IMG/VR virus record: IMGVR_UViG_3300029319_000038
Coordinates: 1-62,077 of that record
Source: a virus
Taxonomy: Duplodnaviria; Caudoviricetes
DNA: 62,077 bases
Reading direction: 5' to 3' (one strand)
The notes beneath the pieces are model-generated. The model worked only from the letters and a program-made list of their open reading frames with translations, was not told the origin of the DNA and made no database searches. Positions 1 to 62,077 of the stretch are shown piece after piece. Positions within the stretch are counted from its first letter, which is position 1. Each line of letters starts with the position of its first letter. The position numbers and the translations under genes are program-made.

Positions 1-1842
1 CAAAAGCTTACTGAAGGTATCGTCGAAAGATCCCTCCAGAGAGAAGGTGCTGCACTTTTAGACAAGTGGGAAGCTACTGGACTTCTTGAGGGTATTGGTA
101 CCGATCATGAAAAGGCGGGTATGGCTCGTCTGTTAGAGAACCAAGCTAGCCAGCTTCTTAAAGAGGCTTCATCTATGGCTGCTGGTGATGTCGAAGGCTT
201 CGCAAGCGTTGCTTTCCCAATTGTCCGTCGTGTTTTTGGTGGACTTCTTGCTAACGATCTCGTTAGCGTCCAGCCAATGAGCCTTCCTTCGGGACTCATT
301 TTCTTCATGGACTTTACTTATAGCGACCAAAGTGATCGCCGGCTTGGTATTGATGCTGGTGATTCTTTATATGGTGGCGGTCGTGTTGCTGCACAAATCA
401 CTGGCGGTGTGAGTGATATCACTGAAGCTGGTGGTGGTATGTACAACCTGGCTAATAATTACTCTTCGGCAACTGGCTCCATTGCGTTAGCTGTTTCGGG
501 TAATGATGCAGATCCTGCTAACACTAGCGATGATGAGATCAACCTCTCTGGTTCGACTGCAAATACTGCATTCTCTGCCGATGGCGCTGCGATTAGTGCT
601 TTAAGCGACGGTCAAAAGAAAGCCATCCGATACGATGCCGACGTGCTTGGTCAAACTGACACAACAGAAGAAATTTTCCAGGTCATTGTTAAGCTTAGCA
701 CGGACAACATGGCAAAGATTAATCTTAGGGCTCTCGGTGGTATTACTGTCTCTACGGATGTCGGTAATACTGATCCTGCAGATTTTGGATTGTCAAATGA
801 AGTGCAATTGCGTCGTTTAACACACTTAGGCTACAAAGATGCAAATGGTGCAGTGGTTGCAAACTCTGAGTTGCAATACATTACGCTTTATTACAAAGCT
901 ACCGCTGGTACTGCAGCTGCAGAAAGCACTCACTTCTTGCATTTTCCTTTGGCTGATGTTCTTGAGAACGCCAATGCGCTTGGTTCCGTTCGCGGTTCGA
1001 ACTTCCCTCTTGAAGGCGCAGGCGATGGATCTGTTGGCACCTTTAATAGTAAAGAAGGCATTGATGAGATTCCAGAGATTGACATCAAGGTTGACTCGAT
1101 CGCCGTTACTGCAGTGACTAAAAAGCTTAAGGCTAAGTGGACTCCAGAGTTAGGACAAGATCTTAACGCTTACCACAACCTTGATGCAGAGGTTGAACTT
1201 ACTCAGATCCTCTCCGAGCAAATTGCTTTAGAGATCGATCGTGAGATTGTTAATGACCTCGTTCAAGGCGCAACAGCTGGTACTTACTACTGGTCGCGTT
1301 CGCCTGGTCTCTTTGTTAACAGAGTTACTGGCGCAGAGCTTGGTGCAACTGCTGCATCGCCTGACTTTACAGGCACTGTTAGCGAGTGGTACGAGACTCT
1401 TGTTGAGACCATTAATGACGTTTCGGCTCAGATCCACAGAAAAACTCTCCGTGGTGGTGCAAACTTCCTGGTGACTTCGCCAGAGGTTGCAAACATCCTT
1501 GAGTTTACTGCTGGTTTCCGCGCAAATGTCACTCATGACTCTGACAAAGGAACTGTCGGTGCTGTTAACGTTGGTTCGCTCTCCCGTAAGTTCGACGTTC
1601 ATGTCGACCCTTACTTCCCACGTAACTTGGTTCTTGTGGGTCGTCAAGGCGGAAGCTTCCTTGAGAGTGGCTTTGTTTACGCTCCATATGTTCCGTTGCA
1701 AGTCACACCAACCATTTTCGGCACAGAGGACTTTGTGCCACGTAAGGGTGTCATGACCCGTTACGCTAAGAAGATGGTCCGTCCTGATATGTACGGTCTT
1801 GTCGTATGTCGCGGACTCTTAGGTGAGTCTGGCGCTAGCTAA
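1..1842 (+). CDS. gp23: Major capsid protein, T4 gp23-like (5'-truncated; frame open from base 1: QKLTEGIVERSLQREGAALLDKWEATGLLEG...)
   Basis: gp23 motifs LLDKW..TGLLEG, FPIVRRVF, VQPMSLPSGLIF, KLKAKWTPELGQDLNAYH, EIDREI, YAPYVPL, RKGVMTRY; the ORF-track ATG at 121 is internal. Confidence 0.95.
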   Translation, partial: QKLTEGIVERSLQREGAALLDKWEATGLLEGIGTDHEKAGMARLLENQASQLLKEASSMAAGDVEGFASVAFPIVRRVFGGLLANDLVSVQPMSLPSGLIFFMDFTYSDQSDRRLGIDAGDSLYGGGRVAAQITGGVSDITEAGGGMYNLANNYSSATGSIALAVSGNDADPANTSDDEINLSGSTANTAFSADGAAISALSDGQKKAIRYDADVLGQTDTTEEIFQVIVKLSTDNMAKINLRALGGITVSTDVGNTDPADFGLSNEVQLRRLTHLGYKDANGAVVANSELQYITLYYKATAGTAAAESTHFLHFPLADVLENANALGSVRGSNFPLEGAGDGSVGTFNSKEGIDEIPEIDIKVDSIAVTAVTKKLKAKWTPELGQDLNAYHNLDAEVELTQILSEQIALEIDREIVNDLVQGATAGTYYWSRSPGLFVNRVTGAELGATAASPDFTGTVSEWYETLVETINDVSAQIHRKTLRGGANFLVTSPEVANILEFTAGFRANVTHDSDKGTVGAVNVGSLSRKFDVHVDPYFPRNLVLVGRQGGSFLESGFVYAPYVPLQVTPTIFGTEDFVPRKGVMTRYAKKMVRPDMYGLVVCRGLLGESGAS

Positions 1843-1861
1843 GCCAACAACTAGCTAAACT

Positions 1862-1897
1862 AACCCCGCTTAGGTCTAACTTAGGCGGGGTTTTTTT
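1862..1897 (+). terminator. Intrinsic terminator after capsid gene
   Basis: CCCCGCTTAGG-TCTAA-CTTAGGCGGGG stem (two G-U pairs) followed by T7. Confidence 0.85.
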
Positions 1898-1921
1898 ATT
1901 TGGAACTTAAAGTATTAAGCT

Positions 1922-1929
1922 ACTATTTA
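1922..1929 (+). promoter_or_regulatory. Late-type promoter motif ACTATTTA
   Basis: Same octamer family recurs in intergenic DNA before virion genes (2456, 2909, 5600, 8769, 10431, 13694). Confidence 0.7.
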
Positions 1930-1972
1930 TTATGATTGATAAGGCTACATGCCTTTTATAAGGAGAAAAAAC

Positions 1973-2386
1973 ATGAGTAAGTTAGGAAGATATAGTGCAG
2001 ATAGAAAAAAGATTGCTACTATTAGTGCTGCTAAAACAGTCACAGTTCCTGAATGTGGCACAGTCTTTATGACTGGAGACATTAATGGAACAATAACTTT
2101 GCCGCTCGTCGCGGACGCGGGTCCAGGCTGGTGGTGCAAGTTTATTTTATCAGCGGATTTGTCCGCAGGGGATGTAGTCATGACCCCTGCTGGCTCAGAT
2201 TCTGTTGAGTTGGTTTCTGCAACCGCTGCTGACGGTGCTGCGATGGACATCGCCGGTACTGGTCAAGTTGAATTTAAAGACGGCGCCGCTAAAAAAGGAG
2301 ACCAAGTTGAGTGGTTAACAGATGGCACTTCTTGGTACGCACTAGGTATGGCAGCTGCAGCCACAGGTATTGATGCCGCGGCGTAA
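1973..2386 (+). CDS. Putative virion (head decoration-like) protein
   Basis: Follows the capsid gene, has its own late motif, AGGAG RBS before ATG 1973, Gly/Ala beta-rich sequence ending TDGTSWY. Confidence 0.5.
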   Translation: MSKLGRYSADRKKIATISAAKTVTVPECGTVFMTGDINGTITLPLVADAGPGWWCKFILSADLSAGDVVMTPAGSDSVELVSATAADGAAMDIAGTGQVEFKDGAAKKGDQVEWLTDGTSWYALGMAAAATGIDAAA

Positions 2387-2416
2387 GCCTTAATTTGAAA
2401 AGTCCTTATCAATACT

Positions 2417-2450
2417 AAGCCCCCTGCTCTTAACAGGGGGCTTTTTATTT
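2417..2450 (+). terminator. Intrinsic terminator
   Basis: AAGCCCCCTG-CTCTTAA-CAGGGGGCTT followed by T-rich run. Confidence 0.85.
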
Positions 2451-2455
2451 TATAT

Positions 2456-2463
2456 ACTATTTA
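2456..2463 (+). promoter_or_regulatory. Late-type promoter motif ACTATTTA
   Basis: Immediately after the terminator, about 25 nt upstream of ATG 2487. Confidence 0.7.
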
Positions 2464-2486
2464 TATTAGTAACTTAGGAGTCCCTC

Positions 2487-2894
2487 ATGGGTAAAAGAAG
2501 AAAGAGACTAACAATGGCAAAATACGCCAAAAAATACGCATCGATTAGAAAGAACTTTGAAAAAATGAAGAATTTAATTGATGATATTGGCGATCAAAAA
2601 ACAATGCAAGCGCAAGAAATCAAGCTGGCTAATGATATTAAAGATGATATTGTTAGTAGTGTTGCAGAGCATATCAATACGGAAGTTGAGACTGGCAATG
2701 CTCAGCTGAAAGCAGAGACCGCAACTTTAGTGAAAGAGGCAGAGCAAAAAATTGAGCAAGTTAAAAAAGCAGCCTCCAAAACAACAGCTGCAGTTAAGAA
2801 ACTGTCCGCAACAACCAAAAAAACCACAGCCAAAAAAACAACTTCTAAAAGAAAAACAACCACTAGAAAGAAGACCGCTTCTGCGAAAGGATAA
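2487..2894 (+). CDS. Basic protein with Lys/Thr/Ala histone-H1-like C-terminal tail
   Basis: AGGAG RBS; tail KKTTAKKTTSKRKTTTRKKTASAKG. Confidence 0.7.
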   Translation: MGKRRKRLTMAKYAKKYASIRKNFEKMKNLIDDIGDQKTMQAQEIKLANDIKDDIVSSVAEHINTEVETGNAQLKAETATLVKEAEQKIEQVKKAASKTTAAVKKLSATTKKTTAKKTTSKRKTTTRKKTASAKG

Positions 2895-2908
2895 AACAAG
2901 CCTAACCA

Positions 2909-2916
2909 ACTAATTA
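2909..2916 (+). promoter_or_regulatory. Late-type promoter motif ACTAATTA
   Basis: Upstream of the neck gene cluster. Confidence 0.65.
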
Positions 2917-2937
2917 TTACATTAGGAGGCTTATTTT

Positions 2938-4227
2938 ATGTCAACACCAACTTTAACTCCAAGCTCGCAAACATCAGCGGTTGTTCTACCTTCAACTGGC
3001 TCGCTTGGAACAGGTGCTGATGGTTCCGAGAATACCGTCCACTACCCTGTTGGTGTTTATGTTACGCCAGGCTCTGATTTATTCGATTCTAATTTCATGA
3101 CCGGAGCATCCGATCAGGTCGCTTACACTTTTAAAAAGCTTGGGGGCGACATATTAGATATCGAGCTGAAAGTTGGCAATATTTATGCTGCTTACGAAGA
3201 AGCGACACTTGAATACTCTTATATTGTTAACATACACCAATCAAAGAATATTCTTCATAGTTCTCTAGGCGCGACGACTGGTACGTTTAATCATGATGGT
3301 CAAAGAACTGATGCACAAAAAACAGATAATGTTGAATTAAAGTATCCTAGATTTAAGATTGGCTATGCGAAGCGTGTGATGGATCAGACAATATCAGAGA
3401 TTGGTCTTGGTGGCACAACGCCAATTTACTCTGCGTCGTTTAACACAACAAAATCAACTCAAGATTATGATCTACAGGCGATTATTGAAGAGCAAGCAGG
3501 CGATACTGATCAAGAGTTTTACAATAAAATCAACAATAAAAGAATTATTGTTAGAAAAGTGTTCTACAAGACACCGCATGCAATGTGGCGCTTTTATGGC
3601 TATTACGGTGGTATGAATGCAGTTGGCAATTTATCGACTTATGGTATGTACGCTGATGATTCAACTTATGAGGTTATCCCGCCTTGGCACAATAAAGCTC
3701 AAGCTATGGCATACGAGGATGCAATATACACCAGAAATTCCCATTATTCTTATGAAATTAAAAATAATAAACTAAGAATATACCCTATGCCTAGCTCTGT
3801 ATCTCCACGTAAAATTTTCTTTGAATTTACGGTGGAAAATGACTCATGGGATACTTTAAACGATAAAGATGAAGGCATGATGGGTGTTAACAATATGAAT
3901 ACGCTGCCTTTAGCAAATATTCCTTACGCAAACATAAATTCAATTGGCAAGCAATGGATCCGTAGGTTTGCTTTGGCACTTTCAAAAGAAACTTTGGGCG
4001 AGGTTAGATCTAAATTTGGCTCAATCCCAATTCCAAACAATAACGTAACTCTTAATGGCACTGCGTTAATATCACAAGGTAGAGAAGAGCAAAAAGCGCT
4101 AAGAGATGAGCTGCAGACAGTGCTTGATGAGTTGACTTATCAAAAAATTAGCGAAGCACAAACTGCAATTGCAAAAACAACTAGCGAATTAGCCAGGTCC
4201 TACCCTTACTTTATTTACGCAGGATAA
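2938..4227 (+). CDS. Neck/head-tail adaptor protein (gp13-like)
   Basis: KLGG..LDIEL N-terminal motif, WIRRFALALSKETLG.VRSKF and LNG.ALI C-terminus; position. Confidence 0.7.
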   Translation: MSTPTLTPSSQTSAVVLPSTGSLGTGADGSENTVHYPVGVYVTPGSDLFDSNFMTGASDQVAYTFKKLGGDILDIELKVGNIYAAYEEATLEYSYIVNIHQSKNILHSSLGATTGTFNHDGQRTDAQKTDNVELKYPRFKIGYAKRVMDQTISEIGLGGTTPIYSASFNTTKSTQDYDLQAIIEEQAGDTDQEFYNKINNKRIIVRKVFYKTPHAMWRFYGYYGGMNAVGNLSTYGMYADDSTYEVIPPWHNKAQAMAYEDAIYTRNSHYSYEIKNNKLRIYPMPSSVSPRKIFFEFTVENDSWDTLNDKDEGMMGVNNMNTLPLANIPYANINSIGKQWIRRFALALSKETLGEVRSKFGSIPIPNNNVTLNGTALISQGREEQKALRDELQTVLDELTYQKISEAQTAIAKTTSELARSYPYFIYAG

Positions 4228-4233
4228 TAATGA

Positions 4234-4728
4234 ATGTCAGATGAGCAAAATAAATGGTCGCAACCAAATCAGCCGCCTCCACCTCTATTCTTAGGTGAAA
4301 AAGAACGTGATTTAGTTAAGCAAGTAAATGATGAGCTTATTGAGAGAGTGATCGGGCAGGCTGTTGCTTATTATGCGGTTGATTTAGAGCATACAAACTT
4401 TCATCCGCTCTACAATGAGGCTGTTGTAAAGACATTCCTGCCTCCAATCAGAGTGCATGCACTGGTCGACTTTAAAGGTGAAGAAGGCAGAACTGATAAA
4501 TACGGAATTGACAAGATAACAAGGATTAATGTGCATTTTCATAAGCGAAGGCTTACAGAAGATCAAGATGTTTTTGTTCGCGAGGGTGATTTCATTGCTT
4601 ATGGCGAGTCTTTCTATGAAATTGTAAAGTTGTCTGAACCAAAAGAAATCTTTGGTCAAGTTGATCGTAGAATAGAAGTTATGGCTGAGTGCATCAAGTC
4701 ACGCGAGGGTTTATTCGATGGCTCATAA
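4234..4728 (+). CDS. Head closure/neck protein (gp14-like)
   Basis: ELIERVIGQ.V.YY, LYNEA, REGDFI..YEI motifs; synteny. Confidence 0.6.
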   Translation: MSDEQNKWSQPNQPPPPLFLGEKERDLVKQVNDELIERVIGQAVAYYAVDLEHTNFHPLYNEAVVKTFLPPIRVHALVDFKGEEGRTDKYGIDKITRINVHFHKRRLTEDQDVFVREGDFIAYGESFYEIVKLSEPKEIFGQVDRRIEVMAECIKSREGLFDGS

Positions 4729-5578
4729 TGATAATCCAAAAAGCGAAGAACATTCCAACAGAGACGTTAACATATTTCGTTCTGATTTAGAAGACATTGA
4801 CACTGCTTTGTTTAATTTTGTAAAGGAAAGCTTGGATATATCCACAAAAACCAACAAAGGATTCAAAAAAGTGCCAGTGATATGGTCATCAGCTGAAAGA
4901 GCGCACAATATTAAGGATGATAATATCGAGAGAGACAAGCAAGGCATGATTATACTGCCGACAATCTCAATTGAAAGATCAAATGTTAAAAAATCAACTG
5001 ATAAGATAGCTGTTCCATACGCTGCTATCGATCCACGTGGCGATCTTAAAGGTGGCTCAATTCAAATAAACAAAGTTATCCAGCAAAAGAAAACCAGTGA
5101 GTTTGCAAACGCTGATGCAATGAGAAGAAGATCACAAGTCAATGCGCCTCTGTATCGACACGGCAATAAAAATGAAAAAATTGTTTTTGAGACAATAACA
5201 ATCCCAATACCAATTTATGTTGAGTTGACATATAAAGTAACTTTAATATCAGAGTATCAAGAACAAATGAATGACATGCTAACTCCGTTTATTCGCGTAT
5301 CAAATGCCCATAGGGTTGCAATCATCGGAACTAATAACAATCAATATGAAGCTTTTATCAACACTGACTATGGAATGACAAACACTGTTACAAACTATGA
5401 ATCTAATGAAAGAAGATATGTAACTGACGTTACAATAGATGTCTTAGGCTATATTATTGGTAACGGGAAAAATGAAGAGCAGCCGCGAATTGTTAGAAGG
5501 GAAAACGCAGTTCAAATTCGCTTTGCAAGAGAGCGAATTATTGTTGATCCAGACGAGGATGGTGAATTTAGATTTTAA
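4718..5578 (+). CDS. Tail terminator/sheath stabiliser (gp15-like)
   Basis: KVPVIW...ER, LP.ISI, P.P.YVELTY motifs; lies just before the sheath. Confidence 0.6.
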   Translation: MAHNDNPKSEEHSNRDVNIFRSDLEDIDTALFNFVKESLDISTKTNKGFKKVPVIWSSAERAHNIKDDNIERDKQGMIILPTISIERSNVKKSTDKIAVPYAAIDPRGDLKGGSIQINKVIQQKKTSEFANADAMRRRSQVNAPLYRHGNKNEKIVFETITIPIPIYVELTYKVTLISEYQEQMNDMLTPFIRVSNAHRVAIIGTNNNQYEAFINTDYGMTNTVTNYESNERRYVTDVTIDVLGYIIGNGKNEEQPRIVRRENAVQIRFARERIIVDPDEDGEFRF

Positions 5579-5599
5579 TGTACTTTCTAACATGCCAAT

Positions 5600-5607
5600 A
5601 CTATTTA
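5600..5607 (+). promoter_or_regulatory. Late-type promoter motif ACTATTTA
   Basis: Intergenic, upstream of the sheath gene. Confidence 0.7.
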
Positions 5608-5664
5608 TAAAAGGAAAAGTTCATATTTTTATTTAGAACTAGCTAGTTTCAAGGAGCATAAGTT

Positions 5665-8600
5665 ATGGCTGTCGATAAGTTTAAGTTTGTTTCACCTGGA
5701 ATTTTTATTGATGAGATCGATGAATCTCAAGTCCCGGTGTTACCTGAAAGAATGGGTCCAGTGGTTATTGGACAATTTCAAAAAGGACCGGCGAATAGAC
5801 CTATTACGGTTCAGTCTTTTAAAGAGATGGTTGAGATCTTTGGCAACCCAACACCAGGCGTGCCTTCTAGAGATGCATGGAGATCGGGTGATCTGCAAGC
5901 GCCAACCTACGCAGCATATGCAGCTCAGGCATGGCTTCGAAACAACTCGCCATGCACAATTATCCGACTCCTTGGAAAAGCGCCGGCAAATGCTGTGGGG
6001 TATGACTTAGGCGCTAAATCTGAAGCCGGCTGGAGAACAGAAAAAGGCTTCAATGATGACATTGCTAACTCTGGTGGCGCTTATGGTCTTTTTATTATAC
6101 CTAACAATCTTACTAGCTCGGAAGGTACCGCTATTGACTTGACAAACGGCGCCGGATTTACCGGTGAAAAAGCACAAGCTGTTAGTGGCACACTAGCAGC
6201 AATTTGGTATGTAAAAAATGGCGCTGTTAGACTCCAAGGCATTCCGGTTCTTAGCGAGACGGGCGACACGACAGCGCGAACTTCCTCGGCAGGACAATGG
6301 ATTCGATCAACAAATCAGGCTTTTACAGTACAAATTCTTAATAATGTTGGAACTGCTGTTAAAAAAGCATCGTTTAACTTTGACAAAGACTCTGACCAGT
6401 TTATTAGAAAAGTTTTTAATACAAATCCAACTGTTGTCAACACAGCAATTACAACGACTGATAGTCAGCAAGTGTATTGGCTTGGTGAAACTTTTGAGAG
6501 AAGTGCAGTTGAAGAAACAGGCATAATGAATAATGACCAAACTCTTGAGCTACACCTTGCTAACGCCAATACCAGCCCCACAGGCGAATGGCTTGGAGTT
6601 ATCTTAGGACTTGATGGTGCTTCTGGTCAAGCAGATTTTGATTGGTGGAATCACCTTCAAAACAACCAGGCAGCTTCGACAGGCTTCTTCTTTTCTCAGG
6701 ATAATAGAGGAGTTACAACAGCTTCTTTTGACCCTGAAAGTCACACTGATAATTTGTTTAAGATTGTTGCCTTAGATTCTGGAGAACATGCAAATAAAGA
6801 TTACAAAATCTCTGTTCAGGACATTAAAGCGCCAAGCGATAACTTTAACGCTTATGGTACTTTTAGTGTTCTTGTTCGAAGTGCTTTCGATACAGACAAC
6901 AATCCGATTGTCTTAGAAAGGTTTAGTAATGTTAATTTAAACCCTGAATCGCAGAATTACATTGCTAGGGTCATTGGCGATCAGACTTTTGAGTTTGATG
7001 CGGCGACAAATGTTCTTAGAACAGTTGGGCTCAACCCCAACAATTCAAAATTAGTTAGAGTCGAGGTTACAGATACAGTTAAAAATGGCGAAGCAGCTGG
7101 GCTGCTTCCTTACGGTGTCTTTGGACCGGCTGTACCAAAAGATTTTACAATTATGTCTGGCACAGCAGCCGGCGCCCTGAGAGACGCAAGGTACGGTGCT
7201 GAGAAAGATCTCGACTATACTGCAGTTGGTGCTGCGGTTAAAGATTATGTTGTTGGCGGTACCGCTTCAGACTTTCCAAGCATAGTGGTGCCAGGACCGC
7301 GCGCTGATGCAACCCCTGGTGGAACTCTAGTTTTTTATAGCACCGGTAGTCATGCAGTAACTTTCCAGCACACTGCCTCAATCTCATGGCCAACAACAAG
7401 ATTAAGATTATCTTCTTCTGATGGTGGTCTAAATAAGCCAAGCCAGGCTTACTTTGGATATCAGTCTAACATTAAAGGCACAAAGCGTTTTGATAGACAA
7501 AATATTGATCTTTTAAGAAGTCAGCCAGCTAACTTTAATGGCACTGGTCCTGCAGCAAAGATCAGTGACGCCACGCAATACCAATATTCCTGGGCGTTTA
7601 CCTTAGATGATGTGAAAATATCTCAGACAGATAGCAGTCATTATCACTATGAAAGAGGCTCTAGGGCGAACGGGTCCTCGCGTACTGCTACAAACGGCTC
7701 TACTGCCATTTTGGATGCTGGTGTAAGTAAATTTACTTCGCCAATGTTTGGTGGTTTTGATGGTTTTGATATTACTGAGAAAGCACCGCTGAGAAACACT
7801 TATTTGTCAACCGGAGGTACGAGCGGCACAGAAACAACAAATTACGCCTACTACACAATCAAAAAAGCAATTGACACGATTGCTGATCCAGAATTTGTTG
7901 AGTTTGATTTGGCTACAATACCAGGTCTAACAAACGGATCATTAAACAACTTGTTAATTGATGCATGTGAAACAAGAAGCGATGCCTTGGCTATTGTTGA
8001 CCTTGAGGGTCTCCATCAGCCGGCTCACGAATCAAACTCTAGTGAAGCAAGCAGAAAAGGTAGTGTTTCAACAACAGTTACAAACTTAAAGAACTTGAAT
8101 ATCAACTCAAGCTACGCATGCACATTCTTCCCGTTTGTGCAGATTAGAGACTTGATTAACGATTCGATTCTGTTTGTACCACCTTCCGTTGTTGCTCTTG
8201 GCACAATGTCATCCTCCCAGCGCCGCTCCGCAGTTTGGTTTGCACCTGCAGGCTTCACTCGTGGCGGCTTAAGCGAGGGTAACGCAGGAATTCCTGTTCT
8301 TGGTGTCCATCAGCGATTAACATCTGATGATCGTGACACTCTATACGATGCAAATATTAACCCGATTGCATCTTTCCCTGCAGAGGGTGTGGTTGTCTTT
8401 GGACAAAAGACATTGCAAGTTACACCATCTGCTCTTGACAGAATCAACGTTAGAAGACTTATGATTTTTGTCAAGAAAGAGATTTCAAGAATCGCCTCGA
8501 CAGTTCTGTTTGATCAAAACGTGCAGTCGACTTGGGATAGATTCGTTGGTCAAGTTAAGCCATTCTTGGATGGCGTTAAAGCAGGTCTTGGTCTTACAGA

Positions 8601-8754
8601 CTTTAAAGTTGTTCTTGATGAGACAACCACAACACCTGACTTGATTGATAGAAACGTTCTTTACGCAAAGATTTTCTTGAAGCCAGCTAAGTCAATTGAA
8701 TTTATTGCTCTTGACTTTATCATTAGTCGAAGTGGCGCTTCTTTTGATGATTAA
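5665..8754 (+). CDS. gp18: Contractile tail sheath protein (large, with insertions)
   Basis: FVSPGIFIDEID N-terminus; WFAPAGFTRG, LY.ANINPI, FGQKTLQ, SALDRINVRRL, KPAKSIEFI C-terminal motifs. Confidence 0.95.
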   Translation: MAVDKFKFVSPGIFIDEIDESQVPVLPERMGPVVIGQFQKGPANRPITVQSFKEMVEIFGNPTPGVPSRDAWRSGDLQAPTYAAYAAQAWLRNNSPCTIIRLLGKAPANAVGYDLGAKSEAGWRTEKGFNDDIANSGGAYGLFIIPNNLTSSEGTAIDLTNGAGFTGEKAQAVSGTLAAIWYVKNGAVRLQGIPVLSETGDTTARTSSAGQWIRSTNQAFTVQILNNVGTAVKKASFNFDKDSDQFIRKVFNTNPTVVNTAITTTDSQQVYWLGETFERSAVEETGIMNNDQTLELHLANANTSPTGEWLGVILGLDGASGQADFDWWNHLQNNQAASTGFFFSQDNRGVTTASFDPESHTDNLFKIVALDSGEHANKDYKISVQDIKAPSDNFNAYGTFSVLVRSAFDTDNNPIVLERFSNVNLNPESQNYIARVIGDQTFEFDAATNVLRTVGLNPNNSKLVRVEVTDTVKNGEAAGLLPYGVFGPAVPKDFTIMSGTAAGALRDARYGAEKDLDYTAVGAAVKDYVVGGTASDFPSIVVPGPRADATPGGTLVFYSTGSHAVTFQHTASISWPTTRLRLSSSDGGLNKPSQAYFGYQSNIKGTKRFDRQNIDLLRSQPANFNGTGPAAKISDATQYQYSWAFTLDDVKISQTDSSHYHYERGSRANGSSRTATNGSTAILDAGVSKFTSPMFGGFDGFDITEKAPLRNTYLSTGGTSGTETTNYAYYTIKKAIDTIADPEFVEFDLATIPGLTNGSLNNLLIDACETRSDALAIVDLEGLHQPAHESNSSEASRKGSVSTTVTNLKNLNINSSYACTFFPFVQIRDLINDSILFVPPSVVALGTMSSSQRRSAVWFAPAGFTRGGLSEGNAGIPVLGVHQRLTSDDRDTLYDANINPIASFPAEGVVVFGQKTLQVTPSALDRINVRRLMIFVKKEISRIASTVLFDQNVQSTWDRFVGQVKPFLDGVKAGLGLTDFKVVLDETTTTPDLIDRNVLYAKIFLKPAKSIEFIALDFIISRSGASFDD

Positions 8755-8768
8755 AAATAATTCTAAAA

Positions 8769-8776
8769 ACTAATTA
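8769..8776 (+). promoter_or_regulatory. Late-type promoter motif ACTAATTA
   Basis: Between sheath and tube genes. Confidence 0.65.
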
Positions 8777-8800
8777 AAATACATTGAGGAGATTAAATTA

Positions 8801-9373
8801 ATGCCATTCTTTACAAATCCAACTTTTCAGCCTAAAAGAAATTTCAGATTTCAAGTTTCTTTTTCAGGATTAGGTGACGACTTAACTTACATGGTCACTA
8901 GTGTTAATAAGCCAGGATTTACTGTTGGCTCTACTGCTCACAGATTTTTAAATCATCAATTTAATTTTCCTAACATTGTAACTTGGGATGATGTTAACGT
9001 CAGCTTTATCGATGCTGTTGATCCAAACGTTGGTTCTACATTCTATCAAGCGCTTTTGAACTCTGGCTATCTTAATCCTTCCACAATTGATCGCTACAAA
9101 GGCGCTCTTACTAAAAGAGCTACAACTGATTCGATTGGCTTGGTAAAGATTCGCCAACTTGATGGTGGCGAGGTGCTCGGAGGCTCTGTCAACTCAGCAG
9201 GCACTCCTACACAGCCGGCAATCATTGATGAGTGGACTTTGATCAACTCAATGATTCTTTCTGTTAAATTTGGTGAAGGAATGAGCTATACTGATGATGG
9301 CATGGTCAATGTTGCAATATCCTTAAAATACGATTACGCAGAATACGCCACAAATCAAGGTACGATCGCATAA
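8801..9373 (+). CDS. gp19: Tail tube protein
   Basis: PKRNFRF, W.DV.VSF.D, EWTL, LKYDYA; follows the sheath. Confidence 0.8.
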   Translation: MPFFTNPTFQPKRNFRFQVSFSGLGDDLTYMVTSVNKPGFTVGSTAHRFLNHQFNFPNIVTWDDVNVSFIDAVDPNVGSTFYQALLNSGYLNPSTIDRYKGALTKRATTDSIGLVKIRQLDGGEVLGGSVNSAGTPTQPAIIDEWTLINSMILSVKFGEGMSYTDDGMVNVAISLKYDYAEYATNQGTIA

Positions 9374-9391
9374 TAAAAAGCAGAGGCTAAA

Positions 9392-10240
9392 ATGAGAAAC
9401 AACAATAAGAGGCTAGCGCAGCCTGAGATTGCGCCTGAGCCTCCTTCTCCCCCTCAACAGGTTGTGGTTCAACCACACACTGTTTTTCCTTATTCTCCAC
9501 CAACAGAACTTGTGGAGCTTCCTTCTAGAGGTGTTTTCTACCCTGAGGATCACCCACTTCACAAAAAAAAGAAGGCTGAGATTAAACTAATGACAGCTCA
9601 AGAGGAAGACATACTTTCCTCAGAAAGTCTTGTTGAAGAGGGCGTTGCTGTAACAAAAATGCTTGAGAGTATTATTGTTGATAAGAACATTGATATAGAT
9701 TCTTTGTTGGCATGTGACCGAGATGCGCTGCTGGTTGCTGCAAGAATAAGTGGGTATGGAGCGCCTTACCAGGCTAAAGTTTCATGCACCCAGTGTTTTG
9801 AAACTACGGATTATGCTTTTGATTTAACCAAAAAAAATATTAATTTTAAGCTGGGAAACAAAAAAGTACTTGCCAAACATAAATTAAAATTTGATGATGA
9901 GAACCAAACGTTAGTTTGTAGTTTGCCCGCTTCAAAAATTGAAGTCGAAATAAGACCTATTACAAACTTTGAAAATGTGTTTAATGCAAGTAACTTTGAA
10001 AATAAGATGATTACTGAATACTTATCAAGTTTAATTGTTAAAGCTGCTGGTTTTGATGATCCGTCTGTAATTAAGTCTTTTGTATATACAATGCCGGCAT
10101 CAGATTCAAAACTGTTAAGGCAAATTGCATTAGATTATTTACCATCTTATGACATTAACCAAGAATTTGTTTGCTCTCATTGTGGACACAAAGAAATAAG
10201 AGAGGTCCCGCTGAATGCGGGGTTTTTTTGGCCTGAATGA
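9392..10240 (+). CDS. Baseplate hub assembly/tail assembly chaperone (gp26-like)
   Basis: VELPSRG.FY, MTAQEEDIL, DRDALLVAAR..GYG, two CxxC motifs, FFWP end. Confidence 0.75.
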   Translation: MRNNNKRLAQPEIAPEPPSPPQQVVVQPHTVFPYSPPTELVELPSRGVFYPEDHPLHKKKKAEIKLMTAQEEDILSSESLVEEGVAVTKMLESIIVDKNIDIDSLLACDRDALLVAARISGYGAPYQAKVSCTQCFETTDYAFDLTKKNINFKLGNKKVLAKHKLKFDDENQTLVCSLPASKIEVEIRPITNFENVFNASNFENKMITEYLSSLIVKAAGFDDPSVIKSFVYTMPASDSKLLRQIALDYLPSYDINQEFVCSHCGHKEIREVPLNAGFFWPE

Positions 10241-10400
10241 AGAATACATGGAAAGTGTGTATGAGCAATTCTTTTATCTTGTAAAACATGGCAACTGGAG
10301 TTTTTTTGAGGCATATGCACTTCCCATTGGGCTACGTAAATGGTTCGTAGAAAAACTGTCTGAATATTTTAAAAAGCAGGAAGAAGCTTATAATAGCTAA
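10215..10400 (+). CDS. Small tail-assembly-chaperone partner ORF, possibly expressed by frameshift from 9392..10240
   Basis: Overlaps the upstream gene across GGGTTTTTTT; YEQFFYLVKHGNWSFFEAYALPIGLRKWF; directly precedes the tape measure. Confidence 0.65.
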   Translation: MRGFFGLNEEYMESVYEQFFYLVKHGNWSFFEAYALPIGLRKWFVEKLSEYFKKQEEAYNS

Positions 10401-10430
10401 CCGAGCTGAGTAAATTAATTTTTTTTGTTT

Positions 10431-10438
10431 ACTATTTA
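10431..10438 (+). promoter_or_regulatory. Late-type promoter motif ACTATTTA
   Basis: Upstream of the tape measure gene. Confidence 0.65.
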
Positions 10439-10464
10439 ATATACGACTTGCTGGAGTGTTTTAA

Positions 10465-12795
10465 ATGGCAAAAGAAGAAGCAGAACAGGAAATAAGAGAA
10501 CTTTCTATTATAGCGGAAAAGCTAAAGAGTCTGCAAGACCAATTAAACACTGTTACTGACAGCATAGCAGAACAAGAAGCTAGGTCTCTTTTAAATAAAA
10601 TTAAAAAAGCCAAAGCAGAAGCTAAAAAAGAGCTGAAAGACTTTGAAGAGCTTACAAACAATCTACAAGTAGCTCGAAACAAAATAGAAATAATAAGTGA
10701 TGAGTCAAATGCTGCTTTTGAAAGCGCAGAAAATAAGCGCCAGAAACAACGACGCAAAAACCTTGAAGATCTCATAGGAAATTTAAAAGAGCAAAAAAAG
10801 CAAATTGAAAAATATAACAGGGCTTTTGAAAACAATGAAAATGAAAAAATAAAAATACTACAACGTCAGGAAAAAAAATTAGCAGAAGAAGAACTTAAGG
10901 CTTCAAACGAACGTAAAAAAAGATTAAAAAAACAAAATGACGAATTAATAAGATTGGTCAAAACTGGTGCGCAAGCTGGTAAAGATCTTGTTACTGACTT
11001 TACAGAGACGGTTGGCGCGCCATTGGCAACTTTAGCTTTTTTAAGACCCGATCTTGGCGCGATGCAAGTTCTAAAGTCTCTTAAGAAGGAATTTATTGGC
11101 TTTGATGACACATTTAGAGGTGTTATAAAGCAAACTGGCTTATTTAATAATAATTTTCGCAAAGTTTTTATCGATTCAATAGGCACATCTAATAGATTTA
11201 ATAACGCCCTACAGGATATAGGTGCGACATCCAAGGACGCTGCTGAAGCAGCTAAGGCACTTTTCCCAGTGTCTGAGGTATTTCGTCGTCTTAGCATGAG
11301 GGGCGACAATGCCGCAAAAAGTGTTCTTGGGCAAGCAGTTGCATTTAAAAAGCTTAATATACCAGCGGCACAAACAGCAAAATCTTTTGATACTTTTACT
11401 AAAGCGCTGGGTCTAAACGCGAAACAATCTGTTAACACCAACAAGCAAATTCTTGGGGTTGCTAAAAGTTTAAACATAGGCTTGGGTAAGGCATTTAAAG
11501 ATTTTACTGACATATTGCCTGATATTGTAATGTTTGGCGATGATACTGTCGAGGTTTTTGGTAAATTAGAAGCACAGGCGAATGCTACTGGGCTGGCTGT
11601 CAACAAATTAAGCAAATTTGCGCAGAAGATGGATACTTTTAAAGGAGCGTCAGAGGTTGCAGCAAGATTTAACGCTCAGCTTGGTGGTATGTTTGTATCA
11701 GGCATTGATTTGGCTCAGGCAGATTTTCCTGAGAAAATAGGCATGATACAAAAAGCTTTTCAAAATGCCGGCAAGACTTTTGATGATCTAGGCAGAAGAG
11801 ACAAGCAAGCACTTGCGGCTTCTTTGGGGCTAGGCGTTGAAGAGACGGCAAGACTTCTTAGCAATGCTGAGGATGTGGAGGCTTCTTTAAAAAAAGTCGA
11901 TACTGCAGCAATGACAGACAGACAGCAGAGAAAGGCAATCCAGGACACCATGAGTCAGCAAGAGCTTTTATTAAAAAGTAATGCTAGGTTTATGCGAGGC
12001 ATTGGTAAATTTACACAAAAAACTAGACAAATAGCTACTCAAGCGGGTGGCGCGATTACAAAGTCTTTTGCTAGAGCCAATAGCAGGATTAGAAAGTCAA
12101 AGGATGAAATTGCATCAGTCGCTGGTGTTTTGGCAGCTTTAACAGCGGTCACCACAGTTGGTGGAGCCATACCAAAACAATTTAGAAGGCTTTTTGGTGG
12201 TAGATTTATGACAGCTTCCATGGCTGCTCTCGGTGGCGCCGCTTTCGCTGGTGCTGTGACACATGCTGATTTACAAAAGTTAAATATCGACAATGAAGCA
12301 GATAAAAAAATATTTGAAAAAATTAGGAAGCAAAAAGCTATACTTGAGGACGACGACGCTAGTAAAGCAAAGAAGCTTGCAGCCGAGAAAGCGTTAAAAA
12401 AGATTCATCGCCAATTAAAGAGAAGAAAGGGTGCCCCCACCACTTCTGTTCGAACAGCACCAACTGAAACAGTTGCGCAAACAGATGCCGATACCGATAA
12501 TAAGCGCATTAGAGCTTTGCAGAAATTAGGAGGGGCTGACATTTCTGAGGATATCCGCGCTATGCTGCCGTCAGGCTCAGGAGCAATTGATCTTGGCGGC
12601 GCGGGCATGGATACTGCCTTTGAAAGGGATATATTGAAAAGGCTCGTTGAGAACATTGAAACTAAGTTCCAACAAGGCGACGAGCAGATCTTAAATATCA
12701 TCCTAAATGTGGACGGAGAACCAATAGCTAAAACTGAGGGAATCAAAAACGCTTTAAGGGACGTAATTAATCAAGAATTAAGAATCGAGAATTAA
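10465..12795 (+). CDS. Tape measure protein (probable)
   Basis: 776 aa, helical/coiled-coil, Ala/Lys-rich with a hydrophobic Gly/Ala segment; follows the chaperone pair. Confidence 0.7.
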   Translation: MAKEEAEQEIRELSIIAEKLKSLQDQLNTVTDSIAEQEARSLLNKIKKAKAEAKKELKDFEELTNNLQVARNKIEIISDESNAAFESAENKRQKQRRKNLEDLIGNLKEQKKQIEKYNRAFENNENEKIKILQRQEKKLAEEELKASNERKKRLKKQNDELIRLVKTGAQAGKDLVTDFTETVGAPLATLAFLRPDLGAMQVLKSLKKEFIGFDDTFRGVIKQTGLFNNNFRKVFIDSIGTSNRFNNALQDIGATSKDAAEAAKALFPVSEVFRRLSMRGDNAAKSVLGQAVAFKKLNIPAAQTAKSFDTFTKALGLNAKQSVNTNKQILGVAKSLNIGLGKAFKDFTDILPDIVMFGDDTVEVFGKLEAQANATGLAVNKLSKFAQKMDTFKGASEVAARFNAQLGGMFVSGIDLAQADFPEKIGMIQKAFQNAGKTFDDLGRRDKQALAASLGLGVEETARLLSNAEDVEASLKKVDTAAMTDRQQRKAIQDTMSQQELLLKSNARFMRGIGKFTQKTRQIATQAGGAITKSFARANSRIRKSKDEIASVAGVLAALTAVTTVGGAIPKQFRRLFGGRFMTASMAALGGAAFAGAVTHADLQKLNIDNEADKKIFEKIRKQKAILEDDDASKAKKLAAEKALKKIHRQLKRRKGAPTTSVRTAPTETVAQTDADTDNKRIRALQKLGGADISEDIRAMLPSGSGAIDLGGAGMDTAFERDILKRLVENIETKFQQGDEQILNIILNVDGEPIAKTEGIKNALRDVINQELRIEN

Positions 12796-12826
12796 GTTTA
12801 GAATAATTTTACAGGAAAATAGAAAC

Positions 12827-13702
12827 ATGCCAAGATTTTTTGAATTTGAACAAATAGCATACGGAAACCAAAAAAGTGGTTTTAAAAATGTTGAATTTCG
12901 CAAAAATGATTTGTCACCATCTGATGGGGCAGAAAAAGGAGATTTGCTTGAGATTATACCGATGCATATTAAAAATCCACCGGTCATTCAGTTTATGGCT
13001 TTCTTGACTAGTCTTGGTGACAATTTTAATTCAACTTATAGTTCCGAACAGCCATTCGGTCGAGTCGATCCATACTATGTTTGGAAGTCTGCAAAGAGGT
13101 CAATAAAGATTGCTGTTGATGTGTTGTCTTCTTCCAGATCAAAGGCACTAGACAATCTTAACAATTTAAGTTGGTTCTTATCTTCTTTATATCCTGCATA
13201 TAGAGAAGGTGACAATGCCGCATCAATTGCTGCCTCGCCTTTATTTAGAGTAAAATACTCAAATATCATATCTTCTCGGTCAGGCGGCGGTCAAGGCTTG
13301 CTGGGCGTCATCCAGGGAGTTAGCGTAACACATGATGTCAATTCTGGCTATATTTTTATAAAGCCAAAGAGAATGAATTCATCTTCTGCGAATATTGATG
13401 CCAGGTTAATTAAGACAGCTGGCTTTCAAGAAAATCTAAGAGAGGGCGATGCCCTGCAGATCCCAAAGAAAATAGGCATTAGCTTTAGCTTAGACGTCGT
13501 GCATGATCACGATTTAGGATGGGATGTAGCTACCGGCGAGTGGCGAGGAGGATCTGCAGCTGCAAAATATCCATATGGGTTTGGCTTGCTGCGCGATGCA
13601 CAGCCTGATCCAGGAGCAGGTAGTCCTGCAGGAGAGCCAAGCGGCTCCCCAGCAAATAATGAGCAAACAAAAATTGCGGGAGAAATACTCAATCCTAATT
13701 AA
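12827..13702 (+). CDS. Baseplate/tail-tube initiator-like protein
   Basis: F.AFLTSL.D.F, FGR.DP, LYP.Y motifs; synteny. Confidence 0.55.
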   Translation: MPRFFEFEQIAYGNQKSGFKNVEFRKNDLSPSDGAEKGDLLEIIPMHIKNPPVIQFMAFLTSLGDNFNSTYSSEQPFGRVDPYYVWKSAKRSIKIAVDVLSSSRSKALDNLNNLSWFLSSLYPAYREGDNAASIAASPLFRVKYSNIISSRSGGGQGLLGVIQGVSVTHDVNSGYIFIKPKRMNSSSANIDARLIKTAGFQENLREGDALQIPKKIGISFSLDVVHDHDLGWDVATGEWRGGSAAAKYPYGFGLLRDAQPDPGAGSPAGEPSGSPANNEQTKIAGEILNPN

Positions 13703-13722
13703 ATTTAGAGTTTTAATTTATA

Positions 13723-14055
13723 ATGAGATACAACAGACAAACAATAAGCGTTAATGCACAAGAAGCATATAAAAGATATTTAAAGAAAAGAGGCATGAGT
13801 GATATTCGTCATTTTGAAACTCCAACCTTTAGATATCCAACTGCTGAAGATACGGCAAACTTTCAAACAATTCGCCATATATGGAAAACTGGAGATCGTT
13901 TTTTTAAATTAGCTAACGAGTATTACAATGATCCAACGTTATGGTGGGTTATAGCTTTTTATAATCAAAAGCCAACTGAATACCACGCTAACCCTGGTGA
14001 TACTATTTTTATCCCAGTGCCTCTTGAAAGTGTGCTATACTATATGGGCTTCTAG
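13723..14055 (+). CDS. Baseplate wedge protein with LysM-like fold (gp53/tail X-like)
   Basis: GDRFFKLANEYYNDPTLWWVIA.YN...PGD.IFIP. Confidence 0.75.
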   Translation: MRYNRQTISVNAQEAYKRYLKKRGMSDIRHFETPTFRYPTAEDTANFQTIRHIWKTGDRFFKLANEYYNDPTLWWVIAFYNQKPTEYHANPGDTIFIPVPLESVLYYMGF

Positions 14056-14068
14056 ATTGGAGTTATAA

Positions 14069-16780
14069 ATGGCTACAGAAAGAAAAATAAAAAGCGAAGT
14101 TCAAAGAGACAATTTGGAGCAGTACATACTGTGTCAAAATTTGCGAGATTTGGCTGCTTATCACTCTGCCAATGAGGAGTTGACTTTTAGATACAGAATG
14201 TTTCGCCAAGTCGAAGGTCCAACCCACGACATTGTTACAAAACTAAATGGCACGCCTGATTTAAGAATTTTTAAAAAAATAAAACAAAGCACCTTGTCTT
14301 TAATGCAGCCAAAGCTGCGCATATTTAAAGTTGTTTATGTTGAAAAACAAGAAGGCGTTGAGGGCGAGCCAGAAGATAAAGTTGTTGCGCTGCCTTATCC
14401 AAAATATAGGGAGTTTAAATTTTCCTCAAACTTTGGGGTAGAGACAGCGGCAACAGTGCAGGATTATTTAGCGTATGAGAGCACCAAGCCTTCATCGAGA
14501 AATGTTGGTGTAAAGTCATTTTCTTTTGAAAGCAAAGGCGAGGCGCTAGGGGCTTTTCAGAAAGAAATAACTGCAAAGCTTTCTTTAGTTTTTAAAAGCC
14601 TTAAGGATATTCAAGCTCAGCCCCCAGGCGAGCCTCCACCAGAGCGAGGTGGCTTAAGGTATTTCGATTTGTTTTCTTTTCCAGGCGCGCTGAGAACAGG
14701 ATCGCCAACAAAACAAGTCTACAACCCTAAGCATTATCAAATTAAGGTGCTTATAGGCTGGACTGCCCCTTCGAGACAACAACTAGAGGCGCTAAATTTA
14801 CCACAAGATGAAATTGAAGCTGTGTCAAGACTAGAAAGCCTAAATACAGTTATGTCCTTGCTTTTAAATGATTACGACATTCAAGTTAAAGACGATGGAC
14901 AAGTGCAAGTTGACATTTCGTATCGATCTTTTATTGATTCTGCCCTAGATAATAGCTCAGCTAGCGTCTTTAACGTTACTTATGAATATGATCCATCTGC
15001 TGAGGCTAAGCAACTGAGACTGAAGTCAAAAAGAAAAGGGCAAAATATTAATAAGATACAAGATTTTATTAATATTGTAAGCGAAGTGCAAAGACAGTCT
15101 TCTTCAGGGTCTGTAAGTAAAAAGCTAAAAGAACGACTTTATGATGCTATATCAAAAGATAGATTTTTTCAAGATGCATTTATAAAGTCTCTTGGTAGAA
15201 AACCTGACACTGTTCTTAAAAAAGCAGGCGCTGCAAATATAAAATTGAACGCAAGAAAGATTGAAGAGAGAATTCCAAAAAGCGACTTGCCTGCTGTCGT
15301 AACTGTTATGAAAAAAAGAGGCAAAAACTTAATTGATGAAATTAAATCTGCCCGTAGTGATTTTAGAAAAGAAATATTTAGGTCGTTCATGACAGAGCTA
15401 ATTAAAGGCAATGACCCACCCAATGGTGTTGGAAGTCGACTTTTTATTGCAAAAGCTTCAAAAAAAATACTGCACGATGGTTTAGATATATCATTTCCTC
15501 CAGAGGACGATGATGAAACTCCCGAAAACGAAGCAGACAAAGCTAAAACAGAACTGACAGGAGATAGACTTGAAATTGTAAAAATAGACGAAGAGCGTTT
15601 TGCGAACATCTCTGAAGAATCAAAAAGGCTGGTTTCTGAAACTGAGGGCGCCCGACAGAAAGCTAAAGAGAAGAAAACAGAAAGCACAGATTTTGATATT
15701 ACCGCAGAAACAGAGGGCTATTCTTTTCCTTTCGTATACTTTGGAGACATTGTTGAGCTAGCTTGTCGAAATGCCAATTTATCTAAAAATGAATATTTTG
15801 GTCCTGACGAGGAGTCGCCTTATATTTTCAGCCAAAGCCACTATGCAAAAGAAAGCGAGATTAGATCTAATAAAGATGAAATAACACAAGATTTAAAAAT
15901 CTTGCTGGGACCCGTGGAGTACTATGATTTAAAAGGCGATCAAAAGTTGTCTCAAATAAACTTAGCTTCTTTTCCTATTTCATTTAATTTGTTCAGAGCT
16001 TGGTATTTAAAAAATGTTGTTTCTAGTAATAATATACGCCGTTCTGTTGATTCATTTATAAAAGGTATTTTAAGAGATCTTGTTTTTAACAACCTGGGAA
16101 ATACTTTGCCAACAAATATGAAGCCTGAACGAGCACCTGCTATGTTTCTGGGCTTAACTTTGCCTGGAAAAACTTTAGTGGGTGAGAATGTAGCTGAGGG
16201 CGCAAAAGAGGAATATTTGCCTGTGCAGCCACGCATCAACGTTACAGACGGTATATTCAAGTCGAGCTATACCGATAAGATAGCAGACATAACGTATGAA
16301 ACAAAAGTTAAAAGTTCATATGATTATATCCTTTATTATATAAGCAATGTGAAAAACCTACGTGAGCGCGAGGGTAATGCTGTGCAAGATGAACGCGATG
16401 GAATTGTTCATTATAATATTGGTTCAGATAGAGGGATGCTAAAAAATATTTCGTTTAACAAGGTTGATGTTCCTTTTAGAGCTGAACAGCTGTACGAAGC
16501 ATCGCAAGAGTCTGGTGATGACTTTGAGCAACTAGTTTATCCTTATAATTCTAATTTAACTTTAATTGGTGTGCCCTTTTACAAGCCAGGTATGCTTTTC
16601 TATGTTAACCCAACTATTTTTGGCTTGGGCTCTGTAGAGGATACCAGCTCAGTCGCACACAAATTAAATCTAGGCGGCTATAATCTTGTATTGAATGTTG
16701 CTATGTCTATAAGACAATCCAAATTTGAAACAAAACTAAGTGGTTTCCAGCAAGGTCATGGAAAACTTCGGGAGAAATAA
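14069..16780 (+). CDS. Large baseplate hub-like virion protein
   Basis: 903 aa; C-terminal LTLIG.P...PGMLFYVNP...LGGY.LV..V typical of hub proteins; synteny. Confidence 0.5.
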   Translation: MATERKIKSEVQRDNLEQYILCQNLRDLAAYHSANEELTFRYRMFRQVEGPTHDIVTKLNGTPDLRIFKKIKQSTLSLMQPKLRIFKVVYVEKQEGVEGEPEDKVVALPYPKYREFKFSSNFGVETAATVQDYLAYESTKPSSRNVGVKSFSFESKGEALGAFQKEITAKLSLVFKSLKDIQAQPPGEPPPERGGLRYFDLFSFPGALRTGSPTKQVYNPKHYQIKVLIGWTAPSRQQLEALNLPQDEIEAVSRLESLNTVMSLLLNDYDIQVKDDGQVQVDISYRSFIDSALDNSSASVFNVTYEYDPSAEAKQLRLKSKRKGQNINKIQDFINIVSEVQRQSSSGSVSKKLKERLYDAISKDRFFQDAFIKSLGRKPDTVLKKAGAANIKLNARKIEERIPKSDLPAVVTVMKKRGKNLIDEIKSARSDFRKEIFRSFMTELIKGNDPPNGVGSRLFIAKASKKILHDGLDISFPPEDDDETPENEADKAKTELTGDRLEIVKIDEERFANISEESKRLVSETEGARQKAKEKKTESTDFDITAETEGYSFPFVYFGDIVELACRNANLSKNEYFGPDEESPYIFSQSHYAKESEIRSNKDEITQDLKILLGPVEYYDLKGDQKLSQINLASFPISFNLFRAWYLKNVVSSNNIRRSVDSFIKGILRDLVFNNLGNTLPTNMKPERAPAMFLGLTLPGKTLVGENVAEGAKEEYLPVQPRINVTDGIFKSSYTDKIADITYETKVKSSYDYILYYISNVKNLREREGNAVQDERDGIVHYNIGSDRGMLKNISFNKVDVPFRAEQLYEASQESGDDFEQLVYPYNSNLTLIGVPFYKPGMLFYVNPTIFGLGSVEDTSSVAHKLNLGGYNLVLNVAMSIRQSKFETKLSGFQQGHGKLREK

Positions 16781-18085
16781 ATGGCTGAAAGAACATTGGA
16801 GGAAATCTTTAACGATAAAAATCAGCTGCATGATTTTTTTCCTGCCTCATCAGACACAAAAGTCTATGATGTGCAAAGAAAGCACTTTTTATATGGAAAA
16901 ATTGACCGCGACGGTGATGCAGTCTATATTGAGGAAACTTATTTAGCACAAATTGATGCTGGAGAGCTTGTGACGGAGTTTGCAGTTGATTTTGTTGCTG
17001 ATGCATTTGATGATTTTAAAAGATATTACACAAGAAGAGTTCAAGCTGGCTTTTTGGATAAAGAAAGCCAGTATGGGCTGACATTATTGGCTAAAAGAGG
17101 CTGGTCTCATGGTCAGCTTGATTTTAATTACTACCAGTATACCAACCGACTTTACGCCGACTTTGTGCAAAACTATTTAGAACAGGACAGGCGTTATGAA
17201 AAAGTAAAAGACTTTTCATCGTTTGTAAGGGAGTTTATTAATTATGCTTCGCCGCAGGCTAGGCGCTTTCCAATAACAAAAACTGGCTTTTTGCTGTCAA
17301 TACACTCTAGCCCTTATGTTAGCGGACTTGCTATTGATCTTGCAGATGCTCCATTCGGCGAATCAATGGAGAGCAACGCTTTAAAATTTACCTCGGATCC
17401 AAATTTTCCTTTCATGGTTAACACAGCAAAAAGATTTGGATTTTTAATTGATAAAAATGCACCATGGCGCTTGGTCTTCAATTTGGCTTCAGGGAATCTT
17501 GCGACAGGTGATCAAAAAGGCAAAGCAGGCGGTTCAAAGTATCTGCAAGATAGAAACGTTAACTTTGATAACATTTTCAGCGTTTACTTTGTTAAGTCCT
17601 ACAAGCAAGAGCTTCTTAACATGAAGAAACTGTTATTGTCATATTATGATGCTTTTCATGCACAATTTCCTGACTATCAGGTCTTAAGGCAAGTTATGCC
17701 CAAAGGTGATTCCTGTAAGACTGTCTCTGAGTATTCAGCTGAACAAAGCTATACAAGGAAAAAAGTACTTTCATTTACAAATCAGAGAGACTTGCCGCCA
17801 CTGACTTTAAACACTGACGACTATGACGAATATATAATGAAAGCCATTCTTCGATTTAGGATGCTAGAAACAGAACATCCCGATTTTAATGATAATTTTA
17901 TTCGCGCTTCAAAAGAGATGATTGATACAAAAAGAGTCTTTGGCGTCGACGCTGGTTTAAAATATATTAATGATTTTACAAAAGGCTGGCGAGTTTCTAA
18001 ATTTCTAAGGAAAGGCAAGTACTGGTATGGTCAAAGCGATCAAGAGTACAATGCTAGAAAAAGACAGATATTAGAAAATCAGTGA
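16781..18085 (+). CDS. Hypothetical protein (end of virion module)
   Basis: 434 aa ORF abutting the hub gene. Confidence 0.6.
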   Translation: MAERTLEEIFNDKNQLHDFFPASSDTKVYDVQRKHFLYGKIDRDGDAVYIEETYLAQIDAGELVTEFAVDFVADAFDDFKRYYTRRVQAGFLDKESQYGLTLLAKRGWSHGQLDFNYYQYTNRLYADFVQNYLEQDRRYEKVKDFSSFVREFINYASPQARRFPITKTGFLLSIHSSPYVSGLAIDLADAPFGESMESNALKFTSDPNFPFMVNTAKRFGFLIDKNAPWRLVFNLASGNLATGDQKGKAGGSKYLQDRNVNFDNIFSVYFVKSYKQELLNMKKLLLSYYDAFHAQFPDYQVLRQVMPKGDSCKTVSEYSAEQSYTRKKVLSFTNQRDLPPLTLNTDDYDEYIMKAILRFRMLETEHPDFNDNFIRASKEMIDTKRVFGVDAGLKYINDFTKGWRVSKFLRKGKYWYGQSDQEYNARKRQILENQ

Positions 18086-18091
18086 GGATAC

Positions 18092-19270
18092 ATGCTCTTT
18101 CAGGTGCTAGACGAAAAAAAAGAATGCTATGCAATATTTTGTGATGGCGAGTTGTTTAAGTACCCTAATAGTCTAGAGCTGACACACACTTGGTCGCATT
18201 CAGCTCACGCGCCGTTGGATGATGTTGAGTATGCATCGATATGGTGCGCTGGCAAAAGCTTAGATGAAGTTTGCCCTGAACATCTTAAGAACGAATGGCA
18301 ATTAATCAAAGCCAAGCTTAAAGCTTTTTCTAAAGCAGTGCAGACATCAAAAATTAACTTGTCTGACGTTTGTTTTTATGATTTTGTTTCAAAACAGTTT
18401 TTGATTGATTACTGCGCTTCAAAAAATAAAATAACAGAGTGGGTTTTTGCTAAATATGAAAAGCCAAAAAATTACGATCTTATGGAAAGCATCGTTAAGT
18501 TTACAACAAAAATAAAAAATCAACATTTAAACTTGGATTTAAAAAACTTAGACTTTTTAGATCCTGAAGTAAGAAAGACGTTTAATAAGATTAAATATGC
18601 GAACAGTAATATTATATACAATCCATGGGGCACTGTAACTGGCAGACTGTCAACCAAGCCTGATAGCTTCCCTATTTTGACGCTCAACAGGCAACTAAGA
18701 TCAGTTATAAAGCCAAACAATGATTTGTTTGTTGAGTTTGACTACAACGCTGCAGAGGTTCGCGTTCTGCTGGCTTTATTAGGAGAGGATCAGCCTGAGG
18801 GCGATTTGCATGATTGGATCGTTAAAAATATATTTGACGATAAATGCCCAAGAGAAAAAGCAAAAACAAGAGTGTTCAGGTGGTTATACAATCCCAAGGC
18901 ACAAAATAAAAGATTGAGCGAGAGGTTTGACAGGGAAGCTATTATTGATAAGCACTACAAAGATGGGTATGTATATACGCCTTTTGGTAGAAAAATTAAA
19001 GCTCCAGAAGAAAAAGCATTAAATTATATTATCCAGAGCACAACTAGCGATTTGTTTTTAACTAACATGCTTAAAGTTGATAAAATGCTTAGCAGCAGAA
19101 GGTCTTTTATTTCATTCTGCGTACATGATAGCTTTTTAATTGATTTTGCAAAAGAAGACCAGCCAATGATTCACGATATGATAGAGGCTTTTTCAGGCAC
19201 TACTTTTGGTGACTTTAAAGTTAACGTCAGCATGGGGAAGAGCTTTGGCACTATGAGGAAGGTACAATGA
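18092..19270 (+). CDS. Minimal family-A DNA polymerase-like protein
   Basis: TGRLS, motif A DYNAAEVR, motif B REKAK...F..LY, NYIIQST, motif C VHDS; only 392 aa. Confidence 0.75.
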   Translation: MLFQVLDEKKECYAIFCDGELFKYPNSLELTHTWSHSAHAPLDDVEYASIWCAGKSLDEVCPEHLKNEWQLIKAKLKAFSKAVQTSKINLSDVCFYDFVSKQFLIDYCASKNKITEWVFAKYEKPKNYDLMESIVKFTTKIKNQHLNLDLKNLDFLDPEVRKTFNKIKYANSNIIYNPWGTVTGRLSTKPDSFPILTLNRQLRSVIKPNNDLFVEFDYNAAEVRVLLALLGEDQPEGDLHDWIVKNIFDDKCPREKAKTRVFRWLYNPKAQNKRLSERFDREAIIDKHYKDGYVYTPFGRKIKAPEEKALNYIIQSTTSDLFLTNMLKVDKMLSSRRSFISFCVHDSFLIDFAKEDQPMIHDMIEAFSGTTFGDFKVNVSMGKSFGTMRKVQ

Positions 19271-20100
19271 ATTTAGTAGGTTTGGGAAACGCAGGTTGTC
19301 AAGTTGTCAAATGTCTAGAAAATTACCCACAATATAAGACTTTTTGTGTTGATACAGAAAATCAAGGGTATCGCAAGTTTGTCTCTGTTGAGTTACAAAA
19401 AAACCATGAAGAGTATGAAAAAAACTACAAAAAACTTAATCTTAGAGGCTTGAAGGGTCACACCACAGTTGTTTTAAATGGATCTGGTAATATCAGCGGT
19501 ATCGCATTAAGGTTATTGGAGCAAATTAAAAAGCACAAAACAGATGTGTTATACATTAAGTCAGATGAGCAAACTTTAACCGCTGAGGCAAAAATGAAAG
19601 AGAAGATAGTATTTTCTGTTTTGCAACAATATGCTAGGTCAAACATGATTAACAGGATGTGGATTGTAGATAATAAAAATGTTGAAAGCATCTTGGAGAA
19701 TGTTTCAATTAAAAACTACTGGCAAAACATAAACAATCTAATATCAAATACTTTTCACATGTATAATGTCTTTATTAACACCGAGCCGCTGTTGACAACC
19801 AAAGCTCAACCAACTGAAACTTGCAGAATAGGGACATTTGGTGTTGTTAATTTTGAAAATTCAAATGAGAGGCTGTTCTATGATCTGGAATACGCACGTT
19901 TTGTAAATTATTTCTACAATATCAATGAGCAAACGATGGAAAATGAGGGCAATATTCTCTCTAAAATCAGAGAGGAGGTTTCGAAAAAATCCAGTGAGGA
20001 GACTCACGTTGCTTTTTCTATATATCCAACAACTTATGATCAGAATTATGTTTATTCCTCTCACGTTGCTTCGTTTATTCAAGAGCAAAACATAAATTAA
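19267..20100 (+). CDS. Divergent tubulin/FtsZ-like protein (PhuZ-like)
   Basis: N-terminal VGLGNAGCQV, degenerate T4 loop GSGNISG, later IVDN and INNLI. Confidence 0.55.
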   Translation: MNLVGLGNAGCQVVKCLENYPQYKTFCVDTENQGYRKFVSVELQKNHEEYEKNYKKLNLRGLKGHTTVVLNGSGNISGIALRLLEQIKKHKTDVLYIKSDEQTLTAEAKMKEKIVFSVLQQYARSNMINRMWIVDNKNVESILENVSIKNYWQNINNLISNTFHMYNVFINTEPLLTTKAQPTETCRIGTFGVVNFENSNERLFYDLEYARFVNYFYNINEQTMENEGNILSKIREEVSKKSSEETHVAFSIYPTTYDQNYVYSSHVASFIQEQNIN

Positions 20101-20101
20101 T

Positions 20102-20129
20102 TTTACTGTTTAATTTTTGTTATTATCAT
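20102..20129 (+). promoter_or_regulatory. Sigma70-like promoter TTTACT-N16-TATCAT
   Basis: Member of the recurrent promoter class, with GT five bases before the -10 box. Confidence 0.6.
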
Positions 20130-20192
20130 ATACTCAAGCCGGTCAGGATATTAGCTGGCTGTACTATAGCACAACGCAAAAAGGAGTTAGAA

Positions 20193-20933
20193 ATGGCTAT
20201 TGATTTAAATAAAATGAAAGCAAAGCTTGATGCTTTGGAAAATCGCGGCGGCAGGCAGAAAAGTGTTTTCTGGCGTCCAGAAGATGGCGAACAGACAATC
20301 CGAATTGTCCCGACAGCGGATGGCGATCCATTCAAGGAGTACTGGTTTCACTACAACCTTGGTAAAAACGCAGGCTTTCTAAGCCCAAAGAAAAATTTTG
20401 GACAAGATGACCCACTTAATGATTTTGTCCGGCAGCTTTATAATGAAGGCTCTGATGAGTCTGTCAAGATGGCAAAGAGCCTTTCGGCGCGCCAGCGCTT
20501 CTTTGCTCCGGTTGTTGTACGTGGAGAAGAAGACAAGGGTGTTCGTCTATGGGGCTTTGGTAAAACAGCCTACAAAGAGCTTCTAAACCTTGTGCTCAAT
20601 CCAGAGTATGGAGACATCACCGATGTCAACGAGGGTACTGATCTTACTATTCAGTATGGCAAGCCGCCAGGCGCGCAGTTTCCACAAACTAGCATTACGC
20701 CTAGACGCAAGCCATCGCCTCTAGCGAAAACTGAGGATGAGATTAGCGCTTTTCTAGATCAGGTGCCTAATTTTGATGAAGTCTTTGAGCGCAAGACGCC
20801 TGAGCAAGTACAAGTCATGCTTGATGAGTTCTTGCTCTCTGAGTCAGACGCAGAAGAGGTCTCAACTGAGTCGACGCACTATAATACGCCAGCTACCCAG
20901 GTAGATAAGGCTTTTGCAGAGCTTCTTCCTTAA
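20193..20933 (+). CDS. Single-stranded DNA-binding protein (gp32-like)
   Basis: FWRP..GEQTIRIVP, HY, LWGFGK, YGDITD..EGTD, acidic C-terminus. Confidence 0.75.
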   Translation: MAIDLNKMKAKLDALENRGGRQKSVFWRPEDGEQTIRIVPTADGDPFKEYWFHYNLGKNAGFLSPKKNFGQDDPLNDFVRQLYNEGSDESVKMAKSLSARQRFFAPVVVRGEEDKGVRLWGFGKTAYKELLNLVLNPEYGDITDVNEGTDLTIQYGKPPGAQFPQTSITPRRKPSPLAKTEDEISAFLDQVPNFDEVFERKTPEQVQVMLDEFLLSESDAEEVSTESTHYNTPATQVDKAFAELLP

Positions 20934-20940
20934 GTCCTCC

Positions 20941-20972
20941 ACCGCAGGGGGGCATGGGTCTACAGATGCCCC
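20941..20972 (+). repeat. Intergenic structured motif copy 1 (ACCGCAGG-G-GGGCAT-loop-ATGCCC-C)
   Basis: Three near-identical copies with compensatory stem changes. Confidence 0.85.
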
Positions 20973-20996
20973 ACTTTACTTTAAAAAGGAGAAAAA

Positions 20997-21458
20997 ATGA
21001 GTTTGCATGAAAAATTAAAAGCTGCTAATTTAAGTGGCGATCACAAGTTGACATTAAGTTTTTCTGATGGCGCAGATGTTGTTCACGCTTGGGGTGGATA
21101 TGAAGAGGAAGTGCTTGAGGAGACAGATTTTGCAGGTCGAGTAGCATCTTTAATCACTGTTGCTGGCTTCAAAAATGATGTTATTGAAACTCTTCGTGAA
21201 GAAAATTATCTTGATGATTATCCCAGAGACCATTCCGGTTTTGAAGAGTTTGTTAGTGGTGTTATCAAAGAAAATTTCTGGGATATGGATTTTATTGAAC
21301 GTACAACTGAGCAGTATGACTACAAGAGGGGCTTCTTCTCGCTTGAGGTTAATGTTGAAACAACAGTTGGACAGGTTCTTTCGACTCCTGAAGTTTACTT
21401 TAGTGGCTGGAAGAGCAAGGTGGACACCGATCTAGGTGTCTTAAATATTGATGCATAA
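20997..21458 (+). CDS. Hypothetical acidic protein
   Basis: AAGGAG RBS, 153 aa. Confidence 0.75.
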   Translation: MSLHEKLKAANLSGDHKLTLSFSDGADVVHAWGGYEEEVLEETDFAGRVASLITVAGFKNDVIETLREENYLDDYPRDHSGFEEFVSGVIKENFWDMDFIERTTEQYDYKRGFFSLEVNVETTVGQVLSTPEVYFSGWKSKVDTDLGVLNIDA

Positions 21459-21472
21459 AAAAGGAGAAAACG

Positions 21473-21661
21473 ATGAATAATATGCCCGATACTTTAGATG
21501 AGATGATTAATCTTTTAAGCGCAGCTCGCGCAGACTATGAAAAGTTTTATAACAGCAACAACGCTTCCGCAGGGACTCGTGTTCGCAAAGTTATGCAAGA
21601 GATTAAAAATACTGCTCATGCTGTAAGGCAACACGTTCAAACTACTAAAAACGAGCGTTAG
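21473..21661 (+). CDS. Histone H1-like Hc1-family small protein
   Basis: DYEKFY..N.SAGTRVRK.MQEIK..A..VR motif; AAGGAG RBS. Confidence 0.7.
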   Translation: MNNMPDTLDEMINLLSAARADYEKFYNSNNASAGTRVRKVMQEIKNTAHAVRQHVQTTKNER

Positions 21662-21669
21662 TTTCTTAA

Positions 21670-21700
21670 ACCGCAGGCGGGCACGGGTTTATAGGTGCCC
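21670..21700 (+). repeat. Intergenic structured motif copy 2 (ACCGCAGG-C-GGGCAC-loop-GTGCCC)
   Basis: Same motif as copy 1. Confidence 0.85.
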
Positions 21701-21724
21701 TTTTACTACTAAAAGGATTTTATT

Positions 21725-22075
21725 ATGATTTTAAGAAATGTTTTAGCCGTCATGGCTTGTTTTGCAATTATGGTTGCCTGTAACCCACCTGCCGATACCT
21801 CAACGGCTGGAACTACAACAACCACTACAACTACAACTAATGTAGAAAGCACTACTGTTGGTAACACTAATACTGAGACAACCAACACAACTGGCGCAAC
21901 TGGAACTGCAACAGCTATCACTAATAGCAAATGTGATTGCACTGACTGTTCTGCATGCGCGAACACGGGAACTGTAGGCACCACAGGTGTTACAACAGAG
22001 CCCACAACAGGCACAACTACAACAGGTACGACTGCCACAACAAATACAACTACTGGCACAGCCACGACAAACTAG
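21725..22075 (+). CDS. Thr-rich putative lipoprotein
   Basis: Signal peptide with lipobox MVAC, poly-Thr/TTG repeats, CDCTDCSAC cluster. Confidence 0.7.
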   Translation: MILRNVLAVMACFAIMVACNPPADTSTAGTTTTTTTTTNVESTTVGNTNTETTNTTGATGTATAITNSKCDCTDCSACANTGTVGTTGVTTEPTTGTTTTGTTATTNTTTGTATTN

Positions 22076-22081
22076 TTGTTG

Positions 22082-22118
22082 ACCGCAGGAGGGCACGGGT
22101 CTATATTACAGGTGCCCT
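22082..22118 (+). repeat. Intergenic structured motif copy 3 (ACCGCAGG-A-GGGCAC-loop-GTGCCC-T)
   Basis: Same motif as copy 1. Confidence 0.85.
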
Positions 22119-22136
22119 GTTATTTTACGGAGGAAC

Positions 22137-22997
22137 ATGAAATCCCCTTTACGCTATCCAGGTGGGAAAACACGTGCTGTAAAGCATATTTTGCCACACA
22201 TACCTGATCATGCTGAGTATTGTGCCCCTTTTTTAGGTGGCGGCTCAGTTGAGCTGGCTTTAGCTGAAAGGGGCTCTGTCGTTTACGGCTATGATATTTT
22301 CAAGCCGCTAGTTTGGTTTTGGAAAGCCTTGCTTGAGAGCCCTTCTAAGTTAGCTGATATATCAGATTCTTATCGTGCGCCTGATGTTTATCTATACAAA
22401 GGCGAAGAACAATGCGAAAGAGGACTCTCAAGGGAGTTATTTAAAGCTTTTCGTGAGCAAATAAAGCAAGAGCTTGACAAAGACAGTCCCAGCTTTTCAT
22501 TTGATTTAGCCGCAAAGTTTTACGCAATCAATCGCTCAAGCTTTTCAGGCGCTACTTTCTCTGGCGGCTTTTCGAAGAGAGCTTCTTACGCTAGATTTAC
22601 TGATTCTTCAATTGATAGAATACGTAATTTTAAACAAGATAATTTATTTGTTGAGTGTGCAGATTTTGAAGAATCTATTTTAAAACACCCCAATGCGTTC
22701 CTATATTTAGATCCACCGTATATGTTATCTAAAAAACAACAAGAGAATCTTTATGGAGTTCAAGGCAACACCCACTCTGATTTCGATCATGGTCGACTTT
22801 TCTCTTTATTGAAAGATAGAAAAAATTGGGTTATGTCTTACGGTGGAGATGCAGATCAAATATTTGAGATGTACAATTCTTTTAAAATAATTGATTTAAG
22901 TGGTAAGTGGGCTTACGGAATGAAGAATGTTTCTTCAGAAAGTAAAAAAATGGGTAAGAGTTCAGAAATTTTAATTATAGGAGGAAAAAATGACTAA
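22137..22997 (+). CDS. DNA N6-adenine methyltransferase (Dam/D12 class)
   Basis: SPLRYPGGK, PFLGGGSV (motif I), YLDPPY (motif IV). Confidence 0.9.
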   Translation: MKSPLRYPGGKTRAVKHILPHIPDHAEYCAPFLGGGSVELALAERGSVVYGYDIFKPLVWFWKALLESPSKLADISDSYRAPDVYLYKGEEQCERGLSRELFKAFREQIKQELDKDSPSFSFDLAAKFYAINRSSFSGATFSGGFSKRASYARFTDSSIDRIRNFKQDNLFVECADFEESILKHPNAFLYLDPPYMLSKKQQENLYGVQGNTHSDFDHGRLFSLLKDRKNWVMSYGGDADQIFEMYNSFKIIDLSGKWAYGMKNVSSESKKMGKSSEILIIGGKND

Positions 22998-23709
22998 ACT
23001 TAATCCGGCTAAATCTGGCGCACAACATGAGCATATTATCGCTGAGCGCATTAATAATTGTTTTGATACTAATTCTATCAACTTTCAAGCTTTTGCTGAA
23101 GGTGGCTCAGGTCACAGCAGTGATGTTGTGATTAAAAATAATGCTGGCACCGTTATTGATAGTTTTGAAATTAAAACCAGCAAAGGCACAAGAATTGATT
23201 TTGGTCAGTTTAGGCTCCGCTTTGAAAATGGACGCTGCACACAGTCAACTGGCAGTAACAACCAAGCGCAAGCTAAGATATTTGATGTGCTTGAGCAACA
23301 ACTGAATTCTGCTAATTTTGATATGAGAAACATCCCTTCGGGTCCTACCTTGGATCAGCATGAAGCTGCGCAGTTTTGGTGCACTATCGACGACCGGTCT
23401 GGCACAAGCTTATCAGGCGATGTTTTAAAAGTTAGCTTGCCTAAGAGTCTTGTCGCTGATTATTATCGCGATAAAGGCGACAGCTACATTGTTTTGGGTG
23501 AAAGCATCTACTCTCTTCATGAGGGCTTGGAGATGTCTTTGACAAACTCTATTGAAGAGTGTTATGCGGTTTTTAGAATCAAATACCACTCAACAAATAA
23601 AAAGACAGGTAAAAAAACTTTTTCATATACGGTTGCTTTGAGAGCTAAGTTTTATAAAGATAAAACAACTAGCAGCTTTGAGCATGCCATACAAAAAATT
23701 TATTGTTAA
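22990..23709 (+). CDS. Putative PD-(D/E)XK restriction-like endonuclease
   Basis: GAQHE...SDVVI...FEIKT spacing; overlaps the methylase stop. Confidence 0.6.
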   Translation: MTKLNPAKSGAQHEHIIAERINNCFDTNSINFQAFAEGGSGHSSDVVIKNNAGTVIDSFEIKTSKGTRIDFGQFRLRFENGRCTQSTGSNNQAQAKIFDVLEQQLNSANFDMRNIPSGPTLDQHEAAQFWCTIDDRSGTSLSGDVLKVSLPKSLVADYYRDKGDSYIVLGESIYSLHEGLEMSLTNSIEECYAVFRIKYHSTNKKTGKKTFSYTVALRAKFYKDKTTSSFEHAIQKIYC

Positions 23710-23723
23710 AATAGGAGAAATAA

Positions 23724-24839
23724 ATGGCTAGAAAACAAGCAAAGAAACTTGGCAGGTTAAATCTTGCTGAGATGAGAAATTTAATTAATAAAAAAGTGGG
23801 CATGGAAGTTGCTCATGATCTTTCCAATGACAACCCAACAGAAGTCAAAGAATGGATCTCTACTGGGTCAAGGTGGCTTGATTCTGTTATTTGTCGTGGC
23901 AGGCTGGCTGGTATCCCAGTTGGTAAGATTGTGGAGATTGCTGGTCTTGAAGGATCTGGTAAGTCTTATATGGCAGCGCAGGTTGCTGCGAATGCTCAAA
24001 AGATGGGCATTGATGTTATTTATTTTGATTCAGAGTCTGCTATTGACCCTGAGTTTTTGGCTCGTGCTGGTTGTGACTTGAATACATTGTTGTATGTACA
24101 AGCACAGTCTGTTGAGTTTGTTTTGGAGACTATTGAGGAGTTACTAGGTTCTAATGAGAACCGTATGCTTTTCATCTGGGATAGTCTTGCCTTAACACCA
24201 TCTATCAGTGACGTTGAGGGTGACTTTAATCCTCAGTCTTCTATGGCTGTCAAGCCACGTATTCTTGCGAAGGGTATGTCAAAACTAACTGTACCTATTG
24301 CTAACTCACAGTCTACATTCTTGGTTCTTAATCAGTTAAAGACTAATATCACTAGTAATGTAGCAGAGGCTATGACAACTCCATATGTGACACCAGGTGG
24401 TAAGGCAATGCATTATGCTTACTCGCTACGCATTTGGCTTACAAAGCGTAAAGCAAAGGCTGCTTTCATTATGGATGACAATGGTTTCCGTGTTGGCTCC
24501 GAGGTGAAGGTTACACTAAAGAAAAGCCGTTTTGGAACAGAGGGACGACAATGTACGTTTAAAATCCTATGGGGTGGTGACGTTGGCATCCAAGACGAAG
24601 AGAGTTGGTTTGAGGCTGTAAAAAGCTCAGATAGTATCAAACAAGCTGGCGCATGGTATAATCTACTTTATGAAGATGGCACATCAGAAAAGTTCCAAGC
24701 CTCAAAGTGGAAAGAGAAACTACAAAGTGACAAGTTCCGCGCTAGAATTTTGCAGATCATGGATGACGAAATTATCATGCGCTTTGAGAAAAAAGAAGGC
24801 AAAGCTGGCGATTTTTATGACATTGACCCAGGTGAGTAA
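23724..24839 (+). CDS. recA: RecA/UvsX recombinase
   Basis: ISTGS..LD, GLEGSGKS Walker A, DSESA, IWDSLA, LNQLK, TPGGKA. Confidence 0.92.
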   Translation: MARKQAKKLGRLNLAEMRNLINKKVGMEVAHDLSNDNPTEVKEWISTGSRWLDSVICRGRLAGIPVGKIVEIAGLEGSGKSYMAAQVAANAQKMGIDVIYFDSESAIDPEFLARAGCDLNTLLYVQAQSVEFVLETIEELLGSNENRMLFIWDSLALTPSISDVEGDFNPQSSMAVKPRILAKGMSKLTVPIANSQSTFLVLNQLKTNITSNVAEAMTTPYVTPGGKAMHYAYSLRIWLTKRKAKAAFIMDDNGFRVGSEVKVTLKKSRFGTEGRQCTFKILWGGDVGIQDEESWFEAVKSSDSIKQAGAWYNLLYEDGTSEKFQASKWKEKLQSDKFRARILQIMDDEIIMRFEKKEGKAGDFYDIDPGE

Positions 24840-24851
24840 TGTTCTTATATT
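24823..24851 (+). promoter_or_regulatory. Sigma70-like promoter TTGACC-N17-TATATT
   Basis: Recurrent class; overlaps the end of recA. Confidence 0.5.
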
Positions 24852-24858
24852 ATTTGAA

Positions 24859-24866
24859 ACTATTTA
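24859..24866 (+). promoter_or_regulatory. Late-type promoter motif ACTATTTA
   Basis: Isolated late motif within the replication region. Confidence 0.6.
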
Positions 24867-24884
24867 AATAAGCGAGGGCTTTGT

Positions 24885-25223
24885 ATGGATAGTTTAAGGC
24901 AAGTGATAAAAGAATATTTATTTGAGGAGCTTTGGGAAGCACATTGCATCCTAAGATCTGACGATGATAAAAATATCACAAAAGTAACTGACAATCTGAG
25001 AGGACTGCGAGGCGTTACAGTTGTTACTGTTGATGGACCAGCAAAAAAAGTTGGTCCAGGCGTTGAGCGAACAAAGCTAAAAGTTAAATTTTTCCAAATG
25101 GCTCCAACAATGAAAGAGCAGTTGGCTAATATGTCCAACGAAGCTAGAAAAATTGATGGAGTCTTCTCTTTTATGCCTGTTCGTTGGAACAAAGTGGTCA
25201 GTAGGATTTATAGACCAAAATAG
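24885..25223 (+). CDS. Hypothetical protein with IKE/LFEE leader (candidate internal virion protein)
   Basis: MDSLRQVIKEYLFEE; late motif upstream; internal duplication LRGLRGV / ARKIDGV. Confidence 0.65.
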   Translation: MDSLRQVIKEYLFEELWEAHCILRSDDDKNITKVTDNLRGLRGVTVVTVDGPAKKVGPGVERTKLKVKFFQMAPTMKEQLANMSNEARKIDGVFSFMPVRWNKVVSRIYRPK

Positions 25224-25233
25224 AGAGGTAAAA

Positions 25234-26208
25234 ATGTATGAAGGTAAAAGGGTTTTAATTATTGACCAATTGAACCTTTTCTTCCGTAACTACATCGTTA
25301 ACCCTAGCTTGTCTGCTAATGGTATACCAATTGGTGGCTTGCGAGGGTGTATACAAAGTATTCAAAAAATTGCTAGGGAATCTAAGCCTGACGTAATTGT
25401 TGTTTGCTGGGATGGCGAGGGCGGATCAAAGAAGAGGAAGATTCTAAAAAAGGATTACAAAGCGGGCAGAAGCCCTATCCGCCTGAACAGAGATATCAGA
25501 AATATGTCTGAAGAGGAGGAGCTGCTTAACAAAGTATGGCAGCAAACTAGATTGGTTGATTATTACAATCAGACACCAATAATTCAGTTTATGTTCAAAA
25601 GCACAGAAGCTGATGATATTATTGCATTTATTTCACAAATGAAAGAGCTTGATGGTGCAGAAAAAATTATTGTGTCGAGCGATAAAGACTTTTTCCAGCT
25701 CTTAGATAAGAAGACCATACAATATCGCCCAACACAGAAGCAAATTTTGAATGAAAATTCTTTACTAGAACAATTTAATGTTCATCCTATGAACTTTGCG
25801 CTAGCACGTGCCATGGAGGGAGATAAGTCTGATAATATTGAAGGCATCGAGGGTCTTGGCATGAAAACTATTGCTAAGCGCTTTCCGATGCTCAGCGAGT
25901 CTCGCAGCGTAACAATCAAAGAGTTATTAGACCACTGCAGTGAGATGCAAAAAGAAAGCAAGGTGAAGGCATATCAAAAAGTGCTTGAAAATGAGGACAT
26001 ATTGAGGCGTAATTATCAGATGATGCAGCTTTATACTCCGATTTTAAGCATCGATGCCAAGAAAACAATAAAAGAGACATTTAGACAGCCTGATTTTACT
26101 TTTAATAAGACTTCATTAATTAAGATGATGATAAAAGATGGATTTGGCGAGATTAATTTCACTGAGCTGTTCCAGCACTTTAACAAAATTTGTGTGGACA
26201 AAGCTTAG
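25234..26208 (+). CDS. 5'-3' exonuclease / flap endonuclease (Pol I N-terminal/RNase H-like)
   Basis: LIID, WDG, YKAGR, EADDII, SSDKDF.QL, GDKSDNI.GI.G.G.KT; GAGG RBS before ATG 25234. Confidence 0.9.
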   Translation: MYEGKRVLIIDQLNLFFRNYIVNPSLSANGIPIGGLRGCIQSIQKIARESKPDVIVVCWDGEGGSKKRKILKKDYKAGRSPIRLNRDIRNMSEEEELLNKVWQQTRLVDYYNQTPIIQFMFKSTEADDIIAFISQMKELDGAEKIIVSSDKDFFQLLDKKTIQYRPTQKQILNENSLLEQFNVHPMNFALARAMEGDKSDNIEGIEGLGMKTIAKRFPMLSESRSVTIKELLDHCSEMQKESKVKAYQKVLENEDILRRNYQMMQLYTPILSIDAKKTIKETFRQPDFTFNKTSLIKMMIKDGFGEINFTELFQHFNKICVDKA

Positions 26209-26222
26209 GTTGTTTCTAAAAT
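26195..26222 (+). promoter_or_regulatory. Sigma70-like promoter TGGACA-N16-TAAAAT
   Basis: Recurrent class with GT element; upstream of the helicase. Confidence 0.45.
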
Positions 26223-26240
26223 ATTAAGAACGGAGGAAGA

Positions 26241-27626
26241 ATGAATAACAAAGAAATTAGCTTTTCTAAGTATGGAAAAAAGTTTCAAGAAAGCTTAGCG
26301 CAGGTGATCTTAGAAGATCGACCGTTTGCAGATCAAATTGAAGAGGTTATGGATACTCAGTTTTTTGAACTGAACTATCTTCGTGTTTTTGTAGAAAAAA
26401 TATTCGAGTATCGACGCAATTATGGCGTGCATCCCAGCAAAGAGATCCTTGCATCAATTTTCAGGACTGATATTGAAAAGCTGCCAGATTCAACTCAAAA
26501 ACAGGTAAGAGATTATTTTAGTAGAATTTGTATCGTTGCTGTAAGAGATGAAGAGTATATTAAAGATACGAGTTTAGATTTTTGCAAAAAGCAAAAACTA
26601 AAAGAAGCTTTGATGCAGTCAGTTGATTTAATTCAAAGTTCATCCTATGAAGAAGTTCGTAAGGTTATCGACGATGCCTTAAAGCTGGGCATTGACAATG
26701 ACTTTGGGCATGAATTTATCAAAGACTTTGAAACACGATATGAGATTAGAGCTAGGAATCCTGTCACAACCGGCTGGGAAAAAATTGATTCATTAACTAA
26801 AAATGGATTAGGCTCAGGCGAGCTTGGTGTTATCATCGCTCCAACAGGCGCTGGTAAGTCAATGGTCTTATCGCACCTTGGCGCAGAGGCGGTCAAGGCT
26901 GGCAAAAATGTGGTGCATTACACTCTAGAGCTTTCTGATGCTGTGACTGGGCAGAGATATGATAGCTGTATCTCTGGTGTGCCATTAAACTCATTGTTTG
27001 AAATGAAAGACGAAGTATTAGAATCTATTTCAGACCTGGAGGGATCGCTGATTATTAAAGAGTATCCAACCAAGACAGCTAGCCCGACGACAATCCGAGC
27101 GCACTTAGAAAAACTAAAAAAAAGAAATCACAAAATCGATATGATTCTAGTAGATTACGCAGATTTGCTGCGTCCAAGCCGTACCTTTAAAGAGAAAAGG
27201 AACGAATTAGAGTCTATTTATGAAAACTTGAGGGCAATTGCACAAGAATACGAATGTCCGCTTTGGACAGCCTCTCAGACTAACAGAACAGGACTAAATG
27301 CAGAAGTTGTTACAATGGAGTCAATCTCCGAAGCGTTTAATAAATGCTTTGTTGCTGATTTTATTTGTTCTATTTCAAGGACAGTCAAAGACAGAAATAA
27401 AAATGAGGGAAGGTTGTTCATAGCTAAAAATAGAAATGGTCCTGACGGTCTTGTGTTTCCTATCTTTATGGACACAAGAAATGTCAAGATTCAAGTCTTA
27501 GCGCGAGTTGATACTCCGGTTATTAATGCAATGACAAAGCCTAAAGATATGGCAACTGCGCTAAGGCATAAATACAAGCAATTTAAAGTAGCAAAAAGAG
27601 ATAATCTAGGAGAGGGGCGAGAATGA
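26241..27626 (+). CDS. dnaB: Replicative helicase (DnaB/gp41-like)
   Basis: APTGAGKS Walker A, YTLEL, VDYADL, TASQTNR, AKNRNG. Confidence 0.9.
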   Translation: MNNKEISFSKYGKKFQESLAQVILEDRPFADQIEEVMDTQFFELNYLRVFVEKIFEYRRNYGVHPSKEILASIFRTDIEKLPDSTQKQVRDYFSRICIVAVRDEEYIKDTSLDFCKKQKLKEALMQSVDLIQSSSYEEVRKVIDDALKLGIDNDFGHEFIKDFETRYEIRARNPVTTGWEKIDSLTKNGLGSGELGVIIAPTGAGKSMVLSHLGAEAVKAGKNVVHYTLELSDAVTGQRYDSCISGVPLNSLFEMKDEVLESISDLEGSLIIKEYPTKTASPTTIRAHLEKLKKRNHKIDMILVDYADLLRPSRTFKEKRNELESIYENLRAIAQEYECPLWTASQTNRTGLNAEVVTMESISEAFNKCFVADFICSISRTVKDRNKNEGRLFIAKNRNGPDGLVFPIFMDTRNVKIQVLARVDTPVINAMTKPKDMATALRHKYKQFKVAKRDNLGEGRE

Positions 27627-29479
27627 ATTTACCAAATAAAATTTTATCAGACATTACCGTGCATATGAAATATGCGCGTTACATTTCAGACCTAGAGAGA
27701 AGAGAAACATGGGGTGAATTAGTTGATCGTAACAAAGCAATGCACCTCAAGAAGTATCCTAATTTAGGGAACGAAATAGAGGAGGCATATAATTATGTCT
27801 ATGAAAAGAAAGTTTTACCATCAATGCGATCCATGCAATTCGGCGGAAAGCCGATTGAAGTGGCACCTAACAGGATTTACAACTGTGCTTATATGCCTAT
27901 CGATCATCTCGCTTCTTTTTCTGAGTGCATGTTTCTCCTTCTTGGGGGCACTGGCGTTGGATTTAGCGTCCAAAGGCATCATGTGGATAAGCTTCCCGAA
28001 ATTCAGAAGCCGAGTTCGAAGCGCTCTAGAAGATATCTGGTCGCTGATTCGATCGAAGGATGGGCGGACGCAGTAAAGGTTTTAATCAATTCTTACTTTA
28101 AAGGTGGGTCTAGATTAAAATTTGACTTTTCTGATATCCGTCCGAAGGGAAGCGCACTACTTACTAGTGGAGGCAAGGCACCAGGTCCACAGCCACTTAA
28201 AGAGTGCCTCCTGAAAGTTCAGGGCGTCCTCCAGGAGAAGGATAATGGAGACAAGCTTGAACCCATTGAAGTGCATGATATCATTTGCCATATTGCTGAT
28301 GCTGTTCTTGCCGGGGGGATTCGTCGGGCTGCTCTTATTTCACTTTTTTCCGCAGAAGATGAAGAAATGCTTGCCGCAAAAACTGGCAACTGGTGGGAGA
28401 CAAATCCACAACGAGGGAGAGCAAACAACTCTGTTGTCTTGATGAGGCATCTCGTAACAAAAGATTTCTTTATGAAAATCTGGGATAGAGTGAAAGCGAG
28501 CGGCTCAGGAGAACCTGGCTTTTACTTATCAAATGATAAAGACTGGGGAACGAACCCATGCTGTGAAATTGCGCTTAAGCCTTATCAGTTCTGCAATCTA
28601 ACGGAGATTAACGCTTCTGACTTAGATTCGCAAGAGGAATATGAAGCGAGAGCAAAAGCAGCAGCTTTCATTGGTACCTTGCAGGCAGGCTACACTGATT
28701 TCCATTACTTACGTGATGTGTGGCGCAGAACGACTGAGAAAGACGCACTAGTTGGTGTTTCTATGACAGGTATTGCCTCTGGCAGGGTTTTAGATTTAGA
28801 TATGAAAGCTGCAGCTCTTGTTGTTAAAAAAGAGAATCGTCGAGTGGCAGCAATGATTGGCATTAAGCCTGCTGCAAGGACGACATGCGTCAAGCCAGCT
28901 GGCACTACTAGCCTTACTTTGGGCACTAGCTCTGGCATACATGCTTGGCACAACGATTATTATGTTAGAAGGATTAGGGTTGGCAAAAATGAGCCCATAT
29001 ACACGCATTTGATTATTCATCACCCAGAATTAGTTGAAGACGAGTATTTTAGACCACACGATACAGCTGTGATCACAGTACCTCAGAAAGCGCCAGAGGG
29101 TTCAATTACTCGCACAGAAAGCGCCCTTCAGCTTCTCAAACGCATTAAAGGCGTTACAGAGCAGTGGGTGCAGCCGGGGCACAGTAAAGGTCAGAATACG
29201 CATAACGTATCTGCTACAGTGTCAATTAAAGACGCAGAATGGATTGATGTTGGAGAATGGATGTGGGAAAACAGAAATTATTATAACGGCTTATCTGTTT
29301 TGCCTTTCAGTGACCACACTTACAAACAAGCGCCTTTTGAAGATTGCTCTAAAGAAAAATATGAGGTTCTTATGGAGAGCCTCGAAGAAGTAGACTTAAC
29401 TAAGGTTATTGAGCTTGATGACAATACAAATTTGTCCGGTGAGTTAGCCTGCAGTGGCGGGTCCTGCGAAATAATTTGA
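27623..29479 (+). CDS. nrdJ: Class II (adenosylcobalamin-dependent) ribonucleotide reductase
   Basis: KYARY, LPSMRSMQ, YNCAY, TNPCCEI, KPAGT, C-terminal ACSGGSCEI; no small-subunit gene nearby. Confidence 0.85.
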   Translation: MNLPNKILSDITVHMKYARYISDLERRETWGELVDRNKAMHLKKYPNLGNEIEEAYNYVYEKKVLPSMRSMQFGGKPIEVAPNRIYNCAYMPIDHLASFSECMFLLLGGTGVGFSVQRHHVDKLPEIQKPSSKRSRRYLVADSIEGWADAVKVLINSYFKGGSRLKFDFSDIRPKGSALLTSGGKAPGPQPLKECLLKVQGVLQEKDNGDKLEPIEVHDIICHIADAVLAGGIRRAALISLFSAEDEEMLAAKTGNWWETNPQRGRANNSVVLMRHLVTKDFFMKIWDRVKASGSGEPGFYLSNDKDWGTNPCCEIALKPYQFCNLTEINASDLDSQEEYEARAKAAAFIGTLQAGYTDFHYLRDVWRRTTEKDALVGVSMTGIASGRVLDLDMKAAALVVKKENRRVAAMIGIKPAARTTCVKPAGTTSLTLGTSSGIHAWHNDYYVRRIRVGKNEPIYTHLIIHHPELVEDEYFRPHDTAVITVPQKAPEGSITRTESALQLLKRIKGVTEQWVQPGHSKGQNTHNVSATVSIKDAEWIDVGEWMWENRNYYNGLSVLPFSDHTYKQAPFEDCSKEKYEVLMESLEEVDLTKVIELDDNTNLSGELACSGGSCEII

Positions 29480-29503
29480 TTTTTATAATTATGTGATTAT
29501 ATT
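29476..29503 (+). promoter_or_regulatory. Sigma70-like promoter TTGATT-N16-TATATT
   Basis: Recurrent class. Confidence 0.55.
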
Positions 29504-29530
29504 AATTCCATACCCGAGGAGGAGGTCATT

Positions 29531-29764
29531 ATGAACGAAGAAACTAAAAACAATGCACTTGAATATATCAAAGCTTTGGCTGCTATTGAAGAAGAGATGG
29601 AGCCTTATAAAGAGCACAAGAGGGAGCTAAGATCAAACTACATCAAGCAAGGCTTCTTGACGCGAGATGAAATGCGCACTGCCACCCGAGCTTTTCGTAT
29701 GATCAAAAAAGGCGATAGCTTAGAAGACTTGGTTGATGTTTTTAATACTTTAACTAATAAATAA
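29531..29764 (+). CDS. Small helical putative DNA-binding protein (DsbA/GapR-like)
   Basis: Strong GGAGG RBS; coiled-coil followed by a basic helix; family call tentative. Confidence 0.5.
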   Translation: MNEETKNNALEYIKALAAIEEEMEPYKEHKRELRSNYIKQGFLTRDEMRTATRAFRMIKKGDSLEDLVDVFNTLTNK

Positions 29765-29773
29765 GGAAAACAA

Positions 29774-30043
29774 ATGTTGATACCATTTAACAAACACTTG
29801 ATTGTAAAGCCAGCAGAAGAAAACACAGAGACTAGCTCTGTTCTGCTTCCAGAAGGAGTCGAGATCAAAAGACAGACTTATAAGCCATATAAGGTCATGC
29901 AGAAGCCCAGCAACTCAACGCTGCAGCGTGATGAGATTGTAATTGTGCCTGAACATATGGTCGAACGTTTGGATTGTTTTGGTAACGAATACTATTTAGT
30001 TTTGGAAAATCACGTAGTTGCTATTTATCAACCAACAGACTAG
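29774..30043 (+). CDS. groES: Co-chaperonin GroES-like
   Basis: LIPFNKHLIVKP.EE..TSSVLLP mobile-loop pattern; EYYLVLENHVVAI C-terminus. Confidence 0.65.
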   Translation: MLIPFNKHLIVKPAEENTETSSVLLPEGVEIKRQTYKPYKVMQKPSNSTLQRDEIVIVPEHMVERLDCFGNEYYLVLENHVVAIYQPTD

Positions 30044-30053
30044 GTATTAGACC

Positions 30054-30701
30054 ATGAACACATTAACAATATTATCAATGACAGTACTTTCTGCTTTTAT
30101 GCCGCTTAATCGGGATTATGCTAGCACAAAATTTGTTGATCCAATTGAGATCTCATATGAAAACTCTGTAACTTATGACGAGATACATGATGAAGCCATT
30201 TTTAATTGTCCTTGGTCCAAGCAAATGACTGAGAAGAAAGAGAAGATTGTTTCACTGTTAATCAAGATCGAGATGGAGCAAAATTTGCCAAGTAATCTTC
30301 GAGGCATGTTGGTTGCTGCAGCTTGCCACGAGTCTGGTTTTGAAGTTAATGCAAAGGGTGACTACAGGAAAGGCAAGCCAATGGCTTTAGGTTTATTTCA
30401 AATGTGGCCATGGTGGGAGAAAGCTTATAAGATTGATCGTAAAGATCCTGAACAGTCTGCCGTGGCTTACATTAAGCATATTAAAAAAATGTATGCAAAA
30501 GTTGGTCGTCAATGCAACAGCAAGACTCTGACTAGAAAATGGCTAGCCGCCTGGGCAACTGCAATCCGCGCTCCAAAAAAGGGCGGGAGATGCAATGAAA
30601 CCCCTCTTTTTTATAAAGTCGTTAAAAAATGGCACAAGAATATTAAAGCAGCGCGACTTGAAAACGAGAGGCGTTTTAAAGATGGAATTGACGGCTGCTA
30701 A
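30054..30701 (+). CDS. Lytic transglycosylase (SLT-like) with N-terminal signal/anchor
   Basis: AACHESGF...A.GD, ALGLFQM, DPEQS motifs; late motif at 29991. Confidence 0.65.
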   Translation: MNTLTILSMTVLSAFMPLNRDYASTKFVDPIEISYENSVTYDEIHDEAIFNCPWSKQMTEKKEKIVSLLIKIEMEQNLPSNLRGMLVAAACHESGFEVNAKGDYRKGKPMALGLFQMWPWWEKAYKIDRKDPEQSAVAYIKHIKKMYAKVGRQCNSKTLTRKWLAAWATAIRAPKKGGRCNETPLFYKVVKKWHKNIKAARLENERRFKDGIDGC

Positions 30702-31308
30702 CATAGTCATAGGGGCTGACATTAATGCAGTCCGTTTTGCTTATAAAAACAAGTATTTCTTAATTAAAAATAGAAAGCCTTACCATCACTCTTATGAAGA
30801 TATTGAAGAAGAATGGGCGCAGAAATGCTACGAGTTGTTTGAGCAAGGATTATGTCCCTTAACCGACGGTCTGCAAGCTATTAGAGTTGAAGATAACAAC
30901 ACTTTAAAAGTTGTAACAAACAATAATTGTGTCGCTATAAAATATGAAAAATTACATCTGTACGACGATGAAAATGTCCAAGGTGTATCTCTCAACAGAG
31001 AACTAAAAGGCTACAGAGTTATCGATTGGTTTGATTGTACGGGCTTATATAATTTAAACATCGACAAGATTACAACGGCAGACAAGTTTGTTTCAAAAGT
31101 TACTCTCTTTATGTCTAAAAGAATTGATGGCAACAACAAATATCTTGACTTGCTTTGCGAGTCTTTTTTAACACAAAAGCAGTTATCCGATTTTAACTAC
31201 AGCGATACAATGGCAAGGTTTAAAATTAAAAATTTACTAAAAAGCTTTAAAGGTGATAAAGTAACACTTAAGTTCTGGAAACGTGATATCTACCCAGTGT
31301 ATAAATGA
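30682..31308 (+). CDS. Hypothetical protein (possible degenerate Rossmann start)
   Basis: NIVIGA near N-terminus; overlap-coupled with neighbours. Confidence 0.55.
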   Translation: MELTAANIVIGADINAVRFAYKNKYFLIKNRKPYHHSYEDIEEEWAQKCYELFEQGLCPLTDGLQAIRVEDNNTLKVVTNNNCVAIKYEKLHLYDDENVQGVSLNRELKGYRVIDWFDCTGLYNLNIDKITTADKFVSKVTLFMSKRIDGNNKYLDLLCESFLTQKQLSDFNYSDTMARFKIKNLLKSFKGDKVTLKFWKRDIYPVYK

Positions 31309-32150
31309 AACATCTTGCAGGAATCATTCCGGTCTCCGGTATTAAATCTGATTTTAATATGCCATGGCACTCGTCTTTGATGCCGCTCGCTCCTGGCTAT
31401 TTAGCTGTAGAGCGCGCAGTTGTTGAGTGTGCTTACGCAGGATGCGACACTATATGGATCGTATGCGGCGACGACGTAGAGCCCCTAATTAGATATCAGG
31501 TCGGAGAGATTGTACAGGATCCAGTTTACAACTACAGGCATTTTGAAAGAAACAAGCAGGAAGTTAAAAGACCTATAAGAATTTATTATGTCCCAATAAA
31601 GATTAGAGACATTAACAAAAGAGACAACTTGGCTTGGTCTGCTATTCATGGCGCGCAAGTCAGCAACAAAATATTGGGTAAGCTTAGCCATCGTTTAGCT
31701 CCAGAAAAATTTTGGATATCGTGGGCTTATGGTTTTTCTTATCCTAGCAACGTTAGAAATTTAAGGCAGGATATAGTACAAAAAAATGTTATGCTGTCTT
31801 ATCAAGATAATACCGTAATGGAGAATACGTACCTTGGTTTTTCTTTAAATATAGAACAAATTAAACAGCTTATAGCTGAATCTAAAACAAGATCGACAGG
31901 CTTGTGGAAAGATCCTGAAAATAGGGGCGAGAGATATTCATTAGATGAAAGATATTCATATAAAAATTTTGATTTAAAAAAAGTGTTTGAAACTTTAGAT
32001 CGGTGTAGTTATAATGTTGTTGAAGTTGGCGAGTATTACAATTTAGACAACTGGAAAAGCTACTGCAGTTTTTTAAATACTAAAAGTGATCTAACTAGAC
32101 CAAAACTACTAACGCCTTCGGAATGGAATGAGATTGGATTTGACGAATAA
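31305..32150 (+). CDS. Nucleotidyltransferase-like (NTP_transferase fold) protein
   Basis: AGIIPVSG....F..P....LMPL, AV.EC..AGC.TIWIV. Confidence 0.55.
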   Translation: MKHLAGIIPVSGIKSDFNMPWHSSLMPLAPGYLAVERAVVECAYAGCDTIWIVCGDDVEPLIRYQVGEIVQDPVYNYRHFERNKQEVKRPIRIYYVPIKIRDINKRDNLAWSAIHGAQVSNKILGKLSHRLAPEKFWISWAYGFSYPSNVRNLRQDIVQKNVMLSYQDNTVMENTYLGFSLNIEQIKQLIAESKTRSTGLWKDPENRGERYSLDERYSYKNFDLKKVFETLDRCSYNVVEVGEYYNLDNWKSYCSFLNTKSDLTRPKLLTPSEWNEIGFDE

Positions 32151-33006
32151 AAATATACTATCAGCCATTGGAAATACGCCACTGGTTAAAATTAATGAAA
32201 AACTTTATGCGAAGCTTGAGACATACAACCCAACCGGCTCAATAAAAGATCGGATAGCTCTTTATATATTATCAAAGGCAGAGTGGAGAGGCGAGATTAA
32301 GCCTGGAGATACAATCGTTGAGGCGACAAGCGGCAACACTGGGATAGCTTTTTCAATGATCGGTGCTGTTAAAGGCTACAAGGTAAAAATTATTATGCCT
32401 TGTAACATGTCGGAAGAGCGCAAACAAATGATGAAGCTCTTTGGCGCTGAGGTTATTGAGGTCGGACACTCCGACTTTGCTAATGCCATACATTTACGAA
32501 ATCAAATGTCTTCGCAGGAAGGTTATTGGTCTCCACGTCAGTTTGAAAACCTAGACAACATTGAGTGTCATGCCGAAACAACAGCCAGAGAAATCATTAA
32601 GCAGCTTTTTGTTGAGGAGCAAAAAAATATCGGCGCATTGATTTGTGGTGCAGGCACAGGTGGCACTATTATGGGGTGCAACAAGACTCTCATTAAGCTA
32701 GATAAGGGAATGAAGACTGTATTGGTACAACCAGAAGAAGACGCACAAACGCATGGTATTCAAGGTATTAATGATGGAGCAGACTTTTTGGTTGATCGTT
32801 CCATTCTAACTGATGAAATAAAAGTCTCTACGCAAGACGCGACTGATAGAGCGAGAAAACTAGCAAAGGAGTCTGGCTATCTTGTCGGCATTTCAGCAGG
32901 CGCAAACATACTCGCTGCCGAAAGGTGGCTAGAGTCAAACGAAATTAATGGCGCAGCGATTACTTTTCTTTGTGATCGTGGCGAGCGCTATATGAGTTTA
33001 CTTTAG
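32128..33006 (+). CDS. cysK: Cysteine synthase (PLP-dependent, CysK/CysM family)
   Basis: IGNTPL, KLE.YNPTGSIKDR, EATSGNTG, GAGTGGT, IQGI, DRGERY. Confidence 0.9.
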   Translation: MRLDLTNKNILSAIGNTPLVKINEKLYAKLETYNPTGSIKDRIALYILSKAEWRGEIKPGDTIVEATSGNTGIAFSMIGAVKGYKVKIIMPCNMSEERKQMMKLFGAEVIEVGHSDFANAIHLRNQMSSQEGYWSPRQFENLDNIECHAETTAREIIKQLFVEEQKNIGALICGAGTGGTIMGCNKTLIKLDKGMKTVLVQPEEDAQTHGIQGINDGADFLVDRSILTDEIKVSTQDATDRARKLAKESGYLVGISAGANILAAERWLESNEINGAAITFLCDRGERYMSLL

Positions 33007-33024
33007 TAAAATTGTTGGTATAAT
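32997..33024 (+). promoter_or_regulatory. Sigma70-like promoter TTTACT-N16-TATAAT (extended -10)
   Basis: Perfect -10 with TG; upstream of dnaE. Confidence 0.75.
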
Positions 33025-33040
33025 AAGTCAAGAGGTAAAG

Positions 33041-36000
33041 ATGGAAAGAATGAAAAGTAGTGTTCCTTTTGTGGGCTTGCACGCACATAGCGTCGCAGGC
33101 TCTGTTTTTGATGGGTTTGGATACCCACAAGATCATATGGACTTCGCATATGAAAATGGCATGAGTGCCTTAGCTTTAACTGATCACGGCAACATGAATG
33201 GTTTGTCATATCAGATTCTTCATGCAAAGAAGATGAAAGCTAGTGGCAAAGAGTTCAAGCCTATCTTTGGTGTCGAGGCATATTTTGTCCCATCCGTTGA
33301 GGAATGGAAGCAAGAGTATGAGAAGATTAAACAAGATAAAAAAGAAGCAAGAAAGCAAATTCAAGATACAGACAAGGTAGAGGCTGAGGACGAGAACGCC
33401 ACAAAGCAAAAGTCTAAAAGCAAGATTAATTCATATAGGCATCTTGTTTTGATTGCCATGAATCAGACTGGCTTAAACAATATCTTCAAGCTGGTGTCAG
33501 ATTCACATCAAGGTGACAACTTTTATCGCAAACCCCGTATCGACTACAAGCTTCTCAAAAAATATGGCGATGGCATTATTGCGTCCTCTGCGTGTCTTGG
33601 CGGTGTATATGCTAAAGACTATTGGAATAACCGCGATGCAGGCAGAGAAGCTGTTCTGGAGGCTATGAGAGAAACAACACGCCGGATGCAAGATTGCCTG
33701 GGCGATCGTTGGTATGGAGAGCTACAATGGAACAATGTGCCTGAGCAGCATGAGCTAAACCAGTATGTTATTGAAATGCATAATGAGTTTGGCATTGAGT
33801 TGATCTCTACTGCTGACAGTCACTATCCTAATCCACAGGCTTGGAAAGATCGAGAGCTTTATAAGCGTCTGGGCTGGCTTGGATCAAAGAAGCCAGAGTA
33901 TGCCAACAACGAGCTGCCTGTTGACGTTGACGAGCTTGGCATGGAATTATATCCTAAAAACGGCGATCAAATGTGGGAGTCTTACAAAAAATATTCTGAG
34001 GAGTGTCAATCAGTTTATAATGATGATTTGATTTTGGATTCAATTACCAAGACTCACTGGATTGCCCACGAGCGTGTTGAGGACTTTATGCCGGATGACA
34101 CTGTTCGTCTGCCTGGCTTTGTTGTCCCTGACGGCGCAGATGCAGCAGAGACTCTCATAAAAGAATCGATCGCAGGTCTGCGCAAGTTTAATCTTCATGA
34201 GGACAAAGAATATATTGATAGGCTTAAGCATGAGTTGACAGTGATTAACGAAAGGGGCTTTGGTAAGTATTTCCTTACAATGAAAGCAATTAGCGACACT
34301 GCCAATCGACATATGCTGTCTGGTCCCGGCAGAGGTTCCGCTGCTGGCTCTTTGGTGGCTTATGTGTTAGGCATCACTCAGGTTGATCCTATCAAGTACG
34401 GTCTACTGTTCAGTCGTTTCTTAAGGTCAGATGCTACTGACTATCCAGACATTGACTATGATGTTAGTGACGCATTTGGTCTCAAGGAGATTCTGGCTAA
34501 AGAGTGGGGCGACACAACAGTTGTGCCTATCTCTAATTTTAACACGCTGCAGCTGCGCTCTCTTATCAAAGACATCAGCAAGCTGTATGAGATTCCTTTT
34601 TCAGAGGTTAACTCTGTTACAAGCAAGATGGTTAAAGAGGCAACTCCAAAAGCAAAGGCTGACCATGGAATTAAAGCTGGTATGTACGTGCCAACCTTTG
34701 AAGAGGTTATGAAATATTCAGAGTCTTTGATTACTTTCATGAAGAAGTATCCTGATGTTAAAACACATGTTGAGGCTCTCGTTGGTCAAGTGCGCTCCAC
34801 AAGTCGACATGCTGGCGGTGTTGTGATTGGCGAAGACTTAGATAAACATATGCCCTTGATTTGTTCAGGTGGTGTGGTGCAGACGCCATGGTCTGAGGGT
34901 CAGAACGTCAGGCACCTAGAGCCTCTAGGCTTCATCAAGTTTGATCTGCTTGGTTTATCAACACTAGAAATGATTGAGGGTGCCATCAGGCACATTCTAA
35001 AGCGCAAGCAAGGCATCGATAATCCAACATTCGATCAAGTAAAAGATTATTATGACACCTTTCTGCATCCTGACAGGATCGATCTAAGCGATCAAAAGGT
35101 TTATAAAAATATCTTTCACAAGGGTAAGTTTGCCGGTGTCTTCCAGTTTACAAACGCTGGTGCACAAAGGTTCTGTCAGAATGCAAAGCCAAACAATATT
35201 ATTGATATCTCTGCTATTACATCTATCTACCGTCCAGGTCCGCTATCGGCAAAAGTTGACAGAGATTATGTTAAAGCAAAGAAGAAAAGAAAGTTGACTT
35301 TTGTTAACGAAATTGTTGAAGAGATTACAAAAGAGACAGCTGGCTTCCTTATCTTTCAAGAGCAAATCGCTTTGCTAGCTCACAAGCTGGGCAAAGATAT
35401 TACACTAGAGGAAGGTAACAAGCTGAGAAAACTTTTAACTAAGAAAGGTACAGGCAAAGGCTTTGAAGAGAAAGACAGTATTAAAGATAGATTTATTGAA
35501 GGGTGCATTGAAAAGAAGATGGATCAAGTTACTGCTGAGAAAATGTGGCAGAACTTTGAATACTTCTCTGGATATGGCTTCAATAAGTCACACGCTATCG
35601 CCTACTCTATCCTTTCGTATCAGTGCGCATGGCTCTTAAATTATCATCCTGAGTGTTGGATGGCTGCTTTCTTAGACAAAGAGCCAGAGGCAAGAAAATC
35701 AGCAGCAATCTCACTAGCACAAAAGTATGGATTTTTTATTGAGACCATCAATATTAACACTTCAACAAGAGAGTGGGAGATTGGCGATGATGATCAAACT
35801 TTAATTCAGCCGTTTAGTTCAATCAAGGGCTTGGGTGATAAAGCTATTGATCAGATAATTCAAAACAGACCATTTGAAAAAATAGAGGATATCTTATTTA
35901 ACAAAGATATTGTTCAAGCGAAGCTCAACAAGAGAGCTTTAGATGTTCTGTGCAGGTCTGGTGCTCTAGATACAATCGTCGATGAACGCTTTACTGGCTG

Positions 36001-36466
36001 CAAGCATTTTTGGATGTCTTGCATACAAGATAGACCAAAGACTGAGAAGAAGCTGGTTGAAAATATTGAGCTTTATTCTCCTGAAGAAGATTTTACAAGA
36101 GAGGAAAAGATTGGCTATGTATCTGATTTGACAGGTCAATTTCCTTTTGATCTTGTAATGACAAAGGAGATAAGAGATGCGATAAGCAATCATCGTGTAC
36201 CTCCGGTGGCTGAGTGGGACAAAGATTTAAAAGTTGCATGGTTTATCCCGCGAGATGTAATTGTTAAGAAAACAAAAAACGGTAAACTTTATTGGATCTT
36301 AAAAGTAATTGATGAAACTTCCACAATGACGTCAATCAAATGTTGGGGTGTCTCGGAAACTGACCAGATTTATATTAATAAGCCTTACTTGGCAAAATTA
36401 GACTATAGCGAGGACTGGGGCTTCAGCACACGATCTGTTCGTCATACATTTAGGATGCTAGGATAA
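33041..36466 (+). CDS. dnaE: DNA polymerase III alpha subunit (family C)
   Basis: PHP motifs HAHS/TDHG/ADSHY, GRGSAAGS, PDIDYD, HAGGV, KFDLLGL, FNKSH; no intein apparent. Confidence 0.95.
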   Translation: MERMKSSVPFVGLHAHSVAGSVFDGFGYPQDHMDFAYENGMSALALTDHGNMNGLSYQILHAKKMKASGKEFKPIFGVEAYFVPSVEEWKQEYEKIKQDKKEARKQIQDTDKVEAEDENATKQKSKSKINSYRHLVLIAMNQTGLNNIFKLVSDSHQGDNFYRKPRIDYKLLKKYGDGIIASSACLGGVYAKDYWNNRDAGREAVLEAMRETTRRMQDCLGDRWYGELQWNNVPEQHELNQYVIEMHNEFGIELISTADSHYPNPQAWKDRELYKRLGWLGSKKPEYANNELPVDVDELGMELYPKNGDQMWESYKKYSEECQSVYNDDLILDSITKTHWIAHERVEDFMPDDTVRLPGFVVPDGADAAETLIKESIAGLRKFNLHEDKEYIDRLKHELTVINERGFGKYFLTMKAISDTANRHMLSGPGRGSAAGSLVAYVLGITQVDPIKYGLLFSRFLRSDATDYPDIDYDVSDAFGLKEILAKEWGDTTVVPISNFNTLQLRSLIKDISKLYEIPFSEVNSVTSKMVKEATPKAKADHGIKAGMYVPTFEEVMKYSESLITFMKKYPDVKTHVEALVGQVRSTSRHAGGVVIGEDLDKHMPLICSGGVVQTPWSEGQNVRHLEPLGFIKFDLLGLSTLEMIEGAIRHILKRKQGIDNPTFDQVKDYYDTFLHPDRIDLSDQKVYKNIFHKGKFAGVFQFTNAGAQRFCQNAKPNNIIDISAITSIYRPGPLSAKVDRDYVKAKKKRKLTFVNEIVEEITKETAGFLIFQEQIALLAHKLGKDITLEEGNKLRKLLTKKGTGKGFEEKDSIKDRFIEGCIEKKMDQVTAEKMWQNFEYFSGYGFNKSHAIAYSILSYQCAWLLNYHPECWMAAFLDKEPEARKSAAISLAQKYGFFIETININTSTREWEIGDDDQTLIQPFSSIKGLGDKAIDQIIQNRPFEKIEDILFNKDIVQAKLNKRALDVLCRSGALDTIVDERFTGCKHFWMSCIQDRPKTEKKLVENIELYSPEEDFTREEKIGYVSDLTGQFPFDLVMTKEIRDAISNHRVPPVAEWDKDLKVAWFIPRDVIVKKTKNGKLYWILKVIDETSTMTSIKCWGVSETDQIYINKPYLAKLDYSEDWGFSTRSVRHTFRMLG

Positions 36467-36747
36467 TGGGAAGTTTAAAAAGAAAAATGGCTCGTAAAAG
36501 AGCCAAAAGATTAAAAAAAGACATGAAAGACCAACTACTTATGTTTGATAAACTACCAGACAACTGTTTGGCTTGTGAGAAAGAATTTGATAAAAAATCA
36601 AAAGAACACGCGATGACATGGAGTGTGGTAGTTAGGGAAGAAGAAAAAGTAGTCAGGCTATATTGCCCAGATTGTTGGGGTATGGCTCGTGACTTAGTTA
36701 AGCAGGTGCAAGAAAATGAAGAGACAAAAAAAGACAGTAGCCCTTAG
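36466..36747 (+). CDS. Small CxxC...CxxC zinc-binding protein
   Basis: CLAC and CPDC; basic N-terminus. Confidence 0.7.
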   Translation: MGSLKRKMARKRAKRLKKDMKDQLLMFDKLPDNCLACEKEFDKKSKEHAMTWSVVVREEEKVVRLYCPDCWGMARDLVKQVQENEETKKDSSP

Positions 36748-37156
36748 TGGAGGCTTTGATCCACCAAACGCAGCGCATGTTGCTATGATTTTAGACGCAG
36801 CCAATATGGGTGACGTGATTATTATTCTTAATAGTGATGAGTGGTGTGCGAGACATCGATGGAATAAAAAGAATTTTATTGACTGGGAGATGAGAAAGAA
36901 TATATTAATGGAGATCCCTGGAGTTAAAGATGTCATTGCAGTTGATGATAGTGACGACACAGTTTGTGCGGCTCTACAAGAGCTTAAGCCAGATTACTTT
37001 GGTAATGGCGGCAACAGAACAGTGCAAAACACCCCAGAGGTTGAGTTGTGTAGAGAGCTTAATATTGGAACTGTTTGGTTTTTAGGCAACACGGTGACAG
37101 ACCAAGCTTCTCAGATTATTAACGAGGCTGTAAGAAAAGCTCATGGAATTGTATAA
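36716..37156 (+). CDS. Cytidylyltransferase-family (HIGH-like) protein
   Basis: LSGGFDP...HV, ILNSD, LKPDYF.NGG.R. Confidence 0.8.
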   Translation: MKRQKKTVALSGGFDPPNAAHVAMILDAANMGDVIIILNSDEWCARHRWNKKNFIDWEMRKNILMEIPGVKDVIAVDDSDDTVCAALQELKPDYFGNGGNRTVQNTPEVELCRELNIGTVWFLGNTVTDQASQIINEAVRKAHGIV

Positions 37157-37165
37157 GGAGTAAAA

Positions 37166-37741
37166 ATGATTTTAGAGTATACCAAAAGAAAAGATGCGAA
37201 AGCACCAGAGCGAGCAAACCCAAGTGATGCCGGCTTGGATGTCTTCTATAATCCAGAAGATCCAAAAGTCGTAAGCTGCAGTATTAAACCAGGAGAGAAC
37301 ATGTTGTTACCAACTGGTCTTAAGTTTGGCATCCCTCATGGTTATATGTTGCAAGTTTGCAATCGTTCAAGCATGGGTGCCAAGCGGTCTCTTGTTGTAG
37401 GGGCGCATATCGTAGACAGCGGCTATGACGGAGAGGTGTTCATTGACTTGCACAATATTGGAACAGAAACACAATATATTGATAAAGGTGCAAAGATAGC
37501 TCAACTTGTGATGGTGCCAGTTGTGCATTTTAGAGCACGCCAGGTTGATGAAGATTCTTTATACACTGATGACATTAGCATGTCAAATCGAGGTGATGGT
37601 TCTTTAGGCAGCACTGATAGCAATCGAACAAATGGTCTTTGCCCTCCTTCGACATTTACTTCAGAGCCAAAAAAGTTTGATAGCATACGTGAGCAGGTTA
37701 CTGAGAGCTGGATTAGTAGCTGGCTTCCAAATGGGTTTTAA
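37166..37741 (+). CDS. dut: dUTPase (trimeric)
   Basis: DAGLD, RSS, VDSGYDGE, IAQLV, RGDG.LGST. Confidence 0.92.
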   Translation: MILEYTKRKDAKAPERANPSDAGLDVFYNPEDPKVVSCSIKPGENMLLPTGLKFGIPHGYMLQVCNRSSMGAKRSLVVGAHIVDSGYDGEVFIDLHNIGTETQYIDKGAKIAQLVMVPVVHFRARQVDEDSLYTDDISMSNRGDGSLGSTDSNRTNGLCPPSTFTSEPKKFDSIREQVTESWISSWLPNGF

Positions 37742-37750
37742 GAGGTTGAC

Positions 37751-38767
37751 ATGAAACAAACTTATTCTTTTGATGATGTTCTACTAGTCCCACAATACAG
37801 CAGTATTGAATCAAGATCTGAAGTCAGTATGGACTGCAACTTAGGTGAATTTAATTTTAGTTTACCAGTGATCTCTAGTCCGATGGATACTGTTACAGAG
37901 GCGGGCATGGTCAAAGCCATGTCTAAAGTCGGGGGGCTTGGTATCATACACAGATATAACAGCATGGAAGAGCAAGCTAGAATTGTTGCTCATGCTCGAA
38001 TGTCTGGCTGTGAAAATATTGGTGCAGCGATAGGTGTTACCGGTGAATACTTAGATAGAGCCATGTGCCTTGTTGAGGCTGGCGCAAATATTCTCTGTGT
38101 CGATGTAGCGCACGGACACCATGCGATGATGCGCTCTGCTTTGGAGCAGTTAAAAAACACGCTGGGCGATAAGACTCATATCATGGCAGGCAATGTTGCA
38201 ACGCTCGAAGCGTTCGAAGCTTTAGCTGGTTGGGGCGCTGATTCAATCAGGGTAGGTATTGGTGGAGGTTCTATTTGCTCAACAAGAATTGTTACTGGTC
38301 ACGGTGTACCAACTTTTCAGAGTATATTAGAGTGCGCGCAAACTAGTTATGACACTAAAATCATTGCCGATGGTGGAATTAAAACCAGTGGTGATATTGT
38401 AAAAGCTCTGGCTGCAGGCGCTGATTTTGTAATGATTGGGTCCATGCTGTCTGGCACCGAAGAAACTCCTGGCGAGGCTCTAGTGAATGCAAAAGGCGAA
38501 AAATACAAAGAATACAGAGGCATGGCTTCAAAAAAAGCGCAAAGAGAGTGGCGTGGCAAAAGCTCCACTCCAGAGGGCGTATCAGCTATGGTGCCTTTTA
38601 AAGGACCCGTTAATGATATCCTTCAAGATATCTCTGGTGGTATTCGCTCTGGCTTGTCTTACACAGGGGTACGCTCTTTACAAGAGTTACAAAATAAAAG
38701 ACGCTTCATTCTACAATCCAGTGCGGCTCAACTTGAAAGTAACACCCATATTCTCTGGAGAAGATAG
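37751..38767 (+). CDS. guaB: IMP dehydrogenase / GMP reductase family (no CBS domains)
   Basis: [45 protein letters not shown]. Confidence 0.88.
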
Positions 38768-39105
38768 TGAAGGACCCTACCGTCCCATCCGCAGATAATA
38801 GAAAGAAGATCATGTTTTATGATTCTGAAGACAGGCAAAATAAACTGCGCATTAGATGTGATTTTGATGGCATAACACAGTCCCAGTTCTTTCGTATGAT
38901 GCTTACTGGATACATTGAAAAAGATCCGCTAGTTTATGAATTTTTAAAACAATGCAAAGAAAAATATCAGGGGCAAGGTGTGCAAAAAAGAAATAAGATA
39001 GAGCAAATTAAGAAAGCCGCTGATAAAATAACAAAGATGTTTGCTCTCAACGAAGAAGAGAAAGAAGACATATTCGATATTATCGAAACAGAAACAGGAA
39101 TATAA
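38767..39105 (+). CDS. Hypothetical protein (possible ribbon-helix-helix)
   Basis: KKIMFY...LRIRC..DGITQSQFFR. Confidence 0.6.
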   Translation: MKDPTVPSADNRKKIMFYDSEDRQNKLRIRCDFDGITQSQFFRMMLTGYIEKDPLVYEFLKQCKEKYQGQGVQKRNKIEQIKKAADKITKMFALNEEEKEDIFDIIETETGI

Positions 39106-39107
39106 TA

Positions 39108-39407
39108 ATGAGCAAAAGATACAATAGTTTTAATTTACCTCAATTTGGTGCGAGCAAAGGATTAAAAAAATGTGCAAAAGCATGCATGGATTTGGACACA
39201 GCTTGTCCTAGTGAAAATTCTGATTGTCGTTTCTGGTTGAATTATGAACCTGATTTAAACTGTGTTTTAATAACAACTCTGGACAACAAAAATTATAGTC
39301 TGCGTGAAACGGCAGATCGCTTAGGCATCAGCTTTGTTAGGGTGAAGCAAATAGAAGATAAGGCACTGAAAAAAATAAGTCATTTATTAAAAGATGAAGC
39401 TATTTAG
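39108..39407 (+). CDS. Stand-alone sigma70 region-4-like HTH protein with Cys-rich N-terminus
   Basis: SLRETADRLGISFVRVKQIEDKALKKI; C..C...CP...CR.W...C. Confidence 0.75.
   Translation: MSKRYNSFNLPQFGASKGLKKCAKACMDLDTACPSENSDCRFWLNYEPDLNCVLITTLDNKNYSLRETADRLGISFVRVKQIEDKALKKISHLLKDEAI
39399..39406 (+). promoter_or_regulatory. Late-type promoter motif GCTATTTA
   Basis: Upstream of the acidic internal-protein candidate. Confidence 0.55.
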
Positions 39408-39445
39408 AATGTATCTGCGGGATACTCTCAAGGAGTTATAACAAA

Positions 39446-40033
39446 ATGAAGAAGCTTTTAAATGAATCCGAAATCCGTAAATTTATGAAATTTGCAAACA
39501 TTGGCACTCTCACCGATGGCTTTGTCGAGCGTCTTACTGAGTCTGAGATGGCTGAAGAGAAGCTGGAAGAGCGCGGAATGCCAATGAAAGATGATGATGA
39601 AGAAATGAAAGATGACGATGACTTGCGTGAAGGTGAGTCTGTCGATGAAATGCGCGCCATGAAAGATGATGATGAAATGCGCGAAGGCGAGCATGAGGGC
39701 GATGAGCCTGCAATGGACGCAATGGACGCAGATGAAGAGCCAGCTCTTGACGACGCCGAAGGCGATGTTGAAGCTGAAGTTAGCGTTGAAGCAGAAGATG
39801 TGCAAGCGCTTAAAGTGGCTCGTGATGTAATTGATCAGATCCTTGCAGGCGCTGGCGACATGGACGACATGGGTGACATGGACGATCCTATGGGAGATAT
39901 GGACCCTATGGACGCACCAGAAGATGAGCTTGAAGAAGCAGACATCTATCTTGAAGAGGATCTTGATGAGGATATCGTGAGCGAGGTTACTCGCAGAGTT
40001 GCAGCCCGCCTTTTAGCAGCTCAAAGTGACTAG
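39446..40033 (+). CDS. Highly acidic candidate prohead core/internal protein
   Basis: MKKLLNESEIRKFMKFA leader; many L/M-x-E sites; D/M repeats; own late motif and terminator. Confidence 0.65.
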   Translation: MKKLLNESEIRKFMKFANIGTLTDGFVERLTESEMAEEKLEERGMPMKDDDEEMKDDDDLREGESVDEMRAMKDDDEMREGEHEGDEPAMDAMDADEEPALDDAEGDVEAEVSVEAEDVQALKVARDVIDQILAGAGDMDDMGDMDDPMGDMDPMDAPEDELEEADIYLEEDLDEDIVSEVTRRVAARLLAAQSD

Positions 40034-40056
40034 GCAGAATTTTAAAAGCTAAACAC

Positions 40057-40085
40057 AAGGCAGGGGAGACCCTGCCTTTTTTTTT
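40057..40085 (+). terminator. Intrinsic terminator
   Basis: AAGGCAGGG-GAGA-CCCTGCCTT followed by T run. Confidence 0.9.
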
Positions 40086-40097
40086 GGAGTATAAAAA

Positions 40098-40772
40098 ATG
40101 AACTTAAGCAGCAAAGAAAAAAAAAGTGATGTAGATAATAAAGAAAAAAACAATAACGACAAAGAAGCTGCTGAGTTAGCTTCTCTAATCAACTTGGCTC
40201 TTGAAAAGCCAGAGATGAGGTCGGTCGCTCTTTACGGTGACGTTAATGAAGAGAAAGCCTCTGAGCTAGTTTATGGTCTTTTAGCGTTAAGCAGCAGTGC
40301 AGTGCGAAATGTTTTAAGCGACCCAGAGGACGTTGAGTCTGACATAATACAGGTTGTCGATCCAATTGATCTCTATGTTTCAAGCTACGGAGGTCAAGCT
40401 ACAGAAATGTTCTCTCTGTACGATATTATCCGCAAAGTCAGGGAAGAGACGCCAATTAGAACTTATGGGCTAGGTAAAGTTATGTCCGCTGGTGTGTTGG
40501 TGCTGGCATCTGGAACAAGAGGCGAAAGAAGAGTTGGCAAGCATTGCAGGGTCATGATTCATGGAGTTGTCTCAGGACAACAAGGATATCTTGCGGACAT
40601 TGAAAATGAGTTTGCTGAAACAAAGTTTACACAAAAAATGTATATTAAAGCTTTAGCTGAAGAAACAAACATGACAGAGAAATATATTAAAAATTTAATG
40701 GATAAAAAAACTAATGTCTACATTGATGCAGAGGAAGCAGTTAATTTAGGAATTGCTGACATTGTTTTCTAA
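40098..40772 (+). CDS. clpP: ClpP-like protease
   Basis: SSYGG, LGKVMSAG (Ser), VMIHG (His), AEEAV.LGIAD. Confidence 0.85.
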   Translation: MNLSSKEKKSDVDNKEKNNNDKEAAELASLINLALEKPEMRSVALYGDVNEEKASELVYGLLALSSSAVRNVLSDPEDVESDIIQVVDPIDLYVSSYGGQATEMFSLYDIIRKVREETPIRTYGLGKVMSAGVLVLASGTRGERRVGKHCRVMIHGVVSGQQGYLADIENEFAETKFTQKMYIKALAEETNMTEKYIKNLMDKKTNVYIDAEEAVNLGIADIVF

Positions 40773-40775
40773 TTA
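40768..40775 (+). promoter_or_regulatory. Late-type promoter motif TCTAATTA
   Basis: Directly upstream of the 40793 ORF RBS. Confidence 0.5.
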
Positions 40776-40792
40776 CAACTAGGAGTTTATCT

Positions 40793-42220
40793 ATGCATGA
40801 CAAAGAGTTACAATTTTTAAAAGAGAATTACGTTAACGAACAACAAATCACACTTAGTACAATTTATGAACTAATTGATGAGCAGCTTAGTAGGCTTGAT
40901 GAAAAGAGCGAATCGCGCTTTAGTATGACCTTTTCACTGCCTGTTCTGTCGCCTACAGAGGCATGGGGTGATCCAAGCTCACAAAGCAGAAGAGAAATCC
41001 AAAGAATCTTTGCTGCGATATCGGGCGGTCAAGATCTCCGCGCCAGGATACAAAGTGTTAATTCTTTCTTGGACTTGAAGTTGGCTAAACGAAAAACTTC
41101 GCCACAACGAATTATCAGCATGATGATGATTATTGAAGCGCTGCAAGCTACGTTAAATGATTTTAATGAAAGCGCTGCAGGCTTTGTCTTCGAGGGCTTT
41201 TTAGCGGCACTAACAGGTGGAAAGCAAATCGCCGGTAAAGTTAAAGGAACCCTGCCAATTGAAGACTTTGTTGCTTTTTCAGAGTTTGGATCTGAGCAGC
41301 CAGTCAGCTTAAAACTGCTGAGTGGCAAGACGCCGGTAAAAGGTAGCTTTACAAACCTGGTTGACTTTTTATTGGTTCGAGGCGCGCCTGCGATTAAGTA
41401 CATGGTGGCTTACAAAAAAGTATCGGGTGACGATGTTGTTGAACAGCTAAACATAATGACCTTTGACGTTACAATAGAAAATTTCGTTAAGTTTATGGAG
41501 TCTGTTTCTGGAGGTCTCGACCTGATAAGAACAAGCGGTGGCAAAATGTCGGTTGAAGATGCTTTTGCAAAATACGCAGCAGATGGCGAATCAGCTCTGC
41601 CCGATATTGCTGAAACTATTGTAAGCATGTCAGGCTACGATAAGCAAAGAGGCTTGCTCGTGAATTATTTAAAAACTGGAGAACTGCCTAAAGAAAAAAC
41701 ACCAGAGGAGCAAGAGGCTGAGAGAGCAGCACGAACTATTTCCAAAGCCAAAGATTTTAAGAGAACAACCAAAGGCATGAATCTAACTGAATCTATTCAC
41801 CATGCAATCCTTAACAAAAAATTATGCATGAATGAGGCTTTTCATTTCTTAGAGAAAAGCCATATCAACGATGAACAGTTATTAGCAGAGGCTTCAATAG
41901 GCGTCTCTCAGTTTGCTGCTAGCTTGCCACAAATTGAGGGGTTGAAAGATACCATAAATCTTGAATACTATGGGGTGCTTGATTTGTCACAAGGCAACAT
42001 TGACAAATTAGCTGAAATATACTCAGAAACTTTGGGTGATCAAATTAAATTATTACTCACCAGGACAAAAGACTTAACCGATAATATTAGCGCTTATTTT
42101 AGTGAAAAACAGCGCAGCAGAGCCCAAGCAGCAGGTGTTACAGCACAACAAAAAGCAAAAGAGGTCAAGGATGTCTTGGAAGAAGATCCAAGATTTAAAA
42201 AATCTGACGTGGAAAGTTAA
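40793..42220 (+). CDS. Candidate internal virion protein with possible nuclease-like core
   Basis: LKE/VNE/LDE leader; AGFVFEGFLAAL...PIEDF...SLKLL. Confidence 0.55.
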   Translation: MHDKELQFLKENYVNEQQITLSTIYELIDEQLSRLDEKSESRFSMTFSLPVLSPTEAWGDPSSQSRREIQRIFAAISGGQDLRARIQSVNSFLDLKLAKRKTSPQRIISMMMIIEALQATLNDFNESAAGFVFEGFLAALTGGKQIAGKVKGTLPIEDFVAFSEFGSEQPVSLKLLSGKTPVKGSFTNLVDFLLVRGAPAIKYMVAYKKVSGDDVVEQLNIMTFDVTIENFVKFMESVSGGLDLIRTSGGKMSVEDAFAKYAADGESALPDIAETIVSMSGYDKQRGLLVNYLKTGELPKEKTPEEQEAERAARTISKAKDFKRTTKGMNLTESIHHAILNKKLCMNEAFHFLEKSHINDEQLLAEASIGVSQFAASLPQIEGLKDTINLEYYGVLDLSQGNIDKLAEIYSETLGDQIKLLLTRTKDLTDNISAYFSEKQRSRAQAAGVTAQQKAKEVKDVLEEDPRFKKSDVES

Positions 42221-42229
42221 AATCTAATC

Positions 42230-42257
42230 TTGATTTAATTTATAATGTGCTTATATT
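42230..42257 (+). promoter_or_regulatory. Sigma70-like promoter TTGATT-N16-TATATT
   Basis: Recurrent class; upstream of groEL. Confidence 0.6.
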
Positions 42258-42275
42258 AATCTCAGAGAGGTATAT

Positions 42276-43847
42276 GTGAGTAAACAATACACTGACAACG
42301 AAGAGTTGCAAAAAAAGATTTTGTCTGGAGTTAATAAGCTAGCTGATAACGTAGCAGCGACTTTAGGTCCAAAAGGTAGAAATGTTCTGTTAGCTGCCAG
42401 CGATGGCAATCCCATGGTTACAAAAGATGGCGTAACTGTTGCAAAGTTTGTTCATCTTGAGGATCCGTTTGAAAATGCAGCTGCACAATTATTAAAGCAA
42501 GTTGCATCTGAAACTGCTAATCTGGCAGGCGATGGCACAACAACTTCAACGGTGCTTGCCAGAGAGATCTATGCAAAAAGCCAGAAGTATCTGGCAGCAG
42601 GATCATCGCCTATAGAGCTTAAACGAGGCATGGACAAGGCTGTTGACGCCGTTGTAAACAAAATAAAAAACATGTCTAAACCTGTCGAGTCAATGGAAGA
42701 TATTGAGCATGTGGCTACAATTTCAGCTAACAATGATGAATCTATTGGCAAACTAATATCAAAAGCTGCTGAGCAAGCTGGTCATGATGGCGCTATCACT
42801 GTTGAAGAAGCAAAATCATTTGACACTAGCCTAGAGGTTATTGAAGGCTTCAGGTTTGCTTCAGGATATTTTGCACAGGCTTTTGTCAACAACGAACGAA
42901 GAAACGCTGTTGAATATGATGACGCACTAGTGTTGGTCACAGACCACAAGATAGACTCAGTGCAGGAACTTTTACCTGTACTTGAGCTGGTAGCCAGGGA
43001 GTCAAAGCCTTTTGTTCTGGTTGCTGAGCAAGTTGAAGGACAGGCACTAGCAGCTTTAATTATGAATACTGTAAGAGGCTCAATGAAAGTTTCAGCAGTG
43101 AAAGCGCCAGAGTATGGGCAAGAGCGTAGAAACATCATGTCTGACTTGTGCTTGTCTGTTGGTGCTAACTTCATTACTCGTGAGTCAGGCAAGAAGCTGT
43201 CTGAGGTTGTGTTGTCTGATTTAGGTGTGTGCAAGAAAGTAGAGATCCTAAAAAACATGACAACTTTCGTTGGTGGTTCGGCTGACTGGGAAAAGATTGA
43301 AAAGAAGATTGAATCAATTAAAGCCGAGATCAAGCAAACAGAAGACATGGGCGAATGTCGCAAGTTACAGCACAGGATCACACGTCTTACAAGTGGAGTC
43401 GCTGTTATCAAAGTTGGCGCGCCAACTGAAGTAGAGATGATTGAGAAGAAGCATAGAATCGAAGATGCTTTAGAGGCAGTCAAATCTGCACAAGCCGAAG
43501 GCACAGTTGCTGGAGGTGGCTCTGCCCTTGTAAGTTGCATGGACTTTGAGATTGATGCTGAGAATGAAGATCAGACACTAGGTGCAAATATCATTCGCTC
43601 ATCTCTCTCAGCGCCAATCAAGCAAATGTGCAAAAATGCTAATGAAAGCGCTGACTTAATTATTGAAAGAATAATTAATGCAGATGAAAATCATGGCTGG
43701 GATTTTAAGAACAACTGCTTGGTCAATATGTACGAAAGCGGTATTATTGATCCAGCCAAAGTTACAAGGGTTGCTTTGCAGAACGCTACGTCCGTCTCTT
43801 CTATTCTTGTAACTACAAGTAACGCTATTGTGGAGGTTAAAAAATGA
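42276..43847 (+). CDS. groEL: Chaperonin GroEL
   Basis: TLGPKGRNV, TKDGVTVA, AGDGTTT, GIIDPAKV; no GGM tail. Confidence 0.95.
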   Translation: MSKQYTDNEELQKKILSGVNKLADNVAATLGPKGRNVLLAASDGNPMVTKDGVTVAKFVHLEDPFENAAAQLLKQVASETANLAGDGTTTSTVLAREIYAKSQKYLAAGSSPIELKRGMDKAVDAVVNKIKNMSKPVESMEDIEHVATISANNDESIGKLISKAAEQAGHDGAITVEEAKSFDTSLEVIEGFRFASGYFAQAFVNNERRNAVEYDDALVLVTDHKIDSVQELLPVLELVARESKPFVLVAEQVEGQALAALIMNTVRGSMKVSAVKAPEYGQERRNIMSDLCLSVGANFITRESGKKLSEVVLSDLGVCKKVEILKNMTTFVGGSADWEKIEKKIESIKAEIKQTEDMGECRKLQHRITRLTSGVAVIKVGAPTEVEMIEKKHRIEDALEAVKSAQAEGTVAGGGSALVSCMDFEIDAENEDQTLGANIIRSSLSAPIKQMCKNANESADLIIERIINADENHGWDFKNNCLVNMYESGIIDPAKVTRVALQNATSVSSILVTTSNAIVEVKK

Positions 43848-44176
43848 AAGTAAGAGTTTCCTATAATACAGATTTAGAGGATGTTCCAGATATTGTTGAT
43901 GGCATCCTTGCAAAATGTCGCAGCAATTTAGAATCTAACATTGCTAAAATTAGAATTGATCATTCTGGTCATCAAAAAACTGTAGAAAATTTGGTTGGTA
44001 TTAGAGACGCAATGGCGCTTGTCGATGAGCAAATACAAGACTGTATTAATCTTTATTCTGGCTGGCACAATGCAGTTAGTCCTGATATAAAACATGAGGT
44101 CGAACCACCGGAGCCCGTGCCAGACACGAGAAAAATGCCAGCAGTCGACGAGGAAGATTTTGAACAGCAAATTTAA
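43844..44176 (+). CDS. Hypothetical protein
   Basis: GGAGG RBS, coupled to groEL. Confidence 0.7.
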   Translation: MKVRVSYNTDLEDVPDIVDGILAKCRSNLESNIAKIRIDHSGHQKTVENLVGIRDAMALVDEQIQDCINLYSGWHNAVSPDIKHEVEPPEPVPDTRKMPAVDEEDFEQQI

Positions 44177-44348
44177 AATAGGTGATTTGGTGCATGTTCC
44201 ATCTGAAACTGTACTTTATAAAGCATCTACGTTTGTTAAGCTTAAAAAACCAAGAAAATTGCTCATAGTTGATCAGAAATTAGATGAATATAAGGTTTTT
44301 TATGAGGGACAAGAGTGGTCCGTTAGTAGTAGTGACATTTATCAGTAA
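44160..44348 (+). CDS. Small 'KIGDLV' SH3-like protein
   Basis: TTG start after GAGGA; FKIGDLV motif. Confidence 0.55.
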   Translation: MNSKFKIGDLVHVPSETVLYKASTFVKLKKPRKLLIVDQKLDEYKVFYEGQEWSVSSSDIYQ

Positions 44349-44360
44349 AAGGAGAAAAAA

Positions 44361-44651
44361 GTGATTAAATTAAACGAAATTTACAAAACAGCAAAAGGGT
44401 ATAATCCAAAAAGAGAGAGAGTCGATGTGACCTACGGTTTGAGAGAATTATATGTAAATCCCAGCCACATTGTCCTGGCAAGAGAAAATGAAGAACTTAG
44501 ACATGCCAATGCCGAGAGTTCTATAATTGATGATTTAAGTCCTGAAGCTAGATTTAGCGAGGTTATAATTTCTTCTCAAGGGCAGTCATCCAGAATTGTT
44601 GATGTGGTTGCCTCTCCATCTCAAATCGCACATTTATGCAGGGGTGAATAA
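44361..44651 (+). CDS. Hypothetical protein
   Basis: AAGGAG RBS, GTG start. Confidence 0.7.
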   Translation: MIKLNEIYKTAKGYNPKRERVDVTYGLRELYVNPSHIVLARENEELRHANAESSIIDDLSPEARFSEVIISSQGQSSRIVDVVASPSQIAHLCRGE

Positions 44652-44893
44652 TGTCTTACATAGTATTCTTAAAAAACAACTGTCCTTATTGTGTGGAGAC
44701 CATTAATCTTTTAAATAGCAAGGGATTGAATTACCAAACGATCTCTCTTGACCAGGCTCCCGCTAATGTATTAGCCGACATAAAAAGTGCTTATGAATGG
44801 AGCACCGTACCAATTGTGTTTTCAAAACAAGGAAAAGAAACAAATCTTATCGGTGGCTATACAGATTTAAAAAAAGAGTTAGCAAGTGAGTAA
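44651..44893 (+). CDS. Glutaredoxin
   Basis: CPYC, TVP, IGGYTDL. Confidence 0.9.
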   Translation: MSYIVFLKNNCPYCVETINLLNSKGLNYQTISLDQAPANVLADIKSAYEWSTVPIVFSKQGKETNLIGGYTDLKKELASE

Positions 44894-45257
44894 GAAAGAA
44901 TCTACAGAAAAATTATACACGTTGCCACGCGATTATGCTGAAGACTTACTAGACGAAGTTAGTGAAGTGATAGAAGTTTGCCTGGAAAACATTGAGCACA
45001 TTAGGCATGACCAACACACGTTTAAAAAAACTCTCTTATCGCTTATTGTTGATTGTCTGTGGTCTAACTTTTCAATAAAAAAATTAATTAACTTGCATGT
45101 CTTGGGTGATCCTGTGCCCTATATAGATGAGGAGACCGGAGAAGAAAGCCTGATGATAACAAGTACGACTTTAAAAAGCCTTCAAGATTTCGTTATTGCT
45201 AGACACTTGGCAAACGCAGAGCTATCAAGATATTCAATTTCTGTGAGTATGCATTAA
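44886..45257 (+). CDS. Hypothetical protein
   Basis: Overlap-coupled ORF. Confidence 0.6.
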   Translation: MSKKESTEKLYTLPRDYAEDLLDEVSEVIEVCLENIEHIRHDQHTFKKTLLSLIVDCLWSNFSIKKLINLHVLGDPVPYIDEETGEESLMITSTTLKSLQDFVIARHLANAELSRYSISVSMH

Positions 45258-45607
45258 TGATAAATAGCAACATAGCTCTAGGGTTCTTGTTTTACACCAT
45301 AGGGCACATTTTTGCTTGGTATCAATTTAACTCACAATTTGTTTGGTCCTGGGCAAAATCAAATTTGGTCGTTCCAGTGTTTTTGTTTGCTATACCAATG
45401 GGTCTGTGCTTTTTGTATGGCACAAAAATACTTGTTGAGGAAACGAGCCAGCTTTGGGCGGCAAGATTTGTTGGCTTTGGCGCATCCTATGCGGTGTTTC
45501 CTATTTTAACTTGGTATTACATGAACGAGAGCATGTTTACCTTTAAAACAATCTCCTGTCTTTTTCTAGCTTGTATGATTCTGTACATACAGCTTTTTTT
45601 AAAATAA
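45257..45607 (+). CDS. Small multi-pass membrane protein (DMT/SMR-like)
   Basis: About four hydrophobic helices in 116 aa. Confidence 0.6.
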   Translation: MINSNIALGFLFYTIGHIFAWYQFNSQFVWSWAKSNLVVPVFLFAIPMGLCFLYGTKILVEETSQLWAARFVGFGASYAVFPILTWYYMNESMFTFKTISCLFLACMILYIQLFLK

Positions 45608-45610
45608 TAC

Positions 45611-45638
45611 TTGTCTCTTGATTCGCGGTGCTTATGTT
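45611..45638 (+). promoter_or_regulatory. Sigma70-like promoter TTGTCT-N16-TATGTT
   Basis: Recurrent class; upstream of the hsp20 leader. Confidence 0.5.
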
Positions 45639-45644
45639 TTATGT

Positions 45645-45697
45645 GACAGTGCTTTATGGCTGTCGAACATAACTTGCTATAATAGGAGAAAATTGTT
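45645..45697 (+). promoter_or_regulatory. ROSE-like RNA thermometer candidate in the hsp20 5' UTR
   Basis: 5' hairpin GACAGT/GCTGTC, then CTTGCTA-TAA-TAGGAG pairing the SD with a bulged G. Confidence 0.6.
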
Positions 45698-46132
45698 ATG
45701 ACTACTTTAACTACTTACAAGCCTGGACTTTTAGGGCGCAGTGTTTTTGATGATATTTTTGATTCAATGTTGGATCTTCCAGCGCTTATGGACCGCACTA
45801 CACAAGGATATCCTGTCGCTGATATTTATAAAGCCTCAGATGGTTCAACTGTGATGGAGTTCGCTCTCGCCGGCTTCAAAAGAGATAATTTACACGTAGA
45901 GATTATCCCAGAAAAAAGAGAGATCCATGTTAGCGCAGACTCCCATGGAGATGAAGAGAGGGATAATTTTAAATCGCGACGTATAGCGCGCCGAGCCTTC
46001 CATAAGACTTTTGTTAACTATGATGGTGACCTAGATTTATCAAAGGCAGAAGCTAAATATAACGATGGTCTATTGCGGATTAATTTACCCCTAAAGCCTG
46101 AGGCTGACAGTATTAAGCTGAGTATTGGGTAA
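45698..46132 (+). CDS. Small heat-shock protein (Hsp20/IbpA-like)
   Basis: YP..DI, EFALAGF, RIARRAF, A.YNDGLLRI.LP. Confidence 0.88.
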   Translation: MTTLTTYKPGLLGRSVFDDIFDSMLDLPALMDRTTQGYPVADIYKASDGSTVMEFALAGFKRDNLHVEIIPEKREIHVSADSHGDEERDNFKSRRIARRAFHKTFVNYDGDLDLSKAEAKYNDGLLRINLPLKPEADSIKLSIG

Positions 46133-46141
46133 CAAATAAAT

Positions 46142-46187
46142 CTCTTTGACCTTCCGAAGGTATATTTATTTTAGGAGGGTCAAAGAG
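46142..46187 (+). promoter_or_regulatory. 14-bp hairpin sequestering the def RBS, with late-like TATATTTA in its loop
   Basis: CTCTTTGACCTTCC (46142-55) pairs with GGAGGGTCAAAGAG (46174-87). Confidence 0.65.
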
Positions 46188-46636
46188 TGTTTCAGTACGT
46201 TACTGATATGCAGCAACTTAATAAACCTTGCAAACCCTGTAAAACTTTGCACGATGGTCTACAATTGGGTCAAAGATTACTTCATGTGCTTGAGCGCTCT
46301 AACGATGGAGTTGGCTTGGCAGCAAATCAAATTGGCATCGATTCAAGAGTCTGTGTTGTAAAAGTCACAAAGCCAATCATATTGATCAATCCAGAGATAA
46401 TCGGCAAGTTTGGTAAAAGTTTCTTTCAAGAAGGTTGTCTTTCATTTAAAGGTGACTATGTTCTAACAGAGAGATGGACAGACATTGTAGTAAAAGCAGA
46501 CAACCACAAAAACAACTTGTTCTTTTCATTTAAGAACAACGCATTAGAGTGTGTTTGTGTGCAGCATGAGATTGACCATTTAAATGGTATTACAATGTTT
46601 GACAGAGCCGTAGACAAGGAGAAATTAAATGGCTAG
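46187..46636 (+). CDS. def: Peptide deformylase
   Basis: GVGLAANQIG, EGCLS, QHEIDHLNG. Confidence 0.92.
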   Translation: MFQYVTDMQQLNKPCKPCKTLHDGLQLGQRLLHVLERSNDGVGLAANQIGIDSRVCVVKVTKPIILINPEIIGKFGKSFFQEGCLSFKGDYVLTERWTDIVVKADNHKNNLFFSFKNNALECVCVQHEIDHLNGITMFDRAVDKEKLNG

Positions 46637-46811
46637 AGTTAACGAAAACACTAAAACATCAACAAGCAACAAGAAAACTAATCAAGGCAATGGTATGTTT
46701 TCAAAGAAAAACTGTGCAGGTGGAGAAACTTTTATCGATGGTCATCGCTCTGGAAGCCCACCAAGCCGTTCCCGTCGTCGAAAGAAAACCTATCGAGGAC
46801 AAGGCAGATGA
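46629..46811 (+). CDS. Small basic protein
   Basis: AAGGAG RBS; ends SRRRKKTYRGQGR. Confidence 0.65.
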   Translation: MARVNENTKTSTSNKKTNQGNGMFSKKNCAGGETFIDGHRSGSPPSRSRRRKKTYRGQGR

Positions 46812-46963
46812 CAAAGGAAATGGAGCAGCCGTATATACAATTGCCCATACCGAACTATTTACCTATGGAAAAACCGGAATTCCTTGAGCCCAAAGATAAG
46901 GATAAGCACGATCGCCAAGAAGACTCCGATGAAAATCCAAGAGTAATTATTATTGATATCTAG
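46808..46963 (+). CDS. Small protein (51 aa, not in ORF track)
   Basis: MTKEMEQPYIQLPIP...ENPRVIIIDI; ATGA overlap with the previous stop. Confidence 0.6.
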   Translation: MTKEMEQPYIQLPIPNYLPMEKPEFLEPKDKDKHDRQEDSDENPRVIIIDI

Positions 46964-46972
46964 GAGATAACT

Positions 46973-47146
46973 ATGAGAGTTTACGTTCCCAACAAACAAG
47001 AGGACGTTATAACTGAAGTATTGAAAGATCTTTATTTATTAAAGCAAAGCATTGAACATGCTGCCTCGACGTCAGAAGCAAGAGCTGCAGCAGTTGACAA
47101 GATTAGAGACAAACTTAAAGAATTACTTCAAAAAGAAGAGGTGTAA
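46973..47146 (+). CDS. Small helical protein (57 aa, not in ORF track)
   Basis: AGGAG RBS; MRVYVPNKQEDVITEVLKDL... Confidence 0.65.
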   Translation: MRVYVPNKQEDVITEVLKDLYLLKQSIEHAASTSEARAAAVDKIRDKLKELLQKEEV

Positions 47147-47147
47147 G

Positions 47148-47330
47148 TTGTACAAGATTAATCATGTACGTCATGGCTGCTATGAAGTTCTCTTAGAAAC
47201 TAAGAGCAAGACTTTATATTTAACAAACTTTCGTAACAAGAAAGCAGTTGAGGCTTTCATTAAGCAGCATAAGAAAGGAAAGGTTCAGATAGACTGGGAC
47301 ACAGGGATACCTACCCCAGACTTTAAGTAA
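47148..47330 (+). CDS. Hypothetical protein
   Basis: TTG start after GAGG; 3' part of track ORF 47052..47330. Confidence 0.55.
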   Translation: MYKINHVRHGCYEVLLETKSKTLYLTNFRNKKAVEAFIKQHKKGKVQIDWDTGIPTPDFK

Positions 47331-47403
<73 letters not shown>

Positions 47404-47431
47404 TTTATTATCTTCAAAAAAGGAGTTTATT

Positions 47432-47764
47432 ATGAAGATGTTAATGACAATGCTAGTGATGTCGCTAGCGCTTGTAGGATGTGGCGATTCAGATGACCCT
47501 GTTGCTCCAGTGCAGGAGGAAGAGGTAGTGTCTGATGTCGTTGAGTCTGACGCAGAAGTTTCTGATTCTGATGTTGACTCTGCTGACGATGTTTCTATGT
47601 TAGATGCAGAGGAAGACGCAGCCGAGGAGGTTGAAGAAGCAGCTGCAGAAGAGGCAGAAGAAGAAGCCGAGGAGGAAGAGGAAGCAGCAATGGATGGAGA
47701 CCCCACTCGCTTTGGCGGTGAGAACTTTTCATCACAGTTTGTTCCAGCTTCTCAGATCCCATAA
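47432..47764 (+). CDS. Acidic putative lipoprotein
   Basis: Lipobox LVGC, followed by a D/E/A-rich low-complexity body. Confidence 0.75.
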   Translation: MKMLMTMLVMSLALVGCGDSDDPVAPVQEEEVVSDVVESDAEVSDSDVDSADDVSMLDAEEDAAEEVEEAAAEEAEEEAEEEEEAAMDGDPTRFGGENFSSQFVPASQIP

Positions 47765-47792
47765 GATCACGGGCGCTTAGCGCCCAACTTTT

Positions 47793-47879
47793 GGCTGAGT
47801 GGTGGAATTGGCATACACAACAGACTTAAAATCTGTCGCCCAATTGGGCTTGCGGGTTCGAGTCCCGCCTCAGCTACCA
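47793..47879 (+). tRNA. tRNA-Leu(TAA)
   Basis: ACAGA-CTTAAAA-TCTGT anticodon arm, long variable arm, encoded CCA. Confidence 0.92.
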
Positions 47880-47884
47880 AACAT

Positions 47885-47956
47885 GGTCCCATCGTCTAGC
47901 GGTTAGGATGTCGCCCTTTCACGGCGAAGACAGGGGTTCGATTCCCCTTGGGACTA
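47885..47956 (+). tRNA. tRNA-Glu(TTC), CCA not encoded
   Basis: GGTCCCA/TGGGACT acceptor stem, CTTTCAC anticodon loop. Confidence 0.9.
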
Positions 47957-47973
47957 CACGCACGGAGGAAAAA

Positions 47974-48141
47974 ATGAAGTACGTTTTTATTATCGCAGTT
48001 ATCATTGGTTTATCAGGATGCCGAGTTGCTTATCCGTCCATTGGTGTGAAGGCTCCTAAATGGAAGAAGTGTGTTACTGTGCACCAATGTTACGGTGGTA
48101 ATCACAACTGCCGTAAGATAGTGACTTGCTACCGTGGATAA
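47974..48141 (+). CDS. Small Cys-rich putative lipoprotein
   Basis: GGAGG RBS; MKYVFIIAVIIGLSGC lipobox. Confidence 0.7.
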   Translation: MKYVFIIAVIIGLSGCRVAYPSIGVKAPKWKKCVTVHQCYGGNHNCRKIVTCYRG

Positions 48142-48146
48142 GACAC

Positions 48147-48223
48147 GGGCTCTTAGCTCAGTTGGTTAGAGCCCCCCGCTCATAACGGGGTAGTCCTCGG
48201 TTCGAGTCCGAGAGAGCCCACCA
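48147..48223 (+). tRNA. tRNA with CAT anticodon (Ile2-like or elongator Met)
   Basis: GGGCTCT/AGAGCCC acceptor with G1-C72 (not an initiator), CTCATAA loop, encoded CCA. Confidence 0.9.
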
Positions 48224-48243
48224 AACACTACTTACTATGAAAT

Positions 48244-48750
48244 ATGTTAAATTCCTACCAAGCTCTGAAACTAGACGCATCCTTTAGACCAATAGCAATT
48301 GTATCATCAACAGAAGCTCTAGTTTCTCATCTTCTAGGAAAAGTAACAATATTAGAGACTTACGACAGAGAGATTAGATCACCTTCTGAATCATTCTTTC
48401 TGCCGTCTGTAATCGCTCTCAAGAATAAGATTGTTAAGCAGACAAGCTCATTCACATGTACAACAAAAAATTTAAGGATAAGAGACGATGGTGTCTGTCA
48501 GTACTGTCGTTGCCATATCCCACCAGGCAAAGAAACAATTGACCACGTTGTACCAAAATGCCAAGGTGGCAAAAAAGAATGGACAAACGTTGTCCTTTGC
48601 TGCCACAAATGCAATCAAAAGAAAGGTTCAAAAAGCTTGGAACAATCTGGGTTTAGATTATTAAACAAGCCCAAGCCACTTGACTATACAACCTATTTAA
48701 AGAAAGTTACCATCCAAACAGATGTTTGGCGTTTATATTTAAAGTTTTGA
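48244..48750 (+). CDS. HNH endonuclease
   Basis: RD...CQYC, TIDHVVP...GG...WTNVV.CC.KCN.KKG. Confidence 0.9.
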   Translation: MLNSYQALKLDASFRPIAIVSSTEALVSHLLGKVTILETYDREIRSPSESFFLPSVIALKNKIVKQTSSFTCTTKNLRIRDDGVCQYCRCHIPPGKETIDHVVPKCQGGKKEWTNVVLCCHKCNQKKGSKSLEQSGFRLLNKPKPLDYTTYLKKVTIQTDVWRLYLKF

Positions 48751-48775
48751 TACTATATTAATAACTGGAGGAGTT

Positions 48776-49720
48776 ATGTATAATTTAGGCTATGCTTGTG
48801 TCAATATGGAATTGTCTTATCCGAAAGAGTGGGGCAACAAACCCAGGGGCACTGAGCGAATTACAACCAATCGCACGATGATTCGCAAGACATTTGACGC
48901 CAAGGGCTTGCCTTACGCTAGCCAACTTACGCTGCAGAACGTGTTGGATCTTGAGAAGATCATCCAGTGGAACGAGGACCATGATATTAAATTCTATCGC
49001 ATGTCCTCTGAAATGTTCCCATGGGCTAGTGAATATCAGTTTGAGCAGCTGCCTGACTTTGAAGCTATTGCAGCTTCTTTGCAGCGCTCAGGCGAGCTGG
49101 CTCGTAAGTATGGTCAGCGCTTGACATATCACCCAGGACCTTTCAACAAGCTGACCTCTCCGAAGGAACACGTTGTAGCTAACACAGTTAAAGACTTGGA
49201 GATTCACGGCAGGATCATGGACTTGTTAGGTATGCCTCGCACTCCATACGCCAAGATTAATATCCATGTTGGCGCACATTACAACAACAAGCCAATGGCA
49301 ATTGACAACTTCTGTCGCAACTTTCATCGCTTGTCAGACGCAGTTAAGACTCGCCTGACAGTTGAGAATGACGACAAAGCTAGTCTCTACTCGACTAAAG
49401 AGTTGCATGATGAGATATACAAACGAATTGGCATCCCCGTTGTATTTGATTACCACCACCACAAGTTCTGCACTGGCGGTCAAGATGAGGAGGAGGCTTT
49501 GCTTACTGCTTGTGTGACCTGGGATGATGTTCGCCCTGTTGTGCACTTCTCACAATCCCGTGCAGTTGAGCACAACAATCCAAAGATTAAAGCAAACGCA
49601 CACTCTGATTCATATTGGGAAAAAATAAATCTTTACAATCTAGATTTAGATATTATGTTGGAGTGTAAGCACAAAGAGATTGGGCTTTACAAAATGCGCG
49701 AACTTATGGAGGCAGCATGA
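48776..49720 (+). CDS. uvsE: UV-damage endonuclease
   Basis: LGYACVN, FYRMSS, HPG.F, NIHVG, ENDD, FDYHHH, AHSD, MLECK.KE. Confidence 0.9.
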   Translation: MYNLGYACVNMELSYPKEWGNKPRGTERITTNRTMIRKTFDAKGLPYASQLTLQNVLDLEKIIQWNEDHDIKFYRMSSEMFPWASEYQFEQLPDFEAIAASLQRSGELARKYGQRLTYHPGPFNKLTSPKEHVVANTVKDLEIHGRIMDLLGMPRTPYAKINIHVGAHYNNKPMAIDNFCRNFHRLSDAVKTRLTVENDDKASLYSTKELHDEIYKRIGIPVVFDYHHHKFCTGGQDEEEALLTACVTWDDVRPVVHFSQSRAVEHNNPKIKANAHSDSYWEKINLYNLDLDIMLECKHKEIGLYKMRELMEAA

Positions 49721-49848
49721 AGTACAGTAGAATGTTGAAAAGGAACTTTGGATTTGGAGATACTGAAAAGACATCTAACGCAATGTTGGCAACTTTGATA
49801 CTTTCAGGTTGGGCAGTATCGCTTATCGTTTACCTAATCACAACTTGA
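49717..49848 (+). CDS. Small membrane protein (43 aa, not in ORF track)
   Basis: GGAGG RBS, ATGA overlap, C-terminal hydrophobic helix. Confidence 0.55.
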   Translation: MKYSRMLKRNFGFGDTEKTSNAMLATLILSGWAVSLIVYLITT

Positions 49849-49854
49849 TTAACT

Positions 49855-49931
49855 GCCTCCTTAGCTCAGCTGGCTAGAGCAGCTGATTTGTAATCAGCAG
49901 GTCCACGGTTCGAGTCCGTGAGGAGGCTCCA
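49855..49931 (+). tRNA. tRNA-Thr(TGT)
   Basis: GCCTCCT/AGGAGGC acceptor stem, TTTGTAA loop, encoded CCA. Confidence 0.92.
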
Positions 49932-49936
49932 TTTAT

Positions 49937-50013
49937 GCGCCCGTAGCTCAGATGGATAGAGCATCGGTCTTCTAAACCGAGGGTCACAGGTTCGAATCCT
50001 GTCGGGCGCGCCA
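49937..50013 (+). tRNA. tRNA-Arg(TCT)
   Basis: GCGCCCG/CGGGCGC acceptor stem, CTTCTAA loop, encoded CCA. Confidence 0.93.
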
Positions 50014-50026
50014 AACGAGATTTATT

Positions 50027-50371
50027 ATGAATGATAAAGTATATTACGATGAGAGCTGCTACGTTTGCTCCTTAGAAATAAATGCAGTGCGAAAGCGAGG
50101 CGAAGCGTGTGGCATAGAATTTGTTGACATCAGTCATCCTGAATTTAACAAGGAAGGCGATTTTGAGACAGAAATGGTGGGAGAGTTTGATGGCGAGCCT
50201 ACCATTGGTGCCGATACGTTTCGTCTTATGTATGAAAAAATGGGCTTTAAAACATCCGTTGCACTCACAAGACTACCAATATTAAAACAGCTTTTTAACT
50301 CTGGGTATTGGATTTTTGCACATTGTATTAGACCATATTTGCCAAGAAAAAAAGAGATTCAGAATGATTAG
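50027..50371 (+). CDS. DCC-family thiol-disulfide oxidoreductase-like (DUF393)
   Basis: YYDESCYVC (DxxCxxC), IEFVDI, GADTFR. Confidence 0.7.
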   Translation: MNDKVYYDESCYVCSLEINAVRKRGEACGIEFVDISHPEFNKEGDFETEMVGEFDGEPTIGADTFRLMYEKMGFKTSVALTRLPILKQLFNSGYWIFAHCIRPYLPRKKEIQND

Positions 50372-50831
50372 CAAAGATTATTTTAAAAAGTGGAATCCGA
50401 ATGTAGATTATCGTCAGAATCCTCACCTCTACAATATCGGTAGAGGTCAGCAAGGCGTCTTGATATGCGAGCCATACAAATCCGAGATATGTGCTCACTG
50501 GCGTTTTAAGACTGTCCCTGAAGCAAAAGTCAGTAGCCAAAAAATACTGGAAATGTTTTATACTTTTGTAAAGCAGGGTGATTTTGTCGGCGCAGATATG
50601 GCAAAGAAGTTTTTGCATATGGGCTTCACCAGAGCCAGACGCTATGCCAACCATCGTGACGGTAAAAAATACGCAGACGATGGGACAATTATACCACAAG
50701 AACCTGACGCGCTGACTTGCGAAAAAGCAGATAGCGCAAGAGTTTTTTATGCTTGCTGGAAAGAGGCAAGAGAGAACAGGCATTATTTGCAAATGAAAAA
50801 ACAACACAAGGAGTTGGAAAATGAAAGATAA
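50364..50831 (+). CDS. DUF4385-like protein
   Basis: DYRQNPHLY.IGRGQQGVL.CEPYKSEI..HWRFKT, DFVGADMA.KFL.MGFTRARRYANH. Confidence 0.8.
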   Translation: MISKDYFKKWNPNVDYRQNPHLYNIGRGQQGVLICEPYKSEICAHWRFKTVPEAKVSSQKILEMFYTFVKQGDFVGADMAKKFLHMGFTRARRYANHRDGKKYADDGTIIPQEPDALTCEKADSARVFYACWKEARENRHYLQMKKQHKELENER

Positions 50832-51036
50832 TCTATATTACAAAGCAGCAATTGCACAGTTCCAAGCGAAAGCAGATGAAGCGCGCGCCGTATTAGATAC
50901 GTTTCTTAATAGCGCTGTTGGCATTGGCGACCATTCAAATATTTTGAATGAAATTACACACTGGACAAAGGTCTTATGTGAAGCCGAGGAGTGCATCGAA
51001 ACTCTTGAAGTTTACGCTGGCGAGCAAGATGGGTAA
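50821..51036 (+). CDS. Hypothetical protein
   Basis: AAGGAG RBS; AVGIGDH motif. Confidence 0.7.
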   Translation: MKDNLYYKAAIAQFQAKADEARAVLDTFLNSAVGIGDHSNILNEITHWTKVLCEAEECIETLEVYAGEQDG

Positions 51037-51292
51037 AAATAAATTAATTGAAGAGATTGAGTTGATTGTTTTGTCTGAGGCATTAGATACGTTTTCAGAA
51101 CACAACGTAAAGTATAAGTTCTACAAATATAACTCTGACATAAAGATGATTTTTGTCAGGCAAGATGAAAAATCGCCCAGGCAGCTTAACTTTAGTCATG
51201 TTAAAAAATTACAAGATGAGTTGAAAAAAATCAACGAAAGATTCCTGGTGGGCATTTTCTATACCCAAGACCCAAAAGGGAAGCTTACATAA
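51029..51292 (+). CDS. Hypothetical protein
   Basis: Overlap-coupled ATG at 51029. Confidence 0.55.
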   Translation: MGKNKLIEEIELIVLSEALDTFSEHNVKYKFYKYNSDIKMIFVRQDEKSPRQLNFSHVKKLQDELKKINERFLVGIFYTQDPKGKLT

Positions 51293-51312
51293 AGCTAAGA
51301 AGAGGATTAGAC

Positions 51313-51320
51313 ACTATTTA
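51313..51320 (+). promoter_or_regulatory. Late-type promoter motif ACTATTTA (probably leaderless mRNA)
   Basis: Only 5 nt separate the motif from ATG 51326. Confidence 0.65.
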
Positions 51321-51325
51321 GTATT

Positions 51326-51844
51326 ATGAAGCTCCTATTTGAAAGTTGGCGAAAGTATTTGGGTGAGGCTAGAACTTTAAGTGATTATAATGTTGACGGC
51401 TCTATGAGAGTTTATCATTACGCTCGAAGCGAGGATAACACTTTAGTTTTAGATCCGAACTATTTTTTAAAAAGTAGATCTTCTCACTCTCGCAGAGACT
51501 ATGCCATGTCATCCTTGCCGAGAGTTTTCTTTTATACAAACCTTGATCACGCAGAGAACATAGTTAAGTCTGGTAGGACACTGTACACTGCTTTTGTCGA
51601 CACTAATGACATCTATGATTTAACTACAGACGAACAAGGAGTAAAAGACAAGGCGCAACCTTACCCAGGTGTCCGCACAATAGACTTTGATAAGCTGCTA
51701 AGAGGCATAGAGTCTGGTGAGCTGGTTGATGGCAGGGCTTACGATGGTGTTTTTTACACATCCGGTGATATGGACGTATTAGTTTATTTTAAGCCAATAG
51801 AAGTTGAAAAGTTTAATTCAGATAATGTACAATCAGAAGACTAA
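51326..51844 (+). CDS. Candidate virion-packaged ADP-ribosyltransferase-like protein
   Basis: MKLLFESWRKYLGE leader; VYHY...FFYT...YDGV...VYF pattern. Confidence 0.5.
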   Translation: MKLLFESWRKYLGEARTLSDYNVDGSMRVYHYARSEDNTLVLDPNYFLKSRSSHSRRDYAMSSLPRVFFYTNLDHAENIVKSGRTLYTAFVDTNDIYDLTTDEQGVKDKAQPYPGVRTIDFDKLLRGIESGELVDGRAYDGVFYTSGDMDVLVYFKPIEVEKFNSDNVQSED

Positions 51845-51855
51845 AAGGAGTTCAA

Positions 51856-52182
51856 ATGAAAGTCAACAGTATTGTTTTTAATGAATATCATGGCATCCGT
51901 CGCTATGGTGTTGTTAGGGAAGTGCAAACAAAGCAAGACGGCTGGAAGTACGCAAAAGTCGCTTGGGTCAATGACGACCGATACGAGCGCGCAATGCACA
52001 AACTAGATGAGCTAAGGAACAACCAAAATTATCTAGTCGAGTACAGGACTGACCAATTAAAGCAGATTGATGCAGCGGCTGAGCAAAAAGCCATTGATAT
52101 GTGCCTAATTATGTCGCAGTCCGATGTAAACGAAGGAGACCAAGGAGATGGACACGTTAATCAAAAATTGGAGAAATTATAA
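51856..52182 (+). CDS. Hypothetical protein (SH3-like start)
   Basis: AAGGAG RBS; MKVNSIV...YGVV...AKVAW. Confidence 0.65.
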   Translation: MKVNSIVFNEYHGIRRYGVVREVQTKQDGWKYAKVAWVNDDRYERAMHKLDELRNNQNYLVEYRTDQLKQIDAAAEQKAIDMCLIMSQSDVNEGDQGDGHVNQKLEKL

Positions 52183-52873
52183 GCAAAATATAATAAACGA
52201 AGGCGGATTTTCTCGCATCCGTCAGATTATGCTTGGTCAAGTACCAACGATTGATCAAGTTGGCATTTTAACAGCAGAGAATCCTGATGGGCTACCGGCT
52301 ACATCTCAAGAAAATAAACAGTCAATGCGCCGGCTCAAGGGTATTCTTGCGAGCATGAAAGCCGGCTACACTGATATTGATGGTTCTTTTGGCAGTCCAG
52401 AAAAATCCGTTTTTATTATGAACATCTCTCGCGATGATGTTACGCGACTTGGGCAAGAGTTTGGTCAAGAAGCTGTCATCTGGGGTCAAAAGATGCGGGA
52501 TGATGATGACAATCCTTATTTTCGCTTCGAGTATATTGAGGGTCAAGATACAATCCAAACAAGAGACGTAAGTTTAGGCGGGCAAGAGATAGAGGATAGA
52601 CCAGATTTTTATTCTCAGAAGGGTAGTAGAAAATTTGTTATACCCTTCTTCGATGATGACCACGGTGGGTCGAAACCGGCAGAGGGAGGCAGAAGAATAT
52701 CTTTTGCTGAAAGTGAACTCCCTGAAGATGGCTCTGCAGCAAGGCTGGTTGAGTCGATTAAAAAACGAAATAGTTTTTTATTTCAACAAGATAGAACAGA
52801 AAAATCTAAATGGCATCACAGGAACATAATGAAAACGGAGATGGAAAAATTAAGCAGGCTGACAGAAAAATAA
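52148..52873 (+). CDS. DUF3293-like domain protein with NWRNY...INE leader
   Basis: GILTAENP....EN, G..G.PEKS, LG.EFGQEAVIW. Confidence 0.6.
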   Translation: MDTLIKNWRNYKQNIINEGGFSRIRQIMLGQVPTIDQVGILTAENPDGLPATSQENKQSMRRLKGILASMKAGYTDIDGSFGSPEKSVFIMNISRDDVTRLGQEFGQEAVIWGQKMRDDDDNPYFRFEYIEGQDTIQTRDVSLGGQEIEDRPDFYSQKGSRKFVIPFFDDDHGGSKPAEGGRRISFAESELPEDGSAARLVESIKKRNSFLFQQDRTEKSKWHHRNIMKTEMEKLSRLTEK

Positions 52874-53055
52874 AGGTCGGCGACTTGGTTAAACCCAAGA
52901 CAATCATGAATGACGATAACTTTGTTAATTTTGACGACATTGGTATCGTCGTGCACAAGAAAGGTAAGGTGTGCATCGTCAACTTCCCGTCTGCAAAACA
53001 AACTTTAAGTTTTTTAGAGTCGACCCTAATTTTGGTTAGCTCACAAAAAGAATAA
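52810..53055 (+). CDS. Small 'KVGDLV' SH3-like protein (start uncertain)
   Basis: IKVGDLV...IGIVV...V.F. Confidence 0.55.
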   Translation: MASQEHNENGDGKIKQADRKIKVGDLVKPKTIMNDDNFVNFDDIGIVVHKKGKVCIVNFPSAKQTLSFLESTLILVSSQKE

Positions 53056-53069
53056 GAGCTATTTATTAT

Positions 53070-53159
53070 ATGAAAGAGTTCCGTCCAAGCTTAGAATGGT
53101 TTATACTTGACATTGTTCTTTTGGTTATTATGGTGTCAGTATACCACATGTGTTACTAA
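53070..53159 (+). CDS. 29-aa hydrophobic peptide (not in ORF track)
   Basis: ATG 4 nt after late motif GCTATTTA (53058); MKEFRPSLEWFILDIVLLVIMVSVYHMCY. Confidence 0.4.
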   Translation: MKEFRPSLEWFILDIVLLVIMVSVYHMCY

Positions 53160-53164
53160 TTATT

Positions 53165-53527
53165 ATGTATTTACCACTCACAGGTTTTAAAGAACGTAAG
53201 AAAGAGGACGCATGGAATAGAATGAAAATTGACTCTGGTGGCGGAGCAGCATCACCTTTAGCAACAAAACAGGCACAAGAAGCAAGCAAGGTGCAAGATC
53301 ACAATCTTGTACAGGATAGAAACAACAATGGTGTGCCTGATTTTCTAGAGGAAGACCAGGGTCAAGGAAATTCATCCAGGCACAAAATGTCGCACACCTC
53401 TGATAATATGAGCACAAATGACTTTGTTTCTTTGCACAATGACATGATTGACAGCGTTAAAGACATTGCTGCCCTTCGAGTACTTGAGAAAACTTTGGAA
53501 GCCATTAATAAAATCATGGAAGATTAA
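53165..53527 (+). CDS. Hypothetical protein (start 53165 or 53222)
   Basis: Follows late motif ACTAATTA (53155); DRNNNGVPD Ca-binding-like motif. Confidence 0.6.
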   Translation: MYLPLTGFKERKKEDAWNRMKIDSGGGAASPLATKQAQEASKVQDHNLVQDRNNNGVPDFLEEDQGQGNSSRHKMSHTSDNMSTNDFVSLHNDMIDSVKDIAALRVLEKTLEAINKIMED

Positions 53528-53532
53528 AGTTT

Positions 53533-53560
53533 TTTACTCACGCATGTGTGTTGTTATGTT
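53533..53560 (+). promoter_or_regulatory. Sigma70-like promoter TTTACT-N16-TATGTT
   Basis: Recurrent class. Confidence 0.6.
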
Positions 53561-53569
53561 GTATGCAGG

Positions 53570-53803
53570 ATGATGAGTTATTATCTCAATGTTGGCGATC
53601 TTTTAATAACAGAGGGTCGCGTCGGAGTGATCACTAAAATCAGAGTGAAGACAATACAGTATTACACATGCACGAATGGTCCCGGCGCATACTTTGATGA
53701 AAACAAAGAGAATGTTTACCGCTACATAGACAAGGGCGAGTGTATTCATCATCCTGGCAAAACAAAATATCGCAAACGAAGGAGCAAAAAATATGATTGT
53801 TGA
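53570..53803 (+). CDS. Small 'VGDLL' SH3-like protein
   Basis: LNVGDLLI...VGVITKI. Confidence 0.55.
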   Translation: MMSYYLNVGDLLITEGRVGVITKIRVKTIQYYTCTNGPGAYFDENKENVYRYIDKGECIHHPGKTKYRKRRSKKYDC

Positions 53804-54806
53804 TGTAGTTGTAGGACTCCAACACGGGGATGAGGCTAAGGGAAAAATTACCCACCAGTTGTGTAAAAATTATGATTATGATTACGTACTGAGGTTTAAT
53901 GGTGGGGGCAATGCAGGTCACACGATCTATCACCATGGTAAAAAGTTTATTACTCACTATATCCCCGCAGGTGTGTTTCATGGAATCAAAAGTATTATTG
54001 GCAATGGCTGCGTTATCAATCCAAAGCACCTCATGGAGGAGATGAGAGATTTAGCATATGCGGGCATTGATACAAAAAATCTTGTACGTATCGCCAGCAA
54101 TTGTCATGTGATCACCGATGAACATCTTGAAGAGGATGGACGCGACACAAGAATTGGCACAACAAAGCGAGGCACTGGACCGGCGTACAGAGACAAGTAT
54201 AGTCGCGACGGTCTTCGCGCAAAAGATGTGCCAGAATTAGAAGATTATGTCATCGACCTCTATGAGACCTTGCACAAAGACAGAGACACAAAGATTCTAT
54301 GCGAAGGTGCGCAAGGTTTTGAGTTGGATATTGATTGGGGTGATTATCCTTACGTTACATCCAGCCATACTACAGTTGCCTCTGCCCTGCTGAATGGCAT
54401 TCCTCCACAAGCCATTCGCAATGTATGGGGCGTTGCCAAGGTCTATGACACTTATGTTGGCACAAAGAATTTTGAACCAGAAGGCGTTGCGTTCCCAAGG
54501 CTTAGGGATATCGGTGAAGAGTATGGTGCAACCACCGGACGTCCACGGCAATGCAATTGGTTGAACCTAGACAGCTTAATCAAGTCGCTGGCTATCAATG
54601 GCGTGACTCAAGTTGTGTTTAACAAAACTGATGTATTACAAGAACTTGGAGAGTTCAAGCTTATCTATAACAACAAAGTTCAAGAATTTTCTTCACTGAA
54701 GCAAATGTGTGACTATATTGAAGTCAGAATCCCATCGCCTGTGCGAGCAAGAATCAAACGTATTCTTTACTCTGGCGATAAACACGGAATGGATATAGCA
54801 GCATGA
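53793..54806 (+). CDS. purA: Adenylosuccinate synthetase (short form)
   Basis: GLQHGDEAKGK, RFNGGGNAGHT, GTTKRG.GPAY.DK, EGAQG, YPYVTSS, EYGATTGR.R. Confidence 0.92.
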   Translation: MIVDVVVGLQHGDEAKGKITHQLCKNYDYDYVLRFNGGGNAGHTIYHHGKKFITHYIPAGVFHGIKSIIGNGCVINPKHLMEEMRDLAYAGIDTKNLVRIASNCHVITDEHLEEDGRDTRIGTTKRGTGPAYRDKYSRDGLRAKDVPELEDYVIDLYETLHKDRDTKILCEGAQGFELDIDWGDYPYVTSSHTTVASALLNGIPPQAIRNVWGVAKVYDTYVGTKNFEPEGVAFPRLRDIGEEYGATTGRPRQCNWLNLDSLIKSLAINGVTQVVFNKTDVLQELGEFKLIYNNKVQEFSSLKQMCDYIEVRIPSPVRARIKRILYSGDKHGMDIAA

Positions 54807-54934
54807 AGCAAGCAGCAGTTTTGATTGTAATTCTTTTAATGGTTTCAACTACTTCCACGCTAAGAAAGCATTGCTATCGCGATGCTGGCAACAATTTCAA
54901 CTGGACTTGTATCAATTATCAATTGACTGCTTGA
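54803..54934 (+). CDS. Small secreted/membrane peptide (43 aa, not in ORF track)
   Basis: ATGA overlap with the purA stop; hydrophobic N-terminus. Confidence 0.45.
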   Translation: MKQAAVLIVILLMVSTTSTLRKHCYRDAGNNFNWTCINYQLTA

Positions 54935-54958
54935 CCATCATTTTATTGTTACTATAAT
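54931..54958 (+). promoter_or_regulatory. Sigma70-like promoter TTGACC-N16-TATAAT
   Basis: Near-consensus; upstream of 54991. Confidence 0.75.
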
Positions 54959-54990
54959 ACTTACATAAGACGCTATCACTGGAGGAACCG

Positions 54991-55803
54991 ATGGCTTGGA
55001 AATACGATAAGAACGGTAAGGCAAAGCGATCTGTGCGTTGTGGTTTTTGTGGCGAGATTGGTCACAACCGTGCGTCCTGCCCTAAGTATAAAGAAAAGAA
55101 GGCAAAATCTCTAGAATATCACGAGCAAATGGCTCAAGACGAAACAATCCAGCAGCACATGCGGGACTATCATGCAGAGCAAGCTCGCATATGCGCTCGT
55201 ATCATTGCACGTGACAGCAAGACAAGGAAAGGCAAAGAGCGTCGCTGTGGCTTTTGCGGTGACTTTGGGCATACTCGACGCACGTGTCAAAAGCGCAAGG
55301 ACATGGTTAAAGATGAGACTGACAAGGCAATTAGGTTTCGTAAGCACCTTCGAGATCAATTCATCCAACGTGGCATTGGACCCGGTGCTTTAGTCGAAGT
55401 CGATGCATCCAACGCAGTGGCTTGGGGTAGAGAGGATGAGTTCAGATCTGTGCTGGCTATTGTCACAGATGTTTCTCTTCGATCCGTCAACTCGCGTCAT
55501 TCCCCAAACCCAAATCAATATTGGTTTGATCAAACACCTATCTGCTTAGAGGTTTCGTACATTAAGCCTGTGCCAATGCGCTGGTCAGATGATTCAAAGA
55601 ATGACTGGATCCGAATCAGTCATGACATGTGCAACTTTGACAGCCTAGATCTAGAGGGAGTTCAATTCTCTTCGCAGTATGGCAACTGGCTGACCAATGT
55701 CGTTAACCCAGTTGAGGTGTCAGAAGACATTCTTCCTGAACAAGATATTGATTTTGATCATGTTTCTGATTTCATTTTGGATGCAATTGTTGATCCAAAA
55801 TAA
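54991..55803 (+). CDS. Tandem CCHC zinc-knuckle protein
   Basis: CGFCGEIGHNRASC and CGFCGDFGHTRRTC; GGAGG RBS. Confidence 0.8.
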   Translation: MAWKYDKNGKAKRSVRCGFCGEIGHNRASCPKYKEKKAKSLEYHEQMAQDETIQQHMRDYHAEQARICARIIARDSKTRKGKERRCGFCGDFGHTRRTCQKRKDMVKDETDKAIRFRKHLRDQFIQRGIGPGALVEVDASNAVAWGREDEFRSVLAIVTDVSLRSVNSRHSPNPNQYWFDQTPICLEVSYIKPVPMRWSDDSKNDWIRISHDMCNFDSLDLEGVQFSSQYGNWLTNVVNPVEVSEDILPEQDIDFDHVSDFILDAIVDPK

Positions 55804-55807
55804 TTTC

Positions 55808-55835
55808 TTTACTACTTAACATGGGTATCTATACT
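55808..55835 (+). promoter_or_regulatory. Sigma70-like promoter TTTACT-N16-TATACT
   Basis: Recurrent class. Confidence 0.6.
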
Positions 55836-55881
55836 TTAAAAGAATTGGCGAGCCACAGTGTTTGGCGGGTTAGGGTGGGCA

Positions 55882-56385
55882 ATGAATCGCGATGAAGTCA
55901 AAGCGAAAGTTCTTCAGTATTTAACTGAGGTTATTGAAAAGCCGAGGCAAGAGTTTGGTGGTATGCCAGTCTGTCCTTTTGCAAAAAAAGAAAGAAAAGC
56001 GGGCAAGTTGTTAATCGATGTCTTTGACAGCGACGTTGACAGTATAGCCGTAAAGTTCCAAGAGTTTGCAGAATCTGACTATGACAGCGCTCTCTTTGCC
56101 CAGTTATCGAATGAGCCTTTGGGCGAAGAAGAAACAAGAAAATACCAGGCTTTTTTAAACAAGCTGCTCAAGTTTATTGGCTTGAAGCATTTGAAAACAA
56201 TCTGTTTTAATCCAAACTTCTCCCTGGACATTAATGGCTTTAATCCACGATCACAAGCTCCTTTCTTTTTAATCAATGTAGCTGACCGCAAGGAGCTGGC
56301 AGAAGCGCACAATTCTATTCTAAAGACAACATACTTCGACAACATGAGCGACGAGTATCTAAAATATTTAAAAGTTAAAGAATAG
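55882..56385 (+). CDS. Hypothetical protein with CPFA motif (DUF1415-like)
   Basis: GGMPVCPFAK, F.P, R..AP. Confidence 0.6.
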   Translation: MNRDEVKAKVLQYLTEVIEKPRQEFGGMPVCPFAKKERKAGKLLIDVFDSDVDSIAVKFQEFAESDYDSALFAQLSNEPLGEEETRKYQAFLNKLLKFIGLKHLKTICFNPNFSLDINGFNPRSQAPFFLINVADRKELAEAHNSILKTTYFDNMSDEYLKYLKVKE

Positions 56386-56388
56386 TTG

Positions 56389-56417
56389 TTTACTTTTAGC
56401 GTCGTAGTTGTTATGTT
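56389..56417 (+). promoter_or_regulatory. Sigma70-like promoter TTTACT-N17-TATGTT
   Basis: Recurrent class. Confidence 0.55.
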
Positions 56418-56446
56418 CTGATTGTCACAGAAACATGGAGGTCATC

Positions 56447-56644
56447 GTGGCAGTTTGCACAGAGTGTTATGAAGAGTATTCTGATAAGCGCAAGGCGCTA
56501 GGCTATAACACCTGCTTGGAATGTGGAGACATTGCAGCTTCAAAACAAGCGCTCCACAAAGCCAAGTGCATTGCTCCAGCTTACAACAAAGGCGCTTACA
56601 TGTACGTCTCAAGCAGCACGATGGCTAAGGACTTAGGACGATGA
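56447..56644 (+). CDS. DksA/TraR-like C4 zinc-finger protein
   Basis: GGAGG RBS with GTG start; CTEC.E.....RKALGY.TCLEC. Confidence 0.6.
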   Translation: MAVCTECYEEYSDKRKALGYNTCLECGDIAASKQALHKAKCIAPAYNKGAYMYVSSSTMAKDLGR

Positions 56645-56856
56645 ACCGTATCGCCAGCGTGTTGCTAGGTTTGACGCTTATGCTTGGTACTGTTAAGCAC
56701 ATTCACTCAGACACAATAACTGTGGCTTACAAGCACCATGGTAAGACCAAGCACTCAAAAGTTTCACGTATTCTGTCTGCTTGTTCTCCGGCAGTTGGCG
56801 ATCCTGTTTTGTTCATTAAGGACTACAAAGTCGTTGCTTGCGAGGTAATCCAGTGA
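56641..56856 (+). CDS. Small exported protein
   Basis: Hydrophobic N-terminus; ATGA overlap. Confidence 0.6.
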   Translation: MNRIASVLLGLTLMLGTVKHIHSDTITVAYKHHGKTKHSKVSRILSACSPAVGDPVLFIKDYKVVACEVIQ

Positions 56857-56875
56857 TATCACGTATATTTATTAT

Positions 56876-57064
56876 GTGAAGATAGGAGACCTAGTATCGC
56901 TCAGACCTGAATATCAAACAGAAGATGAGTTTTACTATGGCTTCGGCGTTATTACATTAATAGAGGACTATGGTCCATCAGGTGTCTGGATGTGTGTGCA
57001 GTGGAACAGAGAAGACATCTGGCATCGTCCAGGCGATCTTAAAATAGAAAGCGAGGCAAAATGA
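56876..57064 (+). CDS. SH3-like mini-gene array member 1 (MKIGDLV)
   Basis: Shared N-terminal motif; overlap-coupled. Confidence 0.7.
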   Translation: MKIGDLVSLRPEYQTEDEFYYGFGVITLIEDYGPSGVWMCVQWNREDIWHRPGDLKIESEAK

Positions 57065-57243
57065 AGAAAGGCGACAAGTTGATAGTCACCAGAAAAAATG
57101 ACATCACACAAAGCTACATCCCATGGGGCAGCACTTGTGAATATCTAGCATCGTTTGATAGGTATGTCTGTGTGTTATATCAGCACAAAGAATACTTAAT
57201 AAATAAGGATTTACTGGAAGAGGCTGCACATGAAAACGGGTGA
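57061..57243 (+). CDS. SH3-like mini-gene array member 2 (MKKGDKL)
   Basis: Shared N-terminal motif; overlap-coupled. Confidence 0.7.
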   Translation: MKKGDKLIVTRKNDITQSYIPWGSTCEYLASFDRYVCVLYQHKEYLINKDLLEEAAHENG

Positions 57244-57385
57244 TGAGGTTGAGCATCTAGAGAAGCCTGAATGGGGCACTGGCAAAGTGATTCGTTTTTA
57301 CGCTTATCAAAGCACTGTGCTTGTTGATTTCAGCAAGCGGGATAATCTAACCTACTGTGATTACACATGTTTGGAGAAAAAATGA
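57230..57385 (+). CDS. SH3-like mini-gene array member 3 (MKTGDEV, 51 aa, not in ORF track)
   Basis: MKTGDEVEHLEKPEWGTGKVI...VLVDF; fills the gap between members 2 and 4. Confidence 0.7.
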   Translation: MKTGDEVEHLEKPEWGTGKVIRFYAYQSTVLVDFSKRDNLTYCDYTCLEKK

Positions 57386-57555
57386 GCCCTGGAGATTTAG
57401 TAAAAAATACTCATGCACTGAGTCGCTTTCTCAACCAGCTTGGGATTATTATCGAAACTGAGGACACTAGTTATGGGACGTGCAACATGCGCGTCATGTA
57501 TCCTGATGGCACCACATTGTGGGACTCGCCTCGCTGGCTGGAGAAAGTTGAGTGA
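57382..57555 (+). CDS. SH3-like mini-gene array member 4 (MSPGDLV)
   Basis: GGAG RBS, ATGA overlap. Confidence 0.7.
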   Translation: MSPGDLVKNTHALSRFLNQLGIIIETEDTSYGTCNMRVMYPDGTTLWDSPRWLEKVE

Positions 57556-57734
57556 AGATTGGCGATCTGGTAAAAACAACTGGTGAAAGCCTTAACATGG
57601 TTGGTATTATTGTTAAAATCGACCGCAGTTATTGGTCAGACCGTTGGCGGTATTGGGTTGAGATATCTGACCGAGTATCCGGTCCTTATCCATTCCTAGA
57701 CACTCAAATTGAGGTTATCAATGAAAGTAGGTGA
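57552..57734 (+). CDS. SH3-like mini-gene array member 5 (MKIGDLV...IEVINESR)
   Basis: GTGA overlap. Confidence 0.7.
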   Translation: MKIGDLVKTTGESLNMVGIIVKIDRSYWSDRWRYWVEISDRVSGPYPFLDTQIEVINESR

Positions 57735-57903
57735 TTTAGTTGCGCGCCGTATTAATTATGGCATAGATAAGGGCTCTGGCTTGATTATAGCAGCCAGGGA
57801 AGATATATCTGCCCGATACTACAAAATACATTGGTCTTTAGACCAAGAATTCACGCAATGGTACGAATCATGCGAATTGAGGTTGTTAAGTGAAAGTAGG
57901 TGA
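57721..57903 (+). CDS. SH3-like mini-gene array member 6 (MKVGDLV...LLSESR)
   Basis: 14-nt overlap ATGAAAGTAGGTGA. Confidence 0.7.
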   Translation: MKVGDLVARRINYGIDKGSGLIIAAREDISARYYKIHWSLDQEFTQWYESCELRLLSESR

Positions 57904-58081
57904 TATTGTTATGCAAACTGAGCTGCCTGACTACCTTGGACTGATTACAGGCATGTCAGAGGTCACAGGTCGCGAAGGCTGGACAGTTAATTTTATGCAC
58001 GTTAGGTGGATTAATAAACTGTATGAAGTTGAGAAGATACCAGAATGGAGGCTTGAAGTTGTTAGCCCTGCTTTACTTTAA
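57890..58081 (+). CDS. SH3-like mini-gene array member 7 (MKVGDIV...LEVVS)
   Basis: 14-nt overlap GTGAAAGTAGGTGA. Confidence 0.7.
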   Translation: MKVGDIVMQTELPDYLGLITGMSEVTGREGWTVNFMHVRWINKLYEVEKIPEWRLEVVSPALL

Positions 58082-58177
58082 TTTCTGTGCGGCTATGTTG
58101 TACTGGCAGCGAGTCAGAAGTTTTTTACTCGTACACACGCAAAAGTTTTTTACTGATGCACGACGCGCATCTATATA
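58072..58177 (+). promoter_or_regulatory. Tandem sigma70-like promoters with AAGTTTTTTACT direct repeat
   Basis: TTTACT-N16-TATGTT (58072-99) and TTTACT-N17-TATATA (58149-77); 12-mer at 58118 and 58143. Confidence 0.55.
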
Positions 58178-58192
58178 TAAAAAGGGGATTTA

Positions 58193-58405
58193 ATGAACGA
58201 GACACGTCGTAAAATTACTGAACTTGCCCATGCCTTGTATTACCTAGCTGATGAGCTTGTTTCAGAACCAACAAAACAGAACGCTGACAAGATTACTGAT
58301 AAGGTTGAGAAAGCTCTTGACACTTACGCAGAGCCAACAAAGCAGGCGTCATTCTCATTTGACGATGATTTTTCTTATGATAAAGAAAGGTTCATGGCTA
58401 AGTGA
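58193..58405 (+). CDS. Hypothetical protein
   Basis: AAGGGG RBS, 70 aa. Confidence 0.65.
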   Translation: MNETRRKITELAHALYYLADELVSEPTKQNADKITDKVEKALDTYAEPTKQASFSFDDDFSYDKERFMAK

Positions 58406-58683
58406 ATCTGCGCGATGCCAAAAGGTTGCAGCCTGGAGCCATTGTTCGACGAGCGTGGAATCCAGATGGTAAAGCTCAAGGCATTGTGTTAGCTAAAGTT
58501 CACGTCAAAGAAGAGCATGTAGCACTTTTATTAGGCGGCAAGAAGAAAGAGCGCTGGGACGTAACAGTCCACTGGCTGCATGACCCTCCAGGGGTTTGGG
58601 ACACAAAATCTCTTTATTTCCGAAAGGATGTGCATGTGCAAACACACCAGAATTGGGAGATAATGGTGGTACAGCATGTCTGA
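58402..58683 (+). CDS. Hypothetical protein (SH3-like QPGAIV...GIVL...VHW)
   Basis: GTGA overlap. Confidence 0.6.
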   Translation: MNLRDAKRLQPGAIVRRAWNPDGKAQGIVLAKVHVKEEHVALLLGGKKKERWDVTVHWLHDPPGVWDTKSLYFRKDVHVQTHQNWEIMVVQHV

Positions 58684-58712
58684 GTGGTTTTTTATTATTT
58701 CGAGGGAAAAAA

Positions 58713-58805
58713 ATGAACAAAAACGAGAAGTTAGCCTTGATAATAGAGACCACAATATTTTTTATTTCAATGGTAGCTTTCCTTCTGATAGCTTCGTTCC
58801 TATAA
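58713..58805 (+). CDS. 30-aa single-pass membrane peptide
   Basis: GAGGG RBS; hydrophobic body. Confidence 0.45.
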   Translation: MNKNEKLALIIETTIFFISMVAFLLIASFL

Positions 58806-58835
58806 TTAATGCGAACCCAGGTAACGGAGGACACC

Positions 58836-59486
58836 ATGGGACGGTACCAAACTCAGAGCCGCAAGTCAAACCCTGAGCTTATTGAGAACATCGAGCGTGT
58901 TGCAGCGCGCGGCGTTAAGACTTTGACTGATTGGGAGCGCGGGTTCCTTGAGTCGCTCCTTGATGCTGCAAAAAAATGGGGACGCTTGACTGAGAGGCAG
59001 CAAGATGTTTTCAAGCGCATCGAGAAGAACAGCGACCCTGCTGCCATAACTGCCCGTAATAATTGGATTAGTAGCTACGATGATGCCAAGCGCAAAAAGG
59101 CAATCTTTGCTGCTGAGTATTACAAAGCCAACCCGCCCTACTACGGCGACGCCGCAGATAGAATCCTTAATGATTCCGAGTACATACTGCCAGAGAAGCT
59201 CTACCGCAAGATGGTTGAAAACAAGTATGTCACCCGCGCCTTCGAGAATGTTGAAGCACCAGCCCTCTACCCTGCTGGTTCGCTTGCAACTGTGCGAAAT
59301 AATAGCACAACTGCACAGTTTCGCCGCTTGTACCCTCTCCGAGATAAAAATGTTCTGGTTATTTCAATCGATGAACATACGCTGAACTCCACTAAGGGCT
59401 CGAAAAAATACACTGTTTTACCAGTAGGTGCAACAGAGACTATCAAAGTTGAAGAGCGCTTCCTAAAAAAATGTAAGAAAAGTTGA
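58836..59486 (+). CDS. Hypothetical protein (LTDWERGFLESL...LTERQ; C-terminal SH3-like)
   Basis: GGAGG RBS before ATG 58836. Confidence 0.75.
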   Translation: MGRYQTQSRKSNPELIENIERVAARGVKTLTDWERGFLESLLDAAKKWGRLTERQQDVFKRIEKNSDPAAITARNNWISSYDDAKRKKAIFAAEYYKANPPYYGDAADRILNDSEYILPEKLYRKMVENKYVTRAFENVEAPALYPAGSLATVRNNSTTAQFRRLYPLRDKNVLVISIDEHTLNSTKGSKKYTVLPVGATETIKVEERFLKKCKKS

Positions 59487-59494
59487 CTCAGTTG

Positions 59495-59522
59495 TTTACT
59501 AACATGCATCCGTTCTTATATT
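59495..59522 (+). promoter_or_regulatory. Sigma70-like promoter TTTACT-N16-TATATT
   Basis: Recurrent class; near-duplicate of 60740. Confidence 0.7.
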
Positions 59523-59555
59523 TACTACGTAACCAAATGACCTACGAGGTTTATC

Positions 59556-60608
59556 ATGGCAGTTGATTTTCAAACATTCGTTTCCATCGCTCCCCACGTC
59601 TTGCGAGTTCGCAAGCCACTGATGCTTCGTGGTCGCCACGGCATTGGCAAGTCTGAGCTTGTCTATCAGATTGCTGAGGACATGGGGCTACCTGTCGTCG
59701 AGCGACGGGCTTCTCAAATGACTGAAGGCGACCTAGTGGGTCTGCCCAACACGGATGGCGCGGTCACTTCTTTCTGCGCTCCTGACTGGCTGGCGGATGC
59801 CTGCTCACGTCCAGTGCTGCTCTTCCTCGATGAGGTCGACCGCGCCATCCCAGAGGTTCGCCAAGGCATCTTCGAGTTGACTGACTCGCGCAAGATCTTT
59901 GGCAACTACCTTCACTCAGACACTGTTGTGGTCGCTGCTGTTAACGGTGGTGAGCATGGCTCGCAATACCAAGTCGGCGAGATGGATCCAGCAGAGCTTG
60001 ACCGCTGGACTGTCTTCGATGTCGAGCCGTCCGCTGAGGACTGGCTGACCTGGGCTAAGACCAACGTCGTCGATGTTGTCTGGGATTTTATTAATCAAAA
60101 TCGCTCGCACCTTGAGCATGGGCAAGACTTTGAGCCCAACAAAGTTTACCCTTCCCGTCGTTCTTGGAAGCGCCTTAATGATTGCTTGGTCTCAGCTTGC
60201 ATGGTTGAAGAGCACAACCCTGCTGTCTACCACTTGTCCTGTGGGTTCGTTGGCTTCGAGGCTGCTGTTGCTTTCAACGACTTCTTCAAGAATTACGAGC
60301 GACAGGTCACTGTTGAGATGATCCTCGACGAGGGTAAGATTGAAAAGACTAATGATTTCAGCTTGAACGACCACTGTGCTCTCATCGAGAAGATGGACGC
60401 AAGCGAAGTATTCAGCGCTGAGTTGACCGAGGCACAATGTGTCAACCTGGCAAACTACTTCGTCTCTCTGCCCTCCGAGGCAGTGATGAAGCTATGGCAA
60501 GCGCTCGGACGGGGGGACACCTCCAACGTGACAGCTTTCCACAAAACCAAGGCAGACAACGGTGAGACTGTCTCTGGTAAATTGGTTAAGATTCTCACCG
60601 GTAAATAA
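59556..60608 (+). CDS. MoxR-like AAA+ ATPase
   Basis: GRHGIGKS Walker A, DLVGLP, LFLDEVDRA Walker B, AAVN, MDPAELDRW, PSRRSW. Confidence 0.85.
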   Translation: MAVDFQTFVSIAPHVLRVRKPLMLRGRHGIGKSELVYQIAEDMGLPVVERRASQMTEGDLVGLPNTDGAVTSFCAPDWLADACSRPVLLFLDEVDRAIPEVRQGIFELTDSRKIFGNYLHSDTVVVAAVNGGEHGSQYQVGEMDPAELDRWTVFDVEPSAEDWLTWAKTNVVDVVWDFINQNRSHLEHGQDFEPNKVYPSRRSWKRLNDCLVSACMVEEHNPAVYHLSCGFVGFEAAVAFNDFFKNYERQVTVEMILDEGKIEKTNDFSLNDHCALIEKMDASEVFSAELTEAQCVNLANYFVSLPSEAVMKLWQALGRGDTSNVTAFHKTKADNGETVSGKLVKILTGK

Positions 60609-60624
60609 TGATATTATGAGGTTC

Positions 60625-60738
60625 AACTAGCGTTGTAAGAATATTCAACATGATGCGTTTTTGCCTGCTTTATCGCGATAAACCAAAACAGGATAGGTTG
60701 ACCACCACCGAGAAAAGTGATCCCTCGCTAGTTTTTTT
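60625..60738 (+). ncRNA. Candidate structured intergenic RNA
   Basis: AACTAGCG...CGCTAGTT closing stem plus T run, enclosing the palindrome TTTATCGCGATAAA. Confidence 0.35.
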
Positions 60739-60739
60739 A

Positions 60740-60767
60740 TTTACTACACAATAGCTGTTCCTATATT
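60740..60767 (+). promoter_or_regulatory. Sigma70-like promoter TTTACT-N16-TATATT
   Basis: Recurrent class; near-duplicate of 59495. Confidence 0.7.
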
Positions 60768-60797
60768 TAGTACGTACCCAGATGAATGGAGGACGAC

Positions 60798-62077
60798 ATG
60801 TCCGATTTCAATCTTAACGATCATGTGTTTCGGCTCCTTCAAAACGAGCCTTTCTTTGCTGCACTCTCACGTCGCATCGACAAGCGCCCTGGCAACGTGC
60901 CAACCGCTGGTGTCACTGTGACTGAGGATGGACACTTTGAGATGGTCTACAACGCAGAGTTTTTCGAGAGTCTGACAGACAATCAGCGCACAGGCGTTCT
61001 CATTCATGAGTTTTACCACCTCATCTTTGAGCATGTCACAGGTCGACTGCCAGATGAGCTTCAAGGTCTCATGGGCAAGCGCCTTGCTGTTCCACCAGAA
61101 AAAGCTCAACTGTTTAAGCTTTGGAACATCGCAGCAGATCTCTCCATTAACTTTCACATTGGCGCAAAAAATCTGCCAGAAGGCTGCTGCATCCCAGGTG
61201 GCAAACACTTTGAAGATCTGCCAGGGGACATGACCACTGAGTGGTATTTTGAGCAGATTAAGCAGAAAATGGAGGAACAAAAAAATGATAGCGGCTCTGA
61301 CGATGACGGAGAGTCTGGTGGCGATAGCGGTGGGTCTGATTCCGACTCTAATTCAGGTGGCTTTGATCCCAATAATTGTGGGCAGTTTGACGACCACGGA
61401 CAGTGGGGACAAGGTGGAGAAGTAGACCCAGCAGAGCAGGCTGCAATGGACATTGCAAAAGAGCGTCTCAAGGATGCACTCAAAGACGCAGCACAAGAGG
61501 CTGCTGACCGTTCTTGGGGCTCTGTGTCGCAATCTTGCCGCAAGGAAATTCTGGACAGGCTAGCATCTAAGGTCGACTGGCGCAAGGTGCTTCGCTACTT
61601 TGTCAAGACTTCTCAGCGCGCAGACAAGCGCAGCACCCCCAAGCGCCTGAACCGTCGTTACGCTTATGTTCACCCAGGGCGTAAAGTTAAGCGCACCGCC
61701 AACATCGCGGTCAGCATTGACCAGTCAGGCTCTGTGTCTGACTCTATGCTCGCGGCGTTCTACGCTGAGTTGAACAAACTTGCAGACATCGCGACTTTCA
61801 CGGTTGTCCCATTCGACACTGAGGTTGCTAAGGATGAGGTTTTTGTTTGGAAGAAAGGTCAAAGTCACCCACAAAAGCGCTACATGCACGGTGGGACTTG
61901 CTTTGACGCCCCCACCCGATATGTCAACACTGGCAAGTTCGATGGTCATATTGTCCTCACTGATATGATGGCTCCAAAGCCTAAGCCAAGCAAGTGTCAG
62001 CGCATGTGGATGACCACAACCGAGATGGCGAAGCGCCCTTACTTCAAAACAACAGAGCGCATCATTGCAATCGATGA
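60798..62077 (+). CDS. DUF2201-like HEXXH metallopeptidase + VWA domain protein (runs off the 3' end; not in ORF track)
   Basis: GGAGG RBS; EPFFA, PTAGV, HEFYH, WNIAADLSIN, acidic Gly/Ser linker, VDWRK.LR, MIDAS DQSGS, GGTCF, LTD. Confidence 0.85.
   Translation, partial: MSDFNLNDHVFRLLQNEPFFAALSRRIDKRPGNVPTAGVTVTEDGHFEMVYNAEFFESLTDNQRTGVLIHEFYHLIFEHVTGRLPDELQGLMGKRLAVPPEKAQLFKLWNIAADLSINFHIGAKNLPEGCCIPGGKHFEDLPGDMTTEWYFEQIKQKMEEQKNDSGSDDDGESGGDSGGSDSDSNSGGFDPNNCGQFDDHGQWGQGGEVDPAEQAAMDIAKERLKDALKDAAQEAADRSWGSVSQSCRKEILDRLASKVDWRKVLRYFVKTSQRADKRSTPKRLNRRYAYVHPGRKVKRTANIAVSIDQSGSVSDSMLAAFYAELNKLADIATFTVVPFDTEVAKDEVFVWKKGQSHPQKRYMHGGTCFDAPTRYVNTGKFDGHIVLTDMMAPKPKPSKCQRMWMTTTEMAKRPYFKTTERIIAID

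Follow-up and report, generated by a model that had tools for sequence, protein, structure and literature searches.

A covarying H-type pseudoknot family, absent from Rfam 15, lies at gene boundaries between the SSB and RecA genes of uncultured marine phages

The window, by which we mean the whole 62,077-nt stretch of phage DNA that was analyzed, carries a small island of genes between two core genes, one for a gp32-like single-strand DNA-binding protein (SSB) on the left border and one for a RecA/UvsX-like recombinase on the right. Three copies of a short repeat punctuate the island, each ahead of one of three gene cassettes, and no copy stands directly ahead of the RecA gene. The features are as follows.

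20193 to 20933, + strand: gp32-like SSB gene (gp32, PF08804, E = 1.7e-13; phrog_1192)
20941 to 20972, + strand: pseudoknot copy 1 (covariance model, 59.4 bits; family covariation); S1a ACC 20941-43, L1 GCAGG 20944-48, S2a GGGGCAT 20949-55, junction G 20956, S1b GGT 20957-59, L3 CTACAG 20960-65, S2b ATGCCCC 20966-72; then A-C-TTTACTTTAAAAAGGAG and the ATG at 20997
20997 to 21661, + strand: cassette 1, made up of the next two genes
20997 to 21458, + strand: 153-aa acidic ORF (no Pfam or PHROG hit)
21473 to 21661, + strand: Hc1 histone-like protein gene (PF07432)
21670 to 21701, + strand: pseudoknot copy 2 (covariance model, 54.3 bits); ACC 21670-72, GCAGG 21673-77, S2a CGGGCAC 21678-84, G 21685, GGT 21686-88, L3 TTATAG 21689-94, S2b GTGCCCT 21695-21701
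21725 to 22075, + strand: cassette 2, a 116-aa Thr-rich ORF (no family found)
22082 to 22118, + strand: pseudoknot copy 3 (covariance model, 48.6 bits); ACC 22082-84, GCAGG 22085-89, S2a AGGGCAC 22090-96, G 22097, GGT 22098-22100, L3 CTATATTACAG 22101-11, S2b GTGCCCT 22112-18
22137 to 23709, + strand: cassette 3, made up of the next two genes
22137 to 22997, + strand: D12-class N6-adenine DNA methyltransferase gene (PF02086, E = 1.3e-30)
22990 to 23709, + strand: 239-aa ORF (no Pfam or other family)
23724 to 24839, + strand: RecA/UvsX-like recombinase gene (Pfam RecA, E = 2.3e-36; phrog_97, UvsX-like)

By sequence reading, the Thr-rich product of cassette 2 is a putative lipoprotein, with an N-terminal hydrophobic stretch and a Cys. 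The cargo listed in the initial annotation stands for the acidic ORF, Hc1, the Thr-rich ORF and the D12 methylase but not for its "nuclease", the 239-aa ORF having no family.

The repeat occurs exactly three times in the 62-kb window, always on the + strand. The pattern ACCGCAGG-N-GGGCAY gave three matches with no mismatches, against a mean of 0.26 in 100 shuffles, none of which reached three, and the hairpin pattern gave three matches where 0.00 were expected. A covariance model run over the whole window with filters off returned the three copies as its sole hits, the next-best scoring 7.2 bits (E = 1.7), and a broader second model, R2, recovered the same three alone at E ≤ 1 and no further copies in the window or in five large records. 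The upstream stop codons end at 20933, 21661 and 22075, leaving gaps of 7, 8 and 6 nt before copies 1, 2 and 3, and the next starts, at 20997, 21725 and 22137, lie 25, 24 and 19 nt past RTGCCC, with which the motif closes in the initial annotation. The initial annotation had described three matching copies at 20941, 21670 and 22082, each 6 to 8 nt after a stop codon and about 20 nt before the next start, with stem covariation (CAT/ATG versus CAC/GTG; outer pair G-C versus A-T). All of this was borne out, with the detail that the outer pair of S2 in copy 2 is a C-U mismatch, leaving 6 bp. The L3 of copy 3 exceeds those of copies 1 and 2 by 5 nt.

At the gathering threshold, Rfam 15 found six tRNAs and nothing else in the whole window; at E ≤ 10 over positions 20800-22300 it placed nothing at the motif above 18 bits, and in 12 further motif-bearing loci it returned tRNAs alone, in line with the earlier impression that the motif lies outside recognized families. 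Freshwater-2 RNA (RF02980) gave weak partial alignments at 20908-20999 and 21423-21475 (17.8 and 18.0 bits), one of them away from any motif copy, and its gathering score of 49.9 is far above both. This likeness is mainly a common AAAGGAGAAAA...AUG ribosome-binding site, the first two hairpins of freshwater-2 RNA are missing here, and we rejected the identity. The island DNA had no match among 50,697 cultured phage records; nor did a 47-nt motif instance, a weak negative because low-complexity filtering could have hidden its G run. In bacterial and archaeal genomes the specific pattern had five hits, all on contigs of metagenome-assembled genomes, and these indicate no host. A mining study of IMG/VR, the source collection of the motif family as well, yielded 8495 unnamed covarying intergenic RNA candidates, 12 of them upstream of GP32 genes (PMC10690425); the motif is not described in the available part of its main text and may or may not be among those candidates.

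The phage stretch is present in marine and seawater DNA runs from 13 studies, the window's own source possibly among them. Contigs from one metatranscriptome cover parts of the SSB and Hc1 genes; they carry neither ends nor strand, and DNA carry-over is possible. A depth peak at 21613-22014 corresponds to low-complexity Thr-codon sequence common to other organisms.

Of 117 IMG/VR loci fetched, 104 carry members of the motif family, which comprises 161 instances with 112 distinct sequences, the window's three included; these copy counts are lower bounds because model R2 misses a divergent copy in locus L048, whose L1 is AUGGG. Copy number is low, about 1 to 5 per locus and 1 to 3 in records of 45-183 kb; these phages do not use the motif as a general terminator or promoter. 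Its parts, in order, are S1 NCC, L1 GCAGG, S2 of 7 bp, a single G, S1' GGN, L3 UUACAG and S2'; the commonest form is 31-32 nt, and lengths reach about 40 nt where the loop is longer.

The motif is an H-type RNA pseudoknot, and both helices are backed by compensatory changes. Across 83 distinct sequences, 99.5% of S2 cells are paired, with double changes at three pairs (C-G 44 and U-A 39; G-C 70 and A-U 9; G-C 65 and A-U 13). Of 60 distinct cores, 59 can form the 3-bp helix S1 (ACC/GGU), using seven base combinations (ACC/GGU, CCC/GGG, UCC/GGA, UCC/GGG, GCC/GGC, GCC/GGU and AGC/GCU); shuffling left 30.3 ± 3.3 paired, and none of 2000 shuffles reached 59. S2 holds 25 G-U cells versus one A-C cell, and the fold is therefore specific to the sense strand; the family is part of the + strand mRNA in a clade of uncultured marine phages. 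Some 20 positions, unpaired or in the helix core, are nearly invariant. Covariation and loop conservation, which the initial annotation had proposed looking for in homologues, were both found, and its picture of a structured, strand-specific motif with conserved unpaired parts holds for the family. Its pseudoknot between the 5' flank and the loop stood in the core, ACC/GGU, but not in the extensions to AAACC/GGTTT and GACC/GGTC: the two extra columns of the AAACC/GGTTT pairing are 55.4% paired, with no double change. Folding energies of single copies are ordinary (z between -0.2 and -0.6). By eye, a CCCCC run in the spacer ahead of some copies in related loci could pair with the G run of S2, and single-sequence folding of copy 1 shows this pairing as an alternative fold.

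Placement of the motif is regular. The distance from the upstream stop codon is at most 14 nt in 94 of the 104 contexts in which an upstream ORF was found (median, 8). In 103 of 121 contexts the next start follows within 35 nt (median, 25), and gene orientation equals motif orientation in all instances. Behind the copies come an A-N-U-rich sequence and a ribosome-binding site, or, in three contexts, a tRNA gene: position +1 past the stem is A in 81% of contexts, positions +4 to +6 are T in 67-72%, and a TTTT run occurs in 46 of 80 leaders behind the motif versus 77 of 628 other leaders. The tRNA genes begin 6-25 nt past the stem (L073, L130 and L093), and since they follow the motif directly, its core role cannot depend on a ribosome-binding site.

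Two readings of this layout were tried and rejected. The flank and longer loop of copy 3 can be read as a sigma-70-like TTGACC-17-TATATT (promoter-like match, 10/12), but a promoter inside the motif fits this copy alone: the consensus loop TACAGR lacks the last T of the -10 box, the consensus ACCGCAGGGGGGCAYGGGTTTACAGRTGCCCC holds no -35/-10 pair, and the leader behind the motif, at 18-31 nt, is too short for a promoter. The other was a stimulator of read-through or frameshifting, the motif lying 4-14 nt past stops; distances of 6, 7, 8 and 9 nt are about equally common, so the element is read in all three frames and no conserved extension is possible.

With intrinsic terminators the motif shares a 7-bp G+C-rich stem, a U-rich tract and a position just past a stop codon, and PeSL (promoter-early stem-loop) elements with GGGG...CCCC stems have been shown to terminate, according to the available part of PMC2839356. 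It might thus be an ordinary intrinsic terminator spread by duplication, its extra conservation reflecting recent common descent of the copies. A simple U-tract rule is passed by 57 of 122 contexts, and the initial annotation's exclusion of a plain terminator is not supported; with a U-rich tract in about half of contexts, weak termination may still occur. The hairpin makes a poor terminator, however: its loop is 10 nt and up to 15 nt long, where terminators have short loops of 3-8 nt, and an A-N spacer places the start of the U tract 2-3 nt past the stem. A terminator has no need of the covarying S1 helix with its seven combinations, nor does it account for the invariant loops, which are nearly unchanged among phages whose SSB is just 46-77% identical to the window's, so that conservation is not a matter of recent descent. 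Genes and tRNAs also follow the motif without a promoter of their own; tRNA genes 6-8 nt past the stem in L073 and L130 leave no room for one, which argues against efficient termination. We consider a plain terminator distinctly unlikely. A terminator scan of the window called none of the three stems, and its lone nearby call, at 22108-22120, is a different small hairpin.

All copies lie between the SSB and RecA genes in 85 of the 86 loci holding both (129 of 132 copies), L033 being the sole locus with copies upstream of SSB, and the earlier view that the motif marks the borders of unrelated cargo is upheld across these loci. The SSB family is the upstream gene of 47 instances, the first copy always standing behind it, and the downstream gene of none. 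Downstream genes are unrelated (methylase, FKBP, Zn-ribbon, small membrane proteins, tRNA); their commonest cluster comprises ORFs of about 157 aa (27 downstream instances), and a cluster of 62-69-aa ORFs that includes the window's Hc1 supplies 10 upstream and 9 downstream instances. L037 has SSB, motif and RecA in order with no cassette, and in the nearest cultured phages the SSB-RecA gap is 2 nt (Flavobacterium phage immuto) or 8 nt (Microcystis phage Mel-JY01).

This association with SSB recalls the T4/RB69 gene 32 operator, where a large lytic phage likewise has an H-type pseudoknot in mRNA from around its SSB gene; behind it an unstructured A/U-rich stretch, with UUAAA/UAAA, runs into the ribosome-binding site, as described in the available part of PMC535899. 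By analogy, SSB or another conserved phage protein could nucleate on the pseudoknot and spread 3' over the unstructured A/U-rich leader and ribosome-binding site, repressing translation of RecA and of the cassette genes behind the copies. The similar layout, the tight distance to the start (median as above), the enrichment of TTTAA behind the motif (26 of 80 leaders versus 84 of 628 others) and the invariant loops, which suggest a specific binding partner, favor such an operator. The gene 32 operator, however, occupies SSB's own 5' leader and acts autogenously, whereas the motif lies 3' of the SSB gene and 5' of others, in multiple copies. Three of these stand ahead of tRNA genes, so translational repression could have no target there. 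In the leader of the SSB gene here, a conserved hairpin different from the motif (20137-20160 in the window) has a ACTTTAAC box behind it; we had considered this box as common to both kinds of leader, but it is present in 28 of 69 SSB leaders versus 2 of 80 behind the motif. The helix and loop sizes of the T2/T4 gene 32 pseudoknot also differ from those of the motif. An operator of this type is rather unlikely.

Closely related loci differ by whole cassettes at the motif; the gain and loss of genes that the initial annotation proposed to look for were found, and replacement as well. L048 and L099 are 99.7% identical over 5397 bp, the difference being one gene of 550 bp that lies between the motif and the divergent copy; in place of the single copy of L029, L032 has two, with 1 kb of inserted DNA between them; and L054 and L059 hold different DNA between two common copies. 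Breakpoints of alignments of at least 90% identity fall at 21 of 161 motif sites versus 49 of 1012 other gene starts, a moderate enrichment of about 2.7-fold per site, in a set whose loci were all fetched for holding the motif and whose pairs are in many cases not independent. Two DNA contigs jump from the 3' end of SSB to RecA (20924 to 23772 and 20788 to 24024), their shorter side of 20 letters being under a reliable level.

Such breakpoints, together with co-oriented cassettes and a structured repeat at every junction, could also mark a site that acts in DNA only, either a structured single-strand recombination site like integron attC or a protein-binding site at cassette ends. An integron attC is an imperfect palindrome of 57-141 nt, and a site-specific tyrosine recombinase gene adjoins the array; the motif, in contrast, is a 32-40-nt element with a pseudoknot. 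No integrase or recombinase family was found among the ten ORFs at 18092-26208 around the island, homology between two copies explains the L048/L099 exchange, and the position between stop codon and ribosome-binding site and the U-rich tail suit a transcript element. A DNA-only site is most improbable.

Exchange at the motif appears to be driven by homology between the repeats, which is also the picture for PeSLs, the mobile regulatory cassettes of T4-type phages. In the available parts of PMC2839356 and PMC4122927, PeSLs are likewise short conserved intergenic repeats crowded in a hyperplastic region of nonessential genes, with a stem built on GGGG...CCCC, indel or replacement breakpoints of close relatives at the repeats, and a proposed mechanism in which the phage's recombination system brings about homologous exchange at repeats of <50 bp. 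As described there, however, PeSLs are plain stem-loops rather than pseudoknots with two covarying helices and invariant loops; they carry a strong sigma-70-like promoter and an AT-rich upstream element, which the motif consensus lacks, copy 3 alone being promoter-like; and they number dozens over several regions, whereas the motif has 1-5 copies at one junction. The motif phages, which have a family A polymerase, are also not T4-type, as the PeSL phages of those accounts are.

A compact pseudoknot with some 20 near-invariant positions, several copies per phage locus and no Rfam match might instead be a catalytic or ligand-sensing RNA, either a small self-cleaving pseudoknot that cuts messages at cassette borders or a riboswitch aptamer. 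Hammerhead, twister and pistol ribozymes are distributed in this way, as several copies per phage locus. We know of no natural self-cleaving class, however, that consists of a two-helix H-type pseudoknot alone, as the motif does; and, unlike a riboswitch, the motif shows no alternative structure hiding the ribosome-binding site and precedes genes too unrelated to form a regulon. With its low prior, we judge this very unlikely. We are equally doubtful of a new class of small processing RNA, self-cleaving or the target of a conserved nuclease, that would cut polycistronic messages into stable units; if it were so, the motif would travel with each cassette, and new genes would arrive carrying their own RNA punctuation.

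The reading we prefer, to which we assign a probability of about 0.4, is that the motif is a cis-acting mRNA punctuation element, forming or protecting 3' ends or acting as a weak terminator, whose repeats also serve as recombination points. The element, beginning about 8 nt past the stop codon and with A-N-UUUU behind it, would generate or shield the 3' terminus of the message before it, foremost the highly expressed SSB message, through weak intrinsic termination, an endonuclease cut in the U-rich tract just 3', or both, and the downstream gene or tRNA would still be expressed via read-through or processing. The near-invariant loops and S2 core suggest that a conserved factor recognizes the folded RNA; a plain 3' protective hairpin needs neither a pseudoknot nor invariant loops, which also implies recognition by a specific factor. 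Because a sequence of about 40 nt is repeated at every boundary, the copies may serve as homology patches at which the phage recombination system inserts, deletes or swaps cassettes. The initial annotation had set a cis-regulatory or processing RNA against a recombination site at cassette boundaries; both are probably true, and the part that falls away is their exclusivity.

With covariation supporting both helices across more than 100 phage contigs, this pseudoknot family is a well-supported structured RNA that joins the few conserved cis-elements known from uncultured marine phages. It ties an RNA-level element to modular gene shuffling, in that what punctuates the transcript would also be the homology patch for gain, loss and exchange of accessory genes, and it would carry the idea behind PeSLs beyond T4-type coliphages, to a phage lineage unrelated to them and to a promoterless element. 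The near-invariant loops predict a conserved partner, which may be a nuclease, RNA polymerase, the ribosome or the phage SSB. Should the RNA prove to be catalytic or to serve as a specific operator, operon expression could be controlled with it as a compact, portable part.

A scan of the window with the pattern ACCGCAGG-N-GGGCAY returned matches at 20941, 21670, and 22082 on the + strand, where 0.26 matches were expected by chance and 0 of 100 shuffles reached three; the hairpin part (GGGCAYGGGT...RTGCCC) also had exactly three matches, against 0.00 expected. When the whole window was searched with filters off, a covariance model found these three sites only, scoring 59.4, 54.3, and 48.6 bits (next-best score, 7.2 bits), and a broader covariance model returned the same three sites only. 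The three-copy motif described in the initial annotation is therefore real. Its placement 6 to 8 nt past stop codons and about 20 nt before starts was likewise recovered, as listed below, with start distances counted from the RTGCCC that closes the motif in its original description.

Motif copies and neighboring genes in the window
20941, +, copy 1: 7 nt past the stop of the gp32-like SSB gene (20193-20933, +); next start at 20997 (+), 25 nt past RTGCCC
21670, +, copy 2: 8 nt past the stop of Hc1 (21473-21661, +); next start at 21725 (+), 24 nt past RTGCCC
22082, +, copy 3: 6 nt past the stop of a Thr-rich ORF (21725-22075, +); next start at 22137 (+), 19 nt past RTGCCC

Every ORF scanned in the 18- to 26-kb part of this 62-kb IMG/VR virus record (estimated completeness, 34%) lies on the + strand. 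Copy 3 alone contains a sigma-70-like match: its flank TTG, the ACC, and a 5-nt longer loop make up TTGACC-17-TATATT (22079-22107), which matches at 10 of 12 positions and lies shortly before the methylase gene.

When IMG/VR was scanned for exact matches to an 18-position pattern, 117 loci were fetched (given L-numbers here), 104 of which hold a covariance-model match; the other 13 were chance matches in G+C-rich coding DNA without the hairpin. Including the window, the family has 161 instances, which represent 112 different 41-nt sequences and 60 different cores, with the consensus ACCGCAGG-GGGGCAY-G-GGU-UUACAG-RUGCCCC-A. The layout is a 3-bp helix (S1), a loop (L1; GCAGG in 57 of 60 cores and ACAGG in 3), a 7-bp stem (S2), a junction (G in 56 of 60 cores), and a loop (L3), mostly 6 nt long and ending in AG. 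In S2, 99.5% of cells were paired across 83 distinct sequences, and this covariation was not forced, because the pattern used to pick sequences tolerated mismatches at the variable positions.

Base pairs observed in S2
First variable pair: C-G 44, U-A 39
Second variable pair: G-C 70, A-U 9, G-U 1
Third variable pair: G-C 65, A-U 13, G-U 5
Fourth variable pair: G-C 64, G-U 19
Three remaining pairs: invariant

S2 contains 25 G-U cells versus 1 A-C cell, which places the fold on the sense strand, in line with an RNA element. In 59 of 60 distinct cores, the base triplet preceding GCAGG pairs with the triplet behind the first loop G (5' bases/loop bases: ACC/GGU in 35, CCC/GGG in 14, UCC/GGG in 4, UCC/GGA in 2, GCC/GGU in 2, GCC/GGC in 1, and AGC/GCU in 1), and the sole unpaired core has a 2-nt junction and pairs once shifted by one. 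Shuffling the S1 partners gave 30.3 ± 3.3 paired cores, with 0 of 2,000 shuffles reaching 59. Because divergent copies found by the model keep the S1 pairing, the pseudoknot question is settled, and since the S1 and S2 pairings both covary, the element is an H-type pseudoknot. The flank-loop pseudoknot suspected initially thus holds for the 3-bp S1; the longer pairing proposed with it (AAACC/GGTTT, GACC/GGTC) is not supported, as the extra columns are paired in 55.4% of cells with zero double changes.

Hardly any variation is seen in the S2 center (GGCA/UGCC) or in either loop, whereas the SSB proteins of motif-bearing phages are only 46 to 77% identical to that of the window and the RecA proteins 54 to 82%; loops kept this constant imply a partner specific to the element. 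A search of Rfam 15 returned no family match, in keeping with the earlier remark that the motif was not recognized as any riboswitch or ribozyme family, and the element is a new structured-RNA family outside every curated family. That it is a ribozyme or riboswitch, to which such conserved loops could also belong, we consider improbable. No match to the island or to a motif instance was found in cultured phage records, the specific pattern occurred in only five contigs among 185,579 species genomes (all from metagenome-assembled genomes), and a search of a full-text library yielded no paper carrying the motif itself: the 58 papers returned matched two 10-letter strings only, and the 10 of them that were listed dealt with other topics. 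In a 2023 study, 8495 unnamed structured-RNA candidates were mined from IMG/VR (PMC10690425), and the motif may be among the undescribed candidates in its supplementary tables.

Fetched loci carry one copy in 65 cases, two in 32, three in 9, and five in 1, and near-complete or large records also hold few (3 in a 172-kb record that is 95% complete, 3 in a 183-kb record, 2 each in 84-kb and 63-kb records, and 1 in a 45-kb record); these counts are lower bounds, as the AUGGG form of L1, found in a divergent copy in L048, escaped both covariance models. This divergent subtype (L048, oriented copy, approximately 6515-6555; also L024, L029, L032, and L104) has S1 CCC/GGG, L1 ACAGG or AUGGG, junction A, and an L3 ending in UCAG (AUAUCAG in L048, L024, and L029), and it is usually found on the 5' side of the main-type copy within the island. 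Some pseudoknots stand nearly head to tail, with 7 nt (L024, L032) or 10 nt (L052, L110) from stem end to the next ACC.

Every copy lies between SSB and RecA in 85 of the 86 loci with both homologues (129 of 132 copies), the exception being L033, with three copies upstream of SSB. The closest cultured relatives by SSB, Flavobacterium phage immuto (38.9% identity) and Microcystis phage Mel-JY01 (34.0%), have the gene order PolA, ..., SSB, RecA, 5'-3' exonuclease, helicase, with SSB-RecA gaps of 2 nt and 8 nt, respectively; in the motif-bearing clade this distance is 68 to 5,302 nt (median, 1,043). One locus (L037) has SSB, a single motif, and RecA with no cargo. Elsewhere, the cargo consists of typical accessory genes (Dam-type methylases, Hc1, FKBP isomerase, a DUF7695 zinc-ribbon protein, and a GmrSD-N protein) along with numerous small proteins whose N terminus carries a hydrophobic segment and whose tail is acidic or Thr-rich. 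Translations read by eye gave 80- to 110-aa cassette proteins with a hydrophobic or lipoprotein-like N terminus and such a tail in L006, L039, L045, L052, L073, L074, L084, L085, and L089, resembling window ORF 21725-22075.

Between locus pairs (≥80% identity, ≥300 bp), 122 of 548 internal alignment ends fell within 40 nt of a motif center, although these ±40-nt windows make up 1.5% of bases. Because gene boundaries are common end points of alignments in any case, motif sites were compared with other gene starts: at ≥90% identity, breakpoints occurred at 21 of 161 versus 49 of 1,012, a moderate signal, since all loci were fetched via the motif and many pairs are related. Individual pairs show recombination more clearly. 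L048 and L099 are 99.7% identical over 5,397 bp, a stretch that stops 19 nt beyond the motif, where L048 has 550 extra bp comprising a 157-aa gene closed by a divergent second pseudoknot, and past this insert identity returns at 99.5%. Similarly, L029 has one copy at a place where L032 has two, approximately 1 kb apart, and L054 and L059, 98% identical on both sides, carry different DNA between two shared copies. Gene gain and loss at the motif, which the initial annotation had proposed to look for, is thus seen in related loci. The two roles proposed in that annotation, a recombination site and a regulatory or processing RNA, are each right in part. A site acting only as DNA would also give such breakpoints; we regard this reading as very improbable. 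Recombination at the copies would require nothing beyond the sequence they share plus the SSB and RecA functions of the phage itself. In two reports on promoter-early stem-loops (PeSLs) of T4-type phages (PMC2839356; PMC4122927), indels and replacements between related phages likewise break at the repeats; the motif, unlike PeSLs, has no promoter in its consensus and is pseudoknotted, and by this analogy it behaves as their promoter-less, pseudoknotted counterpart.

The upstream stop lies within 14 nt of the motif in 94 of 104 distinct contexts with an upstream ORF (median, 8; a simple ORF rule found none in 20 of 124), and in 103 of 121 contexts the downstream start follows the stem by no more than 35 nt (median, 25). 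The stem is followed by A (81%), any base, and a T-rich run (T, 67 to 72% at +4 to +6), then by A-rich sequence and a Shine-Dalgarno box; 46 of the 80 leaders that follow the motif contain TTTT, compared with 77 of the 628 remaining leaders in these loci. A plain terminator could have such a flank, but in three contexts a tRNA gene instead of an ORF begins 6 to 25 nt past the stem (tRNA-Asn in L073, tRNA-Thr in L130, and tRNA-Gly in L093), which fits processing and argues against strong termination and a purely translational role; we consider a plain terminator rather unlikely. In L073, the tRNA-Asn gene (3006-3081) itself serves as the "cassette", with the last pseudoknot on one side and RecA on the other. 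The window has a six-tRNA cluster (47331-50010, +) and a 31-nt A+T-rich repeat, TTGAT...TATATTAAT, present three times (29476-29506, 42230-42260, and 48732-48762), which looks like a shared promoter.

An SSB homologue is the upstream gene in 47 motif instances (42 distinct proteins) and never the downstream gene. A gp32-type operator, with SSB as a possible partner, would suit this neighborhood and seems possible though doubtful, the element lying behind the SSB gene. The SSB 5' leader has a conserved structure of its own, a hairpin in which all 8 predicted pairs show compensatory double changes (64 distinct sequences). The box ACTTTAAC (ACT[TC]TAAC) is usually 3' of it (28 of 69 leaders), and a consensus sigma-70 promoter is just upstream in several loci.

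SSB leader features in the window
20102-20129: promoter-like TTTACT-16-TATCAT, 5' of the hairpin
20137-20160: SSB-leader hairpin
approximately 20162-20171: box behind the hairpin, reading ACTATAGC

This leader element may serve SSB as an operator of its own or as a 5' stabilizer. Structured-RNA candidates upstream of GP32 genes, to which it may correspond, are mentioned in PMC10690425.

For this conserved sense-strand pseudoknot, established at gene boundaries and cassette junctions with a U-rich 3' flank, we favor a candidate role in transcript punctuation, at a probability of roughly 40%. From its position just behind a stop codon, the element would generate or shield the 3' end of the preceding message (chiefly the SSB message), either through weak termination or through endonuclease cleavage within the A-N-U-U-U tract, and the next gene would still be fed by read-through or processing. 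Positions +1 to +5 (R-N-W-U-U) resemble the preference of RNase E, a lead only. Given the conserved hairpin in its 5' leader, the SSB message may be structurally capped at both ends.
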